Notes under the pieces: model-generated
Told to the model about the DNA's origin: nothing
Databases searched by the model: none
Seen by the model: the letters and a program-made list of their open reading frames with translations, nothing else
Made by a program: the position numbers and the translations under genes
Shown here: one piece after another, positions 1-64,000 of the stretch
Layout: the number at the start of each line of letters is the position of its first letter
Position numbering within the stretch: position 1 is the first letter of the stretch
Origin: Candidatus Omnitrophota bacterium
GTDB lineage: Bacteria; Omnitrophota; Gorgyraeia; Duberdicusellales; 4484-171
DNA: 64,000 bases
Direction of reading: 5' to 3'
Assembly (NCBI GenBank): GCA_043820815.1
Contig: JBDRDJ010000025.1
Coordinates: forward strand, 22,459 to 86,458

Positions 1-900
1 GCTTGTTTTAAAAAGCAATTCGGGATATTGATTGGTTTCAACGGCCACCTTGCCTCTGCTCGAAAAATATTGAGCTTCGGGGTGTGCCCAGAACACAACT
101 CCTCCTTTGGAATTAACATAATCTATATAATTTTGATAGGGCATTGCTCCTAAATCTCCATGATATTGATCGTACAAGATTTTTTTGAATGGCCAGTTAT
201 TGATTACGGTCAATATTCCTATACCAATAAGTGCAAGAGGGATAAAATCGGCCTTTATAATTTTTTTATATGCGTTAAGAACATTTTTTCCTTTAAGCGG
301 GAGGTTTTTTTTCGCAATAATAAAGACCCCTAAACTTACAAGAAAAAACGGCCATAACTTTTTTATGTCAAAGCCTTGCCTTAAGGCTCGCGTATTACCG
401 ATCACAGGAAGCTTATAGTAATCATCAGTATCTTTAAGGCCTAAGGCAAGCATGTGCCTGTGCCAGTTATGCAGAGTCAAATTATCCTTAAAAGGTGAGC
501 CGCTCCAATAATAGAAAGGTGCTGATTCAACGCCGGCAATAAAAACAATATTGGGGTATTTTTTCTTGACAGCATTTATATCATTAAGGTATTTGTCGAT
601 TCCATAAAGTAATACCGAGTTGCGTTTAATTGTTTTTTTAAGAATTCTCGGCCATGGCTTTAAGCCATATTCCCAGTTCATGGCAAAACGGTCAGTGAAT
701 ATTACGGCATCGATGGTTTCGTTTTCACAGGCGCGGGCGATTTCCTCAATCGTTTGGCTGCCGTCACTGACAGTCGAGCTCATATGAATTGCTACTTTTG
801 CCTGGATATATTCGGCTGCGAATATTTGAGGAAGGATAAAGAATAAAACAAACAAAAAGGGCGAGATGATTTTAGTTGTCAAAGTCTTCATCTTTTCCAT
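1..900 (-). CDS. PHP-domain-like protein with N-terminal signal/anchor; 3' end cut by window edge
   Basis: Hand translation of the minus strand gives an uninterrupted 300-codon frame from ATG at 900 (MEKMKTLTTKIISPFLFVLFFILPQIFA...) running off position 1. It is absent from the ORF track because there is no stop in the window. VAIHMSSTVSDG, AVIFTDR, GVE and WAHPE resemble PHP metal-binding motifs, but the HxH motif is degenerate. Confidence 0.5.
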   Translation of the reverse strand, partial: MEKMKTLTTKIISPFLFVLFFILPQIFAAEYIQAKVAIHMSSTVSDGSQTIEEIARACENETIDAVIFTDRFAMNWEYGLKPWPRILKKTIKRNSVLLYGIDKYLNDINAVKKKYPNIVFIAGVESAPFYYWSGSPFKDNLTLHNWHRHMLALGLKDTDDYYKLPVIGNTRALRQGFDIKKLWPFFLVSLGVFIIAKKNLPLKGKNVLNAYKKIIKADFIPLALIGIGILTVINNWPFKKILYDQYHGDLGAMPYQNYIDYVNSKGGVVFWAHPEAQYFSSRGKVAVETNQYPELLFKTS

Positions 901-1999
901 AAGATTTTCTCTTTCGCTGTCTTTCTTGGAGGCGGTATATAAGGGTTATCTTTCTTTCAATAAACCCAAACATCCTTATTGCCATAAAGAACCCCAGTGC
1001 CAATAGCACTAAAAGGATTAAAGCATACTTGTTAGGTATAAGAACAAATAGAAAAGCAAATATTCCGAGATAAAGCGTTATCATGTAAATCGTAAGAACA
1101 ATCTGCCTCTGGGGCAAACCCATGCCAAGAAGGCGGTGGTGAAGGTGCTTTTTGTCGGCGCGAAAAATAGGGCGTTTATTAAAAAATCGGCGGACAACAG
1201 CGAAGAATGTGTCCGAGATCGGGATAGCAAGTGCAGTAATCGGGACAAGAAGGGTTGCCGCAGTTGTAGATTTGTATTGAGAACCAACCAGAGCCGCAAC
1301 AGCTAAGATAACACCTATAAGCATACTGCCGGCGTCTCCCAAAAATATTTTAGCAGGATAGAAATTGTACGGCAAAAATCCTAAGGTGCTTGCACCCAAG
1401 GCAACAAGGATGAATGCTGTTACATAATTTTCAAGAAATATAGCGCTAAATAATAGGCAAGCGCAGACTATTGTAGTTATACCGGCAGCTAATCCGTCTA
1501 AGCCGTCAATCAAATTTATTGCATTCATCATGCCTACAATCCAGAAAGAGGTGATTGCAACGCTAATAATCCGGGGAATTTCCATCTCGCTGCCGGAAAA
1601 AGGATTGGTGAGAACATCGATACGAAATCCCTGCCAATATAAAAAACCAGCAATTGCAATTTGGCCGGAAAGTTTTAACAGGGATTTAATGTCCCGAATA
1701 TCGTCAATAACACCCAGGATTACCGTTATAGTGCCTGCGATAAAAAGCGTAAAAGCACTGTTAAGGAAATTTTCGCTAAGTTGTTTGTCTGCCAATACGG
1801 CGAATAATAAAGAAAGTGTAAAAGCAGCATAAATTACTAAACCCCCCATGTAAGGCGTGGGCTTTTCATGAACCCTCCTCCCTCCGGGATAAGTAATTAA
1901 ATTGTGTTTTGTTGCGATTCTTATGATAAACGGAGTGAAGGCATACGATATAATAAAAGAAATAAAAGAAACGATACCAATAAACTTAAGATTAATCAT
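872..1999 (-). CDS. Polyprenyl-phosphate HexNAc-1-phosphate transferase (MraY/WecA/WbpL family)
   Basis: 375-aa polytopic membrane ORF with the family signature NAINLIDGLDGLAAG and VIDDIRD. It lies next to the glycan-assembly genes. Confidence 0.85.
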   Translation of the reverse strand: MINLKFIGIVSFISFIISYAFTPFIIRIATKHNLITYPGGRRVHEKPTPYMGGLVIYAAFTLSLLFAVLADKQLSENFLNSAFTLFIAGTITVILGVIDDIRDIKSLLKLSGQIAIAGFLYWQGFRIDVLTNPFSGSEMEIPRIISVAITSFWIVGMMNAINLIDGLDGLAAGITTIVCACLLFSAIFLENYVTAFILVALGASTLGFLPYNFYPAKIFLGDAGSMLIGVILAVAALVGSQYKSTTAATLLVPITALAIPISDTFFAVVRRFFNKRPIFRADKKHLHHRLLGMGLPQRQIVLTIYMITLYLGIFAFLFVLIPNKYALILLVLLALGFFMAIRMFGFIERKITLIYRLQERQRKRKSYGKDEDFDN

Positions 2000-4239
2000 G
2001 GCTCTTTTATTTTGCAGAGGCCTTTTTGATAAAGAATCTCTTCATAGGCATCTTCTATCTGGCAAACCATTGTTCGTACATTGAATTTCTCATCTACGGT
2101 TCTGCGGCCGGCTTCGCCCATTTTCTTACGCATTTGTTCATTTTCAAGCAACTCTATAATTGCTCCAGTCAGAGCATTAACATCCCCGGCAGGAACCAGT
2201 ATTCCGGTAACCCTGTCTTCTACTATGTCAACAATGCCCCCTACTTTTGAGGCAACAACCGGTTTTCCTAATGCCATGGCTTCAAGTAAAACTCTGCCCA
2301 TGCCTTCAAAAAAAGAAGCTAAAACCGCAATATCAAATATAGCGGTTAATTCAACTATATCATTTCGAAAACCGGTAAAAACAATATGATCTCTTATTCC
2401 AAGCTCAAGGGAAAGATTTTCTAAATCCTTGCGCAGATACCCCTCTCCGACAAACATAAACTTAATATCGGGAATTCTCGAAACTATTTGCTTGATAGCC
2501 AGAAGCACGCACTTGTGGCCTTTACCTTCCCATAGTTTTGAGACTACGCCGATTACTTTTGCCTGAGATGGTATTGCGAATTCCCGTTTTTTATCGGCAA
2601 TATCACCAATTCTATTAAAGCGTCCAAGGTCAATGCCGCTATATATGGTAACATATTGTTCGGGTTTACCAATCTTTAATCTTAGGCCCCACTCCATGAG
2701 GGGTTTCGAGATAACAATTAGTTTATCGGCAAACGGGGCGGCAAATCTTTCAAGCGCTATGAAAATGCCTCTGCGCGACGGCTGTTCGAAATCATGAAAG
2801 GCAAAACCGTGAATAGTATGGATAATAATTGGAATTCGCGCGAGTTTTGCCGCCAGGCGGGTAATAAAACCGGCTTTAGAATTATGAGAATGAACAATAT
2901 CGTAGCGCCTGCGCCTCATCAAAAATATTAATTCAATCAAAGCCATTATATCATGATAAACGCTTACCGGTTGGACAAAATGCCTTATTGGATGAAAAGA
3001 TATCTCTTGTGCCTTTGCTTCATCAATTAAGCGCCCGTTGGGAGCGCAGGCAAATTCAACATTGTAACGCGCCTTATTTAACCCCGACATTGTTAAAAGT
3101 GTGTTTATGCCCGAGCCGCTTATTACCGGTAAGGTATGGGTATGTAAGACTTTTATTTTTCTATGCATAGTTATTTTAACCTTTGGCCGAAGGCTTTTAA
3201 TTTTAATTATCAAACCCTCAAACGCTTCGAAAACATTTTCCGTGTCAATTGCGCGCATGCTCGAAATAGAACCCATGTTGCTTCCTTTTTTGACAATTAC
3301 GGCATTCTCGTTATTATAAGGAGCAAACCTTAACGGTAAAGAAGGGCCGAATAAGGCTATAGTAGGTACTTTAAATACGCTTGCAATGTGCATGGGGCCG
3401 CTGTCAACACAAATAAATGCATCGCACCTTTTTATAAGCCAGACAGCATGCTTTAAATTGCATTTTCCCGCAAAATTAAAAGCTTTAGTTTTCATCTTAA
3501 GAATAATTTCTTCTATGGACGGCCTTTCACCTTTAGAACCGAAGAAAACGATTTTGACTTTGTATCTATCAGCCACCATATCTAAAAGCACGGCAAACCT
3601 CTCAGGCAGCCACTGCTTTTGCTTTTCCAAAGTGCCGGCTGCCACGCCTAATAAGAAATCGTTTTCTAAAATATTGTGTGCGGCAAGCAGATTCCGGGCA
3701 AAAACCTTATCGCAATCCTGGCCCCAAAGTTCCAGAGTATTGCATTGCGAATCTGCGCCTAACAAATTCACGGCCTTTATCATTCTTTCTGCTTCATGCA
3801 GGGAATCAATGCCGCCTTCATTTACTGAAGCGGTGTAAAAGTTACCCATCGTGCCATGTCTCCTGCCCACTTTAATTTTAACTGCGATATATTTAAAGAG
3901 CAAAGCCATGCGCAGATTACCGGGATAAGAGTCGATGGCGTAAAGGTTGACTACCGCATCAAAATGTTTATGTTTAAGTTTAACAACACTGGCGAGTGAT
4001 TTAAAAGTTTCTGCGAAATTAAAAGCGGCAGGTGAGAATTTAAAACTACTTATATTAAAGGCAAATACCTCATCAACGTAAGGGCATCCAAAAAGCAGCG
4101 GGCAGGCCCTTGATGAAACCAACATGGCGATATAACTTTCAGGATAGCGTTTACGAAGCGCGCGCAAAGCCGGAATTGACATTATTATGTCTCCGATCCC
4201 GGAGACATCGATAACTAAAATTTTCCTTAATTCATCCAT
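1996..4239 (-). CDS. Bifunctional glycosyltransferase: N-terminal GT9 (heptosyltransferase family) fused to C-terminal GT4
   Basis: The N-terminal half has ILVIDVSGIGDIIMSIPALRAL and VDSGPMHIASVFKVPTIALFGPS (GT9). The C-terminal half has EGMGRVLLEAMALGKPVVASKVGGIVDIVEDRVTGILV (GT4 E-x7-E region). Confidence 0.8.
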   Translation of the reverse strand: MDELRKILVIDVSGIGDIIMSIPALRALRKRYPESYIAMLVSSRACPLLFGCPYVDEVFAFNISSFKFSPAAFNFAETFKSLASVVKLKHKHFDAVVNLYAIDSYPGNLRMALLFKYIAVKIKVGRRHGTMGNFYTASVNEGGIDSLHEAERMIKAVNLLGADSQCNTLELWGQDCDKVFARNLLAAHNILENDFLLGVAAGTLEKQKQWLPERFAVLLDMVADRYKVKIVFFGSKGERPSIEEIILKMKTKAFNFAGKCNLKHAVWLIKRCDAFICVDSGPMHIASVFKVPTIALFGPSLPLRFAPYNNENAVIVKKGSNMGSISSMRAIDTENVFEAFEGLIIKIKSLRPKVKITMHRKIKVLHTHTLPVISGSGINTLLTMSGLNKARYNVEFACAPNGRLIDEAKAQEISFHPIRHFVQPVSVYHDIMALIELIFLMRRRRYDIVHSHNSKAGFITRLAAKLARIPIIIHTIHGFAFHDFEQPSRRGIFIALERFAAPFADKLIVISKPLMEWGLRLKIGKPEQYVTIYSGIDLGRFNRIGDIADKKREFAIPSQAKVIGVVSKLWEGKGHKCVLLAIKQIVSRIPDIKFMFVGEGYLRKDLENLSLELGIRDHIVFTGFRNDIVELTAIFDIAVLASFFEGMGRVLLEAMALGKPVVASKVGGIVDIVEDRVTGILVPAGDVNALTGAIIELLENEQMRKKMGEAGRRTVDEKFNVRTMVCQIEDAYEEILYQKGLCKIKEP

Positions 4240-4246
4240 AACAAGA

Positions 4247-6139
4247 TCATAACTGGTTATTTTTCATATACTGCTCATGCCACAGGCAAAACATTAGCAA
4301 GGCCCAAATCTGATGAGTGTAATTGCCTTTTCCTAAAGAATGGCAATTGAGCAGACTGTCAGCGTAGGCAAAATTAAAAAACGGCATTCGCTTAAAATTC
4401 TCTTTGGAAATCACATCCCGGGTAAAATCCTTTAGATCTTCCTTAAGCCATCTTCCTATTGGGGCCATAAAACCTTGTTTTTTGTGTTGAAGGATTTCAT
4501 CAGGCAAAATGTTTTTTAAAGATTTTTTAAGCATTGATTTCAAGCGGAAATTTGAAAATTTTATATTTTCCGGGATGCGGGCGCAGTAATCGATTAAACG
4601 ATGATCACAAAATGGAACGCGCAGCTCCAGGCCGTGTGCCATAGACATTCGGTCAGCCATGAAAAGTAAATCATCTACAAGGTATGTATGTATATCAAGA
4701 GAATAAATCTGCTTAAGATACTCTGTTGAATTTGCCTGCTGCATGTATGCGGTATGTGTGCTTTTTAGGTCAAATATCTTAAGCTCATTGCGCATGTCGC
4801 CGCTAAATAGATTATTTTGCTCCAAACTCCCGGTAAACTGCATCCAGTGAATATACTGGCTGAATAAATCTAATGTTGTCCCGTGCAAGAAACGTTTAAA
4901 GCGGGATCCGGTGTTCGCGCTTGTTAGGCCTTCTTTTATAAAAGGCGATGATATTTTATCTATTGTCTTACGCAAAGCCAGAGGAATTTTTCTGTAGCAT
5001 AATGATGCTTTCGCTCCCAGATAGCGCGGGTATCCCCCAAAAGTTTCATCACCTCCTATGCCGGTAAGGGCAACTGTAATAGACTTCCTTGAAACTTCTG
5101 CTATGAGAAAGTTTAATATGGCTGATGAGTCAGCAAACGGTTCATCAAGGTGCCATGCCACTTTTGGCAATATCTTAACAATGTCAGGAGTAACGATGAA
5201 TTTAGTATGCTCGGTTTCAAACCGCGATGCCACAGCTTGAGCGTAATCGAGCTCATTAAAAGATGAGTATTTATCATCGAAGCCGATTGAAAAAGTTTTT
5301 ATTTTTGAACTGTTTATTTTACGCATAAGCGCAACAATTGCGCTTGAATCTATGCCTCCGCTTAAGAAAACCCCCAGAGGAACATCGCTTATGAGCCTTT
5401 TCTTAACAGAATCCTTAAGAAGATTAAGAGATATATCGCCATAAATATCTTTGCTTGCAGGCAATTTAGCGTCATCTCTGAAAGATATATTCCAGTATGG
5501 CGTAATATCGAGCTTGCCTTTCTTAAACATTAAAGTATGCGCCGGCGGCAGCTTGTTTATTCCTTCAAATATCGAATATGGAGAAGGAATATAAAGGTAA
5601 GCAAAGAAACAAGCAATAGCTTTTGGATTTAGTTTTGCTGTAAGATTACGGTCTTTAATTATAGATTTAACCTCAGAAGCAAAACGCAATATTCCATTAT
5701 GATAGTGGTAATATAAAGGCTTGATTCCAATTCTGTCGCGGGCTATAAAAAGCTCCTTGTTTTTTATGTCCCATACGGCAAAAGCAAACATTCCGTCTAA
5801 GTGAAGAACACAATCTTGCCCGTACTCTTCATAGAGGTGGACAATTACCTCAGTATCTGAGGCGCTTTTAAACACATGGCCGCGGTTGAGCAGCCCTTCT
5901 CTGAGTTCTTTAAAATTATAAATTTCACCGTTATGGATAACACACAAAGTTTGTTTTTCGTTATACATTGGCTGAGAGCCGCCTTCGATGTCAATAACAC
6001 TCAATCTTCTCATGCCCAATGCGGCATCGTCCTCTATGTGGAAGCCTTCTGAATCCGGGCCGCGGTGGAGGAGCGCCTTAGTCATTTCTTTAATGAGATT
6101 CTTGTCAGAAAGCCCGACTGTTCCGCAGATACCGCACAT
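4247..6139 (-). CDS. asnB: Asparagine synthase (glutamine-hydrolysing) family amidotransferase
   Basis: 630 aa. It starts MCGICG (Ntn glutaminase Cys2) and has the PP-loop FLSGGIDSSAIV. Confidence 0.85.
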   Translation of the reverse strand: MCGICGTVGLSDKNLIKEMTKALLHRGPDSEGFHIEDDAALGMRRLSVIDIEGGSQPMYNEKQTLCVIHNGEIYNFKELREGLLNRGHVFKSASDTEVIVHLYEEYGQDCVLHLDGMFAFAVWDIKNKELFIARDRIGIKPLYYHYHNGILRFASEVKSIIKDRNLTAKLNPKAIACFFAYLYIPSPYSIFEGINKLPPAHTLMFKKGKLDITPYWNISFRDDAKLPASKDIYGDISLNLLKDSVKKRLISDVPLGVFLSGGIDSSAIVALMRKINSSKIKTFSIGFDDKYSSFNELDYAQAVASRFETEHTKFIVTPDIVKILPKVAWHLDEPFADSSAILNFLIAEVSRKSITVALTGIGGDETFGGYPRYLGAKASLCYRKIPLALRKTIDKISSPFIKEGLTSANTGSRFKRFLHGTTLDLFSQYIHWMQFTGSLEQNNLFSGDMRNELKIFDLKSTHTAYMQQANSTEYLKQIYSLDIHTYLVDDLLFMADRMSMAHGLELRVPFCDHRLIDYCARIPENIKFSNFRLKSMLKKSLKNILPDEILQHKKQGFMAPIGRWLKEDLKDFTRDVISKENFKRMPFFNFAYADSLLNCHSLGKGNYTHQIWALLMFCLWHEQYMKNNQL

Positions 6140-6141
6140 AA

Positions 6142-7125
6142 TTATCCTTTCTGTCCGTTCTCTTTCTTTTTTGCCAAAATTAAAATATTATCCCCCATTT
6201 CTCCTGCATTTATGATATGCTCAATGAGATAATTCAACATGGATATAAGATTATTTTTTGAAACGGGGTAATCGCTTTCGGGAGATTGATAACTGCTGTT
6301 TACTTTATGGTTTGGCTGTTTTTTTGGAAAAATATTTCTTATCACCTTTTCAAACCCTAAGAACTTAACCAGCCGTAAAACCGGGGTCTTAAGCCCTCTG
6401 ATCCATAATCCGTCTTTTGAAAAAATCGATGCTGTATGTGTATTAATGCCTGTGATAGTGAAACCCGCCGGCTCCAGAAAATCAATTATTGTTTTAGGCG
6501 AGAAATAAAACATATGAAAATGGTTGAAACCCAACCAAAACCTTCTATAGAATTTGTAAAAAATACTATTAATATTGGGGGTTTCTATAAAAATTAGGCC
6601 TCCCGGTTTGAGTATTCTGTTTATTTCATTTAGAACTGCTGCCGGTACTCTTACATGTTCAATTGTCTGCCACAGAGTGACAGCATCAAAATAGCTATTG
6701 TCAAATCCAGTTTGTTCAGCCCGGGCACATCTAACATTTAAGCTTTTTTTGCGGGAAAAATCGCAGGCCTGCTTCGATACATCAATTCCGTGAACATCCA
6801 TCCCCGCTTGCTTGCAAAGTTCAAGAAAAAAACCTTTATCGCAACCGATATCTAAAATTGTTCCTCTTGAGATATGCTTAGCAATCAAGTTTTGATGAAA
6901 AACCGCTTGTTTAATATGGTCTTTGTCAACGCAAGGGTCAAAGTGGTAATAGCCTTCTTGATACAAGTTAATATTACTTTCACTGTCCGGGCGGGGGTTC
7001 ATGAAAACTACGCCGCATTTAAGGCAGCGGACGATACGGTAATTATAGCCAGGTGCATGGCCTGTGTATATAGCCCGGAAATTACCGCTTTGACAAAGTT
7101 GACAAGGTATATTTTCGGTAATCAT
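6142..7125 (-). CDS. Class I SAM-dependent methyltransferase with N-terminal zinc ribbon
   Basis: CQLCQS...CLKCG zinc ribbon, motif I ILDIGCDKGFF, and FDAVTLWQTIEHV. Confidence 0.75.
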   Translation of the reverse strand: MITENIPCQLCQSGNFRAIYTGHAPGYNYRIVRCLKCGVVFMNPRPDSESNINLYQEGYYHFDPCVDKDHIKQAVFHQNLIAKHISRGTILDIGCDKGFFLELCKQAGMDVHGIDVSKQACDFSRKKSLNVRCARAEQTGFDNSYFDAVTLWQTIEHVRVPAAVLNEINRILKPGGLIFIETPNINSIFYKFYRRFWLGFNHFHMFYFSPKTIIDFLEPAGFTITGINTHTASIFSKDGLWIRGLKTPVLRLVKFLGFEKVIRNIFPKKQPNHKVNSSYQSPESDYPVSKNNLISMLNYLIEHIINAGEMGDNILILAKKKENGQKG

Positions 7126-8231
7126 TTTAAAATTAGATTATCAATAGCAGAAATAACATCAACAAGGTTAGTTTTACTTAAATCAAAAGTTATATCGTTT
7201 TTCCCTTGCGGCCGCCACCTTTCTGCTGCATCAGGGCTTAGAAATGATATTGTAGGCACAGACAAAGCGCAAGCAGCATGAAGCGGGCCGGAGCTGTTTC
7301 CGATAAAAAGCTTAGCTTTCGAAATTAAGGACATGCTTTGGCCCAAAGTAAAAATACCCGCGGCATTAAATGGTTTCGCCTTTGCTTTTGTCATATTAAT
7401 AATTTCATCAGCCAGCCCTTGCTCCCCTGCGGCGCCGATAAGGAAAACTTTTGCCGCATATTTTTCTATAAGGTAATCGATGGCTTTTGCAAAATCATAT
7501 TTTCTGTAGTGTTGTTCAGGGTAGTAACCGCCGGGATGAATAACAATAAGATTGTCAGCGTTATTAACTTCTCTTTCTGAAAGATAGGTGTCGATATACT
7601 TTTGGTCATTTCCGGACAAGCAAAGTTTCAATTTAACTTGGCCTGCTATTATCCCCAAAGGAGAGAGAATATGCATTATTTCATTTGGATAGTATTGAGG
7701 TTTACTTAGGGGTTTAACTTTATTGGTAAACAAGAATCCCCTTCCGTTATTATCTAGCCCTACTTTCATCTTTGCCCGGCATAAGCCAACGATAAAAGCG
7801 GGAAAGAAATAAAATTCCCGTGTAGTTAAATCAACCGCTAAGTCAAAATTACGGGCACGTAAGTTTTTAATGAATTTAATTTTACCCGGAAAACCCTTAC
7901 CTACTTTTTCTTTATCGTAAATAAGCAGTTCATCAATATGAGGATCGTTTTTGGCTATATCAGATATATAACTGTTAACAGCCAATAAGATACGGCTCTT
8001 AGGAAAAACTGCCTTAAGCTCATTAATCGCCGGCATTGAAAGAACCATATCGCCTATACGTTCCATTTTAACAACTAATATTGTAGCGGTATCTTCTTTT
8101 CTTGCATTTTTTGGCCTTATCCAGAATAAAATAAAAGAAAGTATCACAAGGATTAATCCAATAACCGCCTTTATGATTTTTTTTAATTTGTGGCTTATAT
8201 TATTTTCTTTGAGCATATACTTCAAATGCAA
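7122..8231 (-). CDS. GT9-family glycosyltransferase (heptosyltransferase-like)
   Basis: ILVVKMERIGDMVLSMPAINELKAVFP and GNSSGPLHAACALSVPTISF. An N-terminal TM segment is present. The exact start is uncertain because of the overlap with the upstream gene. Confidence 0.75.
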   Translation of the reverse strand: MHLKYMLKENNISHKLKKIIKAVIGLILVILSFILFWIRPKNARKEDTATILVVKMERIGDMVLSMPAINELKAVFPKSRILLAVNSYISDIAKNDPHIDELLIYDKEKVGKGFPGKIKFIKNLRARNFDLAVDLTTREFYFFPAFIVGLCRAKMKVGLDNNGRGFLFTNKVKPLSKPQYYPNEIMHILSPLGIIAGQVKLKLCLSGNDQKYIDTYLSEREVNNADNLIVIHPGGYYPEQHYRKYDFAKAIDYLIEKYAAKVFLIGAAGEQGLADEIINMTKAKAKPFNAAGIFTLGQSMSLISKAKLFIGNSSGPLHAACALSVPTISFLSPDAAERWRPQGKNDITFDLSKTNLVDVISAIDNLILK

Positions 8232-9024
8232 GGCCTAAGTTAACCCCTGTTGTTTTGTAAACAGCCCATGCCAAACTGTCGATAATTCGTTCCTTTATAA
8301 GAATTCTTTCTGAATCAATGCCGGCTTTTGTAACTTTTAGGCCTGCCTTATCTAATAAGGCGCTTAACGTTTTAATTGAAAAATGGTAAAGATGTATTTC
8401 TCTTAAATCAGGAGAAAAAAGCTTTGGCCTGCGCAATCTGTAAGTTGTGTATGCGATTTTATAAATAAAATTATTGATATTTGGCACTGCGATAACAAGA
8501 ATACCATCGGGTTTTACTATCTTGGCAGCTTCTTTTATGTTGGAAAAAGGGTCTGTTGTGTGCTCAAGAACGTGCCAGAGAGTAATGACATCAAAGAAAT
8601 CATCTTGGAAATGAGAATCTATTAAGTCGCCCTTAAAAACATCGATGCCGTAAAGCTTTCTTGCATTATCTACGGCAAAGCCCGAAACTTCCGTGCCCCA
8701 AACTTTAAATCCATGCTCTTTGGCCGTATGCAAGAAATTAGAAGTGCCGCACCCTACATCGAGAAGGTTTCCCGATGGTTTCATCGCGGCAACTTTTTTC
8801 AGCCGTTTTTCCCACATCCGTTTGCGGGCCAAATTCTGGCCGCTCATCCATGGCTCGTAATAAGCCTTATCGTAATGTTCCCAAAGCGCGCTTGCGGCCG
8901 GCTGGGGGTTAACATAAACTAACCGGCAATTGCGGCATTGAACGACTTTTGATTCCAAAGACGTTTCAATAACCTTAGCATTATCCTGGCCGCATAAGTT
9001 ACAGCTTACGTAATTTAAATTCAT
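8200..9024 (-). CDS. Class I SAM-dependent methyltransferase with N-terminal zinc ribbon
   Basis: CNLCG...CRNC, motif I LLDVGCGTSNF, and FDVITLWHVLEH. Same architecture as 6142-7125, so a likely paralogue. Confidence 0.75.
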   Translation of the reverse strand: MNLNYVSCNLCGQDNAKVIETSLESKVVQCRNCRLVYVNPQPAASALWEHYDKAYYEPWMSGQNLARKRMWEKRLKKVAAMKPSGNLLDVGCGTSNFLHTAKEHGFKVWGTEVSGFAVDNARKLYGIDVFKGDLIDSHFQDDFFDVITLWHVLEHTTDPFSNIKEAAKIVKPDGILVIAVPNINNFIYKIAYTTYRLRRPKLFSPDLREIHLYHFSIKTLSALLDKAGLKVTKAGIDSERILIKERIIDSLAWAVYKTTGVNLGLAFEVYAQRK

Positions 9025-10154
9025 TGTTTTTGAAATGACAGGTATAACTCTTCAATCTCTTTAGTGTGAGCTTTAATATCGAATAGCCCAACAGCCCTTT
9101 CTCTTGCTTTCTCGCCAAAATCACGCCTCAGTTTTCCGTTATTTTTGAGATAGATTATTTTATCAGCCATTTCATTAACATTGAAAGGATTTATCAAGAA
9201 TCCTGTAGTTTTGTCTTTGACGATCTCGGGCAGCCCCCCGCTTCTAAAGGCAATAACCGCAAGGCCGCAAGCCATGGCTTCAATAACAACCCTTCCAAAA
9301 GGTTCATTTTCTGACGGAAGCACGAATAAATTAAAAGAAGACATAACCGATGCTATATCTTCTCGTTGGCCCATAAAGATAACGTTTTGCTCAAGGCCTA
9401 ATTCGCTCGTTAAGCTTTTAAGTTTAAGTAAATAAGGGTTGCCTGTGCTGTAACCCATACCGATAAAAACAACCTTAACATTATAAGAATTTGTTACAAC
9501 CACCTTCAACGCCCTTATCAGGTATTCGTAACTTTTCATGGGATGGTATCTTCCCACTGCGCCAATAATAAAATCAGATTCAGAACAGCCGATTTCTTTA
9601 CGAAAAGAAAGGGCATTGCTCCTGATCACCAAAGACGCAGGATTAAACAAAGAAGTATCCACTCCGTTGTGTATTAAACAAATCTTTTTCAAGAAAGGAA
9701 ACCCCTTAAAACGGCCGGCAACAGCAGCCGATATGCATATAATCCTGCTTGAGAGCATTCCGCACACAGCATCTAAGATAAAACTTTTCTCAACCGCGCG
9801 TACGTGCCAGACAAAAGGAATGCCCTTAAAATGAGCGGCAACCGCCCCCATTAATGTGATTCCGCCTATCGAGTTACAATGAATAAGGCTAATGTTATTT
9901 TCGGCTATGCAGCTTTTGAGCTGTTTTAAGATAGAAAGGTTATGTTTAAAATTAATAAAATTCTTAACCTTTTTAAGAGGCAGGATTTTAACAGGGATGT
10001 TTAGCTCGGATATTTTTTGTGTAAAGTCGCCTGAAGCAACGGAAATTAGGTGCGGCCTAAACACCTTGTGATTTAAGTTTTTTAGCAAATTAAAGAGGCT
10101 TACCTCTCCTCCTCCGATAATCTTGCCGGTTGACGTTAAATATAGAATGTTCAT
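9021..10154 (-). CDS. GT4-family glycosyltransferase
   Basis: EPFGRVVIEAMACGLAVIAFRSGGLPEIVKDKTTGFLI (GT-B/GT4 motif). Start/stop overlaps with both neighbours. Confidence 0.8.
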   Translation of the reverse strand: MNILYLTSTGKIIGGGEVSLFNLLKNLNHKVFRPHLISVASGDFTQKISELNIPVKILPLKKVKNFINFKHNLSILKQLKSCIAENNISLIHCNSIGGITLMGAVAAHFKGIPFVWHVRAVEKSFILDAVCGMLSSRIICISAAVAGRFKGFPFLKKICLIHNGVDTSLFNPASLVIRSNALSFRKEIGCSESDFIIGAVGRYHPMKSYEYLIRALKVVVTNSYNVKVVFIGMGYSTGNPYLLKLKSLTSELGLEQNVIFMGQREDIASVMSSFNLFVLPSENEPFGRVVIEAMACGLAVIAFRSGGLPEIVKDKTTGFLINPFNVNEMADKIIYLKNNGKLRRDFGEKARERAVGLFDIKAHTKEIEELYLSFQKQ

Positions 10155-10789
10155 CTTTGTTTCTTTAATATAAAAAACTTGTGGAATGGATTCTCAAAAA
10201 CATTGAATGATTTAATTATTGAGAACCCTGAGCCTGTTATGCTTTTGGTTATTTTCTCTAACGGAAAGCCGCCTCTGCCGATCTCCCAATAGTGAACTGT
10301 TCCTTTCTCGCCGTGATAAGCTTTAAATCTGGGAAGGCGGAATATAATTTTGCAGCAGCCTATTTTAGGAAGTTTAAAGCTAAAGGGATAAATTCTTGTT
10401 GAATCAGGAATGCTTATAACTGCATTTTTTCTTGCCACTCTTTTAATTTCCTTCAATGCCTTTAAGAATTCTTCAAAGGGAAGGTGCTCAAGAGTTTGAC
10501 AGCAAGAAACCAAATCGAATGAATTATCGCCAAAGGGTAGACAGCACACATCAGCCACAACATCAGGGTTTAGGCGTTTTTCGCAGTCAACACCGGTAAC
10601 ATTTAAGCCGTTTTTTTTCAGATAATCATAAACAAATTTGTTTCCCACACCTGCTTCAAGAACGCTTGAGGGGGTAAGGGCGATAATTTCGTTAATTTGA
10701 TGCCAGTAACTTGAGAACCTTTCCTTCGTGTCATATTTTAAGGTTAGGTAATCCTTGAGTTTAAGCTGTTGTTCTTTTTGTATATCCAT
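10151..10789 (-). CDS. SAM-dependent methyltransferase (Methyltransf_11-like)
   Basis: VLEAGVGNKF motif I-like, VTGVDC, and FDLVSCCQTLEHL. Confidence 0.65.
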   Translation of the reverse strand: MDIQKEQQLKLKDYLTLKYDTKERFSSYWHQINEIIALTPSSVLEAGVGNKFVYDYLKKNGLNVTGVDCEKRLNPDVVADVCCLPFGDNSFDLVSCCQTLEHLPFEEFLKALKEIKRVARKNAVISIPDSTRIYPFSFKLPKIGCCKIIFRLPRFKAYHGEKGTVHYWEIGRGGFPLEKITKSITGSGFSIIKSFNVFENPFHKFFILKKQR

Positions 10790-10828
10790 TAATTACCCCG
10801 CTTTTTTTAAGAGATTTTTTCGAAGATG

Positions 10829-12334
10829 TTATTTTTTAAACGTGGTGAAAATGTGCGCGAAGCCGGGAAAAGTTGAGCCTAAAATATTTTTGACGGTAAA
10901 TCCAAAATGCCTTCCAAATAGAAAAATAATGCTTGAGTAGACAAACAAAGCCGTAAAAAAAGAACTGACGATACTCAATGTTCCCGGGGCAGTTATATTT
11001 CTTACAAACAATGCTAAAACCATTGAGCCTGTTGCGGCCGCTAAAATAAAACCGGTTATTTTTAGAAATAAAACCGCAGGGCATTCAATTATTTTCATAC
11101 ATTGAAAGCAAAACCCAATATTTGAGACAAATATGCTTAAAAGCACGGCATAAGCCGCGCCAATCGTTCCCCATATTAAAATAAACGGGATAGCTGCAAT
11201 CAGCAATACTGCCAAGCGTACTACCTGCCAGAGCGTATCTATTCTAGGTTTGCCTGTTGCAAGGAATACTGTGCCTGAGGTTGCGGCAATTGAACGAATC
11301 ATCCCGGATAAGGTTAGTATCTGCATGGGTATAACCATGGGCATCCATTTCTGTCCAAGACAAATCGCAGTAAAGTCTTTTGCGAAAATTATAATGAAGC
11401 CGGCAACAGGGAATGCCATAATCGCGGTAACACGCAACACCCTTAAATAGGCTTCCTTTAAACGTTTTACATCCTTCTGCAGTTTAGAGTAGGCAGGCAA
11501 AGTTATATGTGAAATTATATGAGTTATTTCGCTTGTGGGTATGTTTGAAATTTTATAAGCCATCTGATAAAATCCTAAAGAAATTGCCCCGAGAATTCTT
11601 GCAACGATTATATCGTCGCTATGGGATATGAGAAACCCCAGTATGCTTGAGGATAAAACCCATTTTCCAAAACCGAAAAGTTCTTTTAATTTTCGGGCGC
11701 TAAGATTAAAACGGGGGCGGTAAGAATGAATTAGATAGCTTGAAATCAAACGTGTAAAATCTCTGGCAAGAACCCCGAAAACAAGCGCCCAAACATTTTT
11801 AAAAATAAAAGTAAAAATAAGCGCAATCGCGAAATCAGCTATTGTGCCGCTTAATTGATAAGCGAAGTATTTGTTGAATGTCAAATCCTTTTTAAAGCGC
11901 ACAACCGCTATATTGCTAAAACCTTGAAAAATCACCGATAGCCCTATGGCTCTAATTACCTGTACTGCCTCAGGGATTTTAAAAAGGCCTGCTAAGTAAG
12001 GGGCAAAAATATACAAAAGAGTAAACAAGAGTAATCCGCGGATAACCAAAAAACTCCAGGCAGAATCAAGATAGGAATCAATTGAACCTTCTTTTTGTAT
12101 AAGAGCCTGCATAAATCCTGATTCAGAAAAATTAAGAAGTGCATCGAGGGTTAAAAGAGCAATACCTAACAGGCCGAAATCAGAGGGCAGAAGTATTCTT
12201 GCCAGAATAATCAGCCGGATTATATTGAGCAGTTTCTCGATAGTTCTTAAGAAAATAACCCAGATGCCGCCTGATACAGCACGCCCGCTAATACTTTCCG
12301 GCCACGTTAAAGATTCATCTTTTATATAGCACAT
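10829..12334 (-). CDS. wzx: Wzx-type oligosaccharide flippase (MOP/polysaccharide biosynthesis protein family)
   Basis: 501-aa, roughly 12-14 TM protein. The N-terminus (LRTIEKLLNIIRLIILARILLPSDFGLLGIAL) is typical of this family. It sits in the glycan locus. Confidence 0.7.
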   Translation of the reverse strand: MCYIKDESLTWPESISGRAVSGGIWVIFLRTIEKLLNIIRLIILARILLPSDFGLLGIALLTLDALLNFSESGFMQALIQKEGSIDSYLDSAWSFLVIRGLLLFTLLYIFAPYLAGLFKIPEAVQVIRAIGLSVIFQGFSNIAVVRFKKDLTFNKYFAYQLSGTIADFAIALIFTFIFKNVWALVFGVLARDFTRLISSYLIHSYRPRFNLSARKLKELFGFGKWVLSSSILGFLISHSDDIIVARILGAISLGFYQMAYKISNIPTSEITHIISHITLPAYSKLQKDVKRLKEAYLRVLRVTAIMAFPVAGFIIIFAKDFTAICLGQKWMPMVIPMQILTLSGMIRSIAATSGTVFLATGKPRIDTLWQVVRLAVLLIAAIPFILIWGTIGAAYAVLLSIFVSNIGFCFQCMKIIECPAVLFLKITGFILAAATGSMVLALFVRNITAPGTLSIVSSFFTALFVYSSIIFLFGRHFGFTVKNILGSTFPGFAHIFTTFKK

Positions 12335-12405
12335 TTAAAAAGCATTAAATCATAATTTTTAATTCAAATTTATAAATTTCTTCACCGCGAAGAGTGCTTT
12401 ATGGG

Positions 12406-13770
12406 TTAATTGCCTGCTGTTTCTTTAGCAGGTATTAGAAACTTTGGCAAAACAACCACTATTGCCGCCAATGTCCAAAATGGCTCCATTATTCGTATTA
12501 TAATGAAAGTTGCCGCGCTAAAACTATGAATGATTAATCCCGCAAGCCCGGCGATAAAGCCTACGATAAGGCCGTGGGCTAAGGGATCATTAATGGATTT
12601 CTTAAGATTGATAAAAGCCTGTTTAAACATAATTATAATAATCCAGAAGAAAGTAAGCAGGCCGGGCAGGCCTGTTTCAACCAACAGGCGTGAATACTGG
12701 TTGTCAACCGTAGGCCCGGGGTTTCCTACGCCGTAGCCGTAAAGGGGTGATTTAGAGAAACGCTCAAAATTCTCTTTCCATGAATCAATGCGGGCAGCCA
12801 GAGATTTATCCGTTGAAATAATTTGCCCGAGGACTATCCGTTCGGCATGGCTGGAAAAAGTATAAAGTAAACGTTCGTAAACAAATCCGGGAAGGAAGAA
12901 TGAACACCAGATGACAAGAAGCACAAAAACTGCGAATATGATAAGCTTACCTCTTTTGCTAAGAACAAAGAGCATTATGTATGCAGGAATAAGCCCCAGC
13001 CATGATCCACGGGAGAGAGTAAAAAGAAAGGCCGGTAAGCTAAAAAAGAGGGTAATAAAAAGAAACAATCTGGCCTTAAGCGTCTTAACACTAAATAGCA
13101 GGCCGGCCGCAATCATGATTAGAAGGAGCAGGTATCCTCCTAAGGTATTGGGTTCGCCGAATTTTCCCTCAAAAGGCGCAGTAACTCTTGCATGCCCTGA
13201 AAAATGAAGGCCCCAGGCGTAAATGCTTATTGATAAAGTAACAAAGAGCATGATAAAAATAAATCTTACAGCCTGTTTGCGGGTTTGAATCAGATTTACA
13301 ACCATGAAAAACAGAAGGAAATATTCAATATATTTAGCATTGTAGAAGAAAGTTTCTTTTATGGTTACGTTTCCGGCTAAGACAGCTATGCATGAAGCAA
13401 TTGCCGATACTGTGACATAAGCTAAGATAGGAAGGTTTAAGGGGTTAAATTGAAGCACTGTGAGTTCTTTGTGAACCGCAATCCGCGCCAGCCAGCCAAA
13501 CAAAATTACAAGCAGTAATATATCGTCAATGCGGACAACAACGGATCTTCCCGGGACACCGCCTACGGCAATCTCAGGTGACAGAAGCATTGAAAAAAGA
13601 ATTATAAAAAGCGCGAAATCGGTATGGATGAAGGCTATAAAAAAGAAGATTAAACCAAAAAAAAATGCTAATGTTTTTAAGGAAATTCCGAAGGATAGAA
13701 AAGAAACTAAGAAACCTAGTATGCATAAAATAAATATAACATCTCTATTCAGCTGGGCGTTTCTTTGCAT
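12406..13770 (-). CDS. O-antigen ligase/polymerase family membrane protein (Wzy_C-type)
   Basis: 454-aa polytopic protein with LSRGSWLGLIPAYIML and a large loop containing HAER...D. Polymerase and ligase roles cannot be told apart from sequence. Confidence 0.65.
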   Translation of the reverse strand: MQRNAQLNRDVIFILCILGFLVSFLSFGISLKTLAFFFGLIFFFIAFIHTDFALFIILFSMLLSPEIAVGGVPGRSVVVRIDDILLLVILFGWLARIAVHKELTVLQFNPLNLPILAYVTVSAIASCIAVLAGNVTIKETFFYNAKYIEYFLLFFMVVNLIQTRKQAVRFIFIMLFVTLSISIYAWGLHFSGHARVTAPFEGKFGEPNTLGGYLLLLIMIAAGLLFSVKTLKARLFLFITLFFSLPAFLFTLSRGSWLGLIPAYIMLFVLSKRGKLIIFAVFVLLVIWCSFFLPGFVYERLLYTFSSHAERIVLGQIISTDKSLAARIDSWKENFERFSKSPLYGYGVGNPGPTVDNQYSRLLVETGLPGLLTFFWIIIIMFKQAFINLKKSINDPLAHGLIVGFIAGLAGLIIHSFSAATFIIIRIMEPFWTLAAIVVVLPKFLIPAKETAGN

Positions 13771-13847
13771 ACATTTTGTTTAGAAGCTTCGCTTTCAGAT
13801 ACAAATCTTAAATTTGCGGGCTATCGAGTACGGGTTTTTGCGCCTTT

Positions 13848-15803
13848 TTAGCCTTTCGTTTTTTGTTCTTTTTTGCCTTTTTTTTCTTTTGGCGGATAAG
13901 ATGTATAGCGATACCGATAGTAATACGGGTCAATGTTTGTAAACTCTATTTCAGGCTTTATGTGGTTGAGCGCAATACCGATAATTTTTGCTTTTGCGGT
14001 TTCAAGCTGGGATTTAGCTCTCAAAAGCGCTTGGCGCGAAGTTCTTCCGATTTCATAGCATAGCAAGACTCCGTCAACTTTAGGGGCAAGAATGCTTGCG
14101 TCTGCAACAGGAAGAACAGGCGGCGTATCAAGAAGGATAACGTCGTATGTCTTTTTTAATTTGTCTAAAAGGTCAGCCATTTCCTTGGAGTCTAAAATTT
14201 CAACGGGGTTTAGAGGAAGTGTTCCCGCAGGGATAAGGGATAAGTATTCCAAGCCGGGGTGTTTAAGCATATCGTCAATACCCATTTCGCCAAAAATTAT
14301 ATCAGAACTCCGCCTTAAAGCCTGCTCAAACGAAACTGTTCCCATAATGATTTCGCTTAAACCCGGTTTCTTGGCTAAGCCAAAAGTCTCCGCGATAACC
14401 GGGCGGCGCAGGTCAGCGGAGATAATTAGCGTATGCAGGCCTTCCTGGGTACAAGCCAAGGCTAAATTTACAAGAAAGGTTGATTTTCCCTCTTGCGGCC
14501 CGGCGCTTGTAACCATAAGGGTTTTTCTTGAAGCCGATATCTTGATGTTTGCTTTTGCATTTCGAAAAGCTTCTGCTATGGGAGAACTTGGCTGGTAATG
14601 GACTAAAAGGCGCAGAGACTTCTGCTCTTCATGGGTGAGTTTTTTAGGAAAGAGCAGGCGCTTGATTTTCTGAGCCATGGTCGCTTGTTTTGTTCGTTTA
14701 AAGGGAATAGAAGGAATTATGCCCAATACAGGAAGCTTGGTTAAACTTTCAACATCTTCAATCGTTCCGATAGATGTGTCTAATGATTCGCTTACAAAAG
14801 CGAGTACGACTCCCACAATCAGCCCTAAAAATCCGCCTACGATAACGCCGAGTCTAGACTGGATATTTTCCGCAGATACAGGCATGAGCGCAGGGTCAAC
14901 GATTGTCACATCAGGGGTTTTTTCCGCTTCTGTAATCCTTACCTCTTCCAGTTTTTCGCGCAGCATACCGTAAATTTTACGGTTCACCTCAACTTCCCTT
15001 TTAATCCTTGCGTATTCAAGGTCTTTTCCTGAAAGGCCGCTTAATTGTTTTTCGATGTCCTTTATCTGCTGTTTTAACTGCATGATTTTGGGGTGCTTTT
15101 CAGTGTATTTCTGGCGGAAAGAGGCGAGCTGGAAAGTGAGTTCGTTTAATTTGTCCTGTATGTCCTGGGCAATTATGACATTTGCAACTTTTTCGCCGAA
15201 TGACTTCAGCTCGTCCTCTGATTTTCTCAATCTTTCTTCCAGCAAGCCGAGCTGGTCCTCAATAAATTTACGGGCAGTTCGGGCCTGCTTGTTTTTTTCA
15301 AGGAGGTTTTCTTCAATGTAAGCGGTAGCAACGGCGTTGGCAAGCTGCATTGCGCCCTTTGGGTCGCTTGATGTTGCGGTAATTTTGATGATATTGGTAA
15401 AACCAATTCTTGTTGTTGTTACCTTGTTCTGCAGGCCTCCGACAACTTCATAAACTCTTTCAGGGCTGTCTTTTTCATTTAGCAAACCGGTATTAAGAGC
15501 AACGCGTCGTATGATCGGAAAACCTTTTACAACTTTAGTTTGAGTTTCCATCATGTCGCCGGGGTTGACCATAACCCATTCAGCCATCATGCCGCCTACG
15601 GTTTTTCTCTCGGTAACTCTTACGGTTGCGTTGGCAGTATAGGAAGGGGTTTGAAAAGATATGTATACGGCTGCGGATATTGCGAATAAAACAAATGAGA
15701 AAGCTATGAGAAACTTACGTTTTCGTATAACCCGGATATAGTCGCGTAATGTTAATTCATATTGTGCCATATTTATTTTTTTGGTCGCAAAAAAGTCTTG
15801 CAT
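13848..15803 (-). CDS. Polysaccharide co-polymerase / BY-kinase (Wzc/GumC-like) with chain-length-determinant domain
   Basis: Wzz-like N-terminus with TM and coiled-coil region. Walker A SAGPQEGKST, A' ISADLRRP, Walker B DVILLDTPP, and C-terminal Tyr cluster DPYYYRYRYTSY. The true start is probably the internal MAQYELTL. Confidence 0.85.
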   Translation of the reverse strand: MQDFFATKKINMAQYELTLRDYIRVIRKRKFLIAFSFVLFAISAAVYISFQTPSYTANATVRVTERKTVGGMMAEWVMVNPGDMMETQTKVVKGFPIIRRVALNTGLLNEKDSPERVYEVVGGLQNKVTTTRIGFTNIIKITATSSDPKGAMQLANAVATAYIEENLLEKNKQARTARKFIEDQLGLLEERLRKSEDELKSFGEKVANVIIAQDIQDKLNELTFQLASFRQKYTEKHPKIMQLKQQIKDIEKQLSGLSGKDLEYARIKREVEVNRKIYGMLREKLEEVRITEAEKTPDVTIVDPALMPVSAENIQSRLGVIVGGFLGLIVGVVLAFVSESLDTSIGTIEDVESLTKLPVLGIIPSIPFKRTKQATMAQKIKRLLFPKKLTHEEQKSLRLLVHYQPSSPIAEAFRNAKANIKISASRKTLMVTSAGPQEGKSTFLVNLALACTQEGLHTLIISADLRRPVIAETFGLAKKPGLSEIIMGTVSFEQALRRSSDIIFGEMGIDDMLKHPGLEYLSLIPAGTLPLNPVEILDSKEMADLLDKLKKTYDVILLDTPPVLPVADASILAPKVDGVLLCYEIGRTSRQALLRAKSQLETAKAKIIGIALNHIKPEIEFTNIDPYYYRYRYTSYPPKEKKGKKEQKTKG

Positions 15804-15881
15804 CCGCTTCGCGGATGAAAGATTGAAAAATCCTCACAGATATATCCTTGAACTTATTTTATTATATCAAAATTAATAGTA

Positions 15882-15910
15882 TTGACAAGGTATTACCTCT
15901 TTGATATCTT
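15882..15910 (+). promoter_or_regulatory. Candidate sigma70-type promoter for the ABC transporter pair
   Basis: TTGACA (15882-15887), 17-nt spacer, TATCTT (15905-15910). The GTG start at 15917 lies about 7 nt downstream. It lies in the divergent intergenic region with wzc. Confidence 0.3.
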
Positions 15911-15916
15911 TTAGAA

Positions 15917-16660
15917 GTGATTGAGTTACAAAATATTTCAAAATATTTCTTAACCAGAGAGAAAGCCCTTAATCTCTTTGCCCCGCCCAAAAAGGTAACT
16001 GCCTTAGAAAACGTTAACCTTAAAGTAAATAAAGGTGAAATCGCCGCGGTTCTTGGGCCAAACGGGGCAGGAAAAACCACACTGCTCAAGATTATGTGCG
16101 GCCTAATTATTCCTGACAGAGGGACAGTTACGGTTCAGGGAAGCTTAAATTACCTTTCCGGCGAAACATTCGGTTTCTACCCTCAGCTTACGGCATGGCA
16201 AAATCTCGAATTTTTCTCTGCTTTTTATAATTTACCCTCTCTTCTTCTTTGGCAGAGAGTGCAGGAATACAAGCACATAATAAGTTTAAGTGATTTTAAT
16301 AAGCCGTTCTGGAATTATTCAACCGGCCAGAAACACAGCCTTGCCATGCTTAGGCTTCTCGTTTTTGAGCCCGATATAATAATTCTTGATGAACCGACTA
16401 TTAATTTAGACCCTGATAATTCAATGAAGCTGAGAGGCATGCTCAGGCGTTTGTGTTCTGAATTTTCAAAAACAGTAATTTTTGCCACCCATTCACTTTA
16501 TGAGGCCGGGGAGATTGCCCAAAGAGTGGTCATTCTGCAACAGGGAAAACTGGTTTGCAATTGCGATATTTCCCGGCTGCAAAACCAAAACCCCTCGTCA
16601 GGGGGGCATCCCCTTGAAAAGCTTTATTTTGACAGCTTAAGAGAAATTAAAATCCAATAA
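15917..16660 (+). CDS. ABC transporter ATP-binding protein
   Basis: Walker A GPNGAGKTT, Walker B IIILDEP, H-loop ATHSL. The signature motif is degenerate (YSTGQ instead of LSGGQ). GTG start. Confidence 0.85.
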   Translation: MIELQNISKYFLTREKALNLFAPPKKVTALENVNLKVNKGEIAAVLGPNGAGKTTLLKIMCGLIIPDRGTVTVQGSLNYLSGETFGFYPQLTAWQNLEFFSAFYNLPSLLLWQRVQEYKHIISLSDFNKPFWNYSTGQKHSLAMLRLLVFEPDIIILDEPTINLDPDNSMKLRGMLRRLCSEFSKTVIFATHSLYEAGEIAQRVVILQQGKLVCNCDISRLQNQNPSSGGHPLEKLYFDSLREIKIQ

Positions 16661-17476
16661 ATGAATAAAACAGTAAGAAAAATTCTCATGTTCATCAAGC
16701 GGGATTTTTTGATAGCGGCAAGCTACCGCTTATCTTTTCTCTTAGATGCAATAACCATTCTCGCCTCGACAGCCACGTTTTTCTTTGTTTCCCGCCTTAT
16801 CCCCGCGGGAACTTCGGCTCACCTTAAGGAGTTCGGAGGAGATTATTTTTCCTTTGTCCTTATCGGCCTTGCCTTTAGCGGATACCTTCAGGCGGCGCTG
16901 CAAGGTTTTGCCCAAACTCTTTTGCATGAACAGTCTGAAGGGACTCTTGAAATACTTCTGCTTTCCCCAACTAAAATATCTACCCTTCTTGCCTGCGGGG
17001 CTGCCGCCAAGTTTACTCTTGCCACATTGCGCGTTGCCATATATTTCTTTTTAGGTTGGTTTATTTTCGGATTTTCTTTTGCCAGAATTAATGTCTTGTC
17101 TTTTTTAACAGTCTTGATTTTGACGGTTCTCAGCTTCAGTTCCCTGGGAATCATTTCTGCTTCATTTATTATTGTTCTTAAACGCGGGGACCCTGTGAGC
17201 TGGGTTACGGGAGGGCTATCAAGGCTTTTTGGCGGTGTTTTTTTTCCGGTTGCAGTTCTTCCCCCGATTCTAAAGAAAGTATCAGCCTTTATTCCCCTGA
17301 CTTATTCTTTGGATGGTATGCGTAAAAGCATCCTTCTTGGCGCAGGATTAGGCGATATCTTTCCCCAGGCTGCCATGCTTGCCCTTTTTTTTGCCGTGCT
17401 TTTTCCCGTAGGAACTCTCAGCCTCAAAAAGGCCCTTAATAAAGCCAAGAGAAACGGAAGCCTCCTCTATTCGTAG
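16661..17476 (+). CDS. ABC-2 type transporter permease
   Basis: 271 aa, about 6 TM segments, immediately following the ATPase (TAA then ATG). The 3' end overlaps the convergent minus-strand gene by 10 nt. Confidence 0.7.
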   Translation: MNKTVRKILMFIKRDFLIAASYRLSFLLDAITILASTATFFFVSRLIPAGTSAHLKEFGGDYFSFVLIGLAFSGYLQAALQGFAQTLLHEQSEGTLEILLLSPTKISTLLACGAAAKFTLATLRVAIYFFLGWFIFGFSFARINVLSFLTVLILTVLSFSSLGIISASFIIVLKRGDPVSWVTGGLSRLFGGVFFPVAVLPPILKKVSAFIPLTYSLDGMRKSILLGAGLGDIFPQAAMLALFFAVLFPVGTLSLKKALNKAKRNGSLLYS

Positions 17477-18609
17477 AATGGCTGAGAGTTGAGGGTGCGC
17501 AAGCCGCCGAGGGCGCGCCTTAAATAATGTTTGGCGGTAATTTTTTCAAAAGGGATATTGTATTTATGCACGAGCACCGATTTATCAGGCAGGAAAGTTC
17601 TCTTAATAAACTTCGTTTTGCTTGCAGCGCCCTCCTGGCTCAAGAAAAGAACTATGTAAGAGACGTATCTTTTTCTCGCCTTAAGAGCGGCGAGCTTACC
17701 CAATAGAATGTTGGAATAGGAAAAACTATCAATATCAAATAATTTTTTTTCAAAAATATTGTTAATAAGGTTCGCCGCGTAATAAAAATAAGGCTCAATC
17801 CTCCACTTCTTTGCCTTCTCATAAATACTGCCAAAAGCTATTTCGCTTTTATACACCGATAAAGCGCAAGCTAAATCCGCTAACAAAATTAACTTATTGA
17901 AACCATGCAGAAGGCCGTGAAAACAAAGGTGTAAAATTAAATCATCGGGCGATAAAACAAAAATATTTTTAGCGCAAACCCTGCTGGTTCCGGCGTTTTC
18001 CCAGATTTGTTTTATATCAATAGATTGGGCAAACCTTGCTACCGGCCAGGTTGAGTTAACAATATGCCAGTGGATATGCAAAAAGTAGGATAAGGGCAGA
18101 GGCGCTTTATACATTATGTTATTTATTGATCCATAAGATGACATTTTTAAGAAATTTTCTGCCCTGCTCAACGGCAAGTACCCCATAGAACAAAGAAGCT
18201 CATCGGTTTTGATAAGATCATGCCTCTTGATTAAAAGGTCTATGTCTGTCATCGGGCGAAGAGCGGGATTTTTATAGGCGTTTTCCATTAAGAAAATACC
18301 CTTAAGGGCAAGTAAATCAATGTTTTTTTGGGAGAAAATGCCGAAAAGTTTTTCACATTCCTGCATGAGAAAAATGTTTCTTGCCGCTGTTTTATAATAA
18401 CGCTCTTTGAGCAGGGCTTTAGCTTTTAAGGGAATTTTAGCGGTTAAATTATTTTCTTTCAATCTTTGGTAAAACAGCTCCCCAACCGATTCTTTAAGGG
18501 AAAGAAGAGTAAACTGTTCCCAGTTAAAATAACGGCGGCTTGCTTTTTGTAAAAAGAAACCGCTGTTAAAGCCTAAAAGAAAACTGATTAAGCATTGATC
18601 GGGTTTCAT
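17467..18609 (-). CDS. Uncharacterised-nucleotidyltransferase family protein (PF14907-like)
   Basis: LLALKGIFLMENAYKNPALRPMTDIDLLIKRHDL matches the family core. The start was moved to the internal ATG at 18609, which forms an ATGA overlap with the upstream stop. The track ORF extends to 18705. Confidence 0.7.
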   Translation of the reverse strand: MKPDQCLISFLLGFNSGFFLQKASRRYFNWEQFTLLSLKESVGELFYQRLKENNLTAKIPLKAKALLKERYYKTAARNIFLMQECEKLFGIFSQKNIDLLALKGIFLMENAYKNPALRPMTDIDLLIKRHDLIKTDELLCSMGYLPLSRAENFLKMSSYGSINNIMYKAPLPLSYFLHIHWHIVNSTWPVARFAQSIDIKQIWENAGTSRVCAKNIFVLSPDDLILHLCFHGLLHGFNKLILLADLACALSVYKSEIAFGSIYEKAKKWRIEPYFYYAANLINNIFEKKLFDIDSFSYSNILLGKLAALKARKRYVSYIVLFLSQEGAASKTKFIKRTFLPDKSVLVHKYNIPFEKITAKHYLRRALGGLRTLNSQPFYE

Positions 18610-19508
18610 TCTTCTTTGGCAAGTAGTTTTGAAAGTACTATTCTCTTTCGCCTTGATATTTTTTCTTCTGTGGCAAGCTGTCGGTCTATTTCTAAGACAG
18701 CGCATTTCTTAAAGCCCAGGCTTTGATAGAGATCCAAAGCTGCCTTGCTGTCAGAAAAAGCCAAAAGATTAACTTGTTTTGTCCCTTTCAAAGCGGCTAA
18801 TTCAACGGCCTTGTTGACAAGCCGGTTTGCGATACCGCATCTGCGGTAAGGCCAGTTAACCCAGGTTGAAAATATCCACCACCCTTTAAAATCAGGCTCG
18901 CTGTCGGGAAAAAAGCTCAATGTAACCCTGCCGATTATTTTAACGGCTTTTTTGGCGCGTATAGAAAAATCAGAAGGTGAAATATTTACGATTGAAAAAT
19001 CCTCATCTATTTTTACAAGCCTGCGGGCGATAAAGCGGTAAATTGATAAACCCTGAATGCGATAAAGGAGAAAAGCGGCAAGTTTCTTAAAACGCAATAA
19101 AGCTCTTGACAGAAAAAGGGCAGCAGTTTTCTTAAATTGCCCTGGTTTTCTTTCTACATGTATTGGATGGCTGTTGCGTTCAATTGCACAGACCCTGCCG
19201 ATTACATTTTCTAAGTCAACTGCTTCATCAGCGCCGTTTAAAGAATCGCCGCCGGTATAAATTAATATTTTCTCTTGTTCTTTCTCTATTCTTTTTATGC
19301 GGTGAATAACAGGGCATTTACCGTTTCTTAGAAAAAAAATAATTTCTCCCTCTTTCAAGGTTTCTTTTATGGGCTTTTCTAAGGTGAGGATATCGCCGTC
19401 TTTTATTGCCGGATGCATGCTTTTTCCTTTGGCTTTAAACCTTAAAAGCCTCGCATCATCCATTAAACGGGTGCTTATGTTTATAAAATCACGGGAGGAA
19501 CACTTCAT
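18606..19508 (-). CDS. S24/S26-type (SipW/Sec11-like) serine peptidase domain fused to GNAT acetyltransferase
   Basis: N-terminal KGKSMHPAIKDGDIL...VIHRIKRI (Ser and His/Lys peptidase motifs). C-terminal RRCGIANRLVNKAVELA...ALDLYQSLGFKK (GNAT motif A). Confidence 0.65.
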   Translation of the reverse strand: MKCSSRDFINISTRLMDDARLLRFKAKGKSMHPAIKDGDILTLEKPIKETLKEGEIIFFLRNGKCPVIHRIKRIEKEQEKILIYTGGDSLNGADEAVDLENVIGRVCAIERNSHPIHVERKPGQFKKTAALFLSRALLRFKKLAAFLLYRIQGLSIYRFIARRLVKIDEDFSIVNISPSDFSIRAKKAVKIIGRVTLSFFPDSEPDFKGWWIFSTWVNWPYRRCGIANRLVNKAVELAALKGTKQVNLLAFSDSKAALDLYQSLGFKKCAVLEIDRQLATEEKISRRKRIVLSKLLAKEE

Positions 19509-20349
19509 TTTCTAGAAACTTGATTATGTTTTTATCGGGAAAAAAGCCCAGCTCAAAAGCAGGGCACCTCTGGCCTGCCTTGTGGCAAAAACACAGGCTA
19601 AAAGCCACCGAATCCCTGTTCCAGAAGGGAATGAAACCTGCGGTTATAAGGCGGCAGGCAGCTTCCCGCGAAGAAAGAACGCGTATTCTATTTTCAGGGC
19701 TTTTGGCAAGGAAAAAAATCCCTCCCAAAGGAGCATGGCCCGGAGAATAAGTTTTTGCCTCGCCGTGCCAAGGGGTTCCGTACGCAAATAAACGCCTGTT
19801 TTTGTTTCGGATTATTATCCTGTCGTCGCTAAGGATTAAGGTATTTTTTTCTTTCCTGAAAAAAGAAGTAATCGTGCTTTTTCCCGCTCCCGAGGCGCCG
19901 GCAAAAAGGTAAGCTTTGTTATTTCTAACAATTCCCGCCGCGTGAACCATGATGCCGCGGCCGCCTGAAAGAGAGCTGATTATCGCGATTTCATCAAGAG
20001 GGTAATTTACTATTGAGCCGGCCAAACGCCTGCCTTTAAGCCGGACAGAAGCATGCCGGAAATCATCGCTAAAAACAGCGTCAGAGGCAGTTGTTTTAAT
20101 AAAATATTTGGTATGGCCCTTGTCGGTATTTATTTTGTAAAGAGACCAGCTATCCTTTGCCTTAAACACGGCCTTTCTATATAAATGGCTGTTTGGGAGC
20201 TTTTGGCATAAACAGAGACTTATGTCTATACGGGAGGATTTTTGGCTTAAGAACGATTTAACCGGGTTATTAACAATGTATTTCTCTTTGGTTAAATTTT
20301 CTAAGGATATAGCAATATCACCGATGGAGAAATTAAAAACCTTTCTCAT
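19489..20349 (-). CDS. HPr kinase/phosphorylase-like P-loop protein (RiPP-kinase type)
   Basis: MVHAAGIVRNNKAYLFAGASGAGKSTI...LSDDRIII...GTPWHGE resembles the HprK C-terminal domain as found in lasso-cluster kinases. Confidence 0.7.
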   Translation of the reverse strand: MRKVFNFSIGDIAISLENLTKEKYIVNNPVKSFLSQKSSRIDISLCLCQKLPNSHLYRKAVFKAKDSWSLYKINTDKGHTKYFIKTTASDAVFSDDFRHASVRLKGRRLAGSIVNYPLDEIAIISSLSGGRGIMVHAAGIVRNNKAYLFAGASGAGKSTITSFFRKEKNTLILSDDRIIIRNKNRRLFAYGTPWHGEAKTYSPGHAPLGGIFFLAKSPENRIRVLSSREAACRLITAGFIPFWNRDSVAFSLCFCHKAGQRCPAFELGFFPDKNIIKFLENEVFLP

Positions 20350-20361
20350 TAAACAACCCTG

Positions 20362-20523
20362 TCAGCTTCCTTGGGTGGTTTTACAGCCGGATGTTACCGG
20401 AGGGCAGCGGTCGCTTTTCCCGCCGACTCCGCTTGTGGTTTTACATCCGGTTAAAACAGCCTCTTCTAAAAGAAGCTTTATTTTAGTAAGCTGTGGTTTT
20501 TGATAAACTTTCTTTTTCTTCAT
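20362..20523 (-). CDS. Candidate RiPP precursor peptide (53 aa; below the ORF-track size cutoff)
   Basis: Hand translation gives MKKKKVYQKPQLTKIKLLLEEAVLTGCKTTSGVGGKSDRCPPVTSGCKTTQGS*. GGAGGTGG lies about 4 nt upstream of the ATG. It sits in the 196-nt gap between the rSAM and kinase genes and carries a duplicated GCKTT motif. Confidence 0.65.
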   Translation of the reverse strand: MKKKKVYQKPQLTKIKLLLEEAVLTGCKTTSGVGGKSDRCPPVTSGCKTTQGS

Positions 20524-20545
20524 CTTCCACCTCCTTGTCTTTATG

Positions 20546-21628
20546 TTACCTTATTTTTGCCTTAAGAGCAAGGCCGAGTTTTTCAGCGCGTAAATGCGCG
20601 GTTTGGCAAAGGTAGCTTACAGTGGCCTGATTATCATTATGTTCAAACTGGCTCCACCCCGGGCATTGGCTGCATAGATTGCTTATCTGGCAAATACGGC
20701 AGGGGTTATTGTATGACAACTTCTCTTTTAACGCCTGCGCTATATCATTATTCCAGGCATTGCCAAAAGGCCCCGCGGTTATATCGCAAGAAGGCTTTCT
20801 TGCCATAACGCAGGGGCTTAAATTGCCCTCTGGGTCAATATGAAAAGATGTAACTCCGGCACTGCAATTGTAGATATTGCCTGATTCATTATTCAAGGGG
20901 TATTGTTTTAAGAATTTGTTCCAGGATTCAGATCTTTTTTTATTAGAAAAATCTAAACCAACCGCCTCTTGAGGAGAAATCCTATACCGGCATGGGGCGG
21001 ATGAGCTTTCTATGGTTGAATTGATAGAAGCGTCAATACGGAAGCTTACGCCTAAATCCTCGGCATAGCGGGAGATTGCCTCTATCTCGGCTAAATTAAT
21101 TGTTAAAGCCATTGTTTTTAAGGAAAACTTGACCTTCCTTTCAATTAACCTGTTAATTCCCTCTAAACAGGCTTTAAATGAGCCGGTAACCCCGGTAACC
21201 GCTTCGTAGGTAGAAGATTTTATGCCGTAAAGGCTTATTTCCACATTCAAGGGCGGGTATTCTCTTAAGAAATCGGCAATCTCATCGGTTATAAGTGTCG
21301 CGTTTGTAAAAAGAGTTGTTAATATGCCTTTTTTCTTGGCATAGGCATAAATTTTTGTAAAATCAGGGTGGTAAAGAGGCTCTCCTCCTGTAAATAAAAG
21401 CCATAGGCAGCCGTTTTCTGAGATTTGATCAATTAGCCGGCGCATCTTCTCTATGCCCAGTGGCCTGGGCGAAGCATGTTTTGGGCAGTAGCAATGAACG
21501 CAGGAAAGATTACAGGCAAAGCTAATCTCCCATGTGCCGCTTACAGGTATTCTTTTCTTATGAGCGGTTTTGTAAATTCTTTCCGTGAATTCGCTATATG
21601 ATATATGGGAGGCATAAAGGCAGGTCAT
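20546..21628 (-). CDS. Radical SAM / SPASM-domain peptide-maturase-like enzyme
   Basis: CNLSCVHC (Cx3Cx2C), GGEPL, and a Cys-rich C-terminus (CSAG...GNLSPC...CRICQISNLCSQCPG...LC) typical of SPASM/twitch auxiliary clusters. Confidence 0.8.
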   Translation of the reverse strand: MTCLYASHISYSEFTERIYKTAHKKRIPVSGTWEISFACNLSCVHCYCPKHASPRPLGIEKMRRLIDQISENGCLWLLFTGGEPLYHPDFTKIYAYAKKKGILTTLFTNATLITDEIADFLREYPPLNVEISLYGIKSSTYEAVTGVTGSFKACLEGINRLIERKVKFSLKTMALTINLAEIEAISRYAEDLGVSFRIDASINSTIESSSAPCRYRISPQEAVGLDFSNKKRSESWNKFLKQYPLNNESGNIYNCSAGVTSFHIDPEGNLSPCVMARKPSCDITAGPFGNAWNNDIAQALKEKLSYNNPCRICQISNLCSQCPGWSQFEHNDNQATVSYLCQTAHLRAEKLGLALKAKIR

Positions 21629-21910
21629 TTATTTAGCGGTAACGGCTTTATTGTTTAATAGGGTTTGGATAAACTCGCTTACATCGATTTTAGCCTGGTT
21701 AAGGCTTACCTCAAATTCTTCACTAACTTCGTTTGCGATATCGCCGGTTCTGCGGCTGCCGTCAATCAGCTCCCATATTCTTGCCGCGGTTTCATTTAAC
21801 GCAAAGATATTTTCAAAATCAGCAACTCTGCTCTGGACAGGAACGAGTATGGTTTCATCTCCTATCTTTCTAAAAACGATTTTAGGGTTTTTTTCAACGG
21901 TTTTTACCAT
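21629..21910 (-). CDS. PqqD-family protein (RiPP recognition element)
   Basis: 93 aa. VFRKIGDETILVPV...FALNETAARIWELIDGSRRTGDI...EVSLNQAKIDVSEFIQTLL is a PqqD-like pattern. Its ATG overlaps the wza stop by 7 nt. Confidence 0.8.
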   Translation of the reverse strand: MVKTVEKNPKIVFRKIGDETILVPVQSRVADFENIFALNETAARIWELIDGSRRTGDIANEVSEEFEVSLNQAKIDVSEFIQTLLNNKAVTAK

Positions 21911-23025
21911 TTCATTGCCGTATCAGCAGTGCTTACGCCGGTTGATATAGGGTCAAGTATCTTAGTTAAAAAATAATTTAAGTCAGCCACGAATTTCTTG
22001 GGAACATAGACAATATCCTGGGAGTTTAAGTTGACGTTTTCGATTACTTTGCCTTTGGTAATAGCCTGCGACAGGTTAATCCGTTTAGGCTGAGGATTTT
22101 GGATGCCGCCTTCAACCACAATAACGCTTCTTAGAACCGCATCGTCGGTGAAGCCTCCGGCTAAAGCGACTGCTTCGAGAACGGTTCTTGTATCTTTTAG
22201 CGAATATATGCCCGGCCTTGCCACTTCGCCAAGGACAATTACGCGGTTACCTTCGATTCTTTTAAGCGATATCGAAACATCAGGGTAAATTATATATTCT
22301 CTTAAGCGTTCTGTTACCGCTTTGTCAAGCTCGGAAAGGGTGAATCCCTCGGCTTCTACTTCGTCAATCAGGGGGAAAGAAATTCTTCCGTCCGGCCCCA
22401 CTATTACATCGCGGGTTAAATCGGGATTTTCCCATACGCTTATGTTTATGATATCGCCCACCCCTATCACATATCCTCCGCTTTGAGATTTCAGCGTGCG
22501 GAATGACTTGTTTTGCGGCTGAGGTTCCATGGGGCTCTGTGCTTTTAAGTTTTCCTTCTTGATTGCTTCTATAGCACTTTTGGTTTTAGCCACTTCCTCT
22601 TGGAGCCGGCCCTTGGCGTGCTCTAAGGATTTGCTCTGTTTAAGGGTGCTTTCGAGTTTTTCACTGAGTATTTTAAGTTCGTTATCTTTCTTCGCGACCG
22701 CCTCTTCTAGCGCGCTCTGTTCATTTAGCGATTGTTCTATTTTTGACCGCAGTAAATCGTTATCGAGTTTTAAACTTTTATCATTAGGGTCCAATGCCAA
22801 AGGAACATTTTTACTTTTGTTCTCAAGTAAGATAAGAGGGCGTTTATGGGTTTTGGCCTCAGGCAAAGCCGGTTTGGGCTTGATTGGGGCAGTGCCCGCT
22901 GAATATGCAGCGTCACTTTCCTCTTCTATGCCGGATAAAACTGAATTCTGGTTATAAATGATAATGCCGCCAAAGAAAAGAAAAATTGTTAGAACCGTTA
23001 TGCCTATAAAAGTTTCCTTATGCAT
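21904..23025 (-). CDS. Polysaccharide export protein (Wza/OPX family) with long N-terminal TM + coiled-coil extension
   Basis: The Poly_export core GDIINISVWENPDLTRDVIVGPDGRISFPLIDEVEAEGFTLSEL is followed by an SLBB-like region. The first ~185 aa are a TM helix plus a heptad-rich region. Confidence 0.8.
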   Translation of the reverse strand: MHKETFIGITVLTIFLFFGGIIIYNQNSVLSGIEEESDAAYSAGTAPIKPKPALPEAKTHKRPLILLENKSKNVPLALDPNDKSLKLDNDLLRSKIEQSLNEQSALEEAVAKKDNELKILSEKLESTLKQSKSLEHAKGRLQEEVAKTKSAIEAIKKENLKAQSPMEPQPQNKSFRTLKSQSGGYVIGVGDIINISVWENPDLTRDVIVGPDGRISFPLIDEVEAEGFTLSELDKAVTERLREYIIYPDVSISLKRIEGNRVIVLGEVARPGIYSLKDTRTVLEAVALAGGFTDDAVLRSVIVVEGGIQNPQPKRINLSQAITKGKVIENVNLNSQDIVYVPKKFVADLNYFLTKILDPISTGVSTADTAMKW

Positions 23026-23027
23026 TC

Positions 23028-24128
23028 TTACAAGCTCCCTGTAATATAAATCCTTGTTCCCTGGCTTAAATCAATGGTGCGCGGAGTCTCAAGTTTATTA
23101 CCTTCCTGGTCGTATTCGACATGCACTACCGGGCGCATTGATATTTTGGGATTTTGTTTGATTACCCGGGCGATCTCTTCGGTATTTAATTTAACAAAAG
23201 TCCCCCGCGGATAAATGCCGATTCTCTCAAGCATGATTTTGGCAAGTTTTTCACTGAAAGATTTCTTGTCCTCCAAGATAATCCTTATAGCCTCAAGAGG
23301 TGAATATTCATCACGGTAAGGCCGGGGGTGCGTTAAGGCTTCATAAACGTCTACAAGCCCGATTATCTGGGCGGGTTCGCAAATCTCGTCTTTGGTTAGG
23401 CCTTTGGGGTAGCCGCTTCCGTCAATGCGTTCGTGAACCTGTTCTATGATATCGGCGATTGAGGTGTCGGGCCCGGTTTCATACTGTATACGCTTTATAA
23501 TTTCCGCGCTTGAGACGGGGTAATGTTTAAGCTTTGCTTTTTCTTCATCAGTCAATTTTCTGTTTAACGATATTAAATTACGGTATTCTTTCATTCCGAT
23601 ATCGTGTAAAAAAGCAACGGTACCGAGTTTAAGAAGTTCATCGCGGCCATATCCTAAAACAACGCCTATTTCTAAAGATAAAACACAGACATTTAGAAAA
23701 CTTAAAACCGTAGGGTCAATTTTTTGATCTTTTTGTATTGAGAAAACATATTCGAGAACCTGCTGGTCTTCGGCGTTTACGTAGGTAATTAATTCTTCAA
23801 CAATGCTTTGAACCTGCTTAAGTTCTTTTGATGAGAATTCTAAATCGGTTGAGAAAATCTTCTGGGCCAATGCTACGGCATTGTTGTAGGTGTCTTTTAC
23901 GTCGGCAGGGTCAGGCTGGCTGCCGACACCTTCTTTTATTTCAGAAAATTCAATGCGGCCTGCGCTGTTGGGCTTAGGGTCTGGTTTGCTTTTGGGCGCT
24001 GAGAACCCATCTTTTCCTATAAATGAGGAAAAGTCAATCCCTGAGCTGTCAGGCTTATCTTTCTTTTTTTTGCCGGGAGGTTCTTTTTTTTGGTTCTGGT
24101 TATCAAACATCTCCGAGAAGTCTGTCAT
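23028..24128 (-). CDS. HD-GYP domain protein (putative c-di-GMP phosphodiesterase)
   Basis: FLHDIGM and VHERIDGSGYPKGL motifs, with a disordered Lys/Pro-rich N-terminus. Confidence 0.8.
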   Translation of the reverse strand: MTDFSEMFDNQNQKKEPPGKKKKDKPDSSGIDFSSFIGKDGFSAPKSKPDPKPNSAGRIEFSEIKEGVGSQPDPADVKDTYNNAVALAQKIFSTDLEFSSKELKQVQSIVEELITYVNAEDQQVLEYVFSIQKDQKIDPTVLSFLNVCVLSLEIGVVLGYGRDELLKLGTVAFLHDIGMKEYRNLISLNRKLTDEEKAKLKHYPVSSAEIIKRIQYETGPDTSIADIIEQVHERIDGSGYPKGLTKDEICEPAQIIGLVDVYEALTHPRPYRDEYSPLEAIRIILEDKKSFSEKLAKIMLERIGIYPRGTFVKLNTEEIARVIKQNPKISMRPVVHVEYDQEGNKLETPRTIDLSQGTRIYITGSL

Positions 24129-24208
24129 ATAAAACTCTCCCCTTTGGTTAATTAAAAGGTAAGGTTTTGTACGGGACGGAATAAATTAAAAGAAGCGGCA
24201 TATACCCG

Positions 24209-25003
24209 TTAACTTTCTTCGCGTAAATCACGAGCAACGTGAAGAACAACTTCGTCGCCGATTATATCCAGCCTGCGTATAAAACCGGTTAAAAGCGACA
24301 GGTCGCAGATATTGTTGATTGCACGGGGCATTCCCTTTGAAAGATTAAATATATGCATGTATGTGGTCTCTTCGAAAAGATTTTGAGTTGTTCCGGCGAC
24401 TTTAAGGCGGTATTTGATATATTCTTTTACTTCTTCTTTGTCCAAAGACAACAACTGGTAACGGATTGAAATCCGCTGCTTAAGCTGGGGGAACTTCTCG
24501 ATTTTTTCTTCAAGCTGCGGCTGGCCGCATAAAATCAATGTAAATAATGCATGTGAATCTGCCTGGATATTTAAAAGAAGCCGGATCTCCTCCATCAAAT
24601 CATCATCGGTTATACTTTGAGCTTCGTCAATAAGAAGAACAGGGCGCAGGTCGCGGTTGAAATAATGTTCAAGGCGTTCCTTTATCGAACGAAGCATATC
24701 CATTTTTGTAGTTGCGGGAGAGTATACTCTGTCGCCGCCCATCTGAAAATTAACTTCCTGGATAAACTCAATCGGCGTAAGGCGCGGGTTAGGGATAAAA
24801 TTAACAACGCATTTACCCTCAAGGCACATTTTCATAAGCGCACTGCTTACAAATGTTTTGCCTACACCGTAATCGCCGGTTAAAATTACACCTACCTTTC
24901 TTTGTATTACAGCATATTGCATTCTTGCCAATGCTTCTTTATGGTGCGATGAATAATAAAAGAAAGAAAGGTCATTGGTGTTTTCAAACGGCATTTTTTG
25001 CAA
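24209..25003 (-). CDS. ExeA/GspA-like AAA ATPase
   Basis: Walker A GDYGVGKT and Walker B LLIDEAQ, with the typical ExeA-like layout. The track start is TTG. An ATG 9 nt downstream (MPFENT) is equally plausible. Confidence 0.7.
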   Translation of the reverse strand: MQKMPFENTNDLSFFYYSSHHKEALARMQYAVIQRKVGVILTGDYGVGKTFVSSALMKMCLEGKCVVNFIPNPRLTPIEFIQEVNFQMGGDRVYSPATTKMDMLRSIKERLEHYFNRDLRPVLLIDEAQSITDDDLMEEIRLLLNIQADSHALFTLILCGQPQLEEKIEKFPQLKQRISIRYQLLSLDKEEVKEYIKYRLKVAGTTQNLFEETTYMHIFNLSKGMPRAINNICDLSLLTGFIRRLDIIGDEVVLHVARDLREES

Positions 25004-25083
25004 ACCCCAATATTCGGTATAAATAATAACCCCCTTCTATTTTTATTTAATCGCAAAATAAAAGGAATTTCAAGAATTATCTG

Positions 25084-25641
25084 CTATTTTTGAACCCAGA
25101 CATACTGCCCCTGCGAATCATCGTAAATTTCAAACCAGAAGCCCTGCTGTGTCCGGGCAAAGTCATCCTTGAAGAAAATCTTCTGGACTTCTTCAATGTC
25201 AGCTTCATTTTTTTCGGCAGTTTCCGCAAAAATCTTATAACGGTCGCTATTTTCCTCATTAATTAAGATTACGATTCCAGTTTTAATGTCTTCGGGAACA
25301 TTGGCTCTTAAAACAACTAATGCATTTCTGTTCTCGCCTAAATAGCCGCTTTCAAAATACTTTTGTAATGCGGGAAATCTTAATTTTCTTCTTTCAACCG
25401 CCTCCTGAGCCGCGGCAGGAAGTTCCTGGGCGTAAACTTCGTTGATAAAAAATAAAGAATTAAGCTGTTTATTTTTGGTTCCGTATATTTCATCGTTGAT
25501 GGATTCAACGTCTTCAATCACATGCTGGTATATATCAACCCGCATATTAATATCCAGCTGTATAGGTTTTGTTGTTTCAACTCTCAGTTTTGTGCATCCC
25601 AAAAGGGCAATGATCAGGATTGCAATCATGGTTTTTCTCAT
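25084..25641 (-). CDS. Lipoprotein: YnbE-like N-terminal segment fused to YdbL-like (DUF1318) domain
   Basis: Lipobox ALLGC. GCTKLRVETTKPIQLDINMRVDIYQHV resembles E. coli YnbE (recalled from memory). The C-terminus GYLGENRNALV...NEENSDRYKIF...WVQK resembles DUF1318/YdbL. Confidence 0.5.
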   Translation of the reverse strand: MRKTMIAILIIALLGCTKLRVETTKPIQLDINMRVDIYQHVIEDVESINDEIYGTKNKQLNSLFFINEVYAQELPAAAQEAVERRKLRFPALQKYFESGYLGENRNALVVLRANVPEDIKTGIVILINEENSDRYKIFAETAEKNEADIEEVQKIFFKDDFARTQQGFWFEIYDDSQGQYVWVQK

Positions 25642-25674
25642 AAGTTACCTCCTTCATATTTACAAAACTTTTTA

Positions 25675-26835
25675 TTACTTCTTTTGTGAAATAACTTTAT
25701 GCAAATTAAACTGAAGATTTCTTTTCCCGTGTATTTGTGAAATGAATTCAAGGTTTATTGCGGTTGTTTGGCCGCCGAACTCAATGGTTATTATACTTTT
25801 ATTGTACTGGTAATTTTTCATATTGTCAATGAAGGCTTCGTATGATTCTTTATCCAAATAACGCCTTAAAAAGCTCAGCGCCTGCCTGTCTTTAATAATA
25901 ACTGTACCGCCGTTTTCATTTATGAGTTTTCCCTCAATCTGGAAGGCAGATTTACCGATAAAGCTGGCGTTAAGGCTGCCTGTAAAGTTTCCTTCCAGCG
26001 CTAGTTTATCTTTGCCGATTAAAAGGTCGGCGAGCTCTTTTAAAGAGAGGTTTTGCAGATTGAAACTAAGAGACGGTTTGGTAAGCCCGAATAACCTTAA
26101 ATTTCCCCAAGCCTCGAATTGTTCACCCAGCAAGCCGGTTTTAAGTTTGTCTACTGAAATGCCTTCGGGAGCAATCTCGAATTCACCTTTAATTTCGGGA
26201 AGGTTGTTGTTTTGAATCTTTAAATAAGAAATGTTAAATTCATTAATATTTTTATCGTTTGATGCAGCCGCAATGTTAAGCGCCGCCGATAAGTGACGGT
26301 TTCTAAAAATAACCGGTTCCGCGCTGATGTTTTGCAATGAAGTAATTCGATTATCTTTGATTTTTGCACTAAAGCCGGCAATACCGCCTAAAAAAATTTC
26401 TTTGGATCCCCTAATGTCAAAAATACAATTTTCGCAATGGATTGTAAGAGGCAGACTTTCTTTATTCCTTGGTTTCCGGGCGAATACTTCCGTCAAATAT
26501 TTAATAAACATTTTTATATTTTCAGAAGTTAATTTTGCATATTTCAGGCTTATTTTTTTGGGAAAATATTCCAGTTTTTTAGTAATTTCAAAATCAATGC
26601 GCATTTTTGCAACAAATAATTTCATTGCCGGATGCTGCATGGTAAAATCATCAAATTCGACATAACGCAATCCCGCCTTTGAATTGCGCAGTTTACAAAC
26701 AGCGTTAAAATCCCTGCTAATATTATCTATAACGTACTGGGTGTATATGAAAGATTTAACCTGAAAAATTGTGAAAAAAATTATAATAACAGCAATAATA
26801 ATAAAAAACGCAAGAATTTTGATTTTTTTATTCAT
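25675..26835 (-). CDS. N-terminally anchored YdbH/AsmA-like protein (short form)
   Basis: Single N-terminal TM followed by a predicted beta-rich body. It lies directly upstream of the YnbE/YdbL-like gene, mirroring the ydbH-ynbE-ydbL order. The call rests mostly on context. Confidence 0.35.
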   Translation of the reverse strand: MNKKIKILAFFIIIAVIIIFFTIFQVKSFIYTQYVIDNISRDFNAVCKLRNSKAGLRYVEFDDFTMQHPAMKLFVAKMRIDFEITKKLEYFPKKISLKYAKLTSENIKMFIKYLTEVFARKPRNKESLPLTIHCENCIFDIRGSKEIFLGGIAGFSAKIKDNRITSLQNISAEPVIFRNRHLSAALNIAAASNDKNINEFNISYLKIQNNNLPEIKGEFEIAPEGISVDKLKTGLLGEQFEAWGNLRLFGLTKPSLSFNLQNLSLKELADLLIGKDKLALEGNFTGSLNASFIGKSAFQIEGKLINENGGTVIIKDRQALSFLRRYLDKESYEAFIDNMKNYQYNKSIITIEFGGQTTAINLEFISQIHGKRNLQFNLHKVISQKK

Positions 26836-27592
26836 CGCTTAAAATAATTATTTCTTGAGGGCCGTGAACTATAATTTCCGGGCCGTTGTATTGGCGGATT
26901 CTTCCGGTTGCTTCAACCATGCGATTTCTATAATATGAAAGAGGGTCTATGTTGTTTTCGGTAAAATAATCAATAGAATCGTTAAAAATAACAATGGTAA
27001 AGTCGGTTCTATAATTCTTGCCAAAATTTAGAAATATACAACTTTCTGATTTGTAAGTATTTACAACTTTACCGTGAACTGTCCGGATTTGGTCTATGTA
27101 ATTATGCGCTGAATCGCTGTCTATTGTTTCATAGGCTCCCCAAAGGCCGTTTTTCATCTCTTTCGCATAACGATAGGCACTAAGAAGGTTTTCAGAGTAT
27201 TTAACATTAGGGGGCCGCGTATAAAGGGAGGCGTAACCTTGCCTTAAGATTTCCGCATTGATAAAAGTATCTTCGATAAAGCAGTAGCCAAGGAGGCGTT
27301 TATATTTATCATATCTTTCTACGTCAAACTCTACGCGTATGAATCTGCCCATTACAAGATTGCGGTTAAATTCTTTAGCTTCAAGTGAAAAAGGCTGGGG
27401 ATTATAGGCAAATTTTTTTGCGCTCTTTATATATGTTTCCGGAGTGTCAATACCGATATATCTTACGATTTCTCCGTTAGAAAGTTTAATTGTATCGCCG
27501 TCAATAACTTCTACGACCTGGATTCTTGAATAATCAGGAGCGGCTTGGCAGGAGGCGGCGAAAAATGATATTAATAGTAGGTATATTCTCAC
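26828..27592 (-). CDS. Secreted thermonuclease (SNase family) with C-terminal extra domain
   Basis: Signal peptide. VVEVIDGDTIKLSNGEIVRYIGIDTPE and KYKRLLGY...NAEILRQGYA are staphylococcal-nuclease-like motifs. Confidence 0.8.
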   Translation of the reverse strand: MRIYLLLISFFAASCQAAPDYSRIQVVEVIDGDTIKLSNGEIVRYIGIDTPETYIKSAKKFAYNPQPFSLEAKEFNRNLVMGRFIRVEFDVERYDKYKRLLGYCFIEDTFINAEILRQGYASLYTRPPNVKYSENLLSAYRYAKEMKNGLWGAYETIDSDSAHNYIDQIRTVHGKVVNTYKSESCIFLNFGKNYRTDFTIVIFNDSIDYFTENNIDPLSYYRNRMVEATGRIRQYNGPEIIVHGPQEIIILSDE

Positions 27593-27963
27593 TCGAGGTC
27601 TTCGATGAGTTGAATGAATATTTTTTGTGCGAATTCAGGTTTGGGAAGAAAATACTTACGCGCCGAGATTCTCAAGCGTTGAACTTCTTTGGTAATATTG
27701 TCAATGCGGATTACCAGGGTTTTTTCTGCAATCATAGCCCGGATATACCCTTTTGATTCGTTGACTGTGACAAGGTTGGCATTCATGCCTTCAAGTTTAT
27801 CAATGCACAAATCCCACAAAATCCGGTATTCGGCATGGACATTGCCTATTGCGGTGTCATTGCTTACGGTGTAGCCGGCTAAAGCTCCTGTTGCACCAAT
27901 CAAAATAGGCGCACACCCGCAAAAAACGAATAAGCCTGTTAAAATAAAAATTTGCCTTCCCAT
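27589..27963 (-). CDS. Small lipoprotein (DUF3568-like)
   Basis: The internal start MGRQIFILTGLFVFCGC gives a signal peptide plus lipobox. The track ORF extends to 28047. The family assignment is tentative. Confidence 0.4.
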   Translation of the reverse strand: MGRQIFILTGLFVFCGCAPILIGATGALAGYTVSNDTAIGNVHAEYRILWDLCIDKLEGMNANLVTVNESKGYIRAMIAEKTLVIRIDNITKEVQRLRISARKYFLPKPEFAQKIFIQLIEDLE

Positions 27964-28068
27964 ATTACAAAGTATATCAGATTTTATAACGCGTGCAAGT
28001 ATTTGTTGGTTTATCTTAATAAATTGATTAGAAGCGGTTTCAAACATAACATTAAAATCGACGACCGT

Positions 28069-29028
28069 TCATTCTAATGTTATGTTTGAGCCGGGTTGAT
28101 GAATATGTTTAAAGCTATTAGCAGTGAGCTCAAGGCTTTTTCTTGCTTGGTACGGAGGGTTAAAACCTAAAGATTTGATCCGGCTTATATCAAAAATTTT
28201 ATCTTTTGTAAATGTGGCAAAGCGTTTTCCAAGAAAAGGCAGACTTAACAAAAATGGATTAACGCAGAGCGGAACTGAGAAAGCGGGCTTTGTACCTATT
28301 GCATCTGAGAAAATATCGAATATTTCCCTTATGGTAAGGGCTTCTTCGTCAGCTGTAAAGAAAGATCCCTTTAAGAATTCTTTCTTTGTAAGAGAATAAA
28401 TCAATGCGCTTGCGACATTTTTTACATACGCCATATGAAGTTTGTGTTTTCCGTTTTCAATTAAGGGCAAGAGGCGAAATTTAAGGAGAAAAAGCAGCTT
28501 TTTTAACATATGAGGTTCTTCTTCACCGTATACCACAGGCGGCCGGATTATAACCGCAGGTAATCCCATTTTTCTAAACTCAATTATTTTCAATTCTGCT
28601 TCTGTTTTTGATAAACCGTAGGCATTGGTTGGGCAGTAGCTAACATCTTCTGTAACAGGAATTTGTAAACTTGCGCCAACAACCGCAATAGAGCTGACAT
28701 GGACGAATCTTAAAACAGATAGTTTTAATGCAAGACGGCAGATGTTTTCAGTGCCGATAACATTTGTTTTGTAAAGCAGTTTATAGTTTTTACTCATAAC
28801 CAGTGCAGCAGAGTGAAAGATTGCATCGAACTTTAGGCTTTCAATTGGTTTTAAACTTTGCTTGTCCGTTATGTCGCCATAAATTACCTTTGCGCCGAGA
28901 GATTCAACTATGTGAGCTTTTTTTGGATCGCGGATAAGGCAGGTTATTTTATGATTAGTCGTAGCTGCTAATTCCTTTAGCAATGTTTTTCCTATAAATC
29001 CGGTTGCTCCGGTTATCAGTATATTCAT
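28069..29028 (-). CDS. NAD-dependent epimerase/dehydratase (extended SDR)
   Basis: ILITGATGFIGKTL Rossmann motif and YGLSK catalytic YxxxK. Confidence 0.8.
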   Translation of the reverse strand: MNILITGATGFIGKTLLKELAATTNHKITCLIRDPKKAHIVESLGAKVIYGDITDKQSLKPIESLKFDAIFHSAALVMSKNYKLLYKTNVIGTENICRLALKLSVLRFVHVSSIAVVGASLQIPVTEDVSYCPTNAYGLSKTEAELKIIEFRKMGLPAVIIRPPVVYGEEEPHMLKKLLFLLKFRLLPLIENGKHKLHMAYVKNVASALIYSLTKKEFLKGSFFTADEEALTIREIFDIFSDAIGTKPAFSVPLCVNPFLLSLPFLGKRFATFTKDKIFDISRIKSLGFNPPYQARKSLELTANSFKHIHQPGSNITLE

Positions 29029-29999
29029 TTTTTAAGAACAGCGAGCTGCGAATCGCGTTCGGTAAGAATTTCGTTAATTGTATGCATATCGCCTTCTGAA
29101 ATCTGAAAGCCGTAGCTTTTAGAATTTTCATCAGCCTGAATCTTATTGCGTGCTCCGACAATTGATGAGGCTATTGACTTTTGTGAGAAATTCCAGTTTA
29201 TGGCAAGTTGAGCCAGTGATTTACCGTATGATAAGGCAATATCTTTAAGCGAGATTAGAATTTTTCTATTGATAGAAAATCCAGGCTCTTCTAAGTCGGC
29301 CTTTTTCATTTTTCTGTTTGTATCGTCAGGAATTTTAATATTATCAAAAAAGAATTTGCCGGTTAAGATACCGCTATACAACGACGCATAACTTATAATG
29401 CCTATATTATTCTTAAGGCAAAACGGCACTATCTTGCTTTCGATTTCCCTGTTAAACATGCTATAGGGAGGCTGAAGGCTGTGCAAAGGGCAATACTTCA
29501 TGAATTCAGCTATTTGTTCGATGCTGAAGTTGCTCACACCAACAGATTTGATAACCCTATTCTTAAATAACTTATCAAAAACTTCGGCGGTTTCGCCGAT
29601 AGGGGTGTTTTTATCCGGCCAGTGTGCCTGGTATAAATCAAAGTAATCCGTACGAAGGCGGGATCTTGATTCATCGAGTTCTTCGAGAATCCTTTTTTTA
29701 CTCAAATCGTGAATGATTTTAGGGCCTTGCCAGGATAAACCGGCTTTAGTTGATATCAGAACTTTCTGGCGCAAATTTTTCTTACTTAAAAACGCGCCTA
29801 TTATTTTTTCTGAACGCCCTTTACCGTAAATCGGCGCTGTATCTATAAAATTGATTCCGGAGTTAATCACGCAATCGAGCGTTTCAACTGAATCCCTGTC
29901 ATCCTGTTTGCCCCACCAATTGTCACCGCCAAAAGCCCATGTTCCCAGGCTAATCACTGAAACTTCAAGCTCGCTTGTCCCTAATTTTCTGTATTCCAT
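29025..29999 (-). CDS. Aldo/keto reductase
   Basis: LGTSELEVSVISLGTW, IDTAPIYGKGRSE, and overall AKR layout. Confidence 0.8.
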   Translation of the reverse strand: MEYRKLGTSELEVSVISLGTWAFGGDNWWGKQDDRDSVETLDCVINSGINFIDTAPIYGKGRSEKIIGAFLSKKNLRQKVLISTKAGLSWQGPKIIHDLSKKRILEELDESRSRLRTDYFDLYQAHWPDKNTPIGETAEVFDKLFKNRVIKSVGVSNFSIEQIAEFMKYCPLHSLQPPYSMFNREIESKIVPFCLKNNIGIISYASLYSGILTGKFFFDNIKIPDDTNRKMKKADLEEPGFSINRKILISLKDIALSYGKSLAQLAINWNFSQKSIASSIVGARNKIQADENSKSYGFQISEGDMHTINEILTERDSQLAVLKK

Positions 30000-30038
30000 A
30001 TTAATAATAAAATATCATTGCTACCGGTATGGTGCCTG

Positions 30039-31535
30039 CTAAAAGTACAGGTCTCGCTCCCCTCTTTTTATTCGTTCATAATATAGCTTAAATCTTTGGT
30101 AGTAGTCAGGAAGAGATTTTTTTATTTCATCGATTTCTTTATTGATAATTTTTTCGCCGGCTAAAAGCGTTTTTTCTGAAGCAAAATCATCGAGCCATTC
30201 CCGGAACGTTAATACCGCGTTTAATTTACAGAATTTTGCTTCTTGACACTCGCGAAGCAGTTCCATAATACATTTACCGGTTCTCTGACATCTATAACCT
30301 GCTGTGCAGAAGGATGTTATATATCCTAACTCAGCGAATTCCATGATTAATTCATCAAGGCTGCGTGTATCGCCCAGTATAAATTGCTGTTTTGAGGCAA
30401 CCTGAGAGCTGGTTTCTTTACTGTAAGAGCCTATGCCGATCCTTGTTGAAGCATCGGTTTGAGTTATTCCTAAAGATAGGGATTTTCGGCGAATTTCTGC
30501 ATTTTCACGTGCCGTGATAATAAGTCCGGTATGAGGCACACAAAGCCTCAAAACAAGGATTATTTTCATAAAATCTTCATCACTCACTTTAAAAGCAGCA
30601 TTTGTGGTAAAAGGCGTATTTATCGCAGGCAGAAGGCGGGGAAATGATATGGTATGCGCCCCTACACCGAATGTTTTCTCAAGTTCAATATTATGAGCAG
30701 CTAAAGCCAAAACTTCAAATTTCCAGTCATAAAGGCCGAAAAGGGCCCCTAAGCCCACGTCATCTATACTCGCTTCAAATGCACGGTGCACCGCGTACAA
30801 GCGCCATTTATAATTTCCTTTAACAGTTCTTTGAGGGTGTATTTTGCTATAAGTTTGATGGTGGTAAGTTTCCTGAAAAATCTGATATGTCCCTATTCCG
30901 CAGCCGGCAAGGCGTTTTAATTCTTCAATAGAAAGCGCCGGTGCGTTTACGTTTACCCGGCGAATTTGACCATAGCCGCGCTTGGTGGGCACTTTAACGC
31001 CATAAATTGATTTTATGGAGTCTACCATGTAATCTATGTCATTCAAAGGGTGCTCGCCGTAGACTACTATGAGGCGTTTGTGCCCGATTGACCCGGCAAG
31101 TGTTTGCGTTTCGCTCAGTATTTCGTCCGTTGAAAGGGCCGCGCGTTCAATGTCTTTATTTGAATGGCGGAAACCGCAATAAAGGCAGTCGTTTATGCAG
31201 TGATTACCCAGATAAAGCGGTGCGAAGGTAACGATTCTGTTGTCGTAGATTTTTTTCTTAACAATTGCCGCGCTTTCTTTCATTTGAGAAAGCATATCAG
31301 GTTGGTTAACATTTAAAAGAGCAGCTGTTTCATCCATTGAAAGTGTTGCAATCGAGCGCGATTTAGCAAGAATATCGATTATTTTCTTTTTATCCGGGCT
31401 ATGATTGCGGTTAAGAGTATCGATAATGGATTCATCACGTATAAAATCTGAAGAACCCTTACAGTATTTATTTATCTGATCTTTTTTGATGCGTCCTTTT
31501 TTCCAGGAGGTGTTATTAAAAGATTCTACTTTCAT
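30039..31535 (-). CDS. hydG: HydG-type radical SAM tyrosine lyase (H-cluster maturase family) with variant C-terminal Cys motif
   Basis: FAPLYLGNHCINDCLYCGF (Cx3Cx2C), ThiH-like core, C-terminal SFCTAGYRCQRTG...FCKLNA and GERDLYF ending. Confidence 0.8.
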   Translation of the reverse strand: MKVESFNNTSWKKGRIKKDQINKYCKGSSDFIRDESIIDTLNRNHSPDKKKIIDILAKSRSIATLSMDETAALLNVNQPDMLSQMKESAAIVKKKIYDNRIVTFAPLYLGNHCINDCLYCGFRHSNKDIERAALSTDEILSETQTLAGSIGHKRLIVVYGEHPLNDIDYMVDSIKSIYGVKVPTKRGYGQIRRVNVNAPALSIEELKRLAGCGIGTYQIFQETYHHQTYSKIHPQRTVKGNYKWRLYAVHRAFEASIDDVGLGALFGLYDWKFEVLALAAHNIELEKTFGVGAHTISFPRLLPAINTPFTTNAAFKVSDEDFMKIILVLRLCVPHTGLIITARENAEIRRKSLSLGITQTDASTRIGIGSYSKETSSQVASKQQFILGDTRSLDELIMEFAELGYITSFCTAGYRCQRTGKCIMELLRECQEAKFCKLNAVLTFREWLDDFASEKTLLAGEKIINKEIDEIKKSLPDYYQRFKLYYERIKRGERDLYF

Positions 31536-31538
31536 GTG

Positions 31539-32189
31539 TTAAAAATTGTTTCTTTGTTTTGTAAAAAAAATAATACTTTCTAATTCTGTCGCCATATCGA
31601 CATTTGATACCCAGACATCATCGGGAACCCTAAGGATTATCGGAGAGAAATTAAGAATTCCTTTTATGCCGCAGGCACAAAGCTTGCTGGCTACTTCCTG
31701 GGCATTTTCCGGAGGTGTCGATATTATTGATATCCTTATCTTATTATTTCTTAAAATTTTATCTATGTTATTAATATCCTCTATTTTTACTCCGTTAAGA
31801 GTTTTACCGATTTTTCTCTTGTCGCAATCTAAGGCATGGGTTATTTTAAGATTAAACTGCCTGAATCCCTCAAAGGCAAGAAGTGCGCTCCCAAGCCTCC
31901 CGGCTCCTGTCAGCACTATTGGCCACTCTTTGTTAACTCCTAAAATCGTTTCAATTTCTTTAATTAGCCGGTTTACTTTATATCCCACTCCTCTTTTCCC
32001 GAATCCGCCAAAGAATGAGAGGTCTTTTCTGAATTGATCCGGTGTAACGTTTAATAATTTTGTTATCACACGCGAAGAAATTACTTCTTTGCCTTCGATA
32101 TGTAATTTTCGCAAACCCCGCAGATACAGGCTTAGGCGTTTTATTGTTTCCGAAGAAAAATTATTTTTATGCGTAGAGGTTTTTTTCAT
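31539..32189 (-). CDS. rex: Redox-sensing transcriptional repressor Rex
   Basis: TIKRLSLYLRGLRKL winged-helix N-terminus and GAGRLGSAL Rossmann motif, about 210 aa. Confidence 0.85.
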   Translation of the reverse strand: MKKTSTHKNNFSSETIKRLSLYLRGLRKLHIEGKEVISSRVITKLLNVTPDQFRKDLSFFGGFGKRGVGYKVNRLIKEIETILGVNKEWPIVLTGAGRLGSALLAFEGFRQFNLKITHALDCDKRKIGKTLNGVKIEDINNIDKILRNNKIRISIISTPPENAQEVASKLCACGIKGILNFSPIILRVPDDVWVSNVDMATELESIIFFTKQRNNF

Positions 32190-33489
32190 CTTTGTTTAAA
32201 CCTAAATCTGCAGGGGCTCTGCCTAAGAATTTCAGCATTTTTATCACTTCATCGACTTGGGACTTTAACCCATCGTTTATATGTGCTTTATCCGGATAAA
32301 TAGAATAAAGTTTTCTGCGGCTGATAGGTGTTACGTTAATCATAAGGGAATTCGCACCTGACATTAAACCTTTCTTTCTGGCATCAATACTTAAAGTTTC
32401 AAAAGCTGTTGTAACGGGAATTTTGGCATTTAGCGGATCAATTATACGCGCAAGGGCAATAACTTTAAGGACAAGATCCTGATTACAGGCAGGGTGGTTA
32501 CCTAAGGGAGTGCTCGGATGAGGGATAAACGGCCCAAAAGAATACATTTCGCAGCCAAGCTCTTTCGCTAAATATAAATCATTTATAATGTCATCATTCG
32601 TTTGGCCGGGAAGGCCGATAAGAGCGCCGGTCATGATAAGGTAGCCCATATCTTTAGCCGCTTTTAAATGTTTAATTCTTGTGCTTAAGTCATGATTTGG
32701 GTTGAGTCGGCAATATAGTTTTTCGTTTGATGTCTCAAATCTCAAGAGCAGCGCTCTTGCGCCGCAATTATAGAGTTCCTTAAGCCCCTCTACCCCTATT
32801 TCGCCAAAGCTTATTCCTATAAGGGTATCGGCGCCTTCCTTTATCTTTTTTACAATCATAGATAGATCCTTAATGGTGTATGAGGCAGTTTCTGCGCTTT
32901 GGAGAATAAGGGAGCCAAAACCGTAATCGCTAACAGCCCTAACGGCAGATTCAATCACTTCTTCATTTTTCATATGGTAACGAGGTATTTCTTTATTATG
33001 AATCGATATGCCGCAATAAAAGCAGTTACGTAAGCAATCGTTTGATATTTCGATTATTCCGTGAACACAACATGAGTTTTTGTGATATTTTTGACGGATA
33101 AAATTTGCCGCCTTAAGAAGTAAATCTAAATCTTTCGGGGCGTTAATATTAAGAAGGTAGGTAAGGTCGTTGCGAGAAAGCGCTATATTCTCCATGGCTT
33201 TATCAAGAATTAAGCGAAGTTTTTTATCAGTGGTTTCGTCCGGTTTAAAATCAGATAAGCGCCTGTCCACATCCTGAAGCTGGAAAAATAATTCTTTCCA
33301 GGCGCTAAGTATACTTTTTGCTTCATCCTCGGGTATTTTCTTTATTATGAATCCGCCCTGCGCGGAAACATAGTCGCCTTTTTCGAGCTTGTAGAATTCA
33401 TTCCGGGCTTTTTTCTCTTCGCCGAAGTAATCGACCAAGACTGTTGTGCCTTTAATATCCTTTACTATGCCTGGTATTGAATAACACAT
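32167..33489 (-). CDS. HypC/HupF-like domain fused to HydE-type radical SAM enzyme
   Basis: The N-terminal ~70 aa (MCYSIPGIVKDIKGTTVLVDYFGEEK...GDYVSAQGGFIIKKIPEDEA) fit the HypC pattern with Cys2. The remainder has CLRNCFYCG and BioB/HydE-like motifs (RFETSN, GLPGQT, FGPFIPHPSTPL). Confidence 0.7.
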   Translation of the reverse strand: MCYSIPGIVKDIKGTTVLVDYFGEEKKARNEFYKLEKGDYVSAQGGFIIKKIPEDEAKSILSAWKELFFQLQDVDRRLSDFKPDETTDKKLRLILDKAMENIALSRNDLTYLLNINAPKDLDLLLKAANFIRQKYHKNSCCVHGIIEISNDCLRNCFYCGISIHNKEIPRYHMKNEEVIESAVRAVSDYGFGSLILQSAETASYTIKDLSMIVKKIKEGADTLIGISFGEIGVEGLKELYNCGARALLLRFETSNEKLYCRLNPNHDLSTRIKHLKAAKDMGYLIMTGALIGLPGQTNDDIINDLYLAKELGCEMYSFGPFIPHPSTPLGNHPACNQDLVLKVIALARIIDPLNAKIPVTTAFETLSIDARKKGLMSGANSLMINVTPISRRKLYSIYPDKAHINDGLKSQVDEVIKMLKFLGRAPADLGLNKDEKNLYA

Positions 33490-33492
33490 ATC

Positions 33493-33735
33493 TTATTCTA
33501 TATCAAACGAGAGAACTTGAATTATTGTGCCGGGGAAAAAGGTAATTTCTAAGTCCGCGCCGCATAGAATTGTATCTTTTGTTAATAAAGCGAATGTTTC
33601 TTTAAATGATTCTTCTTTTACACAAGTTAAGTCACCGATTTTTAAGTGAATTTTTGTAACCTTTTTCGCATTTTCCTTTTGAGCGTGTTCACATATTCCT
33701 TTAACAACGGGCTCGATTAAGTGTGTTTCATGCAT
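33493..33735 (-). CDS. HypA-like nickel-metallochaperone N-terminal domain only (no zinc-ribbon)
   Basis: 80 aa starting MHE (HypA Ni-binding MHE motif), with VTKIHLKIGDLTCV. The CxxC...CxxC Zn module expected in ~113-aa HypA is missing. Confidence 0.55.
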   Translation of the reverse strand: MHETHLIEPVVKGICEHAQKENAKKVTKIHLKIGDLTCVKEESFKETFALLTKDTILCGADLEITFFPGTIIQVLSFDIE

Positions 33736-34196
33736 TTTTCCACCTCATTGATTGCTGAAACTAATAAATTTAAACTGTTTTTTACTTCCTCCGAAATCTC
33801 TGAACCAAAGGTAACATTTTTGGGTTGAATTCCCAGAAGATAAATCACGGCATTGGTTTCCTTCTCTAATATTTCTATGAGCATATTTGGGGAAAGATCG
33901 TGAGTTGTAAAGCCGCTTGGCAGTATATCTTCTTTTTTTAGCAGTTCATAGGATCCGCAGGCTGCATTAAGATGAACAGCATCTACCAACAAAACCGTAT
34001 CCGGTTTTTCTTTAATTACTTTGCCAATATAATTTTCAGGAGCAGTTCCGCAGTCGATACAAATAAAATCAGAAGTGTTTTTAAGGCTGTTGACAAAAAG
34101 AGGCCCAAACCCATCATCGCCGCGTAAAATATTTCCAATACCTGCGATAACAACCTTACCTTTAAGAATTTCCTTTAATCTTTCTTCTATTTTCAC
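33717..34196 (-). CDS. Hydrogenase maturation endopeptidase (HycI/HyaD family)
   Basis: GIGNILRGDDGFGP motif and later HDLSP. GTG start. Confidence 0.8.
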   Translation of the reverse strand: MKIEERLKEILKGKVVIAGIGNILRGDDGFGPLFVNSLKNTSDFICIDCGTAPENYIGKVIKEKPDTVLLVDAVHLNAACGSYELLKKEDILPSGFTTHDLSPNMLIEILEKETNAVIYLLGIQPKNVTFGSEISEEVKNSLNLLVSAINEVEKCMKHT

Positions 34197-34254
34197 GAAT
34201 TAAGTATCCCGTTTGTCATTTGTCATTGGGATTTTTCTCTTAAGGTATGCAATT

Positions 34255-34863
34255 TTACTCAGTAGTAAGCGTGGTTTGCCGCCTGCATCGGGCACAAAGG
34301 ATTTTTGACCTGTCACAGCGGCCAAAGTCACGCAATGCAGAAGTTAAATTATCATCAATAATGCCGAGGCTTTTAAGGCGTGATAAATACAGCGTGGGGT
34401 TTGAATAGGTAAGTTCTCCGATGCGTTCGGCAATCCATTTAAGATGGTCTTTAGGGCCTATAACAGCGCCGCAAATTTCGCATAACTGTAACTCTTTTTC
34501 AATTGTTTCATATGCTTTGGTTCTATCAAAGAATGAAAGTTCCCATTCATTTGAAAGTTTAATACCTTCATTATCGGCTATGCATGCTGCCTGGCACTGT
34601 CCGCAGAATATACAGGTATCAGTATAGTGAATCATAGTCCTTACGGGATTTTTAGCATCAGTAGAATCTTGATGAGCAATCGCCTCAACCGGGCAGACTT
34701 CTTCGCAGGAAAGGCAGCCCACGCATTTATCCGCATTGAATTTCGGCTGGCCCCTGAAATTAGGATGAGCGATATGCGGTTCTTTTGGAAATTTCGAGGT
34801 GTAAGGCCCCTTTATCAAAGCAACAACCGCCTCTTTTAGTTCTCTAAGTTTAGGTAGCTTCAT
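34255..34863 (-). CDS. 4Fe-4S ferredoxin-type hydrogenase subunit (NuoI/MbhN-like)
   Basis: CVGCLSCEEVCPVEAI and CIFCGQCQAAC dicluster motifs. Confidence 0.75.
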   Translation of the reverse strand: MKLPKLRELKEAVVALIKGPYTSKFPKEPHIAHPNFRGQPKFNADKCVGCLSCEEVCPVEAIAHQDSTDAKNPVRTMIHYTDTCIFCGQCQAACIADNEGIKLSNEWELSFFDRTKAYETIEKELQLCEICGAVIGPKDHLKWIAERIGELTYSNPTLYLSRLKSLGIIDDNLTSALRDFGRCDRSKILCARCRRQTTLTTE

Positions 34864-34901
34864 GATTTTTAATCTTTAATTTTTGATTTTTGATTTTATT
34901 A

Positions 34902-35234
34902 TCAGGCTTCGCCTTCCTTGTCTTCTTTATATTTATCAACCACGCTTTCATCGCAGAGCTTAACTCCTGCCCGGTGGGCTCCTCTTGCAATTGCATGGGC
35001 AGCAACAGGAGAAGTCAGCAAAAGAAAAACCATGCATAAAAGAGCTTTAAACCCTGCGGCAGTCGTGCCAACAATCAAAAATGTGCCGAATAAGATACTG
35101 CATGTCCCAAGAGTAACGCACTTAGTCGCCGCCTGCAGGCGGTTATATACATCGGGAAGCCTTACCAGGCCAATACAGCCGATTAAGTCAAAACCAAGCC
35201 CGATACTGATAAGTAAAAAGCCAATAAATTGCAT
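34902..35234 (-). CDS. Mrp/Mnh antiporter subunit G-like (MbhC-type)
   Basis: GCIGLVRLPDVYNRLQAATKCVTLG matches the MnhG core. Confidence 0.75.
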   Translation of the reverse strand: MQFIGFLLISIGLGFDLIGCIGLVRLPDVYNRLQAATKCVTLGTCSILFGTFLIVGTTAAGFKALLCMVFLLLTSPVAAHAIARGAHRAGVKLCDESVVDKYKEDKEGEA

Positions 35235-35620
35235 TATTCCTCGAATCCTTTTCCTTCTAAATATTTAGATAGGGCAAGAGTGCTGATAAAGCTTTGCAAA
35301 GCCCATGCTATAGCAATATCGATATACCACGACCGTTTAGTTACAATAGTAAAAATACAGCAAAGGCCGACTATCATTATTCCCATTATATCTATTGCAA
35401 CAATACGGTCTGCGCCGGTTGGCCCAAGCGCTATCCGAAATAAGGCCAAAGCGAAGGAAATAAGCAAAACATAAAATGACCTGCTTAAGAATCCCGCATA
35501 CGGCATATCGCTCCAAAAAAGAAGCGTTGGAGGACGCATTAAAACATAAGCCGCAAGGCCTATTAAAATTAATAACCCGAGAAGCCAACGCTTAAATGAT
35601 TTATTTTTCCGCAGTTTCAT
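35234..35620 (-). CDS. Mrp/Mnh antiporter subunit F-like (MbhB-type)
   Basis: LGPTGADRIVAIDIMG motif. 3-TM small protein. Confidence 0.7.
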   Translation of the reverse strand: MKLRKNKSFKRWLLGLLILIGLAAYVLMRPPTLLFWSDMPYAGFLSRSFYVLLISFALALFRIALGPTGADRIVAIDIMGIMIVGLCCIFTIVTKRSWYIDIAIAWALQSFISTLALSKYLEGKGFEE

Positions 35621-35626
35621 AATTTG

Positions 35627-36124
35627 CTATTCAAATATTTTAATCAATATTTTTTCAAAACGTTCAACTATAAGTTTAGTAGCCTGTTGTACATCTTTTG
35701 CTTTTACGTCGATCCAGTGAATGTAGAGAAAGCCGTTATCCTTATCAATATCCACGCTTAGGGTTCCCGGAGTAAGGGTAATAGAATTAGCAAGGAAAGT
35801 AAGTGCAGTATCAGTCTTTAAATTTGTTTTTACCTTAACAATTCCCGGGTTAATCGGAAGCATTGGGTGAACGACACGCCAGGCAACATCAATATTTGCT
35901 TTAAAACATTCCCAGATAAAGACCGGTAAATAGCAAGTAAAGAAATACCAGTATCTCAAAGGATGCCTTAAGATATGTGGACGGTTTATGAATAAGTCAC
36001 CTGTAAGAAAAGCTGTTAAAGCCGCAGCAAATATACCAATTATTATATGCTGGATATCCGGCGGCCAGTTTAGGAGCAGCCAGGTTACATAAGCAACAAT
36101 AAATAACACTAATCTTCGTTTCAT
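35627..36124 (-). CDS. Mrp/Mnh antiporter subunit E-like (MbhA-type)
   Basis: ITLTPGTLSVDIDKDNGFLYIHWIDV motif. Confidence 0.7.
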   Translation of the reverse strand: MKRRLVLFIVAYVTWLLLNWPPDIQHIIIGIFAAALTAFLTGDLFINRPHILRHPLRYWYFFTCYLPVFIWECFKANIDVAWRVVHPMLPINPGIVKVKTNLKTDTALTFLANSITLTPGTLSVDIDKDNGFLYIHWIDVKAKDVQQATKLIVERFEKILIKIFE

Positions 36125-37623
36125 TTTAAACCCTTTGAGATAATCTGCTTATAATCACTACCGTCGTAAAGGACTTTCGCTGCTTTTTCAAGAAAAACTT
36201 CTTTAGCAGGCTTTATTAAAAGCAGGCCGCTTATCAAACACAGAAAGGCAAGCATAGTCATTGAAATTTTCATGAAAAAGGGAATCTTTTTAATCTGGGT
36301 TAATTTAGCTGATAGCTCGCCAAAGAACACATTCTTAAGGACTTTTAGATACATTGCTAAGGTCAGAATGCTAACCAACACCGCACATAACGCATATTGG
36401 TTGTGTCCTGCTTCTACACATGCGATTATAATAATTAATTTGCTAAAAAAACCTCCAAAAGGCGGAATTCCCGCTATAGACATCGAAGCGATTATGTTTG
36501 TATTCCTTGTTACCGGTAATTTCTCTGCCAAACCGCCCATCTGGCGCATATCTCTGGTACCTGTTGCGTATTCTACGGCGCCGGAATTAAGAAATAGAAG
36601 CGATTTAAACAATGAGTGGTTGAAAAGATGAAAAAGGCCGCCCATTATTCCCAAAGGTGTATTTAATCCAATACCTAAAACAATATAGCCAACCTGGCTT
36701 ATTGAAGAGTAGGCTAAAAGCCGCTTGAAATCCCATTGGCCTATGGCAAGTATCGCGCCTATTACCATGGATATTGCTCCTAAAAACATAAGTATTGAAG
36801 AAAAAGCAGAAGTCATTCCCAATACATTGTAGAAAATTCTGCAAATAGCATATATTCCAAGAGATTTTATCAATATTCCCGACAAAAGAGCCGATATCGG
36901 CGCCGGAGCCGAAGGGTGAGCATCAGGAAGCCAGGCATGAAAAGGGATGAGCGCTGATTTTAGGCCAAATCCCATAATAAAGATTGCGCTTACAAGAAGA
37001 ATTATTTTTGACGGGCCATTTTGACTTATTACAATTGCCATATCAGCCATATTAAGGGTTGAAGTGTAGCTGTATAAAAATACAATACCAAGCAGTATAA
37101 AAAGAGACGCCACCGTGCCCATTACCGCATATTTAAAAGCAGCTTCAAGTTCATGGCGTTCGGTTCCAAAAGCGACAAGAGCATAACTTGCAATTGAGGC
37201 AATTTCAAGGAAAACAAAAAGATTAAACAAATCCCCGGTTATAACAACACCATTCATTCCAGCCAGCATAAGCATAAAAAGAGTATAAAATTTCCATTTA
37301 GAGGTAAATTTCTTCATGTAATCAACAGAAAAAATAGAAACTAATAAAGCGACAAGGTTTATTACAATCAGCATAAAAGCGCTTAAGGAATCCAGCACAA
37401 AGGAAATCCCGTAGGGGGGTATCCAGCCGCCGATTTTATAAATTAGCGGGCTTTCAAGAGAAGAAAAGAATGCCGCGAATAATGAGCATACGAATAAAGA
37501 CAGTGCGGCTATATTTCCCGCAGCATCAGCAATACCTTTTACTTTCTTGCCTAAAAGTGAGATTAGAAATGCGGCAAATAAAGGTATAGCAACAAAAAAC
37601 GGCAAGATAGAAACAATATTCAT
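36121..37623 (-). CDS. Proton-conducting antiporter-like subunit (MrpD/NuoN/MbhH-like)
   Basis: 500-aa polytopic protein with FHAWLPDAH, LAYSSISQVGY and HSLFKSLLFL motifs. Confidence 0.8.
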   Translation of the reverse strand: MNIVSILPFFVAIPLFAAFLISLLGKKVKGIADAAGNIAALSLFVCSLFAAFFSSLESPLIYKIGGWIPPYGISFVLDSLSAFMLIVINLVALLVSIFSVDYMKKFTSKWKFYTLFMLMLAGMNGVVITGDLFNLFVFLEIASIASYALVAFGTERHELEAAFKYAVMGTVASLFILLGIVFLYSYTSTLNMADMAIVISQNGPSKIILLVSAIFIMGFGLKSALIPFHAWLPDAHPSAPAPISALLSGILIKSLGIYAICRIFYNVLGMTSAFSSILMFLGAISMVIGAILAIGQWDFKRLLAYSSISQVGYIVLGIGLNTPLGIMGGLFHLFNHSLFKSLLFLNSGAVEYATGTRDMRQMGGLAEKLPVTRNTNIIASMSIAGIPPFGGFFSKLIIIIACVEAGHNQYALCAVLVSILTLAMYLKVLKNVFFGELSAKLTQIKKIPFFMKISMTMLAFLCLISGLLLIKPAKEVFLEKAAKVLYDGSDYKQIISKGLK

Positions 37624-37958
37624 CCTCTAAGCTCCCGGATTTTGGTTATATCAAAAGTTCCGTACTTTTCGTATATTCTCATGGCAATTGCAATTAATAA
37701 GGCTGTTGAGGCAAGGCTTATTACAATTGAAGTAAGTACAACCGCCTGCGGCAGGGGATCAACCATTATTTTAATGTCGGAATCCAGAGAATGTATTGGT
37801 GAGCGCCCGCCTGTTTTATAACCGACAAGAATAAACAGTAAATTTACCGCATATTCAGCAATTACTATACCGACAATAATTTTAATTATATTACGCTTTC
37901 GTACAATACAGTAAAGTCCTGTGCAGAAAAGGCCCAGACATAACAGATACAGCGACAT
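37620..37958 (-). CDS. Mrp subunit C / NuoK-like (MbhG-type)
   Basis: 112-aa 3-TM protein in the expected position. IIVGIVIAEYAVNLLFIL and DPLPQAVVLTSIVI. Confidence 0.7.
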   Translation of the reverse strand: MSLYLLCLGLFCTGLYCIVRKRNIIKIIVGIVIAEYAVNLLFILVGYKTGGRSPIHSLDSDIKIMVDPLPQAVVLTSIVISLASTALLIAIAMRIYEKYGTFDITKIRELRG

Positions 37959-38407
37959 TATTTATCCTCCGTATCGAATTTTAATAAAATTAAGGCTGTA
38001 AAGATTGCAAATAACCCCGCCCCTACTTTAAGGCTGATTGCGATATTTGATAAAGGTATTGTTCCGGCGCTAAACAGCCTGAAAGGGCGGCCTAAGGGGA
38101 GGAAATTATAAAAGAAATAGCCTCCGGTTAAGCCGGCCAAAGCGATAGCTAAGAACATGAGCGCGCCGAAATTTTCGAAAAAAGATGTTCTTGACTTTGA
38201 AAGTTTATCAAGGGCTGCTTTCTTTCCGTAAGCAAGCATCAAATGTATAAATGAAAGTGCAATTATTACTCCTCCGGCGAATCCTCCCCCCGGGGAAATA
38301 TGGCCGTGAGAAAGGATATGGATTCCGTAAAGCAAAATTAAACCTACGGTAAGGCGGGTTATTGTCTTAACGATTACCGACATTCCTTCATCATGTTCTT
38401 TACTCAT
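37958..38407 (-). CDS. Mrp subunit B-like (MnhB domain; MbhF-type)
   Basis: GHISPGGGFAGGVIIA is the MnhB-domain signature. The start was set at the internal MSKEH (8-nt overlap with the upstream stop). The track ORF extends to 38464. Confidence 0.7.
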   Translation of the reverse strand: MSKEHDEGMSVIVKTITRLTVGLILLYGIHILSHGHISPGGGFAGGVIIALSFIHLMLAYGKKAALDKLSKSRTSFFENFGALMFLAIALAGLTGGYFFYNFLPLGRPFRLFSAGTIPLSNIAISLKVGAGLFAIFTALILLKFDTEDK

Positions 38408-38990
38408 CGTCTTCCTCTGATAAAAGCCCTTCTTCTTTTCTTCCTTTTTTGCGCACAAGCGCAAGGACGCCTATTACAGCCGTAAACAGAACTGTTGCTT
38501 CGCCTATGGTATCGTAGGCACGGTAATCAAGTATTACCGCGGAAACAAGATTTGCCGCGCCGGTTTGCCTAAAGTTTAGCTTACTGGAATCAATAGCTGC
38601 CGGGTTTTTTATAAATCCTTCCTCAAGGTATTTTTTGGATACTCTCATAATAGGTTTTCCAAACTGAGGTAAATCTGAAAGGGCTTTTGCGGATATGAAT
38701 AAAAATAAAATTATGAAACAAACAGCAATCGAAGTGTTTAGAAGCCATCTGCCGGTTGTTGAAAAAGGCAAATCTTTTTTTAAGGTAGCACGGATTAGTA
38801 TGATTAAACAGAGAATTTCAACAACTAACTGAGTGATTGCAACATCCGGTGCCTTCAGCAATAAAAACATTATAGACAGCGCAAGGCCGATTGCACCGAC
38901 AGCTATAACCGAAGACAAGAGATCCTTAACCTCAATAGCAATTATTGCTCCTGCGATCATAAATAAAATTAAAATGTGAAGTTCTAACAT
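38400..38990 (-). CDS. MbhD/MbhE-like membrane subunit (DUF4040 + MrpA-C-terminal-like region)
   Basis: APDVAITQLVVEI (DUF4040-like) and NLVSAVILDYRAYDTIGEATVLF motifs. Confidence 0.6.
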   Translation of the reverse strand: MLELHILILFMIAGAIIAIEVKDLLSSVIAVGAIGLALSIMFLLLKAPDVAITQLVVEILCLIILIRATLKKDLPFSTTGRWLLNTSIAVCFIILFLFISAKALSDLPQFGKPIMRVSKKYLEEGFIKNPAAIDSSKLNFRQTGAANLVSAVILDYRAYDTIGEATVLFTAVIGVLALVRKKGRKEEGLLSEEDDE

Positions 38991-39041
38991 AGCACTGACA
39001 GCCTTTTAAAAAATAATAAAAAGTAATATACCTAATACAAG

Positions 39042-40652
39042 TTAACACCAGGCAAGATATGTAGGTAATATACCGTTATGTAAGTGCCCGAATATTCTGT
39101 TTCCGGCAAGTATTAAATTCTTTAATACTGCATAGATATCAAAAAGTTTAATTTTGGCTGCGCTGTAAATAACTTTTATAAACGGAAGATCTTTAACTGT
39201 ATCATAGAAAGATACTCCCGATATTTTCATGCCGGGATGCTGTTTGGCATCTTCACCTCCGACAAAAATATCAGTCTGGCGCATTTTCTGAAATGATCCC
39301 ATTAGATAAATGACGAATCCAACCGCAACGCCCGCAATCAACAGCAATGTCGCAAGGCTCGCATTCCACATTCCGGCAAAAGTTACGTCTTTGTCTATGG
39401 TTGAGAAGATGAACAGCCCTAAGGGAATACGGTATGCAAAAACACCAAAAACAACACATAAAACAGCAAGAATTACATTAGGCAGCCACATTTGGACAGA
39501 AACTTCTTGGGGTTGAGAAACTTCAGAAGTTGAACCGTTTATTTTTGTAGGTTGGCCTAAAAATACAGCGTGAATTAATTTCATAAAGCTTGCCAGAGTA
39601 AGTGCGCTTCCAAAAAGTGCGGCAACAAGCCATAAAACCCAAAGCCCCGATGAGCCCCTAGAAGTTTCAATGACCCCTTGATATATCATCCATTTTGATG
39701 CAAAACCGTTTAAAGGAGGGATTCCTGATATGGCCAGCGATGCAATTAAGAAACACGCAAATGTTATCGGCATAAATTTAGCAATGCCGCCAAGCTTATC
39801 GAGGTCGGTAGTTGATGTCTTTTTTTGGACTGACCCGGCAGAAAGGAATAATGAATATTTGTAAATAGCGTTATTAAGCATATGAAAAAGCCCCCCGGCA
39901 ATTCCTATGGGGGTTAAGGTTGCAATTCCAAGAACCATATAGCCAGCCTGGCTTACAGCATGGTATCCAAGGAGCCGTTTCATGTCATGCTGGATTAAAG
40001 CCATCATTACAGCGGCGATAATTGTAAAACTCCCTATTGCCATCATGAATGTGCTCATCTTTGCATCTAAAACAAACAAATCTATGGTTATGCGCGTAAA
40101 GAAATAAATTCCGATTAGTTTATCAAGGCACGCCGGAAGGTAAGCGGCAACCGGTATGGGTGCATCCTCTGCCGCATCAGGAACCCATGTGTGAAAAGGC
40201 ATAACTCCTGCTTTGGCAAATGCGCCTGCCGCAAGGCATAGGTATGCCCAAACCGCAAGCTTCGAATTAAGTAATATGCCCGGTTGGCTTAAGGAAAGGT
40301 CGCGTGTTAATTTCCATATAAGGGCAAGCCCCATGATCATGATAGCGTCAGTGCCGCCTACAATAATAAAGGTTTTTTTAGCGGTTTTAAGGGCAGCGGG
40401 ATTTTGATCAAAGCCGATTAAAAGGTAAAGCAACAGGCCTAAGAATCCCCAGAAAACCATCAATACAAGAAGATTACCTGCAAACACCGCTCCCAGCGAA
40501 ACAATTAAAGTAGCAAAAATATAAATAAAAAAACCAACAAGCCTTTTAGATTGCTGCATAAACCCTAATGAATAAACTGCAATAAATACAGTAAAAAGGC
40601 ATATAAAGAATCCCACAAACGCCGATAGGCTATCAATAGAAAAATAATGCAT
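39042..40652 (-). CDS. Proton-conducting antiporter-like subunit (MrpA/NuoL-like)
   Basis: 536-aa polytopic protein with FHTWVPDAAE, LGYHAVSQAGYM and HMLNNAIYKYSLFL. Confidence 0.8.
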   Translation of the reverse strand: MHYFSIDSLSAFVGFFICLFTVFIAVYSLGFMQQSKRLVGFFIYIFATLIVSLGAVFAGNLLVLMVFWGFLGLLLYLLIGFDQNPAALKTAKKTFIIVGGTDAIMIMGLALIWKLTRDLSLSQPGILLNSKLAVWAYLCLAAGAFAKAGVMPFHTWVPDAAEDAPIPVAAYLPACLDKLIGIYFFTRITIDLFVLDAKMSTFMMAIGSFTIIAAVMMALIQHDMKRLLGYHAVSQAGYMVLGIATLTPIGIAGGLFHMLNNAIYKYSLFLSAGSVQKKTSTTDLDKLGGIAKFMPITFACFLIASLAISGIPPLNGFASKWMIYQGVIETSRGSSGLWVLWLVAALFGSALTLASFMKLIHAVFLGQPTKINGSTSEVSQPQEVSVQMWLPNVILAVLCVVFGVFAYRIPLGLFIFSTIDKDVTFAGMWNASLATLLLIAGVAVGFVIYLMGSFQKMRQTDIFVGGEDAKQHPGMKISGVSFYDTVKDLPFIKVIYSAAKIKLFDIYAVLKNLILAGNRIFGHLHNGILPTYLAWC

Positions 40653-40654
40653 TG

Positions 40655-41839
40655 CTATGTTTTGAACCTTCTTCGAATCTTTTCCGTTTTTTCCTGAGAT
40701 AATTTAACTAAATCCTGGCCGTTGTAAAGTTTCTTTCCCTTTTCGTCGCGCACTGCTATTCTTTCAGTACAGCAATAACAGGGGTCAATCGCCGCAAGAA
40801 TTATTGTCGCGTCGGAAATTGTCTCGCCAATAACAGTGGATTTATATGTAGGTAAATTCATAAAAGTAGGGGCCCTGACTTTATGCCTTGCCGGCCGGTT
40901 AGTGCCGTCGCTTCTAACATAATGAAAAGTTTCGCCCCGCGGGGCTTCTATATGGCCGATGCCTTCACCCGGAGGTATATCGGTTATGTTTGCATCAATC
41001 TCGCCTTTTGGGAGGCTCTTAAGGCAGTATTTAATTATCTTGATTGATTCAAAAGTTTCCAATATTCTTACTACGGCTTTGTCAAACACATCGCCGTTAT
41101 TCGTTACAATCATCTCCCAGTCCATCTGATCATACGCACCGTAGGGGCAGTCTTTTCTTAAGTCTCTGGCAATTCCTGACGCGCGTGAAGTTGGGCCTAA
41201 GGCGCAGTAGCTTATCGATTCTTCTTTGGTAAGTATTCCGATTCCCTTTGTCCGTGCGTGCAAAACAGGATCGTCGAGGACGGCTTTTTTAAGCATTGTA
41301 AGTGCAGGCACAATAGAGTCAATCTTTTTTAACACGCCGGGTATGTCATCCGCTGATATATCTCGGCGTACCCCCCCCGGTTTAAACATCGCATAATTAT
41401 TTCGATTGCCTGAGAGGACTTCCATTACATCAAGTATTTCCTCCCGGAGTTTCCACGCCCACATAAATACTGTGTTATAGCCTAAAAAATGGCCTGCCAA
41501 GCCAAGCCAAAGTAAATGAGAGTGAATGCGTTCGCCTTCAGCAATTATTGTGCGTATATATTTTGCTCGCAGTGGAACTTCTATGGGGATTATGTCTTCA
41601 ACCGCGCGGGTATAAGCAAAGGGATGGCTTGTCGAACATATCCCGCAAATGCGCTCAATAACGAATGTTGACTGGTCAAAAGTCTTGCTTTCAGAAAGTT
41701 TCTCTATGCCGCGGTGATTATAGCCAATTGAGACATCAATATCCACAACTTTTTCCCCCTCAACAGTAAGTGTGAAAAACTCCGGTTCTTCCTGCAAGGG
41801 GTGGTATGGGCCAATCGGAACTATTGTCTTTTTCGCCAT
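40655..41839 (-). CDS. Group-4 [NiFe] hydrogenase large subunit (MbhL/EchE/HycE-type, NuoD-like)
   Basis: N-terminal RICGICSTSH and C-terminal DPCYCCTER Ni-binding Cys pairs. A 34-aa tail after CCTER is consistent with endopeptidase processing. Confidence 0.9.
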   Translation of the reverse strand: MAKKTIVPIGPYHPLQEEPEFFTLTVEGEKVVDIDVSIGYNHRGIEKLSESKTFDQSTFVIERICGICSTSHPFAYTRAVEDIIPIEVPLRAKYIRTIIAEGERIHSHLLWLGLAGHFLGYNTVFMWAWKLREEILDVMEVLSGNRNNYAMFKPGGVRRDISADDIPGVLKKIDSIVPALTMLKKAVLDDPVLHARTKGIGILTKEESISYCALGPTSRASGIARDLRKDCPYGAYDQMDWEMIVTNNGDVFDKAVVRILETFESIKIIKYCLKSLPKGEIDANITDIPPGEGIGHIEAPRGETFHYVRSDGTNRPARHKVRAPTFMNLPTYKSTVIGETISDATIILAAIDPCYCCTERIAVRDEKGKKLYNGQDLVKLSQEKTEKIRRRFKT

Positions 41840-41890
41840 CTTTTTACTTTTTCTTCAGGCCATAAGCCATTTGCAATTTGTCATTGGTCA

Positions 41891-42400
41891 TTAAACACCT
41901 CTATCTCTTATCGCACCGTTATCCCACTCCTGATAATCACGGCGTAAAGGATAAAGCCCTTCTGGCCATTCATCGGGTAAAAGGAGCCTGCGTAAATCAG
42001 GGTGGCCTATGAAATTTACGCCTAAGAGTTCATGGATTTCTCTTTCTATCCAGTTTGATCCTTTAAAAACTCTGGTTAAGGAATCAATCTCTAATTTATC
42101 TTTTGCGAGAACGGCTCGAAGCGAAATAACTAAATTAATTTCTTCTATTGTAAAATGGTAAAGAATTTCAATTGTGTGCGGACAGTCAACGCCCGAGGCA
42201 ATATTAAACCTTGCGCCCAGGCCGTTAAAAATATACGTAGCTATCTTAACCAGGCCTTGGGATTTTATTTCAAAATAAACGCGTGTTTGTGATTTGTCTA
42301 TAGTGTTAACAATCGAATCCTTGAAACGCGTTTGTAGATCTTGTAAAATTTCTTCTTTGTTCATTTTGAGAATTTTATTTACCTGTTTTAACTTTTTCAA
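41891..42400 (-). CDS. NuoC/MbhK-like hydrogenase subunit
   Basis: NWIEREIHELLGVNFIGHPDLRRLLL motif. The start may be the internal MNKEEIL at 42364. Confidence 0.8.
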   Translation of the reverse strand: MKKLKQVNKILKMNKEEILQDLQTRFKDSIVNTIDKSQTRVYFEIKSQGLVKIATYIFNGLGARFNIASGVDCPHTIEILYHFTIEEINLVISLRAVLAKDKLEIDSLTRVFKGSNWIEREIHELLGVNFIGHPDLRRLLLPDEWPEGLYPLRRDYQEWDNGAIRDRGV

Positions 42401-42800
42401 TAAGTTTAACCACCCCTGCTATTATAGCTTCAGGTTTAGGGGGGCAACCCGGGATGTAAACATCCACGGGAATTATTTTATCAACAGGAACCGGGCAATT
42501 ATAGCTGTGTATGAACATTCCCCTTGATAAAGAACATTCCCCAATTGCAACGACTAAGCACGGTTTAGGCATCTGGGTGTAGACATTTTTTATCCTGGGT
42601 ATGCATTTTCTGTTTGCCGAACCGGTTACAAGAAGGACATCGGCATGTTTAATGCTTCCGGCTAAAAGCATGCCGAATCTTTCTATATCAAACCTCGGCG
42701 TTAAACAGTCGAGGATTTCAATATCACAGTTGTTACAGCTTCCGGTTGAGAGATGAAATACCCATGGTGATTTAAGAAGCGCCTTTAGTTTTATATTCAT
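42375..42800 (-). CDS. Group-4 [NiFe] hydrogenase small subunit (NuoB/MbhJ-like)
   Basis: GSCNNCDIE, GECS and PGCPPKPE cluster-binding motifs. Confidence 0.85.
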   Translation of the reverse strand: MNIKLKALLKSPWVFHLSTGSCNNCDIEILDCLTPRFDIERFGMLLAGSIKHADVLLVTGSANRKCIPRIKNVYTQMPKPCLVVAIGECSLSRGMFIHSYNCPVPVDKIIPVDVYIPGCPPKPEAIIAGVVKLIEKVKTGK

Positions 42801-42821
42801 ATAAATCTAAATATAAGTTTT

Positions 42822-43745
42822 TTATTTTCCAAGCAAAGCTAAAAAAACCGCAAACAGGGATATCAACGTCATCGGCCCCCAGAAAAAACGCATTGCCTGG
42901 TCTATTCTAACACGGGGGTTTGTATTGCGTATAACTGTTACTAATGCAACCAGGCCGACATATTTAAGAGGAATAAAAAAAATCTTATAACCGTTAAAAC
43001 TAAATCCTCCCAAAAGTAAAATAATTACGAGCAATGGCAGAGCAACAAGAAGCATATATTTCATCAGCCTGTAAATTGCAAGGCCTCCTCCGGAATATTC
43101 TATCAACGGGCCGCTTACAATTTCTGTTTCTGCTTCAGGAATATCAAAAGGCACAAGCGCTAATTTAGCCTGGACACACATAATAACAACTATTAATGCT
43201 AAGAAACCGGAAAGGCTTAAGGCAAAAGCGCCATTTGTAACCTGATAAAACACTATATCACCCAAACGCAGTGAAAAACCGGATTTAATTATCGGCACGC
43301 AAACAGCCAGCACAAACGGCAGTTCGTAGCTTAAAACGAGTTTCATTTCTCGAGAGGCACCAAGGCTTGCAAGGGGATTTTTCGATGCAAAGCCGCCTAA
43401 AATAATACTTATTGAAGGAATAAGCAATAAATACATAATCACAAAAATATCGCCTAAGAATGATTTAAAGGGGTTAAATAATGTAAGCCATAGAACCGTT
43501 GAAACAACGGCAACTGACGCTAGGCCGATAAGAGGGGCGCCGAAGAACACTGTTTTATCGGCTCCGTAAGGCATAAGAGTTTCTTTGCCAAGAAGCTTAA
43601 TGATATCTAAGGCCGGCTGAAGCAAGGGCGGCCCAACGCGGTACTGGAGGCGGGCGGTAACTTTTCTATCAATCCAGCTCGCCAGGATTCCTACCATGCC
43701 GGTTAAAATAAACCCGAAAACAATTAAATAAAATATATAAATCAT
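42822..43745 (-). CDS. NuoH/HycD/MbhM-like membrane subunit
   Basis: DRKVTARLQYRVGPP motif. 307-aa, 8-TM protein. Confidence 0.8.
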   Translation of the reverse strand: MIYIFYLIVFGFILTGMVGILASWIDRKVTARLQYRVGPPLLQPALDIIKLLGKETLMPYGADKTVFFGAPLIGLASVAVVSTVLWLTLFNPFKSFLGDIFVIMYLLLIPSISIILGGFASKNPLASLGASREMKLVLSYELPFVLAVCVPIIKSGFSLRLGDIVFYQVTNGAFALSLSGFLALIVVIMCVQAKLALVPFDIPEAETEIVSGPLIEYSGGGLAIYRLMKYMLLVALPLLVIILLLGGFSFNGYKIFFIPLKYVGLVALVTVIRNTNPRVRIDQAMRFFWGPMTLISLFAVFLALLGK

Positions 43746-44299
43746 GCTTTATCAAATTGCCAATGCGTTGAATGAACAATTATACTATCCCCCACAAGAA
43801 AAGAGTGCTCATCTAATTCTATATCTCCGCTTTTAAGGCTAAGGGCACCATGGGGACATGATGAAATGCAAAGAGGCTCGTTGGCGCTGCTTCTTCTGTT
43901 AAGACAGAAATCGCAATTATGAATAAAAAGCGGAACATGTTCCGGATAAATCGTTCCATAAGGGCAGGCGTGAGAGCATGATTTACAGCTAATACAGCGC
44001 ATGTTGTGGCGGATAAGGAGTTTACCTTTCTCTGATTGCTGCTCTAACGCTTCCTTAGGACAGGAATTAACGCAATGCGGTTCTTCGCATTTTCTGCATA
44101 CTAAGGCATATGTTGCCAGTTCGCAAACAGACACAATGCCATTGTTGTCAGGATGGTAGTAATAGCTGCATTTGACTACACAATCCTTGCATTGCCCCGC
44201 AGAACAAATATCTAAATCAACGAATAGCCGCTTATCGCTCGCCCCCTTCGGGTTAATATTCAGTTTACCTTGATGCAGCTGTTGTGCGCTTGTGTCCAT
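43742..44299 (-). CDS. Poly-ferredoxin-like 4Fe-4S protein (HycB/DmsB-like)
   Basis: CRKCEEPHCVNSCP, CISCKSCSHACPYG, and CDFC...CISSCP motifs. Confidence 0.7.
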   Translation of the reverse strand: MDTSAQQLHQGKLNINPKGASDKRLFVDLDICSAGQCKDCVVKCSYYYHPDNNGIVSVCELATYALVCRKCEEPHCVNSCPKEALEQQSEKGKLLIRHNMRCISCKSCSHACPYGTIYPEHVPLFIHNCDFCLNRRSSANEPLCISSCPHGALSLKSGDIELDEHSFLVGDSIIVHSTHWQFDKA

Positions 44300-44302
44300 T
44301 TT

Positions 44303-45118
44303 TTAATCCCAGATGTCCGGGAAGTTCTTAATTTGTTTGTAAGTAAAAACCGGGCCGTCTTTGCATGCGTAATAAGTCCCAAGCCGGCAATGCCCGCATT
44401 TACCAATGCCGCAGGACATATTCTTTTCCATTGAGAGATACATATTATCTTCTTGAAATCCCATATCAAGGAGCTTTTTTGTTGCAAACTTCATCATGAC
44501 TGGAGGCCCGCAGACAATCGCGATACCTTTTGAATAATTCATTTTTACGTCATCAATTATGGTTGTGACTACGCCGACATTTCCCTTCCAATCAGCTCCG
44601 GCCTTATCCACGGTTAGTTTTATATTAAGGTCTTTTCTCTTTTTCCATTCCTCCATTTCGCTTTGGTAAACGAGTTCTTTAGGCGTTTTACATCCTCCGC
44701 GAAAGTAAAGTTTCTTAAATTGTCCCTTTCTTTCAAAGAATTCATACATCAGGCTTCTTAAAGGAGCGAATCCGCAGCCTCCGCCGACAACTAAAATTTC
44801 TTTATCGCGAAAGTCATCCACAGGATAGCCCTTACCTAATGGCCCCCGCACGCCTATCTTGTCGCCTTTTTTCAGCTCGTAGATTTTCTCGGTTACCTTA
44901 CCGGCCTTCATAACCGTCACTTCCATTATATCCTTAACTGAAGGTTTTGAGGATGGAGTGAAGGGGGCTTCTCCTACTCCCGGTATGGTTAGCTCGATGA
45001 ATTGTCCGGTTTCGAAAGCTATTGGTTCTCGGGGTTTAAAACGTATGGTTATTATCGTAGGTGTCTCTAAAATCGTTTCGATGACCTCTGCTTCTATAGG
45101 GCGATAGGGATTTTTCAT
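44303..45118 (-). CDS. FAD/NAD(P)-binding 2Fe-2S oxidoreductase subunit (AsrB / sulfhydrogenase gamma / PyrK-like)
   Basis: FNR-like N-terminus, GGGCGFAPLRSL nucleotide-binding motif, and C-terminal CGIGKCGHCRLG. Confidence 0.75.
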   Translation of the reverse strand: MKNPYRPIEAEVIETILETPTIITIRFKPREPIAFETGQFIELTIPGVGEAPFTPSSKPSVKDIMEVTVMKAGKVTEKIYELKKGDKIGVRGPLGKGYPVDDFRDKEILVVGGGCGFAPLRSLMYEFFERKGQFKKLYFRGGCKTPKELVYQSEMEEWKKRKDLNIKLTVDKAGADWKGNVGVVTTIIDDVKMNYSKGIAIVCGPPVMMKFATKKLLDMGFQEDNMYLSMEKNMSCGIGKCGHCRLGTYYACKDGPVFTYKQIKNFPDIWD

Positions 45119-45126
45119 AACGCTTT

Positions 45127-46155
45127 TTAACCGACTAAATTCTTTAACACTTTACGTATATCTATCTTAGCCGGGCACGCTGTAATACAGCGGCCGCACC
45201 CGGTGCAGGCATAAAAGTTGGCAACCTTAGGGAAGTAATCAAATTTTTTCTCAAACCTGTTGCGAAGGCGCATCCAAAGCTTTCCGCGCGGGTTAGCCCC
45301 TCCTGCAACGCGTGCATAATCCTTTAACATACAGGAATCCCATGTTCTTAGCCTTGCCATTTGGCCCTGGTTTTCTTGGTCATAGAGCAAAAAGCAATGG
45401 CAGGTCGGGCAAATCGCCGTGCATGCCCCGCATTCAACACATGTTTTCGCCTCATCCTGCCACAAGGCTGATTCCCAGTTGCGTTCGATTATTCCGGAAA
45501 AACTTTCCTGTGCGGGAATGCAATTTGCTGATATATTGGCGTTAACTTCATCTCGAACCCGGATTCGAAGGGCTTGTCTTTTAGAAATCTGCCTGTCGTG
45601 TGCATCTTCAAAAAAGGGAGCGTTATCTTCAATTATTTTTTTTCCTTTCTCAGAGCCGGATTCCGCGATAAAACCGTCTCCTACCCGGGAAAGATTGATG
45701 TCAAAATTATTCTGAGGGTAAGGCAAAATTCCAACCGCACAGCAGAAGCACGTCTCAATCGTGCATGTGCAGTCACTTGAAATAATAAGATTTTCTTCGC
45801 GGAATCTTAAATAAAACGGGTCAGGGTAATCGTGGTTACTAAAAACATGGTCATGGACCAGGAAACCCTTAAGATCGCACGCTTTAGCGCCTACAATGCA
45901 GAATGGTTTTTTGGCTGACACCGGAGAGCATTCAGAGAAATCTTGGGCAACTACTTCTCTTGCCCGGGTGAAGAAAGATTTTAAGGGTTCAAAGGCGCGG
46001 ACTTCCCCGACAACTATTTCCTCTTTTGATCCGGAATAATTAACGTAATATCTTTGATTGCCTTTTTTTACGGGGACAAAGATCTCATAAGCCGTACTGA
46101 GGGAATCGAGAAGCGTATATAAATTATTAAAAGGAATATAAAGTAAATCCGGCAT
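45127..46155 (-). CDS. 4Fe-4S protein (AsrA / sulfhydrogenase beta-like)
   Basis: CVECGACTAICPTCHCF and CTGCGRCITACPAKIDI motifs. It is the first gene after the promoter and Rex box. Confidence 0.65.
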   Translation of the reverse strand: MPDLLYIPFNNLYTLLDSLSTAYEIFVPVKKGNQRYYVNYSGSKEEIVVGEVRAFEPLKSFFTRAREVVAQDFSECSPVSAKKPFCIVGAKACDLKGFLVHDHVFSNHDYPDPFYLRFREENLIISSDCTCTIETCFCCAVGILPYPQNNFDINLSRVGDGFIAESGSEKGKKIIEDNAPFFEDAHDRQISKRQALRIRVRDEVNANISANCIPAQESFSGIIERNWESALWQDEAKTCVECGACTAICPTCHCFLLYDQENQGQMARLRTWDSCMLKDYARVAGGANPRGKLWMRLRNRFEKKFDYFPKVANFYACTGCGRCITACPAKIDIRKVLKNLVG

Positions 46156-46176
46156 TTAAATCTTATGTTAGATATT

Positions 46177-46194
46177 TTGTGAATAAAATCACAA
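46177..46194 (-). promoter_or_regulatory. Rex operator (near-consensus inverted repeat)
   Basis: TTGTGAATAAAATCACAA compared with the Rex consensus TTGTGAAnnnnTTCACAA (one mismatch). It lies 22 nt upstream of the first hydrogenase-operon start codon and 9 nt downstream of the predicted -10. rex is encoded in the same operon. Confidence 0.7.
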
Positions 46195-46203
46195 AGATTT
46201 AAA

Positions 46204-46232
46204 ATATTAACATAAACCAATAGCCGTGTCAA
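46204..46232 (-). promoter_or_regulatory. Sigma70-type promoter of the hydrogenase operon
   Basis: The minus strand reads TTGACA (46232-46227), an exact 17-nt spacer, then TAATAT (46209-46204). Confidence 0.6.
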
Positions 46233-46285
46233 TAATTATTTGGATTGAATTTTATGGCAAAGCACTAAAACGGTTCGAAGGTTGG

Positions 46286-46585
46286 TTATTTGTTTGGCGA
46301 TTGGATTAGGTTACTGGTTTTCAGTAATTTAATTTTCTTTGATGAGGCAGCTACTATGCACACCCAAACAACAACTGTGACAGCGCTGATAACAAAACCC
46401 AGTAAAATGTCGCTTGCGAAATTATCAGAAATAAGGAACAGCTCTTTATTCCATAGATGATCCACAACACCAAAAAGCGCTCCTCCGTAAAACATAAGGT
46501 TCAGCCACCGGATTTTAATATTTTTCGTTTTTTTCCATATACCCGATGTAATAATTGCTCCTGCCAGCGGCACTGCGTAGCACAT
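46286..46585 (-). CDS. Small hypothetical membrane protein (about 3 TM)
   Basis: 99-aa hydrophobic ORF preceded by a strong AAGGAGGA RBS. No recognisable family. Confidence 0.45.
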   Translation of the reverse strand: MCYAVPLAGAIITSGIWKKTKNIKIRWLNLMFYGGALFGVVDHLWNKELFLISDNFASDILLGFVISAVTVVVWVCIVAASSKKIKLLKTSNLIQSPNK

Positions 46586-46642
46586 TGGTTCCTCCTTTTT
46601 TAAAACACGATATCACTAAATGAAATACTGTCAATTAAATAA

Positions 46643-47689
46643 TTAATTAAATTTGTTCAAGATGCCTAAAGCGAGTATGGCGACTTCCTGGGGCGCAATC
46701 TTCTTAAGGCACAGAAAACCTTTTTTGCAGTTGTGGGCGAGGCATTCGCTGCATCCGGCATCTTTATGAATATAGTATGAGTTTTTGCCTAAGGGCTTCC
46801 AGCGCAGAGGTGAAAGCCCGGGGTCTTTGCGGCCGAAGATAGATATAACAGGGGTTCCAATGGCAGCGGCAATATGAACAGGGCCTGAGTCGTTGGAAAT
46901 GAAAAGCGCCGCCTTTTTCAAAAGTGATGCGGTTTGTACGATAGTCAATTTGCCTCTTAAGTCAACTACTTCATTATTCTCAACAATCAGCTTGCCGAAC
47001 CCCTCCTCTCCCTTGACGGTAATTATAATAATTTTAAGATTGCTTTTTTTTTGCAGCATTTTTACCAGTTCCGAATAGTTGTCCTGCGGCCATCTTTTTG
47101 ATGGGCATGAGGCAGAGGGGTGAATGACAACAAATTTACTGCCATCCTCTATCTTAAGATTTGACAGAATGATTGATATTTGCTTCTCCGCTTCATGGCT
47201 GAGAGGAAAATGCAGACAGGTATCTTCGACTGTTAAGCTTAAACTCCGCAGGATATCAAGGTTGAACTCTGACTCATGTTTTAGACCGTCTTGCTTTACA
47301 TGAGGTAACCGCTTTGAAAGCAGAAAACCCATCTTTCTATCCCAACCCACTCTAAAAGGGATACCTGCAATAAAAGAAATTAAATGGGCGCGGTTTGTGG
47401 GGTGTAAGATTATTGACCAATCAAAGTGTTTTCTCCTGATGAAAAAAGCAAATTTAATGGTTGAAAGCAAGCTTTTTTGTTTGCCGTATTTGTCATAAAC
47501 TATCACTTCGTCTAAATATGGGTTTCGGTTAACTGCTTCGTAAGTATAAGGGCGGCATAAAAAGCCTATATGGGCATGGGGAAAGTTTTTTCTAAGCACG
47601 GAAATCACAGGAGTTGAAAGAATAACATCGCCGAGCCGGTCCGTGCGCACTATTAAAATCTTTTTCGGTGGGTTTCTGGTTTTTGCCAT
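46643..47689 (-). CDS. GT9-family glycosyltransferase (heptosyltransferase-like)
   Basis: ILIVRTDRLGDVILSTPVISVL and NDSGPVHIAAAIGTPVISIFG. The start was set at the internal MAKTRNPPKK. The track ORF extends to 47764, overlapping the upstream gene. Confidence 0.75.
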   Translation of the reverse strand: MAKTRNPPKKILIVRTDRLGDVILSTPVISVLRKNFPHAHIGFLCRPYTYEAVNRNPYLDEVIVYDKYGKQKSLLSTIKFAFFIRRKHFDWSIILHPTNRAHLISFIAGIPFRVGWDRKMGFLLSKRLPHVKQDGLKHESEFNLDILRSLSLTVEDTCLHFPLSHEAEKQISIILSNLKIEDGSKFVVIHPSASCPSKRWPQDNYSELVKMLQKKSNLKIIIITVKGEEGFGKLIVENNEVVDLRGKLTIVQTASLLKKAALFISNDSGPVHIAAAIGTPVISIFGRKDPGLSPLRWKPLGKNSYYIHKDAGCSECLAHNCKKGFLCLKKIAPQEVAILALGILNKFN

Positions 47690-47705
47690 ATCTAACCTTA
47701 AAATA

Positions 47706-48659
47706 TCAGGTGCTAAATGAGCGGCTCTGCTTTGTCTTTTCAATCGTAGCCAGGAGAGCATCAATAATTTTTTGCGGTGAGATATTCATGCATTCATGTT
47801 TGAAGTTACAAAGAGATTTATTACAGGGCGCGCAGGCAACAAAATCATTTCTTAATATTGTTGATGTTTTTGACCACGGCCCGTAGCGCTTCTGGTCAGT
47901 AGGGCCAAACAGGGCGACAACAGGAATATTCAGGTATCCCGCGATATGGAGAGCGCTTGAGTCAACACTGAGAACGCAAATGGCGTAGTTAATAAAGAGG
48001 TAGAAAATATCGGCTATTTCGGTTTCTCCCGCCAGGTTTGTAATATTTTCTGAATCAGCGATATCTTTATAGAGTTCGCGGTCCGATTCTTCTCCGATTA
48101 TAATTATTTTATGTGTTTGCTTAAGTTTTTCTATGATTTGTGTAAGGCGGCTTACGGGGTAACGTTTGAGCTGTGATCTTGATGAGCAGGCTATAAATAT
48201 AGAAGGCTTTTGTATCAGGCTGTCCCATTGGTGTTTTTTAGTGTCAGGCAGTAAAAAAGAGCTTTTCTTGCCAGTGCATTCTTTTGGGCAAAGAGAGATT
48301 ATAGTGTCAAGATAGCCGAGAACGGCATGTTTTGATTTATCTGTCTTGCGAATATAGGGAGTTTTTTTCTTAGCCCCCAGCAGAATCGGCAACAGGGAAT
48401 TCTTAAGGTCGACAATCATCGTGTATTGGCCTCTAAGCGAAAGAGTGAATCTCCATTTATGAATAGCTTTCCATGATTTATCAAAAACGATTATTTCATC
48501 AATAAAATTATTTTTTGTGAGGAAATCTTTTGTTTTTGCCGATGCAACGGCCGTAATTTTAGATTCCGGATAGTTTCCCTTAACCCTGTCTAATACAGGC
48601 AGGCTCATTATGGTATCGCCTATGTTTGTGGGAAAATTAATTAATATACTTTGTTTCAT
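47706..48659 (-). CDS. GT9-family glycosyltransferase (heptosyltransferase-like)
   Basis: ILINFPTNIGDTIMSLPVLDRV and VDSSALHIAGYLNIPVVALFGPTD. Confidence 0.75.
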   Translation of the reverse strand: MKQSILINFPTNIGDTIMSLPVLDRVKGNYPESKITAVASAKTKDFLTKNNFIDEIIVFDKSWKAIHKWRFTLSLRGQYTMIVDLKNSLLPILLGAKKKTPYIRKTDKSKHAVLGYLDTIISLCPKECTGKKSSFLLPDTKKHQWDSLIQKPSIFIACSSRSQLKRYPVSRLTQIIEKLKQTHKIIIIGEESDRELYKDIADSENITNLAGETEIADIFYLFINYAICVLSVDSSALHIAGYLNIPVVALFGPTDQKRYGPWSKTSTILRNDFVACAPCNKSLCNFKHECMNISPQKIIDALLATIEKTKQSRSFST

Positions 48660-49684
48660 TTGTTATTTATATGGTTACAGCGGTTATATAGCGATACTGC
48701 TTTCTCAAAGACTTCATCAACGGTTATATCCGCAATACAGCGGTTGTTAGCACAATCAAGATTATAACAAGGTATGGTGCATTCTGTATTCTTTTTTATT
48801 ATAGTTATGTTATTTCCACGCGGGCCGGTTATATCAGGAGAAGTAGGCCCGAAAATAACCAGGGTTTTAGCCCCCATGGCAGAAGCAAGATGAGCGGGGC
48901 CGGAGTCATTGGAAATAAATAAATCGAAATTGCCGATAACCGCCGCTAACTCTTTCAGGTTTGTTTTGCCGCAGAGATTCAGGGCTTTATTGAGCGTAGA
49001 GTCAGCAACGTAATCACAGGTGCCGGCATCTGCCTTTGAACCGATGATGACTATTGAGTAATTAAATTTATCCACAAGCCGGTCGGTGAGTTCGGCAAAT
49101 TTTTCCGTTGGCCAGCGTTTAAGATTCCAGTTTGCGCTGGGATGAATTCCTATGATTGTACTGTGTTTAGATTTTATATTTTCAAGTAAGGCGTTTGCTT
49201 TAATTTTGTTTTGCTCAGAAACAAAAAACTGATAAGCAGTATTTTCTATTTTCACACCTGCTTTCTCAAAAAGGGATAAATAATAATCCTGCCTGTGAAG
49301 TATTTTCTTATCAGCCTTTACGCAATCGGTGATAAGAAAATTTGTTTTGCCCCGGCAGTAGCCAACCCTTCGTTTTATGCCGGCCAAAAAACATATGAAA
49401 GCCCTGGTTAATGAACGGTGAAGTAAAAATACCGTATCGAATTTGTAATGCTTTAAAAGCGAAATAAAGCGCAATTTTGCAATAAGGCCCTTTTGGGAAG
49501 TTTTTTCATCAAAAGCGATGATTTCATCGATATAGGGATTTTCACTATACACATCTAAAACTCGATTGTGTGCCATAACCGCGACATAAGCATCAGGAAT
49601 ACGATCTTTAAGCGCCTTAAATACCGGGGTCGTCATAATTGCATCACCCAGCCAGTTTATGCTGACAATAAGTATTCTTTTCAT
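48656..49684 (-). CDS. GT9-family glycosyltransferase (WaaF/WaaC-like heptosyltransferase)
   Basis: ILIVSINWLGDAIMTTPVFKAL and NDSGPAHLASAMGAKTLVIFGPTSP. Confidence 0.8.
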   Translation of the reverse strand: MKRILIVSINWLGDAIMTTPVFKALKDRIPDAYVAVMAHNRVLDVYSENPYIDEIIAFDEKTSQKGLIAKLRFISLLKHYKFDTVFLLHRSLTRAFICFLAGIKRRVGYCRGKTNFLITDCVKADKKILHRQDYYLSLFEKAGVKIENTAYQFFVSEQNKIKANALLENIKSKHSTIIGIHPSANWNLKRWPTEKFAELTDRLVDKFNYSIVIIGSKADAGTCDYVADSTLNKALNLCGKTNLKELAAVIGNFDLFISNDSGPAHLASAMGAKTLVIFGPTSPDITGPRGNNITIIKKNTECTIPCYNLDCANNRCIADITVDEVFEKAVSLYNRCNHINNK

Positions 49685-49694
49685 TGAAATTAGC

Positions 49695-50456
49695 TCAATA
49701 CGGGTTTTTAGGCGTTCGGAAAATATTATAAAATCCGCTTATTTTTGCAAAAAACTTTATTCCCTTATCATTGTTTGAAATCTTTATCCTGCGCAGGGCA
49801 TAAAGGTTAGTTTCCCTGGAAAATCCCCTATTGGTCGTACAGGCGCAAATGTAGCCGGCGTCCTTAACTTCTGCAACTGTACTTGTGTCAAACCCGCCCG
49901 ATGGATAGGAGAGAGTAAGAACAGGGGCAGATGAAATTTCTTCAAGAATTTCTTTAGAGTAATTTATTTCTTCTTTAAGTTTATACGTGGGTGTATCCGG
50001 CAGATAAGCATGGCTAAAGGTGTGCGAACCTATCCGTATGCGTGAAGATTTATAAAGCATATTAATATCACCGGATGAAAGATAGCCTTCTTTTTCGATA
50101 TTTCCGGCAACAATAAAAATAGTTGCCGGAAAACCGTAATTGTTAAGCGAATCCAGGGCTATTAAATTATCCTTATATCCGTCGTCAAAAGTTATAACAA
50201 CGGTTTTGCGCTTAACCGGTTGATTATTAGAAATCATACGGCAATAGTCTTCTAGTGAAATAACTTTGTAACCCCAGTCATCGATAGACTTCATTTGGTT
50301 TGAAAAAACAGCCGGCTCAACTGCGGCGTAATTATCCGTTCTTTCTTGATCGAGCGAATGATACATAAGAATCGGCACTTCGTAATTTTTCTGGGCATAG
50401 ACAAAGAATAAGGCTGCGCTTATCGTGATAAATAAGAAAACAAATAATTTTCGCAT
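49695..50456 (-). CDS. Polysaccharide deacetylase (NodB homology domain)
   Basis: Signal/anchor sequence, VVITFDDGYKDN motif and GSHTFSH. Confidence 0.8.
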   Translation of the reverse strand: MRKLFVFLFITISAALFFVYAQKNYEVPILMYHSLDQERTDNYAAVEPAVFSNQMKSIDDWGYKVISLEDYCRMISNNQPVKRKTVVITFDDGYKDNLIALDSLNNYGFPATIFIVAGNIEKEGYLSSGDINMLYKSSRIRIGSHTFSHAYLPDTPTYKLKEEINYSKEILEEISSAPVLTLSYPSGGFDTSTVAEVKDAGYICACTTNRGFSRETNLYALRRIKISNNDKGIKFFAKISGFYNIFRTPKNPY

Positions 50457-50495
50457 ACAATATCACCTAACCTTTATTTTTCCTTTCAATATAGG

Positions 50496-51572
50496 TCACA
50501 TGACTTCCCTGTAAACTTTTTCTGTATCAATTGCCATCCTCTGTGATGAAAAGAAAACAGAATCATCCTTGGCCTGTGCGGTAATCTTTCTTTTGATGAA
50601 ATCATTTCCGATTAAGTCTTCGATACTGTCAGAAAGAGACCGGCTGTTATAAGAAGTGAATAAAATCCCGTTTTGCTTATGTTTAATAATCTCCGAAATT
50701 CCGCCTGTGGAATATGCGATAACCGGAACCCCCTTTACAAAAGCTTCAATAACAGAATATCCAAATCCTTCCTTTTTAGACGGAACGAGCAAAATATCAA
50801 TGCTGCTTAAGAATTCTGTGGCAGTGCAGTCGGCAATTTTAACTTTTTGATTTAAGTTATACCGGTTTATTTGGTTTTGCAGCTTGTATAAAAGCTTTCC
50901 TTTACCTGAGAATACAAGAAATAGATTACTGTATTTTGCACAAAGCATCTTAAAGGCTTCCAGGGCAAGAAAATGCCCCTTTTCTTCGGATATACGGCCA
51001 AGAATCCCAAGGATAAGCGCTTTATCCTTAAAACCCCAGCTTGAGCGGATATTGGTATTATTTGAGTAGTCCTGGGTATTTATCCCGTTATAAACGACCC
51101 TTATTGAATCATTCGGAATATTTAGATCTTCAATTAAGTGTTTTTTTACAGAGCGGCTTACTGCTATAGAAAGCAGCCCCGAAAAAGGCAATAATTTACG
51201 TACAGCGCTTGCGCGGTAAAAACCGTGAAATGAGCATACATACGGTATTTTATAAATACGCCAGCAGAAAAATCCCAGGAGTTCGGTTACCCGAGTATTG
51301 CAATGGATTATATCAATGTCTTCCCGCTTAAAGAAACGGCTTAAATTATAAAGAGACAAGATAATTTTCGGGCTAAGAATCGATTTTGTATTAATCGGTA
51401 TGGTTAAGTGCTTTACGCCTTTCTTTGAAAGGTCATAACACCAAGCGCCTCCGCTGGAGGCTATCCACACAGTATGATTTTGGCTTGAAAGAGCAGAAGA
51501 CAAATTCAAAACATAACGGGAAATTCCTCCCGGGTTAAGATGCGTGGTAATAATTAGTATTTTCATAGTCAA
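50496..51572 (-). CDS. GT4-family glycosyltransferase
   Basis: EGFGYSVIEAFVKGVPVIAYSTGGISEIIKHKQNGILF. Confidence 0.8.
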   Translation of the reverse strand: MTMKILIITTHLNPGGISRYVLNLSSALSSQNHTVWIASSGGAWCYDLSKKGVKHLTIPINTKSILSPKIILSLYNLSRFFKREDIDIIHCNTRVTELLGFFCWRIYKIPYVCSFHGFYRASAVRKLLPFSGLLSIAVSRSVKKHLIEDLNIPNDSIRVVYNGINTQDYSNNTNIRSSWGFKDKALILGILGRISEEKGHFLALEAFKMLCAKYSNLFLVFSGKGKLLYKLQNQINRYNLNQKVKIADCTATEFLSSIDILLVPSKKEGFGYSVIEAFVKGVPVIAYSTGGISEIIKHKQNGILFTSYNSRSLSDSIEDLIGNDFIKRKITAQAKDDSVFFSSQRMAIDTEKVYREVM

Positions 51573-53653
51573 TCGTTTTTTATGCTGATAGTTTTCTTTG
51601 CCGAAATAATTTCTTTAACTTTGCTGGTTACTTCATTCGGGGTTATGGCTTCGGTACAGGCGTTCTTTTGATTATTGCGGCATACGGGTTGGTAGCAGGA
51701 TGAGCAGGGAAGTTTTTTTTGAATGCAGTGAAGCAATTCGCTTTTTACGGTATGGCGGTTATAGTCAGTTGGGCCGAAAATTGCGACAGTGGAGGTGCCG
51801 ATTGCGCAGGCAAGGTGCAGGGCTGCAGTGTCAGGAGTAATAAAAACGGTTAATTTTGCGAGAATGTCCGCAAGGTCTTTAAGTGATGTTTTGCCGCATA
51901 AATTTTGCGGTTTAGGCCGGAGAGCTTTTTCAATTTTAAATGCAGTTCCTTGCGCATGGGTGTCGCCTAATAAAACTACATGGTAATTTGGAAATTTTTT
52001 GTATAGCTGGCTGATAAAGGTCATGTAGTGATTCAGCGGCCAATTTTTAGATTCCCAGCGGGCCGATGCACTTACGTTTACCCCGATTACTTTGTCTGAC
52101 GGGATTTCAAAAGAGGTTTTATAGGGACTTTTGAAGAAAATAAGCTTCTTCTCTTTTAAGGTTACGCCTAAGAGTTTGAGGATTTTTTCCTGTGAAGAAA
52201 GCGGGTTATCTTGGCGGTTATACGGAAGTCTGCGTGTCAAAAGAAAACCCAATCTTAAAGAATACCCGAATGAATAAAGCGGAAAGCTTAAACACGATAT
52301 AAGATGCGACTGGCAGTTATTTTGAAAATCAATTATGTAATCAAAGCCGTAACGCCTCAGAAGCCGGCTCGTCCTCATAATATTTGAAAGTTTTTTGTAC
52401 TTTTCATCAAGAGGTATAATTTCATCGATATACGGGCAATCATCCAAAAGAGAAGCGTATTTATTTAAAGTAAGAAGATATATTTTGCCCTGAGGGAACC
52501 TGTCTTTGAGTGCTTTTAATGAAGGCAGGCTTAGTATGATATCACCCAGAGAGCTTATTTTTATAACGAGTATTCGTTTGAAAATCATTGTATCGTTGTA
52601 GACATCAAAAATTTTATTAGCAGCATCTTCAAAACTGTATTTCTGGCAAACTTTAGCATAAGCGCGCTTTGTCAGTTCGTTAGCATAATCAGGGTTTTTA
52701 AGAATTTTCTCAATAGCTTCGTAAATCTGATTCGGGTTGCGCGGCTCGACCAAAATTCCGTCCTGGGAGTCGCTTATAATTTCGCTGAAACCGCCTACGC
52801 GCGATGCAATAACAGGCACTCCGCAAGCGAAACCTTCAACAATTACCCTGCCGAACGATTCATCTATGACAGACGGAGCAACGAGTATCCGGGAGTTATG
52901 TAAAATAGAATTTATATCGCCCTCAAGGCCAAGAAAATTAACATTATAATTTAAAGAATACCTTGAAACCAGGCTTTTAAGATGATTGAGGTATATTGAT
53001 TGAGTTTTAGGGTTAACTCCCACTATGTTTAAAACGAGATTTGGATGATTTCTGATCGTCTTGCTGAATGCTTCTATAAGATATTCGTACCCCTTTGTGG
53101 GAGATATCCTTCCTACGGTGACTATGTTGCGACAGTCTTTCCTTAGGCTGTACTCTGTAAATGTAAATTTATCTAAGTCTACCCAGCGATTGATTAAAAT
53201 AATTTTCTCCCGGGGAACGCCAAATTTTGAACACATATGGTGAGCAGTCTGCTTAGAGGGGCAGATAACGAATTTACCCCAGCCCATAACTTCACTTGTA
53301 ACCTTATTGCGGTAGTTTCCGTGAGCTGTTGTAATAAAGTCAGTGTGGCTGATGCGTGAGGAAATAAAACTTATCCATGCAGGGACGCGCGAGCGTGCAT
53401 GAATAATATCTATATTTTCATTTTTTATAATTTTATTAATTTTATAAACGCAAAGGATGGAAAGCGGTGATTTCTTAAAAACCGGAAGGCAATAGTGGGT
53501 TAAGCCTTTTTTTATTAACTGGTCGGCTAACCTGCCGCCGCCGCTTACTACAATCGAATATATGTCCTTATTCTTTGAGTACAGGGCGATATCGTAAACC
53601 CCTCTTTCTACGCCGCCCACATCCATTCTGGGAAGAATTTGCATTACTTTCAT
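51569..53653 (-). CDS. Bifunctional glycosyltransferase: N-terminal GT4 fused to C-terminal GT9
   Basis: N-terminal ESFGRVIVEGFACGVPVIASRVGGFSEIISDSQDGILV. C-terminal ILVIKISSLGDIILSLPSLKAL and PDTAALHLACAIGTSTVAIFGPTD. Confidence 0.8.
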   Translation of the reverse strand: MKVMQILPRMDVGGVERGVYDIALYSKNKDIYSIVVSGGGRLADQLIKKGLTHYCLPVFKKSPLSILCVYKINKIIKNENIDIIHARSRVPAWISFISSRISHTDFITTAHGNYRNKVTSEVMGWGKFVICPSKQTAHHMCSKFGVPREKIILINRWVDLDKFTFTEYSLRKDCRNIVTVGRISPTKGYEYLIEAFSKTIRNHPNLVLNIVGVNPKTQSIYLNHLKSLVSRYSLNYNVNFLGLEGDINSILHNSRILVAPSVIDESFGRVIVEGFACGVPVIASRVGGFSEIISDSQDGILVEPRNPNQIYEAIEKILKNPDYANELTKRAYAKVCQKYSFEDAANKIFDVYNDTMIFKRILVIKISSLGDIILSLPSLKALKDRFPQGKIYLLTLNKYASLLDDCPYIDEIIPLDEKYKKLSNIMRTSRLLRRYGFDYIIDFQNNCQSHLISCLSFPLYSFGYSLRLGFLLTRRLPYNRQDNPLSSQEKILKLLGVTLKEKKLIFFKSPYKTSFEIPSDKVIGVNVSASARWESKNWPLNHYMTFISQLYKKFPNYHVVLLGDTHAQGTAFKIEKALRPKPQNLCGKTSLKDLADILAKLTVFITPDTAALHLACAIGTSTVAIFGPTDYNRHTVKSELLHCIQKKLPCSSCYQPVCRNNQKNACTEAITPNEVTSKVKEIISAKKTISIKND

Positions 53654-53655
53654 CT

Positions 53656-55464
53656 TTAAAATATTTTTTCGATAGCATGCCCGATGATTTCCTTATTCGT
53701 TTCAAAGATTGAGGAAATACACATAGGCGCTTTCTCGATGTCAAAAGGAAATTCCAATAAGTTAACTTCGTCTCTTAAGGAGTCAAGAAAAACAAAATGC
53801 TTATCGGCATAGCGTTCAAGAACAACGCAAACGCAAGTTTTTTTAAGAGAAGCGACTTCGGAAATCATGGAAATACTTTCTCCGCTAACGAAAATAATAT
53901 CAGACAGAGCCACAAAACCGTCAAAAATAAAATCGTAATTATTCTTATTGGCATAGACAATAGCTTCGGTGCCGGGAAATTTTTCTAATTCATTTTCTAT
54001 GATTTTTCCGGCCTCAGCCGGGGTTCTGCGGGAAGTACTTAATAGTAATGAGTAGCCGCGGCTTTGTGAAAATATTTTAAGATTATCTATGAAATAATTC
54101 AGGTTTGACAAGAATTCCTGTTTGCCGTGCAAGACACCCCCTAAAAAGAACGATATTTTCTTAGATGGAGAAAGTTTAAACTGTTTAATGCAGTCATTGG
54201 ATTTCTTTGCCAGGTCAGATGGATAAAAAAGAGCGCCTTTTATAGTAGTTGCATGATCGGATTGTATGCGGTCATGCTCAGGAATTATTGTAAGGTTAAA
54301 TTTCGATAAGGGAGTATTCGGCCTTAATATATTGATTGATTTTGCACCAAGAAAAAAAGAGAAAATTGCATTGACCGGGGCGGAGATACTGCCTGTGCTG
54401 ATAACAACATCGGCGTAAACACTAATCAATTCCTTATAACTATCCGGCTTTAGGATAATTTTTAGGCACCAGCCGCATCCGCTGCAGCTTTTGCCTGAAA
54501 ATAGTGCGCATATTTCGGCAAAGATACGCATAAGCTGGTTTCGAAATTCTACATGGATCGTCCTGGGCCTGATGATATATGATTTCTCTTTTATAAAGGA
54601 TAAAAGGGCTTGAGATTGCTTAATGTGCCCCGGCTTGGAATCACTTAAAATAATAACGTCACGGTTTCGTTTGTGTTTAAAGCGTTTATAGTACCAGACG
54701 TATTCTTTGGGGTGCCGAATAAGGAAATCTTCGTAAATTTTGTTCAATACGGTTAGGAGATCTTCTTCTTCTTTGCCTGCGGGATCAATAGGGCAACCTA
54801 TCTCTAAAACATGAGAAAAGCCGTTTATTCGGTAACCGAAACAGGGGAAAATCTTCTTATTAAATTTTTTTGCCATATAAACCGCCCCTCGCGGGGTCGG
54901 CACTTTGTGTGAAAAGAAATCTATTAATAAGGCATTATTCCCTGCGCCATGGTCGATAACCAGCCCTGTAAAGCTACAGCGGCGCAGCTGGCGGATCAAC
55001 TCTTTAATGTTAAAACAGACTTTTATGCCTGAAACTTTTCGGCAGTCATTAATAAATCTGTTGAGTTGTTCGTTTTTTTGAGGTTTTACAAGAATGCTGT
55101 AGTTGATATGTTTAGCGAGGCAATAATTGTAGAGCTCCCAGCTGCCTTCATGGATACCTACGATAATTCCGCCGTTTTTATCAAAGTTATCGATTCCCTT
55201 AAGCACAACAAAGGCGGCGAGGCGCTGTGCAATAAAATTTTCAATTATGCTTAAACCAAGATTTATAAAACTCATTCGAACAATTTTGCACAGTTCCCAA
55301 GGAGGCTTATGAGGATATGCAGCTTTGGCGTTATGCAAAGCGGTATAGCGCTTTTTAGGAATTGAATACAGTAAAAGTCCGATAGCGGTTCCAAGAAACA
55401 AACAGGCAGGTAACGGCGTGCGAAGCAAGGTTTTTTTTATGAGTTTTAAAATCTTATATAGCAT
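53656..55464 (-). CDS. Lipid A late acyltransferase (LpxL/HtrB family) fused to ELM1/DUF1022-like domain
   Basis: The N-terminal ~290 aa has GIHEGSWE (Hx4E) and VWYYKRFKH. The C-terminal ~310 aa starts VIILSDSKPGHIKQSQAL, typical of DUF1022/ELM1-like proteins. Confidence 0.65.
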   Translation of the reverse strand: MLYKILKLIKKTLLRTPLPACLFLGTAIGLLLYSIPKKRYTALHNAKAAYPHKPPWELCKIVRMSFINLGLSIIENFIAQRLAAFVVLKGIDNFDKNGGIIVGIHEGSWELYNYCLAKHINYSILVKPQKNEQLNRFINDCRKVSGIKVCFNIKELIRQLRRCSFTGLVIDHGAGNNALLIDFFSHKVPTPRGAVYMAKKFNKKIFPCFGYRINGFSHVLEIGCPIDPAGKEEEDLLTVLNKIYEDFLIRHPKEYVWYYKRFKHKRNRDVIILSDSKPGHIKQSQALLSFIKEKSYIIRPRTIHVEFRNQLMRIFAEICALFSGKSCSGCGWCLKIILKPDSYKELISVYADVVISTGSISAPVNAIFSFFLGAKSINILRPNTPLSKFNLTIIPEHDRIQSDHATTIKGALFYPSDLAKKSNDCIKQFKLSPSKKISFFLGGVLHGKQEFLSNLNYFIDNLKIFSQSRGYSLLLSTSRRTPAEAGKIIENELEKFPGTEAIVYANKNNYDFIFDGFVALSDIIFVSGESISMISEVASLKKTCVCVVLERYADKHFVFLDSLRDEVNLLEFPFDIEKAPMCISSIFETNKEIIGHAIEKIF

Positions 55465-55467
55465 CTT

Positions 55468-56490
55468 TTATAAAAAACTTTTAACGGTTTCAAGGAAATT
55501 AGGTTCATCCTGAATTACAATTTCTATTTCTGCGACAATAACGGTAACATTAAACTCCCGGGGAACTTGAAGGTGATAACGGTCTTTTTCCGTAATAATA
55601 AGGTATTTTATGCCTTTTGCAAGAAGAAATTTCTCTAAAGATTTAAGTTCTGCCAAAGTAACATCTTGGTGATCCGGAAAAGTTATAGTTTCAGAAAGGT
55701 TAATTTTACTGTCTTGTAAAAGCTTATAAAATCCTCCGGGGTACCCTATTCCTGAGCAAGCAGCAATTTTTCTATCTTTTAAATCATCTAAGGAGAAATT
55801 TTTGCCGTCGTAAGCGGCAAACTTTTTAATTTTGTACGTAGCATAAAAAACTTGAAGATGAGGAAAACGGGAAATAAGGATAGAAACAGCGTCTTTAAGG
55901 TTTTCAGCCTCATTTTTATAAGTGATAACCAGAATTTGTGCACGCAGGAGGGAATTTGTTTTTTCCCGAAAGATACCTGCGGGAATAAGATGAAAAGGCT
56001 GGCGGAATTCACGCGAGTTCATTACAACGATGTCAACATTTCTTTTCAATTTACGATGCTGGAAACCGTCGTCGAGTATAAACAGATCAAAATTTAAAGC
56101 TTGAGCCCGGGCAAAGCGCAGCCGGTTTGAAGAGGAAAATACATTTAGGCCGCGGTTTTTAATTAACTTCTCTTCGTCGGCGCCCCAGCCCCGCCGGAGT
56201 ATGGCAACCTTATACCAAAAAGACAGCCTGCTGGCAAGAAACATCGAAAGGGTTGTCTTGCCTGTCCCTCCCCAGGAAATATTGCCTATGCTTACAACAG
56301 GCTTTTCACAGCTGAAAGAGCGAAGAATCTGAAAGCGGAAAAGAAAATTACGGGCGCAAACAAGCAAATTGTATGCGTATGAAAAAAACAGTAAAATAAA
56401 ATGCATGGGGTAATCAAGAAGATTCAAGTTCCTCTTTTCGACAAAACCCACATAGGAGTTAATCAGTTTTGATTTTATTCTATGGCGCAT
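55468..56490 (-). CDS. lpxK: Tetraacyldisaccharide 4'-kinase
   Basis: VVSIGNISWGGTGKTT P-loop in LpxK context, and ILDDGFQH. Confidence 0.85.
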   Translation of the reverse strand: MRHRIKSKLINSYVGFVEKRNLNLLDYPMHFILLFFSYAYNLLVCARNFLFRFQILRSFSCEKPVVSIGNISWGGTGKTTLSMFLASRLSFWYKVAILRRGWGADEEKLIKNRGLNVFSSSNRLRFARAQALNFDLFILDDGFQHRKLKRNVDIVVMNSREFRQPFHLIPAGIFREKTNSLLRAQILVITYKNEAENLKDAVSILISRFPHLQVFYATYKIKKFAAYDGKNFSLDDLKDRKIAACSGIGYPGGFYKLLQDSKINLSETITFPDHQDVTLAELKSLEKFLLAKGIKYLIITEKDRYHLQVPREFNVTVIVAEIEIVIQDEPNFLETVKSFL

Positions 56491-57757
56491 AATTTAAAAT
56501 AATTCTAAGGTTGTTATCCAGGGCTTTTTTTGACCCTTCAAATACATCAAGCGAATTAAGCCTGAGCCTGCTTCTTTGCTCTTCATCAGTTGCCAATTGA
56601 GTTATGGTTTCCTTTAACTCATTGAAATCATTTGCCTTGATAGCGGCACCTTTTGAAATAACCATATCGGCAATTTCGCGAAAATTATGCATATGCGGGC
56701 CAAAGCAAGTGGGCTTGAGGAAATACAGAGGTTCTAGAATGTTATGCCCTCCGAGATTTACCATGCTGCCGCCGACAAAACAAATATCAGCAAGGCTGTA
56801 AAGATAGAGCAACTGGCCGATTGCGTCCAATATGTAAACGTCCGACGAGCCGCCGTATAGATTATCGGCCCCGGTTGTTATTTTCTGAGGGGTAAATCCT
56901 TTTGCGCGAATGGATTGCTCAATTAAGGGTATTCTTTCAAGGTGCCTCGGGGCGATCAGCAGGGTGAGCGGGATATTCTTTTTACAGATATCTGCGTATA
57001 TTTCAAGGAGTAACTCCTCTTCGTTATGATGAGTGCTTGCCGCAATCAAAAGAAGATGGTTACCGGGCTTTAAAAGTTTTAAATAGCTGTTTTTAATTGT
57101 CAAAAGCCGGGATTCGTCTACCGATATACTGTTAAATTTCATATTTCCGCCTGCAGTAACGGTTTCTTCAGGGCACCCTAAGGATATAAACTTATCGCGC
57201 TGGCTAAGGCTTTGTGCGCTTATGCAATTACAAAGCGAAAGAATCTTTCCGATAAAAAATTTTAATCTGAGGTATTTAGGAAAAGCTTTATCGGATATTC
57301 TTCCATTTAAAATAATAACGGGAACTTTTTTCTTTCTTAAGCGGTAGAAAAGATTAGGCCATATTTCAGTTTCAATGGAAATAAAGATTTTAGGGTTTAT
57401 TTTGTTAACAACGCTATCTATAATAATGGAAATATCAATAGGAAAAAATATAACTTTGGCTAAAAGGGAATATTTTTCTACAGCTAACCTGTTTCCCGTG
57501 AGCGTAGTCGTCGAAACCACAATCGGATAATCAAAGGTTTCTTTTAATTTCTTTAATAAACTTTCGATTAAAAGAACTTCCCCTACGCTTACGGCTTGAA
57601 TCCATATGCAGTTTCTAACTGATGATTGCCCGATGAAACCAAATTTTTGTTTGAGCGCCCGGAGGTTGATTTTTCCCCGTGCAAAACATACCGGAAGATA
57701 AATCACAAACCCTATCAGGAATAAGATATCGTAAATTATGAAAAATAATTTCCACAT
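56480..57757 (-). CDS. waaA: 3-deoxy-D-manno-octulosonic acid (Kdo) transferase
   Basis: WIQAVSVGEV motif, N-terminal anchor, and GGHNILEP near the C-terminus. Confidence 0.85.
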   Translation of the reverse strand: MWKLFFIIYDILFLIGFVIYLPVCFARGKINLRALKQKFGFIGQSSVRNCIWIQAVSVGEVLLIESLLKKLKETFDYPIVVSTTTLTGNRLAVEKYSLLAKVIFFPIDISIIIDSVVNKINPKIFISIETEIWPNLFYRLRKKKVPVIILNGRISDKAFPKYLRLKFFIGKILSLCNCISAQSLSQRDKFISLGCPEETVTAGGNMKFNSISVDESRLLTIKNSYLKLLKPGNHLLLIAASTHHNEEELLLEIYADICKKNIPLTLLIAPRHLERIPLIEQSIRAKGFTPQKITTGADNLYGGSSDVYILDAIGQLLYLYSLADICFVGGSMVNLGGHNILEPLYFLKPTCFGPHMHNFREIADMVISKGAAIKANDFNELKETITQLATDEEQRSRLRLNSLDVFEGSKKALDNNLRIILNYAP

Positions 57758-57766
57758 TTGTTTCGG

Positions 57767-57843
57767 ATTTCGCCCTTCGACTCATTTTATTCGCTTAAGG
57801 GCGACCCTTAAGCGAAGCCCTTAAACATAGTGAAGGGCGAAAT
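57767..57843. other. 77-nt nested inverted-repeat element (12-bp outer stem enclosing an 11-bp/3-nt-loop hairpin)
   Basis: Outer arms ATTTCGCCCTTC (57767-57778) and GAAGGGCGAAAT (57832-57843). Inner hairpin TCGCTTAAGGG-CGA-CCCTTAAGCGA (57791-57815). It lies in the xerC/D-waaA intergenic gap. Confidence 0.6.
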
Positions 57844-57878
57844 TGTAAACTCATCTCATTGATTATTCAATTTAACGA

Positions 57879-58760
57879 TTATTTAGCTCTCGGGTGCGCT
57901 TTATCGTAAACCTTTTTAAGCGAGTCTATGGTTAAATGTGTATAAATTTGGGTTGTGGAAATGCTGGAATGCCCTAAGAGTTCCTGAACGCTTCTTAAGT
58001 CAGCACCGCGGTTTAGCAAATGAGTTGCAAAAGAATGCCGGAAAATGTGAGGGAAAACCTTAAAAGACAGCGCCGCCTTTATCATGTAGCGGTTCAATAT
58101 ATTACGCACTCCCCTGTCTGTTAATTTAGAGAAACGCCTGTTTACAAAAAGCCAGGGATTATTGTCGTTTCTTTTGTCAAGATATTGCTTAATTCTGAGA
58201 ACCGCAGTATTTCCTAAAGGCATGAGCCTTTCCTTCCTTCCTTTGCCCCTGACTTTTGCGACTTGCCCTACAAAGTCTATATTTTCAATGCGCAGTGATA
58301 CAAGTTCAGATACCCTTGCTCCAGTCGAATACAAGAATTCAATAATAGCAAGATCACGCAAACTCAAAAAAGAATTGTCATTTGATAAATCTAAGATTTG
58401 ATGAATTTGATTCTCGGTAAGAAACTTAGGAAGCGGTTTGTCTTGCCTGGGATAAATCAGCGAAACAGCATGATTATGTTCTATCTCTTTCTCGCGCAGC
58501 ATGAATTTAAAGAAACTTTTTAAAGTGGATATCTTGCGCGAAAGCGTTCTTTTGCTCAGTTTTTTGTCGCTAAGACGGCTTAAGAATTTACGGAGGATAA
58601 AATAATCAATCTTTTTTATATCATCTAAGACAAGTGAATTAAGGAATTCTTCGAATTCAGAGAGATCCATGCGGTAATTTAGGATTGTATGCGGTGAATA
58701 GTTTTTCTCAATCTCGATATAACGCAAAAACTTATCAATATAATAAGAAAATGGAACCAT
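57879..58760 (-). CDS. Tyrosine recombinase XerC/XerD family
   Basis: ARVSELVSL, HIFRHSFATHLL, and LGHSSISTTQIYTH (R-H-R-Y catalytic set). Confidence 0.85.
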   Translation of the reverse strand: MVPFSYYIDKFLRYIEIEKNYSPHTILNYRMDLSEFEEFLNSLVLDDIKKIDYFILRKFLSRLSDKKLSKRTLSRKISTLKSFFKFMLREKEIEHNHAVSLIYPRQDKPLPKFLTENQIHQILDLSNDNSFLSLRDLAIIEFLYSTGARVSELVSLRIENIDFVGQVAKVRGKGRKERLMPLGNTAVLRIKQYLDKRNDNNPWLFVNRRFSKLTDRGVRNILNRYMIKAALSFKVFPHIFRHSFATHLLNRGADLRSVQELLGHSSISTTQIYTHLTIDSLKKVYDKAHPRAK

Positions 58761-58791
58761 AATTTTTATTCGATGCTATCTAAGCAAATTA

Positions 58792-60891
58792 TCAATTAAT
58801 ACTTTCGTCTAGGGAATCTTGGCCTTCATCGGGCAGATTTCTAGATGTATAACGGCACGCGGGGAAAGTTGCACAGCCGTAAAAGAATTGTCCTCTTCTG
58901 TTTTTCCTTCGTATAAGTTTTCCATTGCCGCAGCCGGGACATACGGTATCGGTAGTTATGCTTTCGGCGTAACGGCACCGGGGAAAGTTTTCACAGCTTA
59001 GAAACTTTCCCTTGCGGGACCATTTAATAAGTAATTTCCCCGGGCATTTAGGGCAGATCTTGTCAGAATACTCAATTTCTTTTGTTATATGTGAAGACAT
59101 CAACTCAACTTTTTCCTTGAATTGAGGATAAAACTTCTCAAGGATAGACGGCCATTCGATTTTGCCGTCCTCTACTTCATCAAGCTGTTCTTCCATGAAA
59201 GCGGTAAAATTTTCGTCAATGACATCTGAAAAATGAGATTTTAACAATTCGCTTACCTTTACGCCTAACTCTGTGGGCACAAAAGCACGTTGCTCTCTCA
59301 TTATGTAATTTCGCGAAATCAGGGTAATGATGGTTGGAACATACGTTGAAGGCCTGCCTATTCCTTTTTCTTCAAGAAGCTTAACCAAAGACGCATCGTT
59401 GAATCTAGCGGGAGGCTTTGTGGTGTGGGCAGCATTGCTTAAGTTTTTTAACGTAACAGCTTGATCTTTCTCAAGGCCGGGGATAATTTTATCTTCCTCA
59501 GTGCCGGCAATCTTCAAAAAGCCGTCAAAGAGCAATTTTTTGCCATCGGTGGTAAACAGGGAATCCGATGATGAGATTGAAACCTTGCTTTGTTCAAATA
59601 TTGCCTCTTTCATAAACGAGCAAATGAACCTTTCCCATATCAATCTGTAAAGTTTTAACTCATCGGCAGCCATATAATCCTGAAGCTCATCGGGAGCGCG
59701 GAGTATACTTGTAGGGCGTATTGCTTCATGCGCTCCCTGGGCACTTTTTTTCTCTTTGTAAAGATAATCTTTTTCAGGAATATAGTTTTCTCCAAAGCGG
59801 CTCTTTATAAAATCTTTTACTTCTTTTTTGGATTTATCGCTGATACGGAAGGAATCGGTTCTCATGTATGTTATGAGGCCTACGCTTTCTCCGTTTATCT
59901 GTATGCCTTCGTAAAGGCGCTGTGCAATAATCATGGTTTTTTGGGAAGAAAACCGTAATTTGTTATATGCGTCCTGCTGCATGAGAGAAGTTGTAAACGG
60001 CGGCGGCGGTTTGCGTTTTATTTGTTTTGATTCGATCTTTGAAACTTTAAACTTTTGTGTTTTTAGCGCTTCAATGCACTCTTGTGCTGATTTATCCGTG
60101 TCAAAAACCGCTTCCTTACCATTGTATTGCTTAAGCTGCGCGGGGAATACTTTATCGCCGGAAAGAAATTCTGCCTCGACGGAATATGTTGTCAGGGGCA
60201 CGAACGCATTTATTATTTTTTCTCTGTCGACAATGAATTTAAGGGCAACGGACTGGACTCGTCCCGCTGAAAGCCCGCGCACAATTTTTTTCCATAACAA
60301 CGGGGAAAGATTATACCCTACTATCCTGTCAAGAACACGGCGGGCCTGCTGGGCATTTATTTTATTCATATCGAGGGCGTGCGGTTTAGTGAAGGCCTCT
60401 AATACTGCGTCCTTTGTGATTTCATGAAACACAACACGAAGAAATGAAACTGCGTTTTGCTTAAGCTGCTCTTGCAGGTGCCAGCCGATGGCTTCCCCTT
60501 CTCTGTCAGGGTCTGTCGCTATATAAATGCACTTTTTATTTTTAGCTTTTATTATCAACTGTTTTATAATTTTTTCTTTACCGGGAATTATACGGTAAGC
60601 GGGCTTAAAGCCGTTTTCAACATCTACGGAAATTTTGTTTGCCGGCAAATCAACAATATGCCCCATAGAAGAGGTTACTTCATAGCCTTTGCCTAAAATA
60701 TTAGATATTGTGCGGGCTTTTGCCGGCGATTCGACAATAACTAAATACCCTTCATTCTTTATGGCGGAAGTTTTAACCCTTAAGGATTTATTACTTTTTT
60801 TAACTGCTTTCGCTTCTTTATTTTGTGATTTGGCTTTGCGGCCTGTTTTGCCTGTTATTTTATTTAATGTATTAGATTTCTGCTTTTTCAT
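58792..60891 (-). CDS. topA: DNA topoisomerase I
   Basis: Toprim LVIVESPAKARTI, ATDPDREGEAI, and two C-terminal Cys4 zinc ribbons. A Lys-rich ~45-aa N-terminal extension is present. Confidence 0.9.
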   Translation of the reverse strand: MKKQKSNTLNKITGKTGRKAKSQNKEAKAVKKSNKSLRVKTSAIKNEGYLVIVESPAKARTISNILGKGYEVTSSMGHIVDLPANKISVDVENGFKPAYRIIPGKEKIIKQLIIKAKNKKCIYIATDPDREGEAIGWHLQEQLKQNAVSFLRVVFHEITKDAVLEAFTKPHALDMNKINAQQARRVLDRIVGYNLSPLLWKKIVRGLSAGRVQSVALKFIVDREKIINAFVPLTTYSVEAEFLSGDKVFPAQLKQYNGKEAVFDTDKSAQECIEALKTQKFKVSKIESKQIKRKPPPPFTTSLMQQDAYNKLRFSSQKTMIIAQRLYEGIQINGESVGLITYMRTDSFRISDKSKKEVKDFIKSRFGENYIPEKDYLYKEKKSAQGAHEAIRPTSILRAPDELQDYMAADELKLYRLIWERFICSFMKEAIFEQSKVSISSSDSLFTTDGKKLLFDGFLKIAGTEEDKIIPGLEKDQAVTLKNLSNAAHTTKPPARFNDASLVKLLEEKGIGRPSTYVPTIITLISRNYIMREQRAFVPTELGVKVSELLKSHFSDVIDENFTAFMEEQLDEVEDGKIEWPSILEKFYPQFKEKVELMSSHITKEIEYSDKICPKCPGKLLIKWSRKGKFLSCENFPRCRYAESITTDTVCPGCGNGKLIRRKNRRGQFFYGCATFPACRYTSRNLPDEGQDSLDESIN

Positions 60892-61832
60892 GATACTCCT
60901 TTTCCGCTTAGCACCTTTAAATCCAAAGGCGGGTTATTTCTTGAAGGTGCGTTTTCAAAGGTTATGTTAAACTCTTCGAGTATATCTTCAACACAATCAA
61001 CAAGTTTTGCCCCGTCCTTTAACAGCTGGTGTGTTCCTTTGCTTAAGGGGCTGTCAGCGTTGCCCGGGAGGGCAAATACTTCACGGTTTTCTTCAGCCGC
61101 AATATGCGCAGTTATGAGAGATCCGCTTCTCTTTGCCGCCTCAACCACAAGGATTCCTTTTGACAAACCGCTGATTATACGGTTTCTGCGGGGGAAATGT
61201 TCCCGCAAAGGAGGGGCCATAAGAGGAAATTCAGAAATAACCGCACCTTTATGGCTTATCTTCTCCGCAAGCCCTATATTTTCCTTGGGATATATGTTAG
61301 AAAGGCCGCTTCCTAAAACCGCAATTGTTTTACCGCCGGCAAGAGCCCCTTTATGTGCCAAGGAGTCAATTCCCCGGGCAAGCCCGGATACGATTGTTAA
61401 TCCGAAAGAGGCAAGCTTAAAAGCAAACTCTTCAGCCATAACCTTGCCGTAAATTGTCGGTATGCGGGAGCCGACTATTGCAAAATTCTCTTTAAGCAGA
61501 GACCCGGGGTCGCCTTTTACGTAAAGAAGCGGCGGAGGGTCGCTGGATTCATTTAGGATTCCGGGGTAGTTATGATCGGTAAAATCAACGAGGCTGATGT
61601 CTTTTTTTTTAATGCCTTTTATTTCATTATCGAGCATAGCCATGCTGCGAGGTGATTTTATTGCTTCGATATCTCTTTCGTTTAGCGAAGGTATATGTTT
61701 AAGGTCAGAGTGTTTAAGGGAAAATATATCGTCAGGATCTTTTAGAAAACAGATAATTTCTCTGATTTTTCTTGGGCTTATATCAATCAGGTTCAAAAAC
61801 ACAAAAGCTTCTTTAGACATTATCGCGGTCAC
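60888..61832 (-). CDS. dprA: DNA-processing protein DprA (Smf)
   Basis: IVGSRIPTIYGKVMAEEFA...IVSGLARGIDSLAHKGAL Rossmann-like DprA core. Confidence 0.85.
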   Translation of the reverse strand: MTAIMSKEAFVFLNLIDISPRKIREIICFLKDPDDIFSLKHSDLKHIPSLNERDIEAIKSPRSMAMLDNEIKGIKKKDISLVDFTDHNYPGILNESSDPPPLLYVKGDPGSLLKENFAIVGSRIPTIYGKVMAEEFAFKLASFGLTIVSGLARGIDSLAHKGALAGGKTIAVLGSGLSNIYPKENIGLAEKISHKGAVISEFPLMAPPLREHFPRRNRIISGLSKGILVVEAAKRSGSLITAHIAAEENREVFALPGNADSPLSKGTHQLLKDGAKLVDCVEDILEEFNITFENAPSRNNPPLDLKVLSGKGVS

Positions 61833-62337
61833 CTTTTTTTTCTAAGAGAGATATGATTTCACAGGCGATTTCCTCAGGCATTTTTGAGCCGGTATCAATA
61901 GAAAAATCAGCCTTTTTATAGGAAGGTTTTCGTTTTTCATATAAATCTCTTATCTCATCGAGCGGGTCTTTGACGTTTAATATCGGCCGTCGGGAAGAAT
62001 CTTTAGTGCGTTCGTAAATCGTAAAAATATCTGCATTGAGATTTATAATTATTCCGGAATCTTTAAGGGTTTTTAAATTTGCCTCATCACAGATAAGGCC
62101 GCCGCCGCAGCTTACTATTAAACCCTTGCGCTTTGAGATTTCACATAGAAGCTCTTTTTCTTTTTTCCGAAAATACGGCTCTCCGGCCTGGCTGAAAATA
62201 TCACTGATTTTCTTACTCTCGCGTTTTTCAATAACATCATCCATTTCGATAAGTTCACGCCCTAACTTAACGGACAGTAAATTAGCGATTGTGGTTTTGC
62301 CGGTTCCCATGAAGCCGACAATATATATATTATTCAT
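61813..62337 (-). CDS. aroK: Shikimate kinase
   Basis: IYIVGFMGTGKTTIA P-loop, SCGGG, about 170 aa. Confidence 0.85.
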   Translation of the reverse strand: MNNIYIVGFMGTGKTTIANLLSVKLGRELIEMDDVIEKRESKKISDIFSQAGEPYFRKKEKELLCEISKRKGLIVSCGGGLICDEANLKTLKDSGIIINLNADIFTIYERTKDSSRRPILNVKDPLDEIRDLYEKRKPSYKKADFSIDTGSKMPEEIACEIISLLEKKGDRDNV

Positions 62338-62346
62338 ATTTTTAGT

Positions 62347-62375
62347 ATTATCAACTTAATAGGCGGGTTTGTCAA
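62347..62375 (-). promoter_or_regulatory. Sigma70-type promoter directly abutting aroK start (leaderless-type geometry)
   Basis: The minus strand reads TTGACA (62375-62370), a 17-nt spacer, then GATAAT (62352-62347). Only 9 nt separate the -10 from the ATG at 62337, and there is no SD. Confidence 0.55.
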
Positions 62376-62440
62376 GTTAAAGCGAAAAACCGGCTATGGG
62401 AAGAAACAGGCTAATCTGGTGACCAATTATCTATTTATCT

Positions 62441-62964
62441 TTAGCCTTGGTGGAAACCGATTTTCGGTCTTGGCTTTTCCGAGGGGGCCATCAATTTACG
62501 AATTGCCTCAAAAATAGTATGTATTTCTTTATCGTGCTTCTCAATTTTCTCCTCAATCAAGCTTAGCTTGTAAGCAAAGTCTTTATAAGTTAAGGCAACC
62601 TCTCGTATTTTGACGAAAGTGCGCATAATTGCGATATTTACTTGGATAGCCCTTTCACTGTAAGGATGCTTGATAACATTGCCACGCCTTGCTCGGTAAA
62701 GGCATGGGGAGCCACAGAAGAATGCTTAAGGGTTTTGAACCGGTCACAAATTGTGACCAGTTCCTCTTTTTCGGATTTGAACAAGCGCAACATAAAATCT
62801 TCCGGAAACCTCTTTATATTACGCCTTACAGTCTGATTAAGCACCTTTGTGGAAACTCCATATAGCTCTGCTAAGTCTCTATCCAGCATAACGTTATGCC
62901 CACGGACTGTAAATATTCTTGTCTCAATAACAATATCCGATATAGCTATGTTAGCCATAATCAC
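62441..62964 (-). pseudogene. ORF6N (KilA-N-related) domain gene interrupted by a 1-nt frameshift
   Basis: ORFs 62638-62964 and 62441-62626 are two halves of one gene. Reading in the second frame from about 62659 gives [15 protein letters not shown], which continues the conserved ORF6N sequence after ...GVAMLSSIL. Confidence 0.65.
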
Positions 62965-62976
62965 CCCTCCCTTATA

Positions 62977-63852
62977 TTATAGACGGATAAAGGTACGGAA
63001 TTCTTTCAATTCTTTTTGGATTTTTTGAGTAAAGGGTAATTTGGCGGGAAGGAAGGGTATGTCGATAGTTGACTCCGTCCCCTCTATTCTTTTGAGGTGA
63101 AGTGTAACTTCCTCAACCGCCTCACGGTAATTGCAATAATCGCAGGTTTTGCTGGCGGGCGGGATTTGATCCTGCTGAAGACATGCGTGAATCTCTTTTA
63201 TTTTATCCTCAACCCAGTTATCGCTTCCTTCATAAGTGATCAGGGTAAGGTCAAATTCAAGCTTTCCGTCAAATTTTTCCAAACCGGTATTTCCGTTACA
63301 ATATATGAGATATCCCGTATTTGAGACTTTTAGGCCGTTTCTCCTCAACAGCCACTGATAAACATCCATCTGACGCTTGTAGCTGTTCTGCCATTCTTTA
63401 TTTAGTTCGGTTATCTCTTCATTCTTGCTGGTCGCCTTATAATCTACCACGATATATTCACCGGCGGAATTCCGCCAAAGATCATCTGTCTCACCGGTAA
63501 TAATCAGATTAGTCGGCTCATGAAGACATTTAACACCTTTAAACTTCCCCCTCCACTCATCAAGCATTTCATGCCATACGGGCACAGCATCTACGCCGTA
63601 CTTCTCAATCAATGGATGCGCCTTGCCGTCTTTGCGTAAAAGATCGAATTCTTTTTTAAGCAATTTATCCACGGCGCTGTTTAAGGTAAACGGAAATCCT
63701 TTCGGCCTGTCCACCCCCAATCTCCTGTCCATATAAAAACATTTGGGACAGTTGATATAAAGGTCCATCTTGGCCCTGCTTATTTTGAAAGGCTTTGAAT
63801 CACCGGGATCATAAATATTCTTTGTGCGTTTTGGGATGTGATATTGGGACAT
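62977..63852 (-). CDS. PD-(D/E)XK nuclease superfamily protein (Cas4/RecB-like, Cys4)
   Basis: CPKC near the N-terminus and CDYC near the C-terminus, with ETDDLW, VVDYK and QMDVYQWLL (QxxxY) motifs. Confidence 0.65.
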   Translation of the reverse strand: MSQYHIPKRTKNIYDPGDSKPFKISRAKMDLYINCPKCFYMDRRLGVDRPKGFPFTLNSAVDKLLKKEFDLLRKDGKAHPLIEKYGVDAVPVWHEMLDEWRGKFKGVKCLHEPTNLIITGETDDLWRNSAGEYIVVDYKATSKNEEITELNKEWQNSYKRQMDVYQWLLRRNGLKVSNTGYLIYCNGNTGLEKFDGKLEFDLTLITYEGSDNWVEDKIKEIHACLQQDQIPPASKTCDYCNYREAVEEVTLHLKRIEGTESTIDIPFLPAKLPFTQKIQKELKEFRTFIRL

Positions 63853-63871
63853 AATTACATACTTCCTTTCT

Positions 63872-64000
63872 TTAACGGCCGGATTTATTTTCCTCTATAA
63901 AGGCTTTTATCTTATCCACATATCTGTCAGATTCTTCCTGCTGGCTTATTTCGGATGTTGTGCTTAAGGATTCATCAACAACGAATTCGTGTCCTGTCCA
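63872..64000 (-). CDS. C-terminal 42 codons of an unidentified protein (5' end outside window)
   Basis: Hand translation gives an open frame WTGHEFVVDESLSTTSEISQQEESDRYVDKIKAFIEENKSGR* ending at TAA 63872-63874. Confidence 0.3.
   Translation of the reverse strand, partial: WTGHEFVVDESLSTTSEISQQEESDRYVDKIKAFIEENKSGR

What the first reader, a model, noticed from the sequence alone, without database searches (positions are those of the whole stretch)
20362..20523. Unannotated 53-aa Cys/Thr-rich precursor candidate with duplicated GCKTT motif and C-terminal Ser
The 196-nt gap between the rSAM and kinase genes holds a minus-strand ORF below the track cutoff: MKKKKVYQKPQLTKIKLLLEEAVLTGCKTTSGVGGKSDRCPPVTSGCKTTQGS. 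A GGAGGTGG Shine-Dalgarno sequence sits just upstream of its ATG.
The layout looks like a leader plus core. The N-terminus is basic and helical (KPQLTKIKLLLEEAVL). It is followed by a Gly/Ser/Thr-rich core with three Cys.
The DNA shows a 15-nt direct repeat, GTGGTTTTACA(G/T)CCGG, spaced 60 nt apart. This encodes (T/S)GCKTT twice, 20 residues apart.
Cys next to Thr or Asp is what thioether-forming rSAM enzymes act on. The terminal Ser is the position phosphorylated by HPr-kinase-type RiPP kinases.
Basis: seen in the sequence. Interest (0 to 1): 0.85.

Follow-up and report, generated by a model that had tools for sequence, protein, structure and literature searches.

The report
Precursor peptide of unstudied rSAM-kinase RiPP
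The 53-codon ORF is a real, widely conserved gene for a small cysteine-containing peptide that very probably is cross-linked by the neighbouring radical SAM enzyme and phosphorylated on its last serine, which makes it the substrate of a large family of peptide natural products that has not been characterised.

Summary
The ORF at 20362-20523 (-) exists, has a Shine-Dalgarno site, and carries the duplicated (T/S)GCKTT motif. GenBank already lists it as a hypothetical protein of a Candidatus Omnitrophota MAG.

It is a real gene. A related peptide lies beside the radical SAM gene in 46 of 47 syntenic loci, usually between it and the kinase gene, and these loci come from at least 15 phyla. A profile finds 1,763 cluster representatives, none with a name or a Pfam/NCBIfam model.

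The family signature is K-x-x-Y-x-K-P-x-L...E-E-(A/V)-(V/L)-L-x-G-C-K, followed by two more Cys and a C-terminal Gly-Ser.

Four neighbouring genes match the core set of the "linear polyphosphorylated peptides" (LPPs) reported in 2026 and of paeninodin-type lasso peptides:
- a discrete lasso-type RRE (PqqD)
- an HprK-like kinase
- an NTP_transf_5 transferase

The radical SAM/SPASM enzyme is an addition to that set.

Likely pathway (inferred): the RRE binds the YxKPxL leader, the radical SAM enzyme makes Cys-based cross-links, the kinase phosphorylates the terminal Ser, the transferase decorates the phosphate, and the peptidase removes the leader.

The GCKTT duplication is confined to close relatives. 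The chemistry is untested. I rate this a new variant of known kinds.

The parts
20362..20523 (-). Precursor peptide gene (53 aa plus stop): MKKKKVYQKPQLTKIKLLLEEAVLTGCKTTSGVGGKSDRCPPVTSGCKTTQGS
   Evidence: ORF. Identical GenBank protein. A family HMM hits it at E 8.7e-16 and finds only one copy in the window. Under purifying selection.
20527..20534 (-). Shine-Dalgarno-like GGAGGTGG; the octamer ends 3 nt before the ATG (6 nt after the GGAGG core)
   Evidence: Read directly from the sequence.
20446..20523 (-). Predicted leader, residues 1-26, if cleavage follows Gly26. Contains Y7-x-K9-P10-x-L12 (20488-20505) and the invariant E21.
   Evidence: In 266 relatives: Y 265/266, P 266/266, L 88%, and E at Y+14 100%. 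YxxPx[LVIFA] is the motif bound by lasso and LPP RREs (PMC13381572). The leader/core boundary is inferred, not shown.
20365..20445 (-). Predicted core, residues 27-53: CKTTSGVGGKSDRCPPVTSGCKTTQGS. Cys27, Cys40 and Cys47 are the family-invariant Cys. Ser53 (20365-20367) is the conserved C-terminal residue.
   Evidence: Invariant columns C27, K28, C40, C47 and near-invariant G52, S53 in 116 sequences. Three Cys in 261 of 266 relatives.
20375..20390 (+). Copy 1 of the 16-nt direct repeat; encodes SGCKTT, residues 45-50
20435..20450 (+). Copy 2 of the 16-nt direct repeat; encodes TGCKTT, residues 25-30
20546..21628 (-). Radical SAM/SPASM enzyme (360 aa) without an N-terminal RRE domain
   Evidence: - Pfam Radical_SAM and SPASM.
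- Invariant CX3CX2C (C39, C43, C46) plus 7 SPASM Cys.
- Best PDB sequence hit is SkfB.
- AF2 model has pLDDT 84. Its top structural neighbours are SuiB, CteB, SkfB, PqqE and anSME.
- It is below every NCBIfam equivalog cutoff.
21629..21910 (-). Discrete PqqD-family RRE (93 aa)
   Evidence: Pfam PqqD, E 3e-17. The family profile's best PDB hit is the lasso RRE TbiB1 (E 9e-13), ahead of PqqD itself (8e-6).
19489..20349 (-). HprK-like (ScmC-like) P-loop kinase (286 aa)
   Evidence: - Weak NCBIfam hits to ScmC, HprK_rel_B and HprK_rel_A.
- All 32 orthologues hit HprK_rel_B, and 14 hit Pfam Hpr_kinase_C.
- The profile's best PDB hit is HPr kinase 1jb1/2qmh, E 4e-6.
- Pfam ScmC (PF27840) is recorded on orthologues.
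18606..19508 (-). Archaeal-type signal peptidase I (SipW/LppS-like) domain fused to a GNAT acetyltransferase (300 aa)
   Evidence: NCBIfam sigpep_I_arch scores 56.5 bits, above the 51.85 cutoff; GNAT domain present. Near-invariant S30 and invariant M31-x-P33, H69-R70 and D88 (G87 near-invariant), compared with LppS S29/H68/D93.
17467..18609 (-). NTP_transf_5 nucleotidyltransferase-fold protein (PsmN/LppN-like). The ORF opens at 18705, but the likely start is the ATG at 18609, which overlaps the upstream stop as ATGA.
   Evidence: Pfam PF14907, E 7e-47. Frame and fusion analysis. Fused to the peptidase in L002, L003, L009 and L019.
15917..17476 (+). ABC-2-type exporter pair (ATPase 15917-16660, permease 16661-17476), convergent with the cluster; a probable exporter
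   Evidence: Pfam ABC_tran and ABC2_membrane. The same convergent position after NTP_transf_5 is kept in L002, L009 and L019, and partial permease hits occur in L006 and L034.
21904..23025 (-). Wza-like polysaccharide export protein whose end overlaps the PqqD start by 7 nt. Listed as operon context, not as core.
   Evidence: Pfam Poly_export and SLBB. The same gene lies directly upstream of PqqD in L001 and L003.

Best explanation
The ORF encodes the precursor (leader plus core) of a ribosomally synthesised, post-translationally modified peptide.

The producing operon on the minus strand reads: PqqD-type RRE, radical SAM/SPASM enzyme, precursor, HprK-like kinase, signal-peptidase-I/GNAT, NTP_transf_5. 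An ABC-2 exporter lies convergent to it. The operon sits inside an exopolysaccharide locus.

Proposed order of events:
1. The discrete RRE binds the leader through Y7-x-x-P10-x-L12, as lasso B1 and LPP LppB proteins do.
2. The RRE presents the peptide to the rSAM/SPASM enzyme, which uses the three invariant Cys (27, 40, 47) to make intramolecular cross-links. Thioethers of the sactionine or ranthionine type are the most likely product.
3. The HprK-like kinase phosphorylates, possibly polyphosphorylates, the conserved C-terminal Ser53.
4. NTP_transf_5 adds a further group, such as a hexose, to that phosphate, as PsmN does.
5. The cytoplasmic archaeal-type signal peptidase removes the leader. 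The candidate sites are after Gly26 (a small residue at -1; family consensus A-x-G|C-K) or after Ala22 (the LPP register, two residues past the invariant Glu).
6. In this subgroup the fused GNAT may acetylate the new N-terminus.
7. The ABC-2 pump exports the product.

What is shown: gene reality, conservation, synteny, domain identities and motif conservation. What is inferred: every chemical step, the order of steps and the cleavage site.
For: Gene reality and linkage:
- Exact ORF and SD site.
- Purifying selection.
- The family HMM finds a homologue in 46 of 47 single-rSAM syntenic loci from at least 15 phyla. It nearly always sits between the rSAM and kinase genes.
- There are 585 hits in the 90% database and 1,763 representatives at E<=1e-3 in the 50% database. 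Among those listed (the best 120 and 150), all but one are 51-83 aa (the exception is 113 aa), and most matches run to the last residue.
- Three independent context look-ups all show PqqD, Radical_SAM, the peptide and ScmC. Two also show Peptidase_S24, and one of those also NTP_transf_5.

Leader recognition:
- Y, P, L and E are invariant or nearly so.
- The RRE profile is closest to the lasso RRE TbiB1, and to 9x8z/9x90 PqqD-family chaperones.
- YxxPx[LVIFA] is experimentally required for RRE binding in lasso and LPP systems (PMC13381572).

rSAM acting on Cys:
- Three invariant Cys with constrained spacing, C-x12-15-C-x4-5-C-x3-4-G-S.
- The rSAM has a full 7-Cys SPASM signature.
- Its sequence and structure neighbours are RiPP maturases, including the thioether formers SkfB, CteB, AlbA and PapB.
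- It lacks the N-terminal RRE that SkfB and AlbA carry, which fits an RRE supplied in trans.

Kinase, transferase and peptidase:
- HprK-family assignment.
- C-terminal Ser/Thr in 265 of 266 relatives.
- PadeK and PsmK phosphorylate a C-terminal Ser, and PsmN adds hexose to that phosphate (PMC6993621).
- LppS, an SpI-like peptidase with an S/H/D triad, is an RRE-dependent leader peptidase. The same triad positions are conserved here.
- Peptidase-NTP_transf_5 gene fusions occur in four loci.
Against: - No expression, mass-spectrometry or enzymology data exist for any member.
- rSAM chemistry cannot be read from sequence. The top structural neighbour, SuiB, makes a Lys-Trp C-C bond, and anSME oxidises Cys, so thioether formation is only the favoured guess.
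- No acceptor residue is conserved next to the Cys.
- In the only characterised SpI/RRE/HprK/NTP-transferase system (LPP), the kinase modifies Ser3 of the core, not the C-terminus, and the NTP transferase showed no activity.
- All enzymes score below the NCBIfam equivalog cutoffs, so function transfer is at superfamily level only.
- NTP_transf_5 was detected in only a minority of the syntenic loci.
- In the window, the -3 residue of the Gly26 site is Leu and that of the Ala22 site is Glu. Neither cleavage site is a textbook signal peptidase I site.
Confidence: 0.72

Rival explanations
1. The peptide is an LPP-like linear (poly)phosphorylated peptide, and the rSAM does something other than Cys thioether formation. 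Possibilities include epimerisation, a C-C or C-O cross-link, or Cys oxidation. The three Cys would then serve as disulfide or metal ligands or as later attachment points.
For: - The four-gene module is the LPP core set.
- The structural neighbours include SuiB, anSME and the epimerase EpeE.
- No conserved Thr/Asp/Asn acceptor lies beside the Cys.
- The invariant Lys after Cys1 is unexplained by the thioether model.
Against: - The only invariant core residues are the three Cys and Lys28. Their number and spacing are tightly kept wherever the rSAM is present.
- No Trp or other aromatic partner is conserved.
- The 7-Cys SPASM signature fits thioether synthases, although it is not exclusive to them.
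Confidence: 0.18
2. It is a small secreted lipoprotein or membrane peptide of the entericidin type. The L-T-G-C sequence would be a lipobox, and the link to the rSAM genes would be incidental.
For: L24-T25-G26-C27 fits [LVI][ASTVI][GAS]C. NCBIfam gives weak hits to entericidin A and B (E 0.01 and 0.05; 15.8 and 13.3 bits).
Against: - The stretch before the Cys contains Lys and two Glu (KIKLLLEEAVL), and the family consensus RLRxIELAAEEVLAxGC is even more charged. There is therefore no signal-peptide h-region.
- The family consensus before Cys is A-V-G, not a lipobox.
- The entericidin scores are far below the cutoffs of 86 and 94 bits.
- Strict synteny with PqqD and the rSAM across phyla is not explained.
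Confidence: 0.03
3. It is a chance ORF in an intergenic spacer and is not translated.
For: It is short, and no expression data exist. Promoter and terminator scans are at background level.
Against: Strong SD site, conservation of the reading frame, pN well below pS, and 1,763 related representatives of the same length class that keep the same N- and C-terminal signatures.
Confidence: 0.02

Closest known systems
Linear polyphosphorylated peptides (LPPs) of Bacillota (Popov et al., Nat Commun 2026, PMC13381572)
   Same: [quoted passage not shown]
- The leader has a YxxPx(L/V) motif and a Glu 14 residues after the Tyr.
- Both are embedded in polysaccharide biosynthesis loci.
   Different: - A radical SAM/SPASM enzyme is a constant member here, whereas the LPP paper's text contains no mention of radical SAM enzymes.
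- The core is short (about 27 aa) with three invariant Cys and a C-terminal Gly-Ser, not a variable 35-200 aa precursor.
- The rest of the LPP leader motif (VLxHQxIxFET) is absent.
- The exporter is ABC-2 type, not MsbA-like.
- The family occurs in at least 15 mostly Gram-negative or candidate phyla, whereas LPPs are described as restricted to Bacillota.
- The LPP phosphosite is core Ser3.
Paeninodin/pseudomycoidin-type phosphorylated lasso peptides (PadeK, PsmK, PsmN)
   Same: - Y/WxxP leader bound by a discrete PqqD-like B1 RRE.
- The precursor ends in Ser, which the HprK-type kinase (poly)phosphorylates.
- An NTP_transf_5 protein adds hexose to the phosphate (PMC6993621; PMC5067487).
- Related multi-rSAM-cassette peptides (not the window peptide) give a weak hit to the PadeA leader model.
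   Different: - No macrolactam synthetase (C) or B2 transglutaminase-type peptidase is present in the operon genes or in the other flanking genes that were scanned.
- There is no Asp/Glu ring acceptor pattern.
- A Cys-based core and an rSAM enzyme take their place.
Sactipeptide and ranthipeptide maturation (AlbA, SkfB, CteB, PapB)
   Same: SPASM-domain rSAM with two auxiliary-cluster motifs, a Cys-containing core, an RRE-guided leader, and these enzymes as sequence and structure neighbours.
   Different: - The RRE is a separate lasso-type protein rather than an N-terminal domain.
- Scores are far below every equivalog cutoff.
- The leader motif is the lasso type, not HIxxI.
- The kinase, NTP-transferase and signal-peptidase tailoring set is unknown for these classes.
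SynChlorMet (SCM) cassette and HprK-related kinase A/B systems (NCBIfam TIGR04248-04251, TIGR04352, TIGR04355; Pfam ScmC PF27840)
   Same: The same protein types occur: ScmC-like kinase, ScmD-like PqqD, and ScmE/F-like rSAM/SPASM. All give sub-threshold hits. Multi-rSAM relatives (L049-L081) carry related peptides.
   Different: - The window has one rSAM, not two.
- All scores are well below the SCM cutoffs, both for the window and for the multi-rSAM locus L070.
- No NCBIfam or Pfam model matches the peptide.

Membership tests
LPP (linear polyphosphorylated peptide) BGC | SpI-like archaeal-type signal peptidase I with a Ser/His/Asp triad | tested here: met
   TIGR02228 scores 56.5 bits, above the 51.85 cutoff. 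Near-invariant S30 and invariant H69 and D88 in 17 orthologues.
LPP (linear polyphosphorylated peptide) BGC | Discrete RRE of the lasso-like PqqD type | tested here: met
   PF05402, E 3e-17. Profile best PDB hit is TbiB1, E 9e-13.
LPP (linear polyphosphorylated peptide) BGC | HprK-like kinase | tested here: met
   All 32 orthologues hit HprK_rel_B, and HPr kinase is the best PDB hit. This holds at superfamily level only; all scores are below the cutoffs.
LPP (linear polyphosphorylated peptide) BGC | Uncharacterised NTP transferase (LppN/PsmN type) | tested here: met
   PF14907, E 7e-47. Direct comparison with LppN was not possible.
LPP (linear polyphosphorylated peptide) BGC | MsbA-like exporter | tested here: not met
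   The adjacent transporter is ABC_tran plus ABC2_membrane.
LPP (linear polyphosphorylated peptide) BGC | Leader consensus YxxPxVLxHQxIxFETxxS | tested here: not met
   Only YxxPxL and the Glu at Y+14 are shared. HQ, F and T are absent.
LPP (linear polyphosphorylated peptide) BGC | Linear product with no cyclising or class-defining enzyme | tested here: not met
   An rSAM/SPASM gene is adjacent in 46 of 47 loci.
Paeninodin-type lasso peptide | Asn-synthetase-like macrolactam synthetase (C) and B2 cysteine peptidase | tested here: not met
   Neither appears among the ORFs scanned between 10.8 and 30 kb of the window.
Paeninodin-type lasso peptide | Precursor ends in Ser and has a Y/WxxP leader | tested here: met
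Paeninodin-type lasso peptide | Match to NCBIfam lasso_PadeA_fam (NF033524) | tested here: not met
   No hit for the window peptide. Two multi-rSAM relatives score 12-13 bits against a cutoff of 27.
Sactipeptide/ranthipeptide | rSAM/SPASM maturase of the AlbA/SkfB/PapB/StsB families | tested here: not met
   Scores of 53-76 bits against cutoffs of 300-850. The fold-level resemblance is met.
Sactipeptide/ranthipeptide | Cys sulfur to alpha/beta/gamma-carbon thioether links in the product | not testable with these tools
   Requires mass spectrometry or NMR of the modified peptide.
SynChlorMet cassette (ScmC/D/E/F) | Proteins reach the ScmC, ScmD, ScmE and ScmF equivalog cutoffs; two rSAM genes | tested here: not met
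   ScmC 33 against 125, ScmD 29 against 100, ScmF 77 against 400, ScmE 59 against 400. Only one rSAM gene.
SCIFF (six Cys in forty-five) | Match to the SCIFF precursor model with a six-Cys core | tested here: not met
   No NCBIfam hit, and only three Cys.
Bacterial lipoprotein (entericidin-like) | Signal peptide with an uncharged h-region followed by a lipobox | tested here: not met
   The lipobox-like LTGC is present, but charged residues (K, E, E) lie in the supposed h-region. The family consensus is not a lipobox. Scores are 15.8 and 13.3 bits against cutoffs of 86 and 94.

The most novel reading that the evidence does not exclude
The cross-linked peptide is not a free natural product. It is joined through its C-terminal phosphoserine to a sugar or polysaccharide chain, by NTP_transf_5 together with the surrounding EPS machinery. 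The result would be a RiPP-phosphoglycan conjugate, that is, a peptide primer, cap or anchor for exopolysaccharide, exported by the ABC-2/Wza system. In other lineages the product would be handled by the very large surface proteins ending in a C25 peptidase domain that are encoded next to the cassette.

Evidence compatible with this reading:
- The Wza-like gene overlaps PqqD in the same operon here, and lies directly upstream of PqqD in L001 and L003.
- EPS genes lie near 10 of 50 loci.
- PsmN-dependent hexosylation of a phosphoserine is known.
- The authors of the LPP paper suspect that polysaccharide genes contribute to modification.
- Genes for C25-domain proteins lie immediately upstream of the cassette in 10 of 50 loci.
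Probability: 0.12. Interest if true: 0.85.

Novelty: new variant of a known kind. Interest (0 to 1): 0.62.

Why it matters
If the model holds, it has four consequences:
- It identifies the substrate peptide for a very large, phylogenetically broad set of orphan radical SAM/PqqD/ScmC-like cassettes. These are found mostly in uncultured Omnitrophota, Acidobacteriota, Nitrospirota, Desulfobacterota, Chloroflexota, Verrucomicrobiota and others.
- It shows that the RRE, HprK-kinase, signal-peptidase and NTP-transferase module, recently described as a Bacillota speciality (LPPs and paeninodins), is widespread. It also shows that the module has been recombined with a radical SAM cross-linking enzyme.
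- It gives a short, conserved and easily synthesised substrate (53 aa) on which rSAM chemistry, C-terminal phosphorylation and the still unknown reaction of NTP_transf_5 can be tested.
- The recurrent placement in polysaccharide loci bears on the open question of what phosphorylated lasso and LPP peptides do in cells.

Tried and rejected
Literature:
Terms included HPr kinase + radical SAM + PqqD, SynChlorMet, PF14907, ScmC, and YxxP + radical SAM. None found a description of an rSAM-containing version of this system.
- The library lacks most subscription journals, so this absence is not proof.
- Haft & Basu 2011 could not be opened.

Searches that gave nothing useful:
- The peptide profile against PDB chains gave only chance hits.
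- The kinase as a single sequence against the PDB gave only P-loop noise; a profile was needed.
- NTP_transf_5 against the PDB gave nothing.
- The Rfam scan of 17.0-25.5 kb gave nothing.
- The promoter and terminator scan was at background level.

Hypotheses tested and dropped:
- I tested whether the multi-rSAM relatives are true SCM cassettes. L070 proteins stay far below the Scm cutoffs, so the cluster is not filed under SCM.
- I rejected the lipoprotein/entericidin reading, the SCIFF reading and the chance-ORF reading (see rival explanations).
- I rejected the idea that the GCKTT duplication is the functional hallmark, because it is confined to close relatives.
- I considered a frameshifted peptidase-transferase fusion in the window. 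The two genes are instead separate, with an ATGA stop/start overlap.
Full report
**Observation.** The minus-strand ORF at 20362-20523 is present and translates to MKKKKVYQKPQLTKIKLLLEEAVLTGCKTTSGVGGKSDRCPPVTSGCKTTQGS.
- It fills a 196-nt gap between a 360-aa ORF (20546-21628) and a 286-aa ORF (19489-20349).
- GGAGGTGG lies at 20534-20527, 3 nt before the ATG.
- The direct repeat is 16 nt. It lies at 20375-20390 and 20435-20450 with 60-nt spacing. It occurs nowhere else in the window, and 0 matches are expected by chance.
- The repeat encodes TGCKTT and SGCKTT, 20 residues apart.
- The identical protein is already in GenBank as a hypothetical protein (ABH872_06075) of a Candidatus Omnitrophota MAG.

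**It is a real gene.**
- A word-based protein search found one 68%-identical, 53-aa homologue. It lies on a contig with the same order: Poly_export, PqqD, Radical_SAM, peptide.
- Between the two genes pN is 0.24 and pS is 0.74, and 29 of 57 differences fall at third codon positions. The alternative frames are broken by stops.
- I fetched 80 genome loci using an alignment of the rSAM family and mapped the window's proteins onto them.
- Forty-seven loci (L001-L046 and L048) have one copy of this rSAM family in the PqqD-rSAM(-kinase) arrangement. The kinase is found in 44 of them, and a signal-peptidase-like gene in many (NTP_transf_5 in only about ten).
- A small ORF related to the window peptide is found in 46 of the 47, usually between the rSAM and kinase genes.
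- The hosts span Omnitrophota, Fermentibacteria, Aerophobetes, Aminicenantes, Acidobacteriota, Nitrospirota, Nitrospinota, Desulfobacterota and other Deltaproteobacteria, Myxococcota, Chloroflexota, Verrucomicrobiota, Planctomycetota, Binatia, WOR-3 and Actinomycetes.
- A profile of 41 such peptides finds 585 proteins in the 90% database. The 120 best are listed; none has a Pfam domain, and the only names sources give them are 'hypothetical protein'.
- A profile of 116 peptides finds 1,763 representatives (E<=1e-3) among 1.84 billion. The 150 listed are nearly all 51-83 aa, and most matches run to their last residue.
- Neither Pfam nor NCBIfam r20 has a model for the peptide.

**Family signature**.
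- The N-terminus is basic.
- Next comes Y-x-K-P-x-L-R-x-I-x-L-A-A-(E/D)-E-V-L-A-x-G-C-K. Y is present in 265 of 266, P in 266 of 266, Glu at Y+14 in 100%, and Cys at Y+20 followed by Lys in 100%.
- Then follow 12-15 variable Gly/Ser/Thr/Pro-rich residues, Cys2, 4-5 residues, Cys3, and 3-4 residues.
- The peptide ends in Gly-Ser. The last residue is S in 258 and T in 7 of 266, and GS occurs in 243.
- Three Cys occur in 261 of 266.
- The window peptide fits this pattern with slightly longer spacers.
- Its second G-C-K-T-T, at Cys3, is seen fully in L001 and partly in four other relatives (L002, L003, L005, L007). It is not a family hallmark.

**The neighbours**.

*PqqD-family RRE (21629-21910).*
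- A profile of 33 orthologues matches the lasso-peptide RRE TbiB1 best (E 9e-13).
- Two PqqD-family chaperone entries (9x8z, 9x90) come next, well ahead of PqqD of PQQ synthesis (8e-6).

*Radical SAM/SPASM enzyme (20546-21628).*
- It has CX3CX2C and seven invariant SPASM Cys.
- It lacks the ~80-100-residue N-terminal extension seen in SkfB and AlbA (alignment offsets), where such maturases carry their peptide-binding domain (from general knowledge).
- Its AlphaFold model (pLDDT 84) is closest to SuiB, CteB, SkfB, PqqE and anSME.
- It is below every NCBIfam equivalog cutoff.

*P-loop kinase (19489-20349).*
- All 32 orthologues hit HprK-related kinase B, 28 hit ScmC, 19 hit HprK-related kinase A, and 14 hit Pfam Hpr_kinase_C.
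- The best PDB match is HPr kinase/phosphorylase, across the His, P-loop and DDR region.

*Signal peptidase I plus GNAT (18606-19508).*
- This is an archaeal-type (SipW-like) signal peptidase I domain; TIGR02228 scores above its cutoff.
- S30 is near-invariant; M31-x-P33, H69-R70 and D88 are invariant, and G87 is near-invariant.
- In the window it is fused to a GNAT domain.

*NTP_transf_5 (17467-18609).*
- It matches PF14907 at E 7e-47.
- In the window it starts at an ATGA stop/start overlap.
- It is fused to the peptidase in L002, L003, L009 and L019.

*Transporter and wider context.*
- An ABC-2 exporter pair lies convergent at 15917-17476. That position is kept in three loci (L002, L009, L019), with partial permease matches in two more.
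- The operon begins with a Wza-like export gene that overlaps PqqD.
- It is surrounded by Wzx-, Wzy- and Wzz/GNVR-type genes and a gene for a PEP-CTERM-type ATPase.

**Comparison with the literature.**
- Popov et al. (Nat Commun 2026, PMC13381572) described linear polyphosphorylated peptides (LPPs) in Bacillota.
- The LPP leader carries YxxPxVLxHQxIxFET. YxxP is needed for RRE binding, the RRE presents the leader to the peptidase, and the kinase polyphosphorylates core Ser3.
- LPP clusters sit in capsular polysaccharide loci and are stated to be restricted to Bacillota. 'Radical SAM' does not occur in that paper's text.
- In paeninodin and pseudomycoidin, the HprK-type kinase phosphorylates the C-terminal Ser, and the NTP transferase PsmN is required for hexose addition to that phosphate (PMC6993621).
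- The window cluster therefore contains the LPP/paeninodin recognition-and-tailoring module.
- It differs by three additions: a constant radical SAM/SPASM partner, a short Cys3 core, and a paeninodin-like terminal Ser.

**Mechanism.** The steps are given under Best explanation.
- Shown: gene reality, synteny, domain identities and motif conservation.
- Inferred by homology to tested systems: RRE binding through YxKPxL, and leader removal by the signal-peptidase-like enzyme.
- Inferred from conservation alone: the rSAM acts on the three Cys (thioether favoured), and the kinase targets Ser53.
- Weakest step: what NTP_transf_5 and GNAT add.
- The leader/core boundary is open. Gly26|Cys27 fits the small -1/-3 rule in the family consensus (A-x-G|C). 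Ala22|Val23 fits the LPP register relative to Tyr and Glu.

**Rivals.**
- A non-thioether rSAM reaction on an otherwise LPP-like peptide cannot be excluded (0.18).
- The lipoprotein reading fails because the pre-Cys segment is charged and the lipobox is not conserved.
- The chance-ORF reading is excluded by conservation.

**Novelty and verdict.**
- All parts are known RiPP components.
- The combination, the peptide family and the phyletic breadth are not described in the libraries and papers I could search.
- Membership in LPP, lasso, sacti/ranthipeptide, SCM and SCIFF fails on at least one defining feature in each case.
- I rate it a new variant of known kinds, with interest 0.62.
- The main caveats are that there are no experimental data for any member, and that the literature coverage excludes most subscription journals.

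Noticed in passing
L015, L030, L036, L039, L040, L043, L044, L082, L084, L085 (ORF ending just upstream of PqqD, or of the rSAM gene in L085; e.g. L084:1-6586, L015:1-6672): In 10 of 50 single-rSAM loci, from several phyla, a large protein ending in a Peptidase_C25 (gingipain-like) domain is encoded immediately upstream of the cassette on the same strand. Two are about 1,200 aa. The other eight are at least 2,100 aa, run off the end of the locus, and reach up to 3,442 aa. L038 has a subtilase in that position. The window has a Wza-like gene there instead.
   Followed up: partly
L002:3892-5973, L003:9174-10784, L009:3845-6070, L019:5177-6874; window 18606-18609: The signal-peptidase (with or without GNAT) and NTP_transf_5 are fused into one ORF in four loci. 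In the window they are separate genes joined by an ATGA stop/start overlap, so the 412-aa ORF call (start at 18705) probably overextends the transferase.
   Followed up: yes
L049:8230-8418, L057:7669-7851, L060:5893-6081, L061:1536-1739 and 6123-6326, L070:5847-6056, L081:8104-8295: Multi-rSAM cassettes (kinase, rSAM, PqqD, peptidase, rSAM) carry related peptides that have W-x-K-P instead of Y-x-K-P. Most have more Cys (3-6), and all still end in Ser. This Y/W split mirrors the RRE discrimination between LPP (YxxP) and paeninodin (WxxP) leaders reported in 2026. The two peptides of L018 also have WxxP.
   Followed up: partly
L016, L017, L020-L022, L024-L027, L031 (about 200 nt after the rSAM match, e.g. 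L026:8000-8269): In acidobacterial loci the rSAM reading frame continues for about 70 more residues. The extension contains C-x-x-C and ends in a Cys/Gly-rich tail, typically ...GGCGSCGxH. This extension is absent from the window enzyme.
   Followed up: no
window 23028-25003; L007:2718-4493; L008:338-1000 and 9656-10420: An HD-GYP-like HD-domain protein and a PEP-CTERM-type AAA ATPase (TIGR03015, below cutoff) lie next to the cassette in the window and also in an Aminicenantes locus and a Syntrophaceae locus.
   Followed up: no
L034:2184-2312 and 2740-3777: The one syntenic locus without a family peptide (WOR-3) has a different small ORF, MGKQKKTYEKPKVSELKVLEKGRAFYGVLACGCGCSAQRPSP. It keeps the YxKPxV leader but has a CGCGC core, and it is followed by a second rSAM gene.
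   Followed up: no
L018:5742-5888 and 5898-6074: Two tandem precursor genes with different cores lie in one Nitrospirae locus.
   Followed up: no
window 10829-15803 and 21904-23025: The cluster sits inside a typical Wzx/Wzy-type exopolysaccharide locus (Polysacc_synt_3, Wzy_C, Wzz/GNVR tyrosine-kinase-like, Poly_export). EPS-type homologues were detected within 7 kb in 10 of 50 related loci.
   Followed up: partly

Follow-up and report, generated by a model that had tools for sequence, protein, structure and literature searches.

A HypC–HydE fusion protein encoded with HydG in a [NiFe] hydrogenase operon of a Candidatus Omnitrophota bacterium

The hydrogenase operon

The window considered here is a stretch of 64,000 nt from a Candidatus Omnitrophota bacterium (GCA_043820815.1, JBDRDJ010000025.1, positions 22,459–86,458), within which a single, tightly packed minus-strand operon runs from 46155 to 30039. 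It encodes a group-4 Mbh/Mrp [NiFe] hydrogenase, a HycI-type protease, an 80-aa HypA, a HypC–HydE fusion, Rex and HydG, and around the fusion gene the neighbours overlap or stand no more than 58 nt apart. Upstream of the operon is a promoter-like site on the minus strand (46204–46232: TTGACA, a 17-nt spacer, TAATAT, TG), recognized as a consensus match only. Between its −10 element and the start codon of the first gene (46155) lies a candidate Rex operator found by motif search, the perfect palindrome TTGTGAATAAAATCACAA (46177–46194, with no strand assigned); it is the sole zero-mismatch match within the window, and by our own estimate (12 specified bases in 128 kb, both strands included) about 0.01 perfect boxes would be expected by chance.

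The first three genes (43742–46155; this and all the following genes are on the minus strand) specify electron-input subunits, identified by Pfam as an AsrA-like Fer4_22 subunit (45127–46155), an AsrB-like FAD/NAD/Fe-S protein (44303–45118) and a CooF-like Fer4_11 subunit (43742–44299); the same three-subunit module has been described for the Mbh of Saganbacteria (PMC6349859). Pfam matches likewise identify a NuoH-like membrane subunit (42822–43745; NADHdh), the [NiFe] small subunit (42375–42800; Oxidored_q6), a 30-kDa subunit (41891–42400; Complex1_30kDa) and the large subunit (40655–41839; Complex1_49kDa and NiFeSe_Hases). The last of these had been read from the sequence as a group-4 enzyme, and both metal-binding motifs, RICGICSTSH (41624–41653) and DPCYCCTER (40760–40786), are present in it, the second being followed by a C-terminal tail of 34 residues that is presumably removed by HycI. 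Then come Mrp/Mbh antiporter-type membrane subunits (39042–40652, 38400–38990, 37958–38464, 37620–37958, 36121–37623, 35627–36124, 35234–35620 and 34902–35234), assigned to the Pfam families MnhB/E/G, MrpF, MbhD/E and Proton_antipo_M, and a 2×[4Fe-4S] subunit (34255–34863; Pfam). It is the L1 and L2 Cys motifs, the small subunit and the Mrp-type antiporter subunits together that place the enzyme in the Mbh/Mrp type of group 4; our own data reach group 4, and the label 4g comes from published work on Omnitrophota (Williams et al., 2021).

Next to the fusion gene, as the sequence-only reading had proposed, are HycI-like and HypA-like genes. HycI (33717–34196) scores 110 bits against TIGR00072 (cut-off 47.45) and 112.2 bits against TIGR00142, and its gene overlaps the downstream hypA gene (33493–33735) by 19 nt. 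The 80-aa product of the latter, here called mini-HypA, matches only positions 1–70 of the 112 in the Pfam HypA profile, and its 64.8 bits against TIGR00100 fall under the equivalog cut-off of 88.1: it keeps the nickel-binding MHETH N-terminus and has no zinc-finger domain, there being no CxxC pair.

Beyond the fusion gene lie two genes that the sequence-only reading had overlooked. The first, which encodes the redox-sensing repressor Rex (31539–32189; Pfam Put_DNA-bind_N and CoA_binding), shares its initial 23 nt with the end of the fusion gene. The second, two genes downstream of the fusion in the same operon, encodes a HydG-type tyrosine lyase (30039–31535), which scores 428.5 bits against TIGR03955 (cut-off 312.15) and matches Thermoanaerobacter italicus HydG (4WCX) with E = 4.5e-126. 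It has a radical-SAM motif, CINDCLYC (CX3CX2C), at residue 113, and its alignment with TiHydG pairs one His with that of 'MLYHANH', which we take to be H265, the ligand of the dangler Fe. Its C-terminal cluster motif is a variant one (FCTAGYRCQRTGKCIM...FCKLNA, 30216–30311): compared with the canonical CX2CX22C, the form FCTAGYRCxRTGKCIM...C has its second Cys shifted by three positions and one extra Cys. This variant is common to 26 of the loci surveyed below, the others having the canonical motif.

Neither HydA nor HydF, nor any of HypD/E/F, had been noticed in the window by the earlier reading. The same result came from Pfam scans of the hydrogenase cluster and nearly all other ORFs of at least 100 aa, and from phmmer searches of all window ORFs of at least 50 aa seeded with E. 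coli HypA–F and with HydF and HydA.

The two domains of the fusion protein

The fusion ORF (32167–33489, minus strand) starts with ATG and encodes 440 aa beginning MCYSIPGIVKDIKG; its coordinates, strand and start proved to be exactly those originally given. The HypC domain (residues 1–78, 33256–33489, minus strand) was delimited from Pfam, alignment and AlphaFold. As had been supposed, it belongs to the HypC/HupF family: residues 1–64 match the whole 65-position HupF_HypC profile (PF01455) with 43.7 bits (cut-off 28.5), although the score against TIGR00074 is 37.1 bits against a cut-off of 48, and the alignment with Thermococcus kodakarensis HypC (2Z1C) is end to end (E = 7e-9). In the N-terminal MCYSIPG, Met is followed by Cys2, probably the Fe ligand as in the HypC family; 116 of 120 homologues and every full-length 50% representative have this Cys, in the form MC(Y/L)xIP. 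AlphaFold predicts a five-stranded OB fold at residues 7–52 (strands 7–13, 16–21, 24–29, 40–44 and 47–52; pLDDT about 90) and then a long connecting helix (54–78). A His that is conserved in the HypC family (E. coli H51, in 'VHxGFA') has given way to Gln44 here and to Gln in almost all fusions of the Omnitrophota type; different residues occupy the place in the remaining fusions, and none of the fused HypC domains compared keeps the His. This residue is said, from work by Soboh and colleagues in 2013, to be needed for Fe/CO2 binding.

Residues 94–440 (32170–33210, minus strand) constitute a HydE-type radical-SAM barrel, identified by NCBIfam, alignment and Foldseek. Pfam finds Radical_SAM at residues 146–303 (57.5 bits) and BATS at 321–423, and the CX3CX2C motif CLRNCFYC, on which the original assignment to HydE had drawn, is at residues 152–159 (33013–33036). 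That assignment holds, the best NCBIfam model being HydE (TIGR03956, 239.4 bits, just below the equivalog cut-off of 254.6), far ahead of PylB (143.5 bits), BioB (102.3 bits) and HmdB (82.4 bits), and the closest solved structure by sequence being Thermotoga maritima HydE (E = 2e-64). TmHydE also provides the top Foldseek matches to the AlphaFold model (TM-score 0.91–0.96, 38–39% identity; rmsd 1.5–1.8 Å for the best), in which a full (β/α)8 barrel is predicted. Since the model of the whole fusion has a pLDDT of 93.2 and a pTM of 0.93, the HypC and HydE domains are predicted to behave as one rigid body; residues 1–10 have a lower pLDDT (77).

In all of 133 fused HydEs the residues C63/C67/C70, E58, Q107, L157 and E161 (T. 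maritima numbering) are conserved, and R180, M224 (131/133), M291 (133/133), Y303, Y306 and T268/T269 are retained almost without exception, position 309 being K or R in 132. According to a computational study (PMC11826987), E58, M224, M291, Y306 and K309 process Fe(Cys)(CO)2(CN) or bind the Fe(I) monomer, M224 and M291 being the monomer-binding sites, whereas R54, T134, R155 and T269 are in contact with the CN ligands of the product, an Fe(I)2 dimer. Of these four CN-contact residues only T269 is kept in fused HydEs. R54 has become His in 133/133, R155 is Gly or Ala in 133/133 (with a conserved Arg one position earlier, at 154, where TmHydE has Asp), and Thr at 134 is found in 0/133, mostly having given way to Phe or Cys; the fusion in the window has His143, Gly at the T134 position and Arg245-Ala246. 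Among 84 canonical HydE representatives, on the other hand, R54 is present in 78, R155 in 78 and T134 in 77. The fused HydEs form an exclusive clade with three unfused HydEs that bear the same signature (93 of 100 bootstraps), and they are a separate lineage whose product pocket, to judge from these replacements, appears remodelled. We had expected beforehand that unfused HydEs with the signature would occur in [NiFe] contexts, and one was found so placed: its gene begins 4 nt before a [NiFe] large-subunit gene (...DPCMSCAAH...) ends, and HydG comes next.

A real two-domain maturation protein is encoded by the ORF, with a HypC-type iron chaperone joined to a specialised HydE-type radical-SAM enzyme. 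The suggestion that an assembly error or frameshift might have joined two genes is excluded by the recurrence of the architecture in at least 120 clusters at 90% identity.

Relatives of the fusion and their gene neighbourhoods

The search for other HypC plus Radical_SAM fusions advocated in the sequence-only reading yielded more than 130 protein clusters, with at least 120 clusters counted at 90% identity and about 20 at 50% identity, and a scan of 185,579 species genomes gave 466 loci encoding relatives of the fusion; counts out of 80 below refer to the best 80 of these 466. They occur in Omnitrophota, Margulisiibacteriota/Saganbacteria, Atribacterota, Spirochaetota/Brevinematales, Elusimicrobia, WOR-3 and Falkowbacteria. 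The neighbourhoods are mostly of the [NiFe] kind, [NiFe] structural genes or HycI/HypA genes being present at 74 of the 80 loci (group-3 type at about 44 and group-4 type at about 17). Typically the fusion comes just after the large subunit, HycI and HypA, and HydG is often next; HydG is present at 51/80 loci and Rex at 41/80. Among 60 HypA homologues adjoining fusions, 55 are of 80–83 aa and without CxxC pairs, and most have the MHExH N-terminus. In Omnitrophota relatives the order Mbh–HycI–mini-HypA–fusion–Rex–HydG is identical to that in the window at a protein identity of only 58–61%.

The association with HydG sometimes extends to fusion, HypC–HydE–HydG proteins of 906 and 881 aa being encoded in group-3b-like [NiFe] clusters. 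At another locus (L010) a HydE–HydG fusion that lacks HypC adjoins HydF and an [FeFe]-hydrogenase homologue. HydG is absent within 6 kb at about 20 loci having at least 3.5 kb of downstream sequence, among them that of the cultured Caldatribacterium, in which no HydG was seen within 10 kb; at four loci with full flanks the fusion gene stands alone amid unrelated genes.

Possible routes to the iron centre

[NiFe] and [FeFe] hydrogenases are a textbook case of convergent evolution, and their maturation is taught as two separate systems, HypA–F and HydE/F/G. The presence of the fusion and of HydG inside a [NiFe] operon, here and in hundreds of bacteria most of which are uncultured, points to an undescribed way of building the Fe–CO–CN centre. 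The idea of cross-talk raised by the sequence-only reading, in which radical-SAM chemistry would feed an iron–ligand unit to a HypC-type carrier, is as a mechanism hypothetical, and it is supported by every comparative test that we ran: the fusion sits with [NiFe] genes belonging to two groups; HydG is its usual companion and in some cases part of the same protein; the HypC-less HydE–HydG fusion adjoins HydF and an [FeFe]-hydrogenase homologue instead; and the fused HydEs are a separate clade with a seemingly remodelled product pocket. The strongest single support is the adjacent HydG.

The reading that we judge best, and probably correct, is that the module provides a tyrosine-derived radical-SAM route to the Fe–CO/CN unit of the [NiFe] hydrogenase. 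The domain identities, the layout of the operon, the recurrence of the fusion, its linkage to [NiFe] genes and the subfamily signature are results of the analysis; the chemical steps, the direction of transfer and the possible dispensability of HypD/E/F we infer as follows. As in [FeFe] maturation, HydG would cleave tyrosine and assemble on its C-terminal cluster an Fe-carbonyl-cyanide unit. The HydE domain would take up the cysteine-bound unit from HydG, and its 5′-deoxyadenosyl radical would strip off the cysteine ligand, leaving a mononuclear Fe(CO)x(CN)y on the conserved methionines. Two such units would not be dimerised for HydF, the residues that hold the cyanides of the dimer being replaced; instead the unit would be handed to the cysteine at the N-terminus of the attached HypC domain, which would insert it into the apo large subunit. 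Mini-HypA would then supply nickel, and HycI would trim the C-terminal tail. The module would in this way replace, or at least bypass, the HypE/HypF carbamoyl-phosphate route and the HypD scaffold. Several observations count against this reading: the fusion loci that lack a nearby HydG, the four lone fusion genes, the [FeFe] hydrogenase genes beside HydG at some loci (see below), and the conserved Arg at position 154. In addition, the known product of HydG carries 2 CO and 1 CN, and the [NiFe] site needs 1 CO and 2 CN, an exchange for which there is no candidate gene here.

That mismatch would be avoided if HypC/D/E/F encoded elsewhere assembled Fe(CN)2CO, with HydG and the fusion giving CO or pre-carbonylated iron and the HypC domain docking on HypD. 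The domain does keep the N-terminal Cys and OB fold used for HypD binding, and at one locus (L009) a separate canonical HypC, with its His, adjoins the fusion, so the fused HypC domain may not be the final carrier. HypB at three loci, too, indicates that Hyp genes have not been generally lost from these lineages. We nevertheless think such an auxiliary role unlikely. Sequence flanking 93 fusion loci, about 1.5 Mb in all, yielded no HypD/E/F, although the same method did detect HypA (60), HycI (69) and HypB (3) there, and the HypC His is replaced in all the fused domains. At one locus (L062) with the order hypA–hypB–hypC::hydE and hydG convergent, the fusion and HydG occupy the place that hypC–hypD–hypE have in canonical operons. 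Moreover, for the closed 1.52-Mb genome of Candidatus Centrionella anaeramoebae only HybD, HypA, HypB and a HydE–HypC fusion are listed as machinery for hydrogenase maturation (bioRxiv 10.64898/2026.04.11.717937).

A second alternative is that the module works for an [FeFe] hydrogenase whose genes lie elsewhere, with the HypC-like domain as a generic Fe–CO/CN carrier that replaces or assists HydF, and the position in a [NiFe] operon reflecting shared regulation by Rex. HydE and HydG are, after all, known only as [FeFe] maturases, and the HydG of the window passes the HydG equivalog cut-off. HydF-like matches were found at only 2 of the 80 loci and HydA-like matches at 7; at 7/80 Rex and HydG are separated by an [FeFe] hydrogenase gene, so that some of these genomes can put at any rate HydG to use for [FeFe] enzymes, and at one locus (L056) a small HydF C-terminal domain directly follows HydG. 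However, four fusion loci (L029, L041, L067 and L070) have a second, unfused HydE with canonical residues (two of these are cut by the end of the locus, leaving just two of the three signature positions readable), near an [FeFe] hydrogenase gene in the first three and a HydF fragment in the last. In three of the seven [FeFe]-bearing loci, then, the fused copy is an extra paralogue. HydF goes with the HypC-less HydE–HydG fusion, HypC is a [NiFe]-specific chaperone family, the di-iron product residues are replaced in every fused HydE, and the fusion directly follows the large subunit, HycI and HypA in two [NiFe] groups and several phyla. Furthermore, group 4g [NiFe] and group A3 [FeFe] hydrogenases have been reported from different genera of Omnitrophota (Williams et al., 2021). 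We consider service to an [FeFe] enzyme very unlikely. It is hardly credible that HypC instead presents either the large subunit in its apo form or the cysteine at the fusion's own N-terminus for post-translational radical-SAM modification with no cofactor precursor involved: peptide-modifying systems often link a radical-SAM enzyme to a chaperone that binds the substrate, and the pLDDT of the first 10 residues may suggest a mobile N-terminus, but the residues that process Fe(Cys)(CO)2(CN) are kept (E58, M224, M291, Y306, K/R309) and the association with HydG, sometimes by fusion, would be purposeless.

The tyrosine-derived route can also be stated in a complete form, as a third route in Omnitrophota and several anaerobic phyla by which Fe(CO)(CN)2, made from tyrosine by HydG and the specialised HydE, reaches the fused HypC as a mononuclear species, with a zinc-less mini-HypA and without HypD/E/F or carbamoyl phosphate; in this form we hold it tentatively, at somewhat short of an even chance.

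Compared with the HypC–HypD–HypE–HypF system of E. coli and T. kodakarensis, the module is alike in its OB-fold HypC with N-terminal Cys, its HypA and HycI-type protease, and a target large subunit with standard CxxC...CxxC ligands. It differs in that HypC is fused to a radical-SAM enzyme and has lost the conserved His, HypA has no zinc domain, HypD/E/F were not found in the window or at 93 related loci, and CN and CO would come from tyrosine rather than carbamoyl phosphate. With the [FeFe] HydG/HydE/HydF system it shares a HydG above threshold and a HydE of the same fold, radical-SAM motif, and catalytic and Fe-binding residues; yet the operon has neither HydF nor HydA, the HydE is just under the cut-off and in its own clade, and HydG has the variant C-terminal Cys motif. 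HydEF of Chlamydomonas is a known fusion of maturase genes. Like it and the HydE–HydG fusion of L010, HypC–HydE would join consecutive maturation enzymes and channel a labile organometallic intermediate, but those two stay with HydF or HydA in the [FeFe] system, whereas HypC–HydE crosses to a [NiFe] chaperone. HmdB, which acts with HcgA–G in cofactor synthesis for the [Fe]-hydrogenase Hmd, sets the precedent of a radical-SAM enzyme of the HydE/BioB kind that works for a hydrogenase other than an [FeFe] one; it is a detectable relative, yet scores 82 bits against 239 for HydE, the Hmd cofactor is a different one (FeGP guanylylpyridinol), and there are no Hmd or Hcg genes in the window. HypX, the formyl-THF decarbonylase of aerobes, is a CO source for O2-tolerant [NiFe] hydrogenases and so is likewise accessory to diatomic-ligand supply, but it is unrelated in fold and chemistry, and the present module is anaerobic and could supply both CO and CN.

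To our knowledge it is unsettled where anaerobes obtain the CO ligand for the [NiFe] site, and the tyrosine-derived route, if true, would give one answer. The evidence points to a HydE lineage of its own, fused to HypC and partnered by HydG, as the maturase of [NiFe] hydrogenases of groups 3 and 4 in hundreds of species of several phyla. If so, the [FeFe] and [NiFe] maturation systems, thought to be unrelated, have chemistry in common; some [NiFe] enzymes draw their diatomic ligands from tyrosine; and a much smaller set of proteins (HydG, HypC–HydE, mini-HypA and the protease) might suffice to make [NiFe] hydrogenases in other hosts. The proposed route is now testable, since Caldatribacterium species bearing the fusion are in pure culture (PMC13408713).

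In the earlier literature we found one passing mention of the fusion, the Centrionella preprint cited above. [quoted passage not shown] Current annotations of the fusions are 'radical SAM protein', 'biotin synthase', 'HypC family chaperone' and '[FeFe] maturase HydE', and fusions counted as HydE would wrongly suggest [FeFe] hydrogenase metabolism.

A HypC-HydE fusion within a hydrogenase operon

The protein that the sequence-only reading had picked out as a HypC-like domain fused to a HydE-type radical-SAM enzyme proved to be just that. Its gene occupies 32167-33489 on the minus strand and encodes 440 amino acids beginning MCYSIPG, of which residues 1-64 form a complete HupF_HypC domain (Pfam, 43.7 bits against a cut-off of 28.5), followed by a Radical_SAM domain (146-303) and a BATS domain (321-423). 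HydE is the top-scoring curated NCBIfam model, at 239.4 bits (slightly below its equivalog cut-off of 254.6), and PylB (143.5), BioB (102.3) and HmdB (82.4) follow. The nearest solved structures by sequence are Thermotoga maritima HydE (TmHydE; E = 2e-64) for the HydE part and, matched over the full length, Thermococcus kodakarensis HypC for the N-terminus. An AlphaFold model (74 homologues used; pLDDT 93.2, pTM 0.93) predicts a HydE barrel preceded by a five-stranded OB fold (7-52) and a long helix (54-78), and its nearest PDB folds are exclusively TmHydE entries (TM-score 0.91-0.96). PylB, BioB, HmdB and ThiH were rejected as identities for the radical-SAM domain, all being far under HydE by sequence and fold.

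An assembly or frameshift artefact can be ruled out, because the architecture, and the linker too, is conserved at 37-64% identity across hundreds of independent assemblies. The identical protein is on record at NCBI from a Candidatus Omnitrophota MAG (95,488-bp contig). The same two-domain architecture is found in at least 120 clusters at 90% identity (all of those among the matches listed), which, this exact match aside, are 54-64% identical to the window protein; when 1.84 billion representatives were searched exhaustively, the fusion was present in about 20 clusters at 50% identity, the lowest at roughly 35% identity. The N-terminal MC(Y/L)xIP(G/A) is nearly invariant among homologues.

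The fusion gene belongs to a tightly packed operon read from 46155 to 30039 on the minus strand. This Mbh-type operon opens with an electron-input trio (AsrA-like, AsrB-like (FAD/NAD) and CooF-like; 43742-46155), also described as an 'oxidoreductase module' for the Mbh of Saganbacteria (PMC6349859), which suggests that the hydrogenase may exchange electrons with NAD(P)H besides ferredoxin. Then come the NuoH-like, small and 30-kDa subunits, the [NiFe] large subunit (motifs RICGICSTSH and DPCYCCTER; tail of 34 residues), eight membrane subunits of Mrp/Mbh type with a ferredoxin-like subunit, HycI, an 80-aa HypA (33493-33735) that keeps MHExH and ends ahead of the zinc domain (mini-HypA), the fusion, Rex and, finally, HydG (428.5 bits against an equivalog threshold of 312). 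There are overlaps of 19 nt between HycI and HypA and of 23 nt between the fusion and Rex; 3 nt separate HypA from the fusion and Rex from HydG. The sequence-only reading contained neither HydG nor Rex; it saw no HydA, HydF, HypD, HypE or HypF among its listed ORFs, and ORF annotation of the window likewise shows none of them, nor HypB. The first start codon is preceded, at 46177-46194, by a perfect 18-bp operator for Rex, TTGTGAATAAAATCACAA; upstream of this operator is a promoter-like site with a good -35/-10 pair (46204-46232, minus strand), so that the operator follows the -10 element. An operator at the promoter and a rex gene inside the operon imply that the hydrogenase and its maturases are probably under NADH/NAD+ control.

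The remainder of the window holds LPS, glycosyltransferase and housekeeping genes. Large cell-envelope gene sets flank the operon on both sides (872-24128 and 46643-57757), with numerous glycosyltransferases of the GT1, GT4 and GT9 families, Wzy/Wzz/Wza-like proteins, LpxK, a Kdo transferase and a fusion of a lipid A acyltransferase to an ELM1-like domain. For a 360-aa radical-SAM/SPASM protein in the polysaccharide region (20546-21628, minus strand), no link to the hydrogenase module was found. Near the right end (57879-58760 and 62638-63852, minus strand), genes for a Xer-type tyrosine recombinase, an ORF6N-domain protein and a PD-(D/E)XK/Cas4-like nuclease may be mobile-element or defence-related material.

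Distribution and genomic neighbours of the fusion

When 185,579 species (one genome each) were scanned for the subfamily-specific peptide C[VI]HGI[ILV]E[FI]S, the pattern matched 472 times, and 466 of the matches encode a relative. Judged by record titles, the best 80 of these 466 loci are predominantly from Omnitrophota, with Margulisiibacteriota/Saganbacteria, Atribacterota, Spirochaetota/Brevinematales, Elusimicrobia, WOR-3 and Falkowbacteria also represented. Among the Atribacterota is the cultured Caldatribacterium inferamans SIUC1, and the Caldatribacterium species in which the fusion lies in a group-3 operon (loci L080 and L082) are H2 producers in pure culture (PMC13408713). Atribacter laminatus was set aside as not relevant, because it is without [NiFe] hydrogenases.

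The ORFs of the fetched loci, with flanks of at most 10 kb, were annotated by phmmer using seeds from Escherichia coli, the window and one control locus. [NiFe] structural genes or HycI/HypA accompany the fusion in 74 of the best 80 loci (of 466), HydG in 51 and Rex in 41. Two Omnitrophota relatives (58-61% identity) show exactly the order Mbh-HycI-miniHypA-fusion-Rex-HydG, and the usual order (small subunit, large subunit, HycI, (mini-)HypA, fusion, (Rex), HydG) recurs, among the best 80, in both about 44 group-3-type loci and about 17 group-4 Mbh loci, the large subunit being about 8 kb upstream of the fusion in group-4 operons. HypC, HydE and HydG are joined into one protein in two triple fusions (906 and 881 aa), each encoded within a soluble, group-3b-like [NiFe] cluster. 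The six loci without hydrogenase genes comprise two that are truncated and four with full flanks and the fusion gene alone. Among the 60 HypA homologues beside fusions, 55 are mini-HypAs of 80-83 aa that retain the nickel-binding MHExH N-terminus and have lost the entire zinc-finger domain with both CxxC pairs; only four neighbours of fusions are full-length HypAs with both pairs. In one locus, judged by its gene content to be from a CPR-type bacterium (L009), HypC, fusion and HydG face a group-3b operon; the HypC here is a stand-alone protein of 76 aa with the canonical His (LLIHGD), encoded directly upstream of the fusion gene (9766-9996, plus strand), and two HypC-type modules therefore coexist there.

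The HydG of the window aligns end to end with TiHydG, and the His matching the dangler-iron ligand is retained. Its C-terminal motif (residues 409-440; 30216-30311, minus strand) is FCTAGYRCQRTGKCIM...FCKLNA rather than CxxC...C: compared with the auxiliary-cluster motif CxxCx22C, FCTAGYRCxRTGKCIM...C has its second Cys shifted by three positions and one extra Cys. Of the loci, 26 share this variant, among them 16 of the 17 group-4 loci, and the canonical motif is present in most group-3 loci and in the triple fusions. The idea that the variant divides [NiFe]-only loci from those that also have [FeFe] genes was dropped, because it is found in some group-3 loci as well and the triple fusions are canonical.

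Naming of the fusion proteins is inconsistent between sources, and NCBI has no dedicated model for them. In 8 million full texts we found a single sentence on the system (a 'HydE-HypC fusion' in Candidatus Centrionella anaeramoebae; bioRxiv 10.64898/2026.04.11.717937) and no dedicated study, and genomic papers on the hydrogenases of Omnitrophota, Saganbacteria and CPR do not discuss maturation. Because there is no model and only this one sentence, we regard the recombination of Hyp and Hyd maturation seen here as a system not yet described.

A HydE subfamily with a remodelled pocket

An alignment was made of 133 fused HydE domains, 84-87 canonical representatives and TmHydE, whose numbering is used here (verified by C63/C67/C70, M224 and M291). 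All or nearly all fused HydEs keep E58, Q107, L157, E161, R180, M224 and M291, as well as Y303, Y306, T268/T269 and K/R309. In all 133, however, R54 is replaced by His and R155 by Gly or Ala, and none has Thr at T134 (mostly Phe or Cys, with Gly in the window protein); D154 to R, Y156 to L, V289 to S, G48 to K and G195 to a bulky hydrophobic residue are further fixed changes. In a 2025 QM/MM study of TmHydE, M291 and M224 hold a mononuclear Fe(I)(CO)2(CN)S species, cysteine breakdown is assigned to E58 and K309, and R54, T134, R155 and T269 are in contact with the CN ligands that the Fe(I)2 dimer product carries (PMC11826987). Read against these roles, a computational assignment of the pocket, the kept and changed residues indicate that the fused HydEs have probably retained the chemistry that leads to the monomer, and that the place of the dimer is remodelled.

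The signature also occurs in three unfused HydE representatives, for which a [NiFe] context was predicted beforehand. The gene for the first has its start within a [NiFe] large-subunit gene, 4 nt from the end of the latter (whose product ends in DPCMSCAAHFLKVRWNEA), and is followed by HydG. The second, with an H-F-G signature, is on an archaeal contig that carries histone-fold, DUF359 and DUF447 genes (L012, 4766-7208, plus strand); HydG again comes next, and there is no hydrogenase in the 5-10 kb around the pair. The third is a fragment. In a neighbour-joining tree, the fused HydEs and these three form an exclusive clade (93 of 100 bootstraps).

A possible maturation route and its alternatives

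The anatomy of the fusion and its genomic linkage are directly observed; from them we infer, as the most likely reading, all of the following chemistry. HydG would convert tyrosine to an Fe-CO/CN unit, from which radical chemistry of the HydE domain would remove the cysteine ligand; Cys2 in the tethered HypC domain would then catch the mononuclear unit and pass it to the large subunit, with nickel coming from mini-HypA and the tail being cut by HycI. Several points tell against this. The known product of HydG has 2 CO and 1 CN, whereas the [NiFe] site has 1 CO and 2 CN; the assignment of pocket residues is computational; HydG or hydrogenase is not close by at some loci; and others have an adjacent [FeFe] hydrogenase.

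Alternatively, canonical HypCDEF encoded elsewhere might carry out assembly, the module supplying only CO or pre-carbonylated iron, which we consider unlikely. In about 1.5 Mb of locus flanks, phmmer found zero matches to HypD, HypE or HypF and three occurrences of HypB. One locus (L062) has hypA-hypB-hypC::hydE, a convergent hydG and then housekeeping genes, the radical-SAM pair taking the usual position of hypD/E.

It is less probable still, and in our view doubtful, that an [FeFe] hydrogenase encoded elsewhere is what the module serves, its only tie to the [NiFe] operon being co-regulation. An [FeFe] hydrogenase gene does lie between Rex and HydG in seven of the 80 loci (L067, L029, L041, L051, L079, L087 and L090; 588-609 aa, beside a group-3 [NiFe] operon; one confirmed by Pfam), but the synteny of the fusion, the pattern of HydE paralogues and a HydF control argue against this explanation. 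A second, unfused HydE is present in four loci, three with the [FeFe] gene (L029, L041 and L067) and one beside a HydF fragment (L070); it has the canonical R-T-R in L067 and L070, and the truncated copies in L029 and L041 are canonical at both readable positions of the three. In the control, a HydE-HydG fusion without a HypC domain adjoins HydF and an [FeFe]-hydrogenase-like sensor. A role of the radical-SAM domain in modifying the large subunit is very improbable, given the conserved substrate-processing residues and the partnership with HydG.

Two [FeFe]-related genes deserve separate mention. The [FeFe] hydrogenase confirmed in L067 (16036-17814, plus strand; Fe_hyd_lg_C, 297 bits) has TSCSSAW in place of TSCCP, so that the usual second Cys is missing. 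In an Omnitrophota locus (L056), an 85-aa ORF directly after HydG (12757-13014, plus strand) is similar to HydF solely in the C-terminal part of its tetramerisation/cluster-binding domain (83 bits), and resembles either a remnant or a mini-HydF fragment standing alone.

Follow-up and report, generated by a model that had tools for sequence, protein, structure and literature searches.

The locus considered here raises the question of how electrons reach a membrane-bound [NiFe] hydrogenase whose genes are directly preceded by those of an iron-sulfur protein and a flavoprotein of the NAD(P)H-binding sulfhydrogenase type. It lies in a window of 64 kb, the whole stretch of Candidatus Omnitrophota DNA that was analysed, on the minus strand of which 16 ORFs run from position 46155 to 34255. 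A sequence-only reading had listed these ORFs as an AsrA/AsrB-like module followed by an Mbh/Mrp-type hydrogenase, and its coordinates, strand and identities were all borne out, each ORF having the Pfam identity assigned to it. On the basis of homology and synteny, we regard it as somewhat probable that the operon would encode one membrane complex, acting as a reversible, ion-coupled NAD(P)H:H+ oxidoreductase.

Hydrogenase core and Mrp module

The NuoD-like large subunit (40655..41839, minus strand, as are all genes below; PF00346 and PF00374) belongs to the group-4 [NiFe] hydrogenases and carries the N-terminal RxCGxC and C-terminal DPCxxC ligands of the Ni-Fe site, here as RICGICSTSH and as DPCYCC, the latter followed by a cleavable C-terminal tail of 33 residues. 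The two motifs occur in all 58 full-length relatives, and together with the tail they identify the protein as a hydrogenase and rule out an Mbx/Ehr-type relative. A group-3 large subunit was also rejected, as the ShyA and HydA models, with cut-offs of at least 700 bits, scored only 51 and 28. Matches in the PDB are the large subunits of the Pyrococcus furiosus Mbh (group 4d; 6cfw_L, 2e-87) and of Escherichia coli formate hydrogenlyase (FHL, group 4a; HycE, 7z0s_E, 1e-82). The expected partners are all present, namely a NuoH/MbhM-like membrane anchor (42822..43745; PF00146, 218 bits), a NuoB-like small subunit whose four Cys would bind the single, proximal cluster (42375..42800; PF01058), a NuoC/MbhK-like subunit (41891..42364; PF00329) and, at the other end of the gene row, a NuoI/HycF-like subunit of 202 aa with two [4Fe-4S] clusters (34255..34863; domain search). 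The NuoC-like ORF opens at a TTG at 42400, but its likely start is the ATG at 42364, which gives 157 aa as in the related loci L001 and L002.

Between the large subunit and the NuoI-like gene lies a complete Mrp-type module. The sequence-only reading had counted two antiporter-like subunits, and these were indeed found: an MrpA-N/NuoL-like protein (39042..40652; PF00361, Proton_antipo_M), which is shorter than its homologues by some 75 residues at the N-terminus, and a full-length MrpD/MbhH-like protein (36121..37623; domain search) that matches 6cfw_H (1.2e-84) and 7qru_D (1.6e-78). The other components are an MbhD+MbhE-like subunit equivalent to the C-terminal part of MrpA (38400..38990; domain search), an MrpB/MnhB-like subunit (37958..38410; domain search; its ORF opens at a TTG at 38464, the likely start being the ATG at 38410), an MrpC/NuoK-like subunit (37620..37958; Oxidored_q2), and MrpE- (35627..36124; MNHE), MrpF- (35234..35620; domain search) and MrpG-like subunits (34902..35234; domain search), so that the full set of an Mrp-linked Mbh, in the sense of HydDB groups 4d and 4b, is encoded. 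Besides the large subunit and MbhH/MrpD (about 1e-84), equivalents of the P. furiosus MbhN, MbhD/E and MrpE-G proteins thus all occur in the window. However, Mbh uses free ferredoxin, has one antiporter-like subunit, lacks the three-protein arm described below and has a different gene order. The extra arm would argue for an electron partner other than, or additional to, the reduced ferredoxin of Mbh.

The proposed electron-input arm and its promoter

The first gene of the operon codes for an SHI-beta/AsrA-like iron-sulfur subunit of 342 aa (beta; 45127..46155; Fer4_22) and the second for an SHI-gamma/AsrB-like subunit of 271 aa that combines FAD, NAD(P) and [2Fe-2S] domains (gamma; 44303..45118; FAD_binding_6/NAD_binding_1/DHODB_Fe-S). 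The proposed kinship with the diaphorase pair of group-3b sulfhydrogenases holds, since both proteins match the NADPH-oxidising subunits of P. furiosus soluble hydrogenase I (SHI; 9NEZ) over their full length (9nez_B, 4.7e-41; 9nez_C, 1.6e-55). They are followed by a CooF/HycB-type ferredoxin of 185 aa (43742..44299; Fer4_11), with FdnH, NrfC and HycB3/4 of HDCR as relatives in the PDB. The cofactor motifs are well conserved (the FAD, NAD and [2Fe-2S] motifs and the Cys residues of beta and ferredoxin are 82-100% kept over 72-80 sequences). In beta, 15 Cys are invariant (100% over 80 sequences), which can be read as about three [4Fe-4S] clusters; in gamma, APFTPSS, GGGxGxAP and four C-terminal Cys are 97-100% kept in 79 sequences; the 16 conserved Cys of the ferredoxin would accommodate four [4Fe-4S] clusters. 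Of the alpha-beta-gamma-delta heterotetramer of group 3b, which has a group-3 large subunit and a small subunit with three clusters, only beta and gamma are encoded, and the enzyme in the window is membrane-bound, unlike SHI. Genuine group-3b operons of Omnitrophota (L090, L091 and L094) look different, and the beta subunit is only 29% identical to theirs, from which it follows that the group-4-linked arm is a lineage of its own.

Directly before the beta gene lies a sigma-70-type promoter, TTGACA-17 nt-TAATAT with a TG extension (46204..46232, minus strand), and a predicted operator for the redox-sensing repressor Rex, TTGTGATTTTATTCACAA (46177..46194, no strand assigned), which has one mismatch to TTGTGAAN4TTCACAA. 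It is the sole match to a Rex operator in the 64 kb window, with its start 10 nt past the -10 box and its end 21 nt upstream of the beta ATG, and a rex gene is present at 31539..32189 (minus strand; NF003995, 252 bits). Because promoter and operator stand immediately before beta, beta and gamma are the opening genes of the operon. The gaps from beta to gamma and from gamma to the ferredoxin are 3-8 nt, the spacing in the whole operon ranges from -4 to +58 nt, and no convincing terminator was found inside it (12 terminator-like sites against 17.4 expected). The claim that beta and gamma share an operon, predicted to be Rex-controlled, with the hydrogenase was therefore upheld. Of 76 related loci, 18 also have a Rex-like site upstream of beta or of rex, compared with a total of 30 sites in 1.15 Mb, and in many loci the cluster comes with a rex gene or operator. 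Ferredoxin-dependent hydrogenases in other bacteria are likewise under Rex, so that Rex control cannot separate NAD(P)H from ferredoxin as the donor; of the earlier argument that it fits an NAD(P)H model, the promoter, predicted operator and rex gene are real, but the discrimination is not.

Another possibility, which we consider quite improbable, is that beta and gamma would pass H2-derived electrons not to NAD(P) but to a different cytoplasmic acceptor, such as sulfite, or polysulfide or S0 as in the old 'sulfhydrogenase' view. The best model for gamma is AsrB, although at 245 bits it stays under the cut-off of 288.6, and beta also matches AsrA (113 bits, cut-off 323); furthermore, according to literature cited in PMC8542988, SHI reduces S0 in vitro. 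However, beta fits ShyB/HydB better than AsrA (ShyB, 174 bits), the GGGxGxAP and FAD motifs of gamma are strictly kept, and control by Rex is typical of genes that serve the NAD(H) balance. Membership of the AsrABC sulfite reductases was rejected, as there is no AsrC in the operon, and the annotated window showed neither AsrC nor a siroheme subunit nor any further partner of a sulfite reductase.

Recurrence and earlier descriptions

A survey of the 80 best matches of beta, as had been suggested for group-4 operons, showed that the arrangement is recurrent. The loci carry labels of about 15 phyla and include, besides MAGs, the cultured Desulfosarcina variabilis Montpellier (L026). Where the DNA is long enough for the order to be judged, beta is followed by gamma (75/75), the ferredoxin (68/68), NuoH (65/65), the large subunit (55/55) and an antiporter (47/50). 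Since this order recurs in all 80 loci wherever the DNA reaches far enough, with the few exceptions given below, it is not due to chance. The identities of beta, gamma, ferredoxin, NuoH, large subunit and MrpD drop together across the loci, and the arm is strictly co-inherited with the core. That beta and gamma form a separate soluble enzyme, a mere neighbour of an ordinary ferredoxin-dependent Mbh, is consistent with published genome papers, in which loci of this kind were annotated simply as 'Mbh group 4g + Mrp'. Nevertheless, we hold it to be very unlikely in view of the single promoter and operator before beta, the narrow gaps to the next genes, the invariant order across so many phylum labels, the co-varying identities and the distinct beta lineage, which among its 80 best matches is found with group-4 cores only. 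With no AsrC or other such partner seen in the annotated window, the suspicion that the pair might be a transcription unit of its own or a sulfite-reductase remnant is refuted.

The exceptions concern the Mrp genes. In a closed Omnitrophota genome (L001, CP070780.1) the row from rex and beta to the large subunit is not followed by Mrp genes, and the Mrp genes are on the opposite strand in two loci with the label Spirochaetota and in a third from an unclassified bacterium. At the gene level, arm and catalytic core are thus separable from the Mrp module, which speaks against the preferred reading.

The architecture itself is not new, and the novelty implied by the sequence-only reading fails in part. 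For Saganbacteria RX5A, an Mrp-Mbh hydrogenase with an 'oxidoreductase module' of asrA, asrB and cooF was described, its nearest relatives being Omnitrophica enzymes (Matheus Carnevali 2019; PMC6349859), and the name 'Mbh-Mrp-oxidoreductase type' was used for Elusimicrobia (Meheust 2020; 10.1101/765248). Homologues of SHI-beta and SHI-gamma on group 4b clusters were read, on the basis of AlphaFold models, as an NADPH branch in a predicted Fe-S network with three branches, for which bifurcation or confurcation was proposed (Front Microbiol 2026; PMC13582414). At least one of the loci, from a type MAG (L064), was published as 'group 4g Mbh + Mrp', and Omnitrophota Mrp-linked enzymes were likewise filed as 4g, a group described as loosely clustered and polyphyletic. 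What does stand is that the window holds a variant. In the 'Mbh-Mrp-oxidoreductase' clusters, AsrA/SHI-beta-like, AsrB/SHI-gamma-like and CooF-like genes also adjoin a Ni-Fe-competent group-4 large subunit and Mrp genes, but these clusters have a molybdopterin/Fdh-like, often degenerate, subunit, for which no gene was identified in the annotated parts of the window. Large upstream ORFs in ten of the 80 related loci did not encode one either, the ten being unrelated proteins. No function has been published for the forms with or without this subunit.

Electron donor, direction and maturation

In the preferred reading, an Mbh-type core on a complete Mrp module would receive its electrons through the three-protein arm as cytoplasmic port instead of at a free-ferredoxin site. 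Electrons would pass from NAD(P)H to FAD, along the Fe-S chain to the NuoI-like and NuoB-like subunits and on to the Ni-Fe site, and the four-cluster ferredoxin is proposed to link beta to the NuoI-like subunit. This path would mirror the FHL chain FdhH-HycB-HycF-HycG-HycE, with beta and gamma in the place of FdhH. FHL shares the design of a soluble dehydrogenase, a four-cluster ferredoxin, HycF and a hydrogenase, and HycF, its HycB-docking subunit, is the top match of the NuoI-like protein (7z0s_F, 1.8e-15), slightly ahead of MbhN (6cfw_N, 4.6e-12), which may count as support for the complex. Its donor is formate via FdhH, however, and it has neither a FAD/NAD(P) protein nor the Mrp E/F/G set; assignment to FHL was rejected, as the operon encodes no molybdopterin protein. 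Functionally, the analogue would be respiratory complex I, with a nucleotide-oxidising flavoprotein arm, an Fe-S wire, a NuoB/C/D/H/I core and antiporter-like pumps, although NuoEFG is replaced by a non-homologous PyrK/FNR-type gamma module with FAD instead of FMN, and the acceptor would be H+ at the Ni-Fe site, not quinone. We infer the physical docking, the nucleotide used, the direction and the ion stoichiometry; NADH and NADPH cannot be told apart from the sequence. The separate AlphaFold-based proposal of an NADPH branch in the sister group-4b clusters (PMC13582414) would agree with a complex of this kind.

The main alternative, which we regard as unlikely but worth serious consideration, is that ferredoxin is still used as a donor, with beta and gamma as a second branch. 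The enzyme would then be a confurcation-like hydrogenase fed by ferredoxin plus NAD(P)H, or else a ferredoxin:NAD(P)+ oxidoreductase that is coupled to ions and has H2 as an overflow valve. The closest solved cores, Mbh and FHL (6CFW and 7Z0S), take their electrons at the NuoI-like end. The four-cluster ferredoxin has more clusters than a linear wire requires, and ferredoxin could still dock on it or on the NuoI-like subunit. The lack of the Fdh-like third branch in the window may leave a docking face free. The branched network and bifurcation or confurcation proposed for the group-4b clusters point the same way (PMC13582414). Moreover, ferredoxin input would make ion export energetically feasible. 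Under standard conditions, the coupling of ion export to H2 formation from NAD(P)H is endergonic, and a plain 'NAD(P)H-driven pump' would therefore work only at very low H2. On the other hand, no known flavin-based bifurcation site is present, SHI itself is non-bifurcating, and in the loci examined the cluster has no linked ferredoxin gene. Gamma is of the PyrK/NfnA type, and in Nfn the flavin of NfnA is not the bifurcating one.

If NAD(P)H is the partner, as we prefer, the enzyme should be reversible, since the NAD(P)H and H2 couples are close to equilibrium (E0' -320 vs -414 mV). At low H2, or driven by a Na+ or H+ gradient, it would oxidise NAD(P)H and release the electrons as H2; under high H2 it would reduce NAD(P)+ and export ions. 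Rex would leave the promoter when the NADH/NAD+ ratio rises, which suggests that the operon is induced to dispose of NAD(P)H.

The transcription unit runs past 34255 to about 30039 and takes in maturation genes, all on the minus strand: a HycI-type large-subunit endopeptidase (33717..34196; PF01750), a short HypA of 80 aa (33493..33735; PF01155), a HypC (residues 1-76, N-terminus MCYSIPG) fused to a HydE-like radical-SAM domain (32167..33489; domain search) and, beyond rex, a radical-SAM enzyme of the HydG type, whose C-terminal Cys motif is a variant one (30039..31535; TIGR03955, 428 bits, cut-off 312). This downstream group, with Rex, may matter more than the 16-gene operon itself, and the HypC~HydE-like fusion is kept in at least 120 protein clusters.

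Gene content and boundaries of the operon

All sixteen genes listed in the sequence-only reading are present on the minus strand between 46155 and 34255, and their Pfam identities agree with those proposed. The SHI-beta/AsrA-like protein (beta; Fer4_22) comes first, followed by the SHI-gamma/AsrB-like FAD/NAD/2Fe-2S protein (gamma), a Fer4_11 polyferredoxin, NuoH, NuoB, NuoC and a NuoD-like large subunit, and then by a Proton_antipo_M protein, MbhD/E, MnhB, Oxidored_q2, a second Proton_antipo_M protein (MrpD), MNHE, MrpF, MrpG and a two-cluster NuoI-like protein. Gene spacing varies from -4 to +58 nt, terminator-like sites are not in excess, and the tight packing extends beyond 34255 into a tail of maturation genes and rex. 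This minus-strand tail starts with HycI (33717-34196), directly followed by a short HypA, and contains rex at 31539-32189 (NF003995, 252 bits).

Upstream of the beta gene lies a promoter (TTGACA-17-TAATAT, 46232-46204) and, ten nucleotides downstream of it, a predicted Rex operator (TTGTGATTTTATTCACAA, 46177-46194), which is the sole match to the operator consensus within the 64 kb window. Together with the rex gene in the tail, this agrees with the Rex control proposed earlier. Since promoter and operator precede beta, and close spacing is combined with the lack of a terminator excess, beta and gamma are the opening genes of the hydrogenase operon. A separate transcription unit, which the earlier reading had kept in mind for these two genes, is thereby ruled out, and their interpretation as a sulfite-reductase remnant is rejected as well, since the annotated parts of the window showed no AsrC or comparable partner. 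A hydrophobic 99-aa open reading frame at 46286-46585, with its own promoter-like site (46634-46607), can be ruled out as a part of the system; it matches no family, and none of the related loci has an equivalent. The operon is flanked on both sides by large LPS/glycan biosynthesis clusters (872-20349 and 46643-57757) with many GT9 heptosyltransferase-like genes, LpxK, Kdo transferase, Wzy and Wzz, and a XerC/D-type recombinase gene is found at 57879-58760.

The large subunit carries both Ni-Fe motifs (RICGICSTSH and DPCYCC), the latter followed by a 33-residue tail, which identifies it as a true hydrogenase. Its similarity to MbhL (2e-87) and to HycE (1e-82) is nearly the same. The ferredoxin encoded by the third gene is of the CooF/HycB/DmsB type and has 16 conserved cysteines, and the nearest match of the NuoI-like protein is HycF. 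Both antiporter-like subunits that had been recognized earlier are confirmed: the 500-aa protein is a full-length homologue of MbhH/MrpD, and the 536-aa protein (39042-40652) is MrpA-N/NuoL-like and lacks approximately the first 75 residues (three helices). In two other Omnitrophota contigs (L002 and L083) the length of this first antiporter-like subunit is kept at 550-552 aa.

Beta and gamma align from end to end with the corresponding chains of Pyrococcus furiosus SHI (9nez_B, 4.7e-41, and 9nez_C, 1.6e-55), a solved NADPH-dependent hydrogenase. Among the NCBIfam models, beta scores higher with ShyB/HydB than with AsrA, and AsrB is the top model for gamma; all scores are below the cut-offs, so the two proteins are relatives rather than members of the Asr or Shy/Hyd families. 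The possibility that the pair serves a sulfur acceptor is weakly supported. In the NAD domain of gamma, basic residues after the second strand are conserved, a signal too weak for a choice between NADH and NADPH. Natural fusions of beta homologues in a 50% representative protein library (P0148, P0172, P0230 and P0243) have response-regulator or kinase domains as partners, or none; P0148 and P0172 carry an N-terminal response-regulator receiver domain, to which a histidine-kinase ATPase domain is added in one of them.

Occurrence and conservation in other bacteria

Related loci were collected from a genome set with a single representative for each GTDB species, which was scanned with 10 aligned beta sequences, a 36-sequence alignment being too diverse. 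The best 80 of 552 confirmed matches, with 38-65% identity to the window beta, were retained, and six-frame open reading frames of each locus were searched with the window proteins, with counts adjusted for contig reach. By public record labels, these best 80 loci cover about 15 phyla. Besides Omnitrophota, they include metagenome-assembled genomes (MAGs) labelled Planctomycetia, Atribacterota, Sumerlaeota, Spirochaetota, Elusimicrobia, Clostridia, Nitrospirota, Fermentibacteria, Hydrogenedentota, Aerophobetes, Eisenbacteria, Kiritimatiellae and Actinomycetes, as well as Candidatus Tritonobacter lacicola (L064) and Desulfosarcina variabilis str. Montpellier (L026, NZ_CP159846.1), a sulfate reducer in culture.

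Among the best 80 of 552, and where the contig reaches far enough, gamma is present in 75 of 75 loci, the ferredoxin in 68 of 68, NuoH in 65 of 65, NuoB in 62 of 62, NuoC in 57 of 57, the large subunit in 55 of 55 and the first antiporter in 47 of 50. In the three exceptions (L023, L024 and L030, of which two are MAGs labelled Spirochaetota and the other is an unclassified bacterium) the Mrp genes adjoin on the opposite strand; they are divergent and upstream of beta, with NuoI and HycI directly after the large subunit. Sequence identities of seven subunits drop in parallel across the loci. Identity of the large subunit is 74-89% in clade A, with beta at 46-67%; the values for clade B are 62-68% and 37-50%. 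Both Ni-Fe motifs are kept in all 58 full-length large subunits. Conservation is 82-100% for the 15 cysteines of beta, for the 16 of the ferredoxin and for the FAD, NAD and [2Fe-2S] motifs found in gamma. That beta and gamma constitute a separate enzyme, merely encoded next to the hydrogenase, is a weakly supported alternative. Compared to beta of genuine Omnitrophota group-3b operons (cytosolic [NiFe] hydrogenases), the window beta shows only 29% identity; for the window gamma, identity to group-3b gamma amounts to 41-44%.

Elements of Rex control also recur. Of the 80 loci kept as the best of 552 matches, 19 have a rex gene shortly before beta, and in 18 of 76 a Rex-type operator lies in front of beta or rex, although no more than 30 such sites occur in 1.15 Mb of locus DNA. 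The Omnitrophota contigs L002 and L083 repeat the window gene order, including the maturation tail. In a closed 1.43 Mb Omnitrophota genome (L001, CP070780.1) the segment 542-6504 encodes rex-beta-gamma-ferredoxin-NuoH-NuoB-NuoC-large subunit, followed by unrelated genes, and Mrp, NuoI and HycI genes are not adjacent. Three clade B loci (L075:5710-6327, L082:15350-16030 and L066:12720-13337) have a gene for a PhoU-domain protein of some 205-226 aa after the large subunit and ahead of the first antiporter, where the window has no such gene.

Earlier descriptions and possible function

The architecture was known before the present analysis. A group-4 hydrogenase of Saganbacteria with Mrp subunits was found to be encoded with cooF, asrA, asrB and an unclassifiable molybdopterin protein, a set designated 'oxidoreductase module', and its nearest relatives were enzymes of Omnitrophica and Zixibacteria (Matheus Carnevali et al. 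2019; PMC6349859). The name 'Mbh-Mrp-oxidoreductase type', with function unknown, was then given by Meheust et al. (2020; 10.1101/765248). A 2026 paper (PMC13582414) describes group-4b clusters with SHI-beta/gamma homologues and a degenerate Fdh, for which a bifurcating network of H2, NADPH and an unknown substrate was proposed on the basis of AlphaFold models. The enzymes of Omnitrophota and of Tritonobacter (the MAG of L064) were classified as 'group 4g Mbh, Mrp-linked, ferredoxin-dependent', with no mention of the beta and gamma genes (Williams et al. 2021/2022). The proviso of the sequence-only reading, that this might already be a defined subtype, thus applies in part. In the annotated parts of the window, neither the molybdopterin protein of the Saganbacteria cluster nor the degenerate Fdh of the group-4b clusters was seen. 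An Fdh-like gene upstream of beta was looked for in ten loci and not found; the large open reading frames at that position (311-841 aa) encode unrelated SLT/TPR, InlB-repeat, PAS-kinase, Usp and permease proteins, and an Fdh-like association of the window's variant is rejected. What is added here is that the window represents a molybdopterin-free form, that this form has a very wide distribution and is under strict conservation, that its beta and gamma are a lineage apart from group 3b, and that Rex control recurs in multiple loci. The window enzyme belongs to a known but uncharacterised kind, and no enzymatically characterised NAD(P)H-dependent Mbh was found in the literature.

The conserved parts list makes an electron wire plausible, its steps being suggested by homology and co-inheritance. 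Electrons from NAD(P)H would enter via FAD and [2Fe-2S] in gamma, pass to the clusters of beta, and from there travel through the four clusters of the CooF-like protein, two of the NuoI-like protein and one of the small subunit to the Ni-Fe site. Formate hydrogenlyase has the same design, with the position of FdhH occupied here by beta and gamma, and complex I is a functional analogue with a different flavoprotein arm. The main rival is that ferredoxin remains a donor and that beta and gamma form a branch.

Textbook potentials are -320 mV for NAD(P)H and -414 mV for H2, which implies that NAD(P)H-driven H2 evolution could not support ion export at the same time unless H2 is kept very low. The enzyme is likely to be reversible and to work in one of two modes: either an ion gradient or a very low H2 level would drive disposal of NAD(P)H as H2, or energy would be conserved during electron transfer from H2 to NAD(P)+. 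Since Rex lifts its repression at high NADH, disposal of NAD(P)H is favoured as the induced role.

If NAD(P)(H) is indeed coupled to the Ni-Fe site, the enzyme would resemble complex I, except that protons serve as the acceptor. Fermenters and syntrophs could then produce H2 from NAD(P)H with no need for an electron-confurcating [FeFe] hydrogenase, or else gain energy in the reverse direction. It would also change the reading of metagenomes, in which 'ferredoxin-dependent Mbh, group 4g' is the routine label for such loci. In one survey, sulfhydrogenases were counted by gamma/ShyC similarity with a threshold of 35% identity or more; the similarity of the window gamma to group-3b gamma exceeds this value, so beta and gamma of the membrane enzyme may be miscounted as sulfhydrogenase. 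Because the cluster occurs under so many phylum labels and in a cultured sulfate reducer, the question of NAD(P)(H) coupling is directly testable.

A maturation cassette with a HypC~HydE fusion

The operon tail (30039-34196) combines [FeFe]-type maturases with a [NiFe] operon, in the order HycI-HypA-HypC~HydE-(Rex)-HydG. On the minus strand, 32167-33489 encodes a 440-aa protein that joins a HypC domain (MCYSIPG...) and a radical-SAM domain of HydE-like type (TIGR03956, 239 bits, below the cut-off of 254.6), and 30039-31535 encodes a 498-aa HydG (428 bits, cut-off 312) with a variant C-terminal motif. At least 120 protein clusters share this conserved fusion, and those with a named source are all from Omnitrophota/Omnitrophica or an unclassified bacterium; no HypC-HydE fusion was found in the literature. 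In metagenome contigs the cassette comes after the group-4 operon in some cases and after a group-3b operon (beta-gamma-delta-alpha; L088, L090, L091 and L094) in others, and an [FeFe] hydrogenase was never found to precede it in the flanks seen. Genomes that carry the cassette include GCA_043815545.1 and GCA_964629655.1. In the 64 kb window, as far as it was annotated, genes for hypD/E/F, hydF or an [FeFe] hydrogenase were not seen, and the examined cassette flanks likewise showed no hypD/E/F.

In sister clade B, Omnitrophota operons have, immediately before beta, a half-size HypF of 374-382 aa that consists of Kae1-like domains only (L047:4706-5854 and L050:5353-8765), in L050 together with HypD and HypE. 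The radical-SAM cassette is not visible in these two loci, which stop short of the operon tail.

The conserved fusion, the association of the cassette with [NiFe] operons only in the flanks seen, and the HypF, HypD and HypE genes of the sister clade would fit a radical-SAM route. It is conceivable, although we consider it rather doubtful, that in this Omnitrophota lineage the cassette replaces HypD/E/F and that [FeFe]-type radical-SAM chemistry provides the [NiFe] Fe(CO)(CN)2 unit, wholly or for CO only. The variant HydG would then make diatomic ligands from tyrosine, and the HypC-fused HydE-like domain would pass the iron unit to the large subunit. Alternatively, hypD/E/F and an [FeFe] hydrogenase may be encoded elsewhere in the cassette-bearing genomes. 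The cassette bears on the long-open question of the source of the CO ligand of [NiFe] hydrogenases in anaerobes.

Directly upstream of the group-3b genes, L094 has a HydF-HydG-HydE set, and its plain HydE is only 34% identical to the radical-SAM domain of the fusion. The variant HydG motif SFCTAGYRCGRTGxC...FCKLNA (Cx5Cx5C) is found in the window and in L083, L085, L086, L088, L090, L091, L094 and L099, and the canonical motif CTACYR (CxxC) is kept in L097 and L098.
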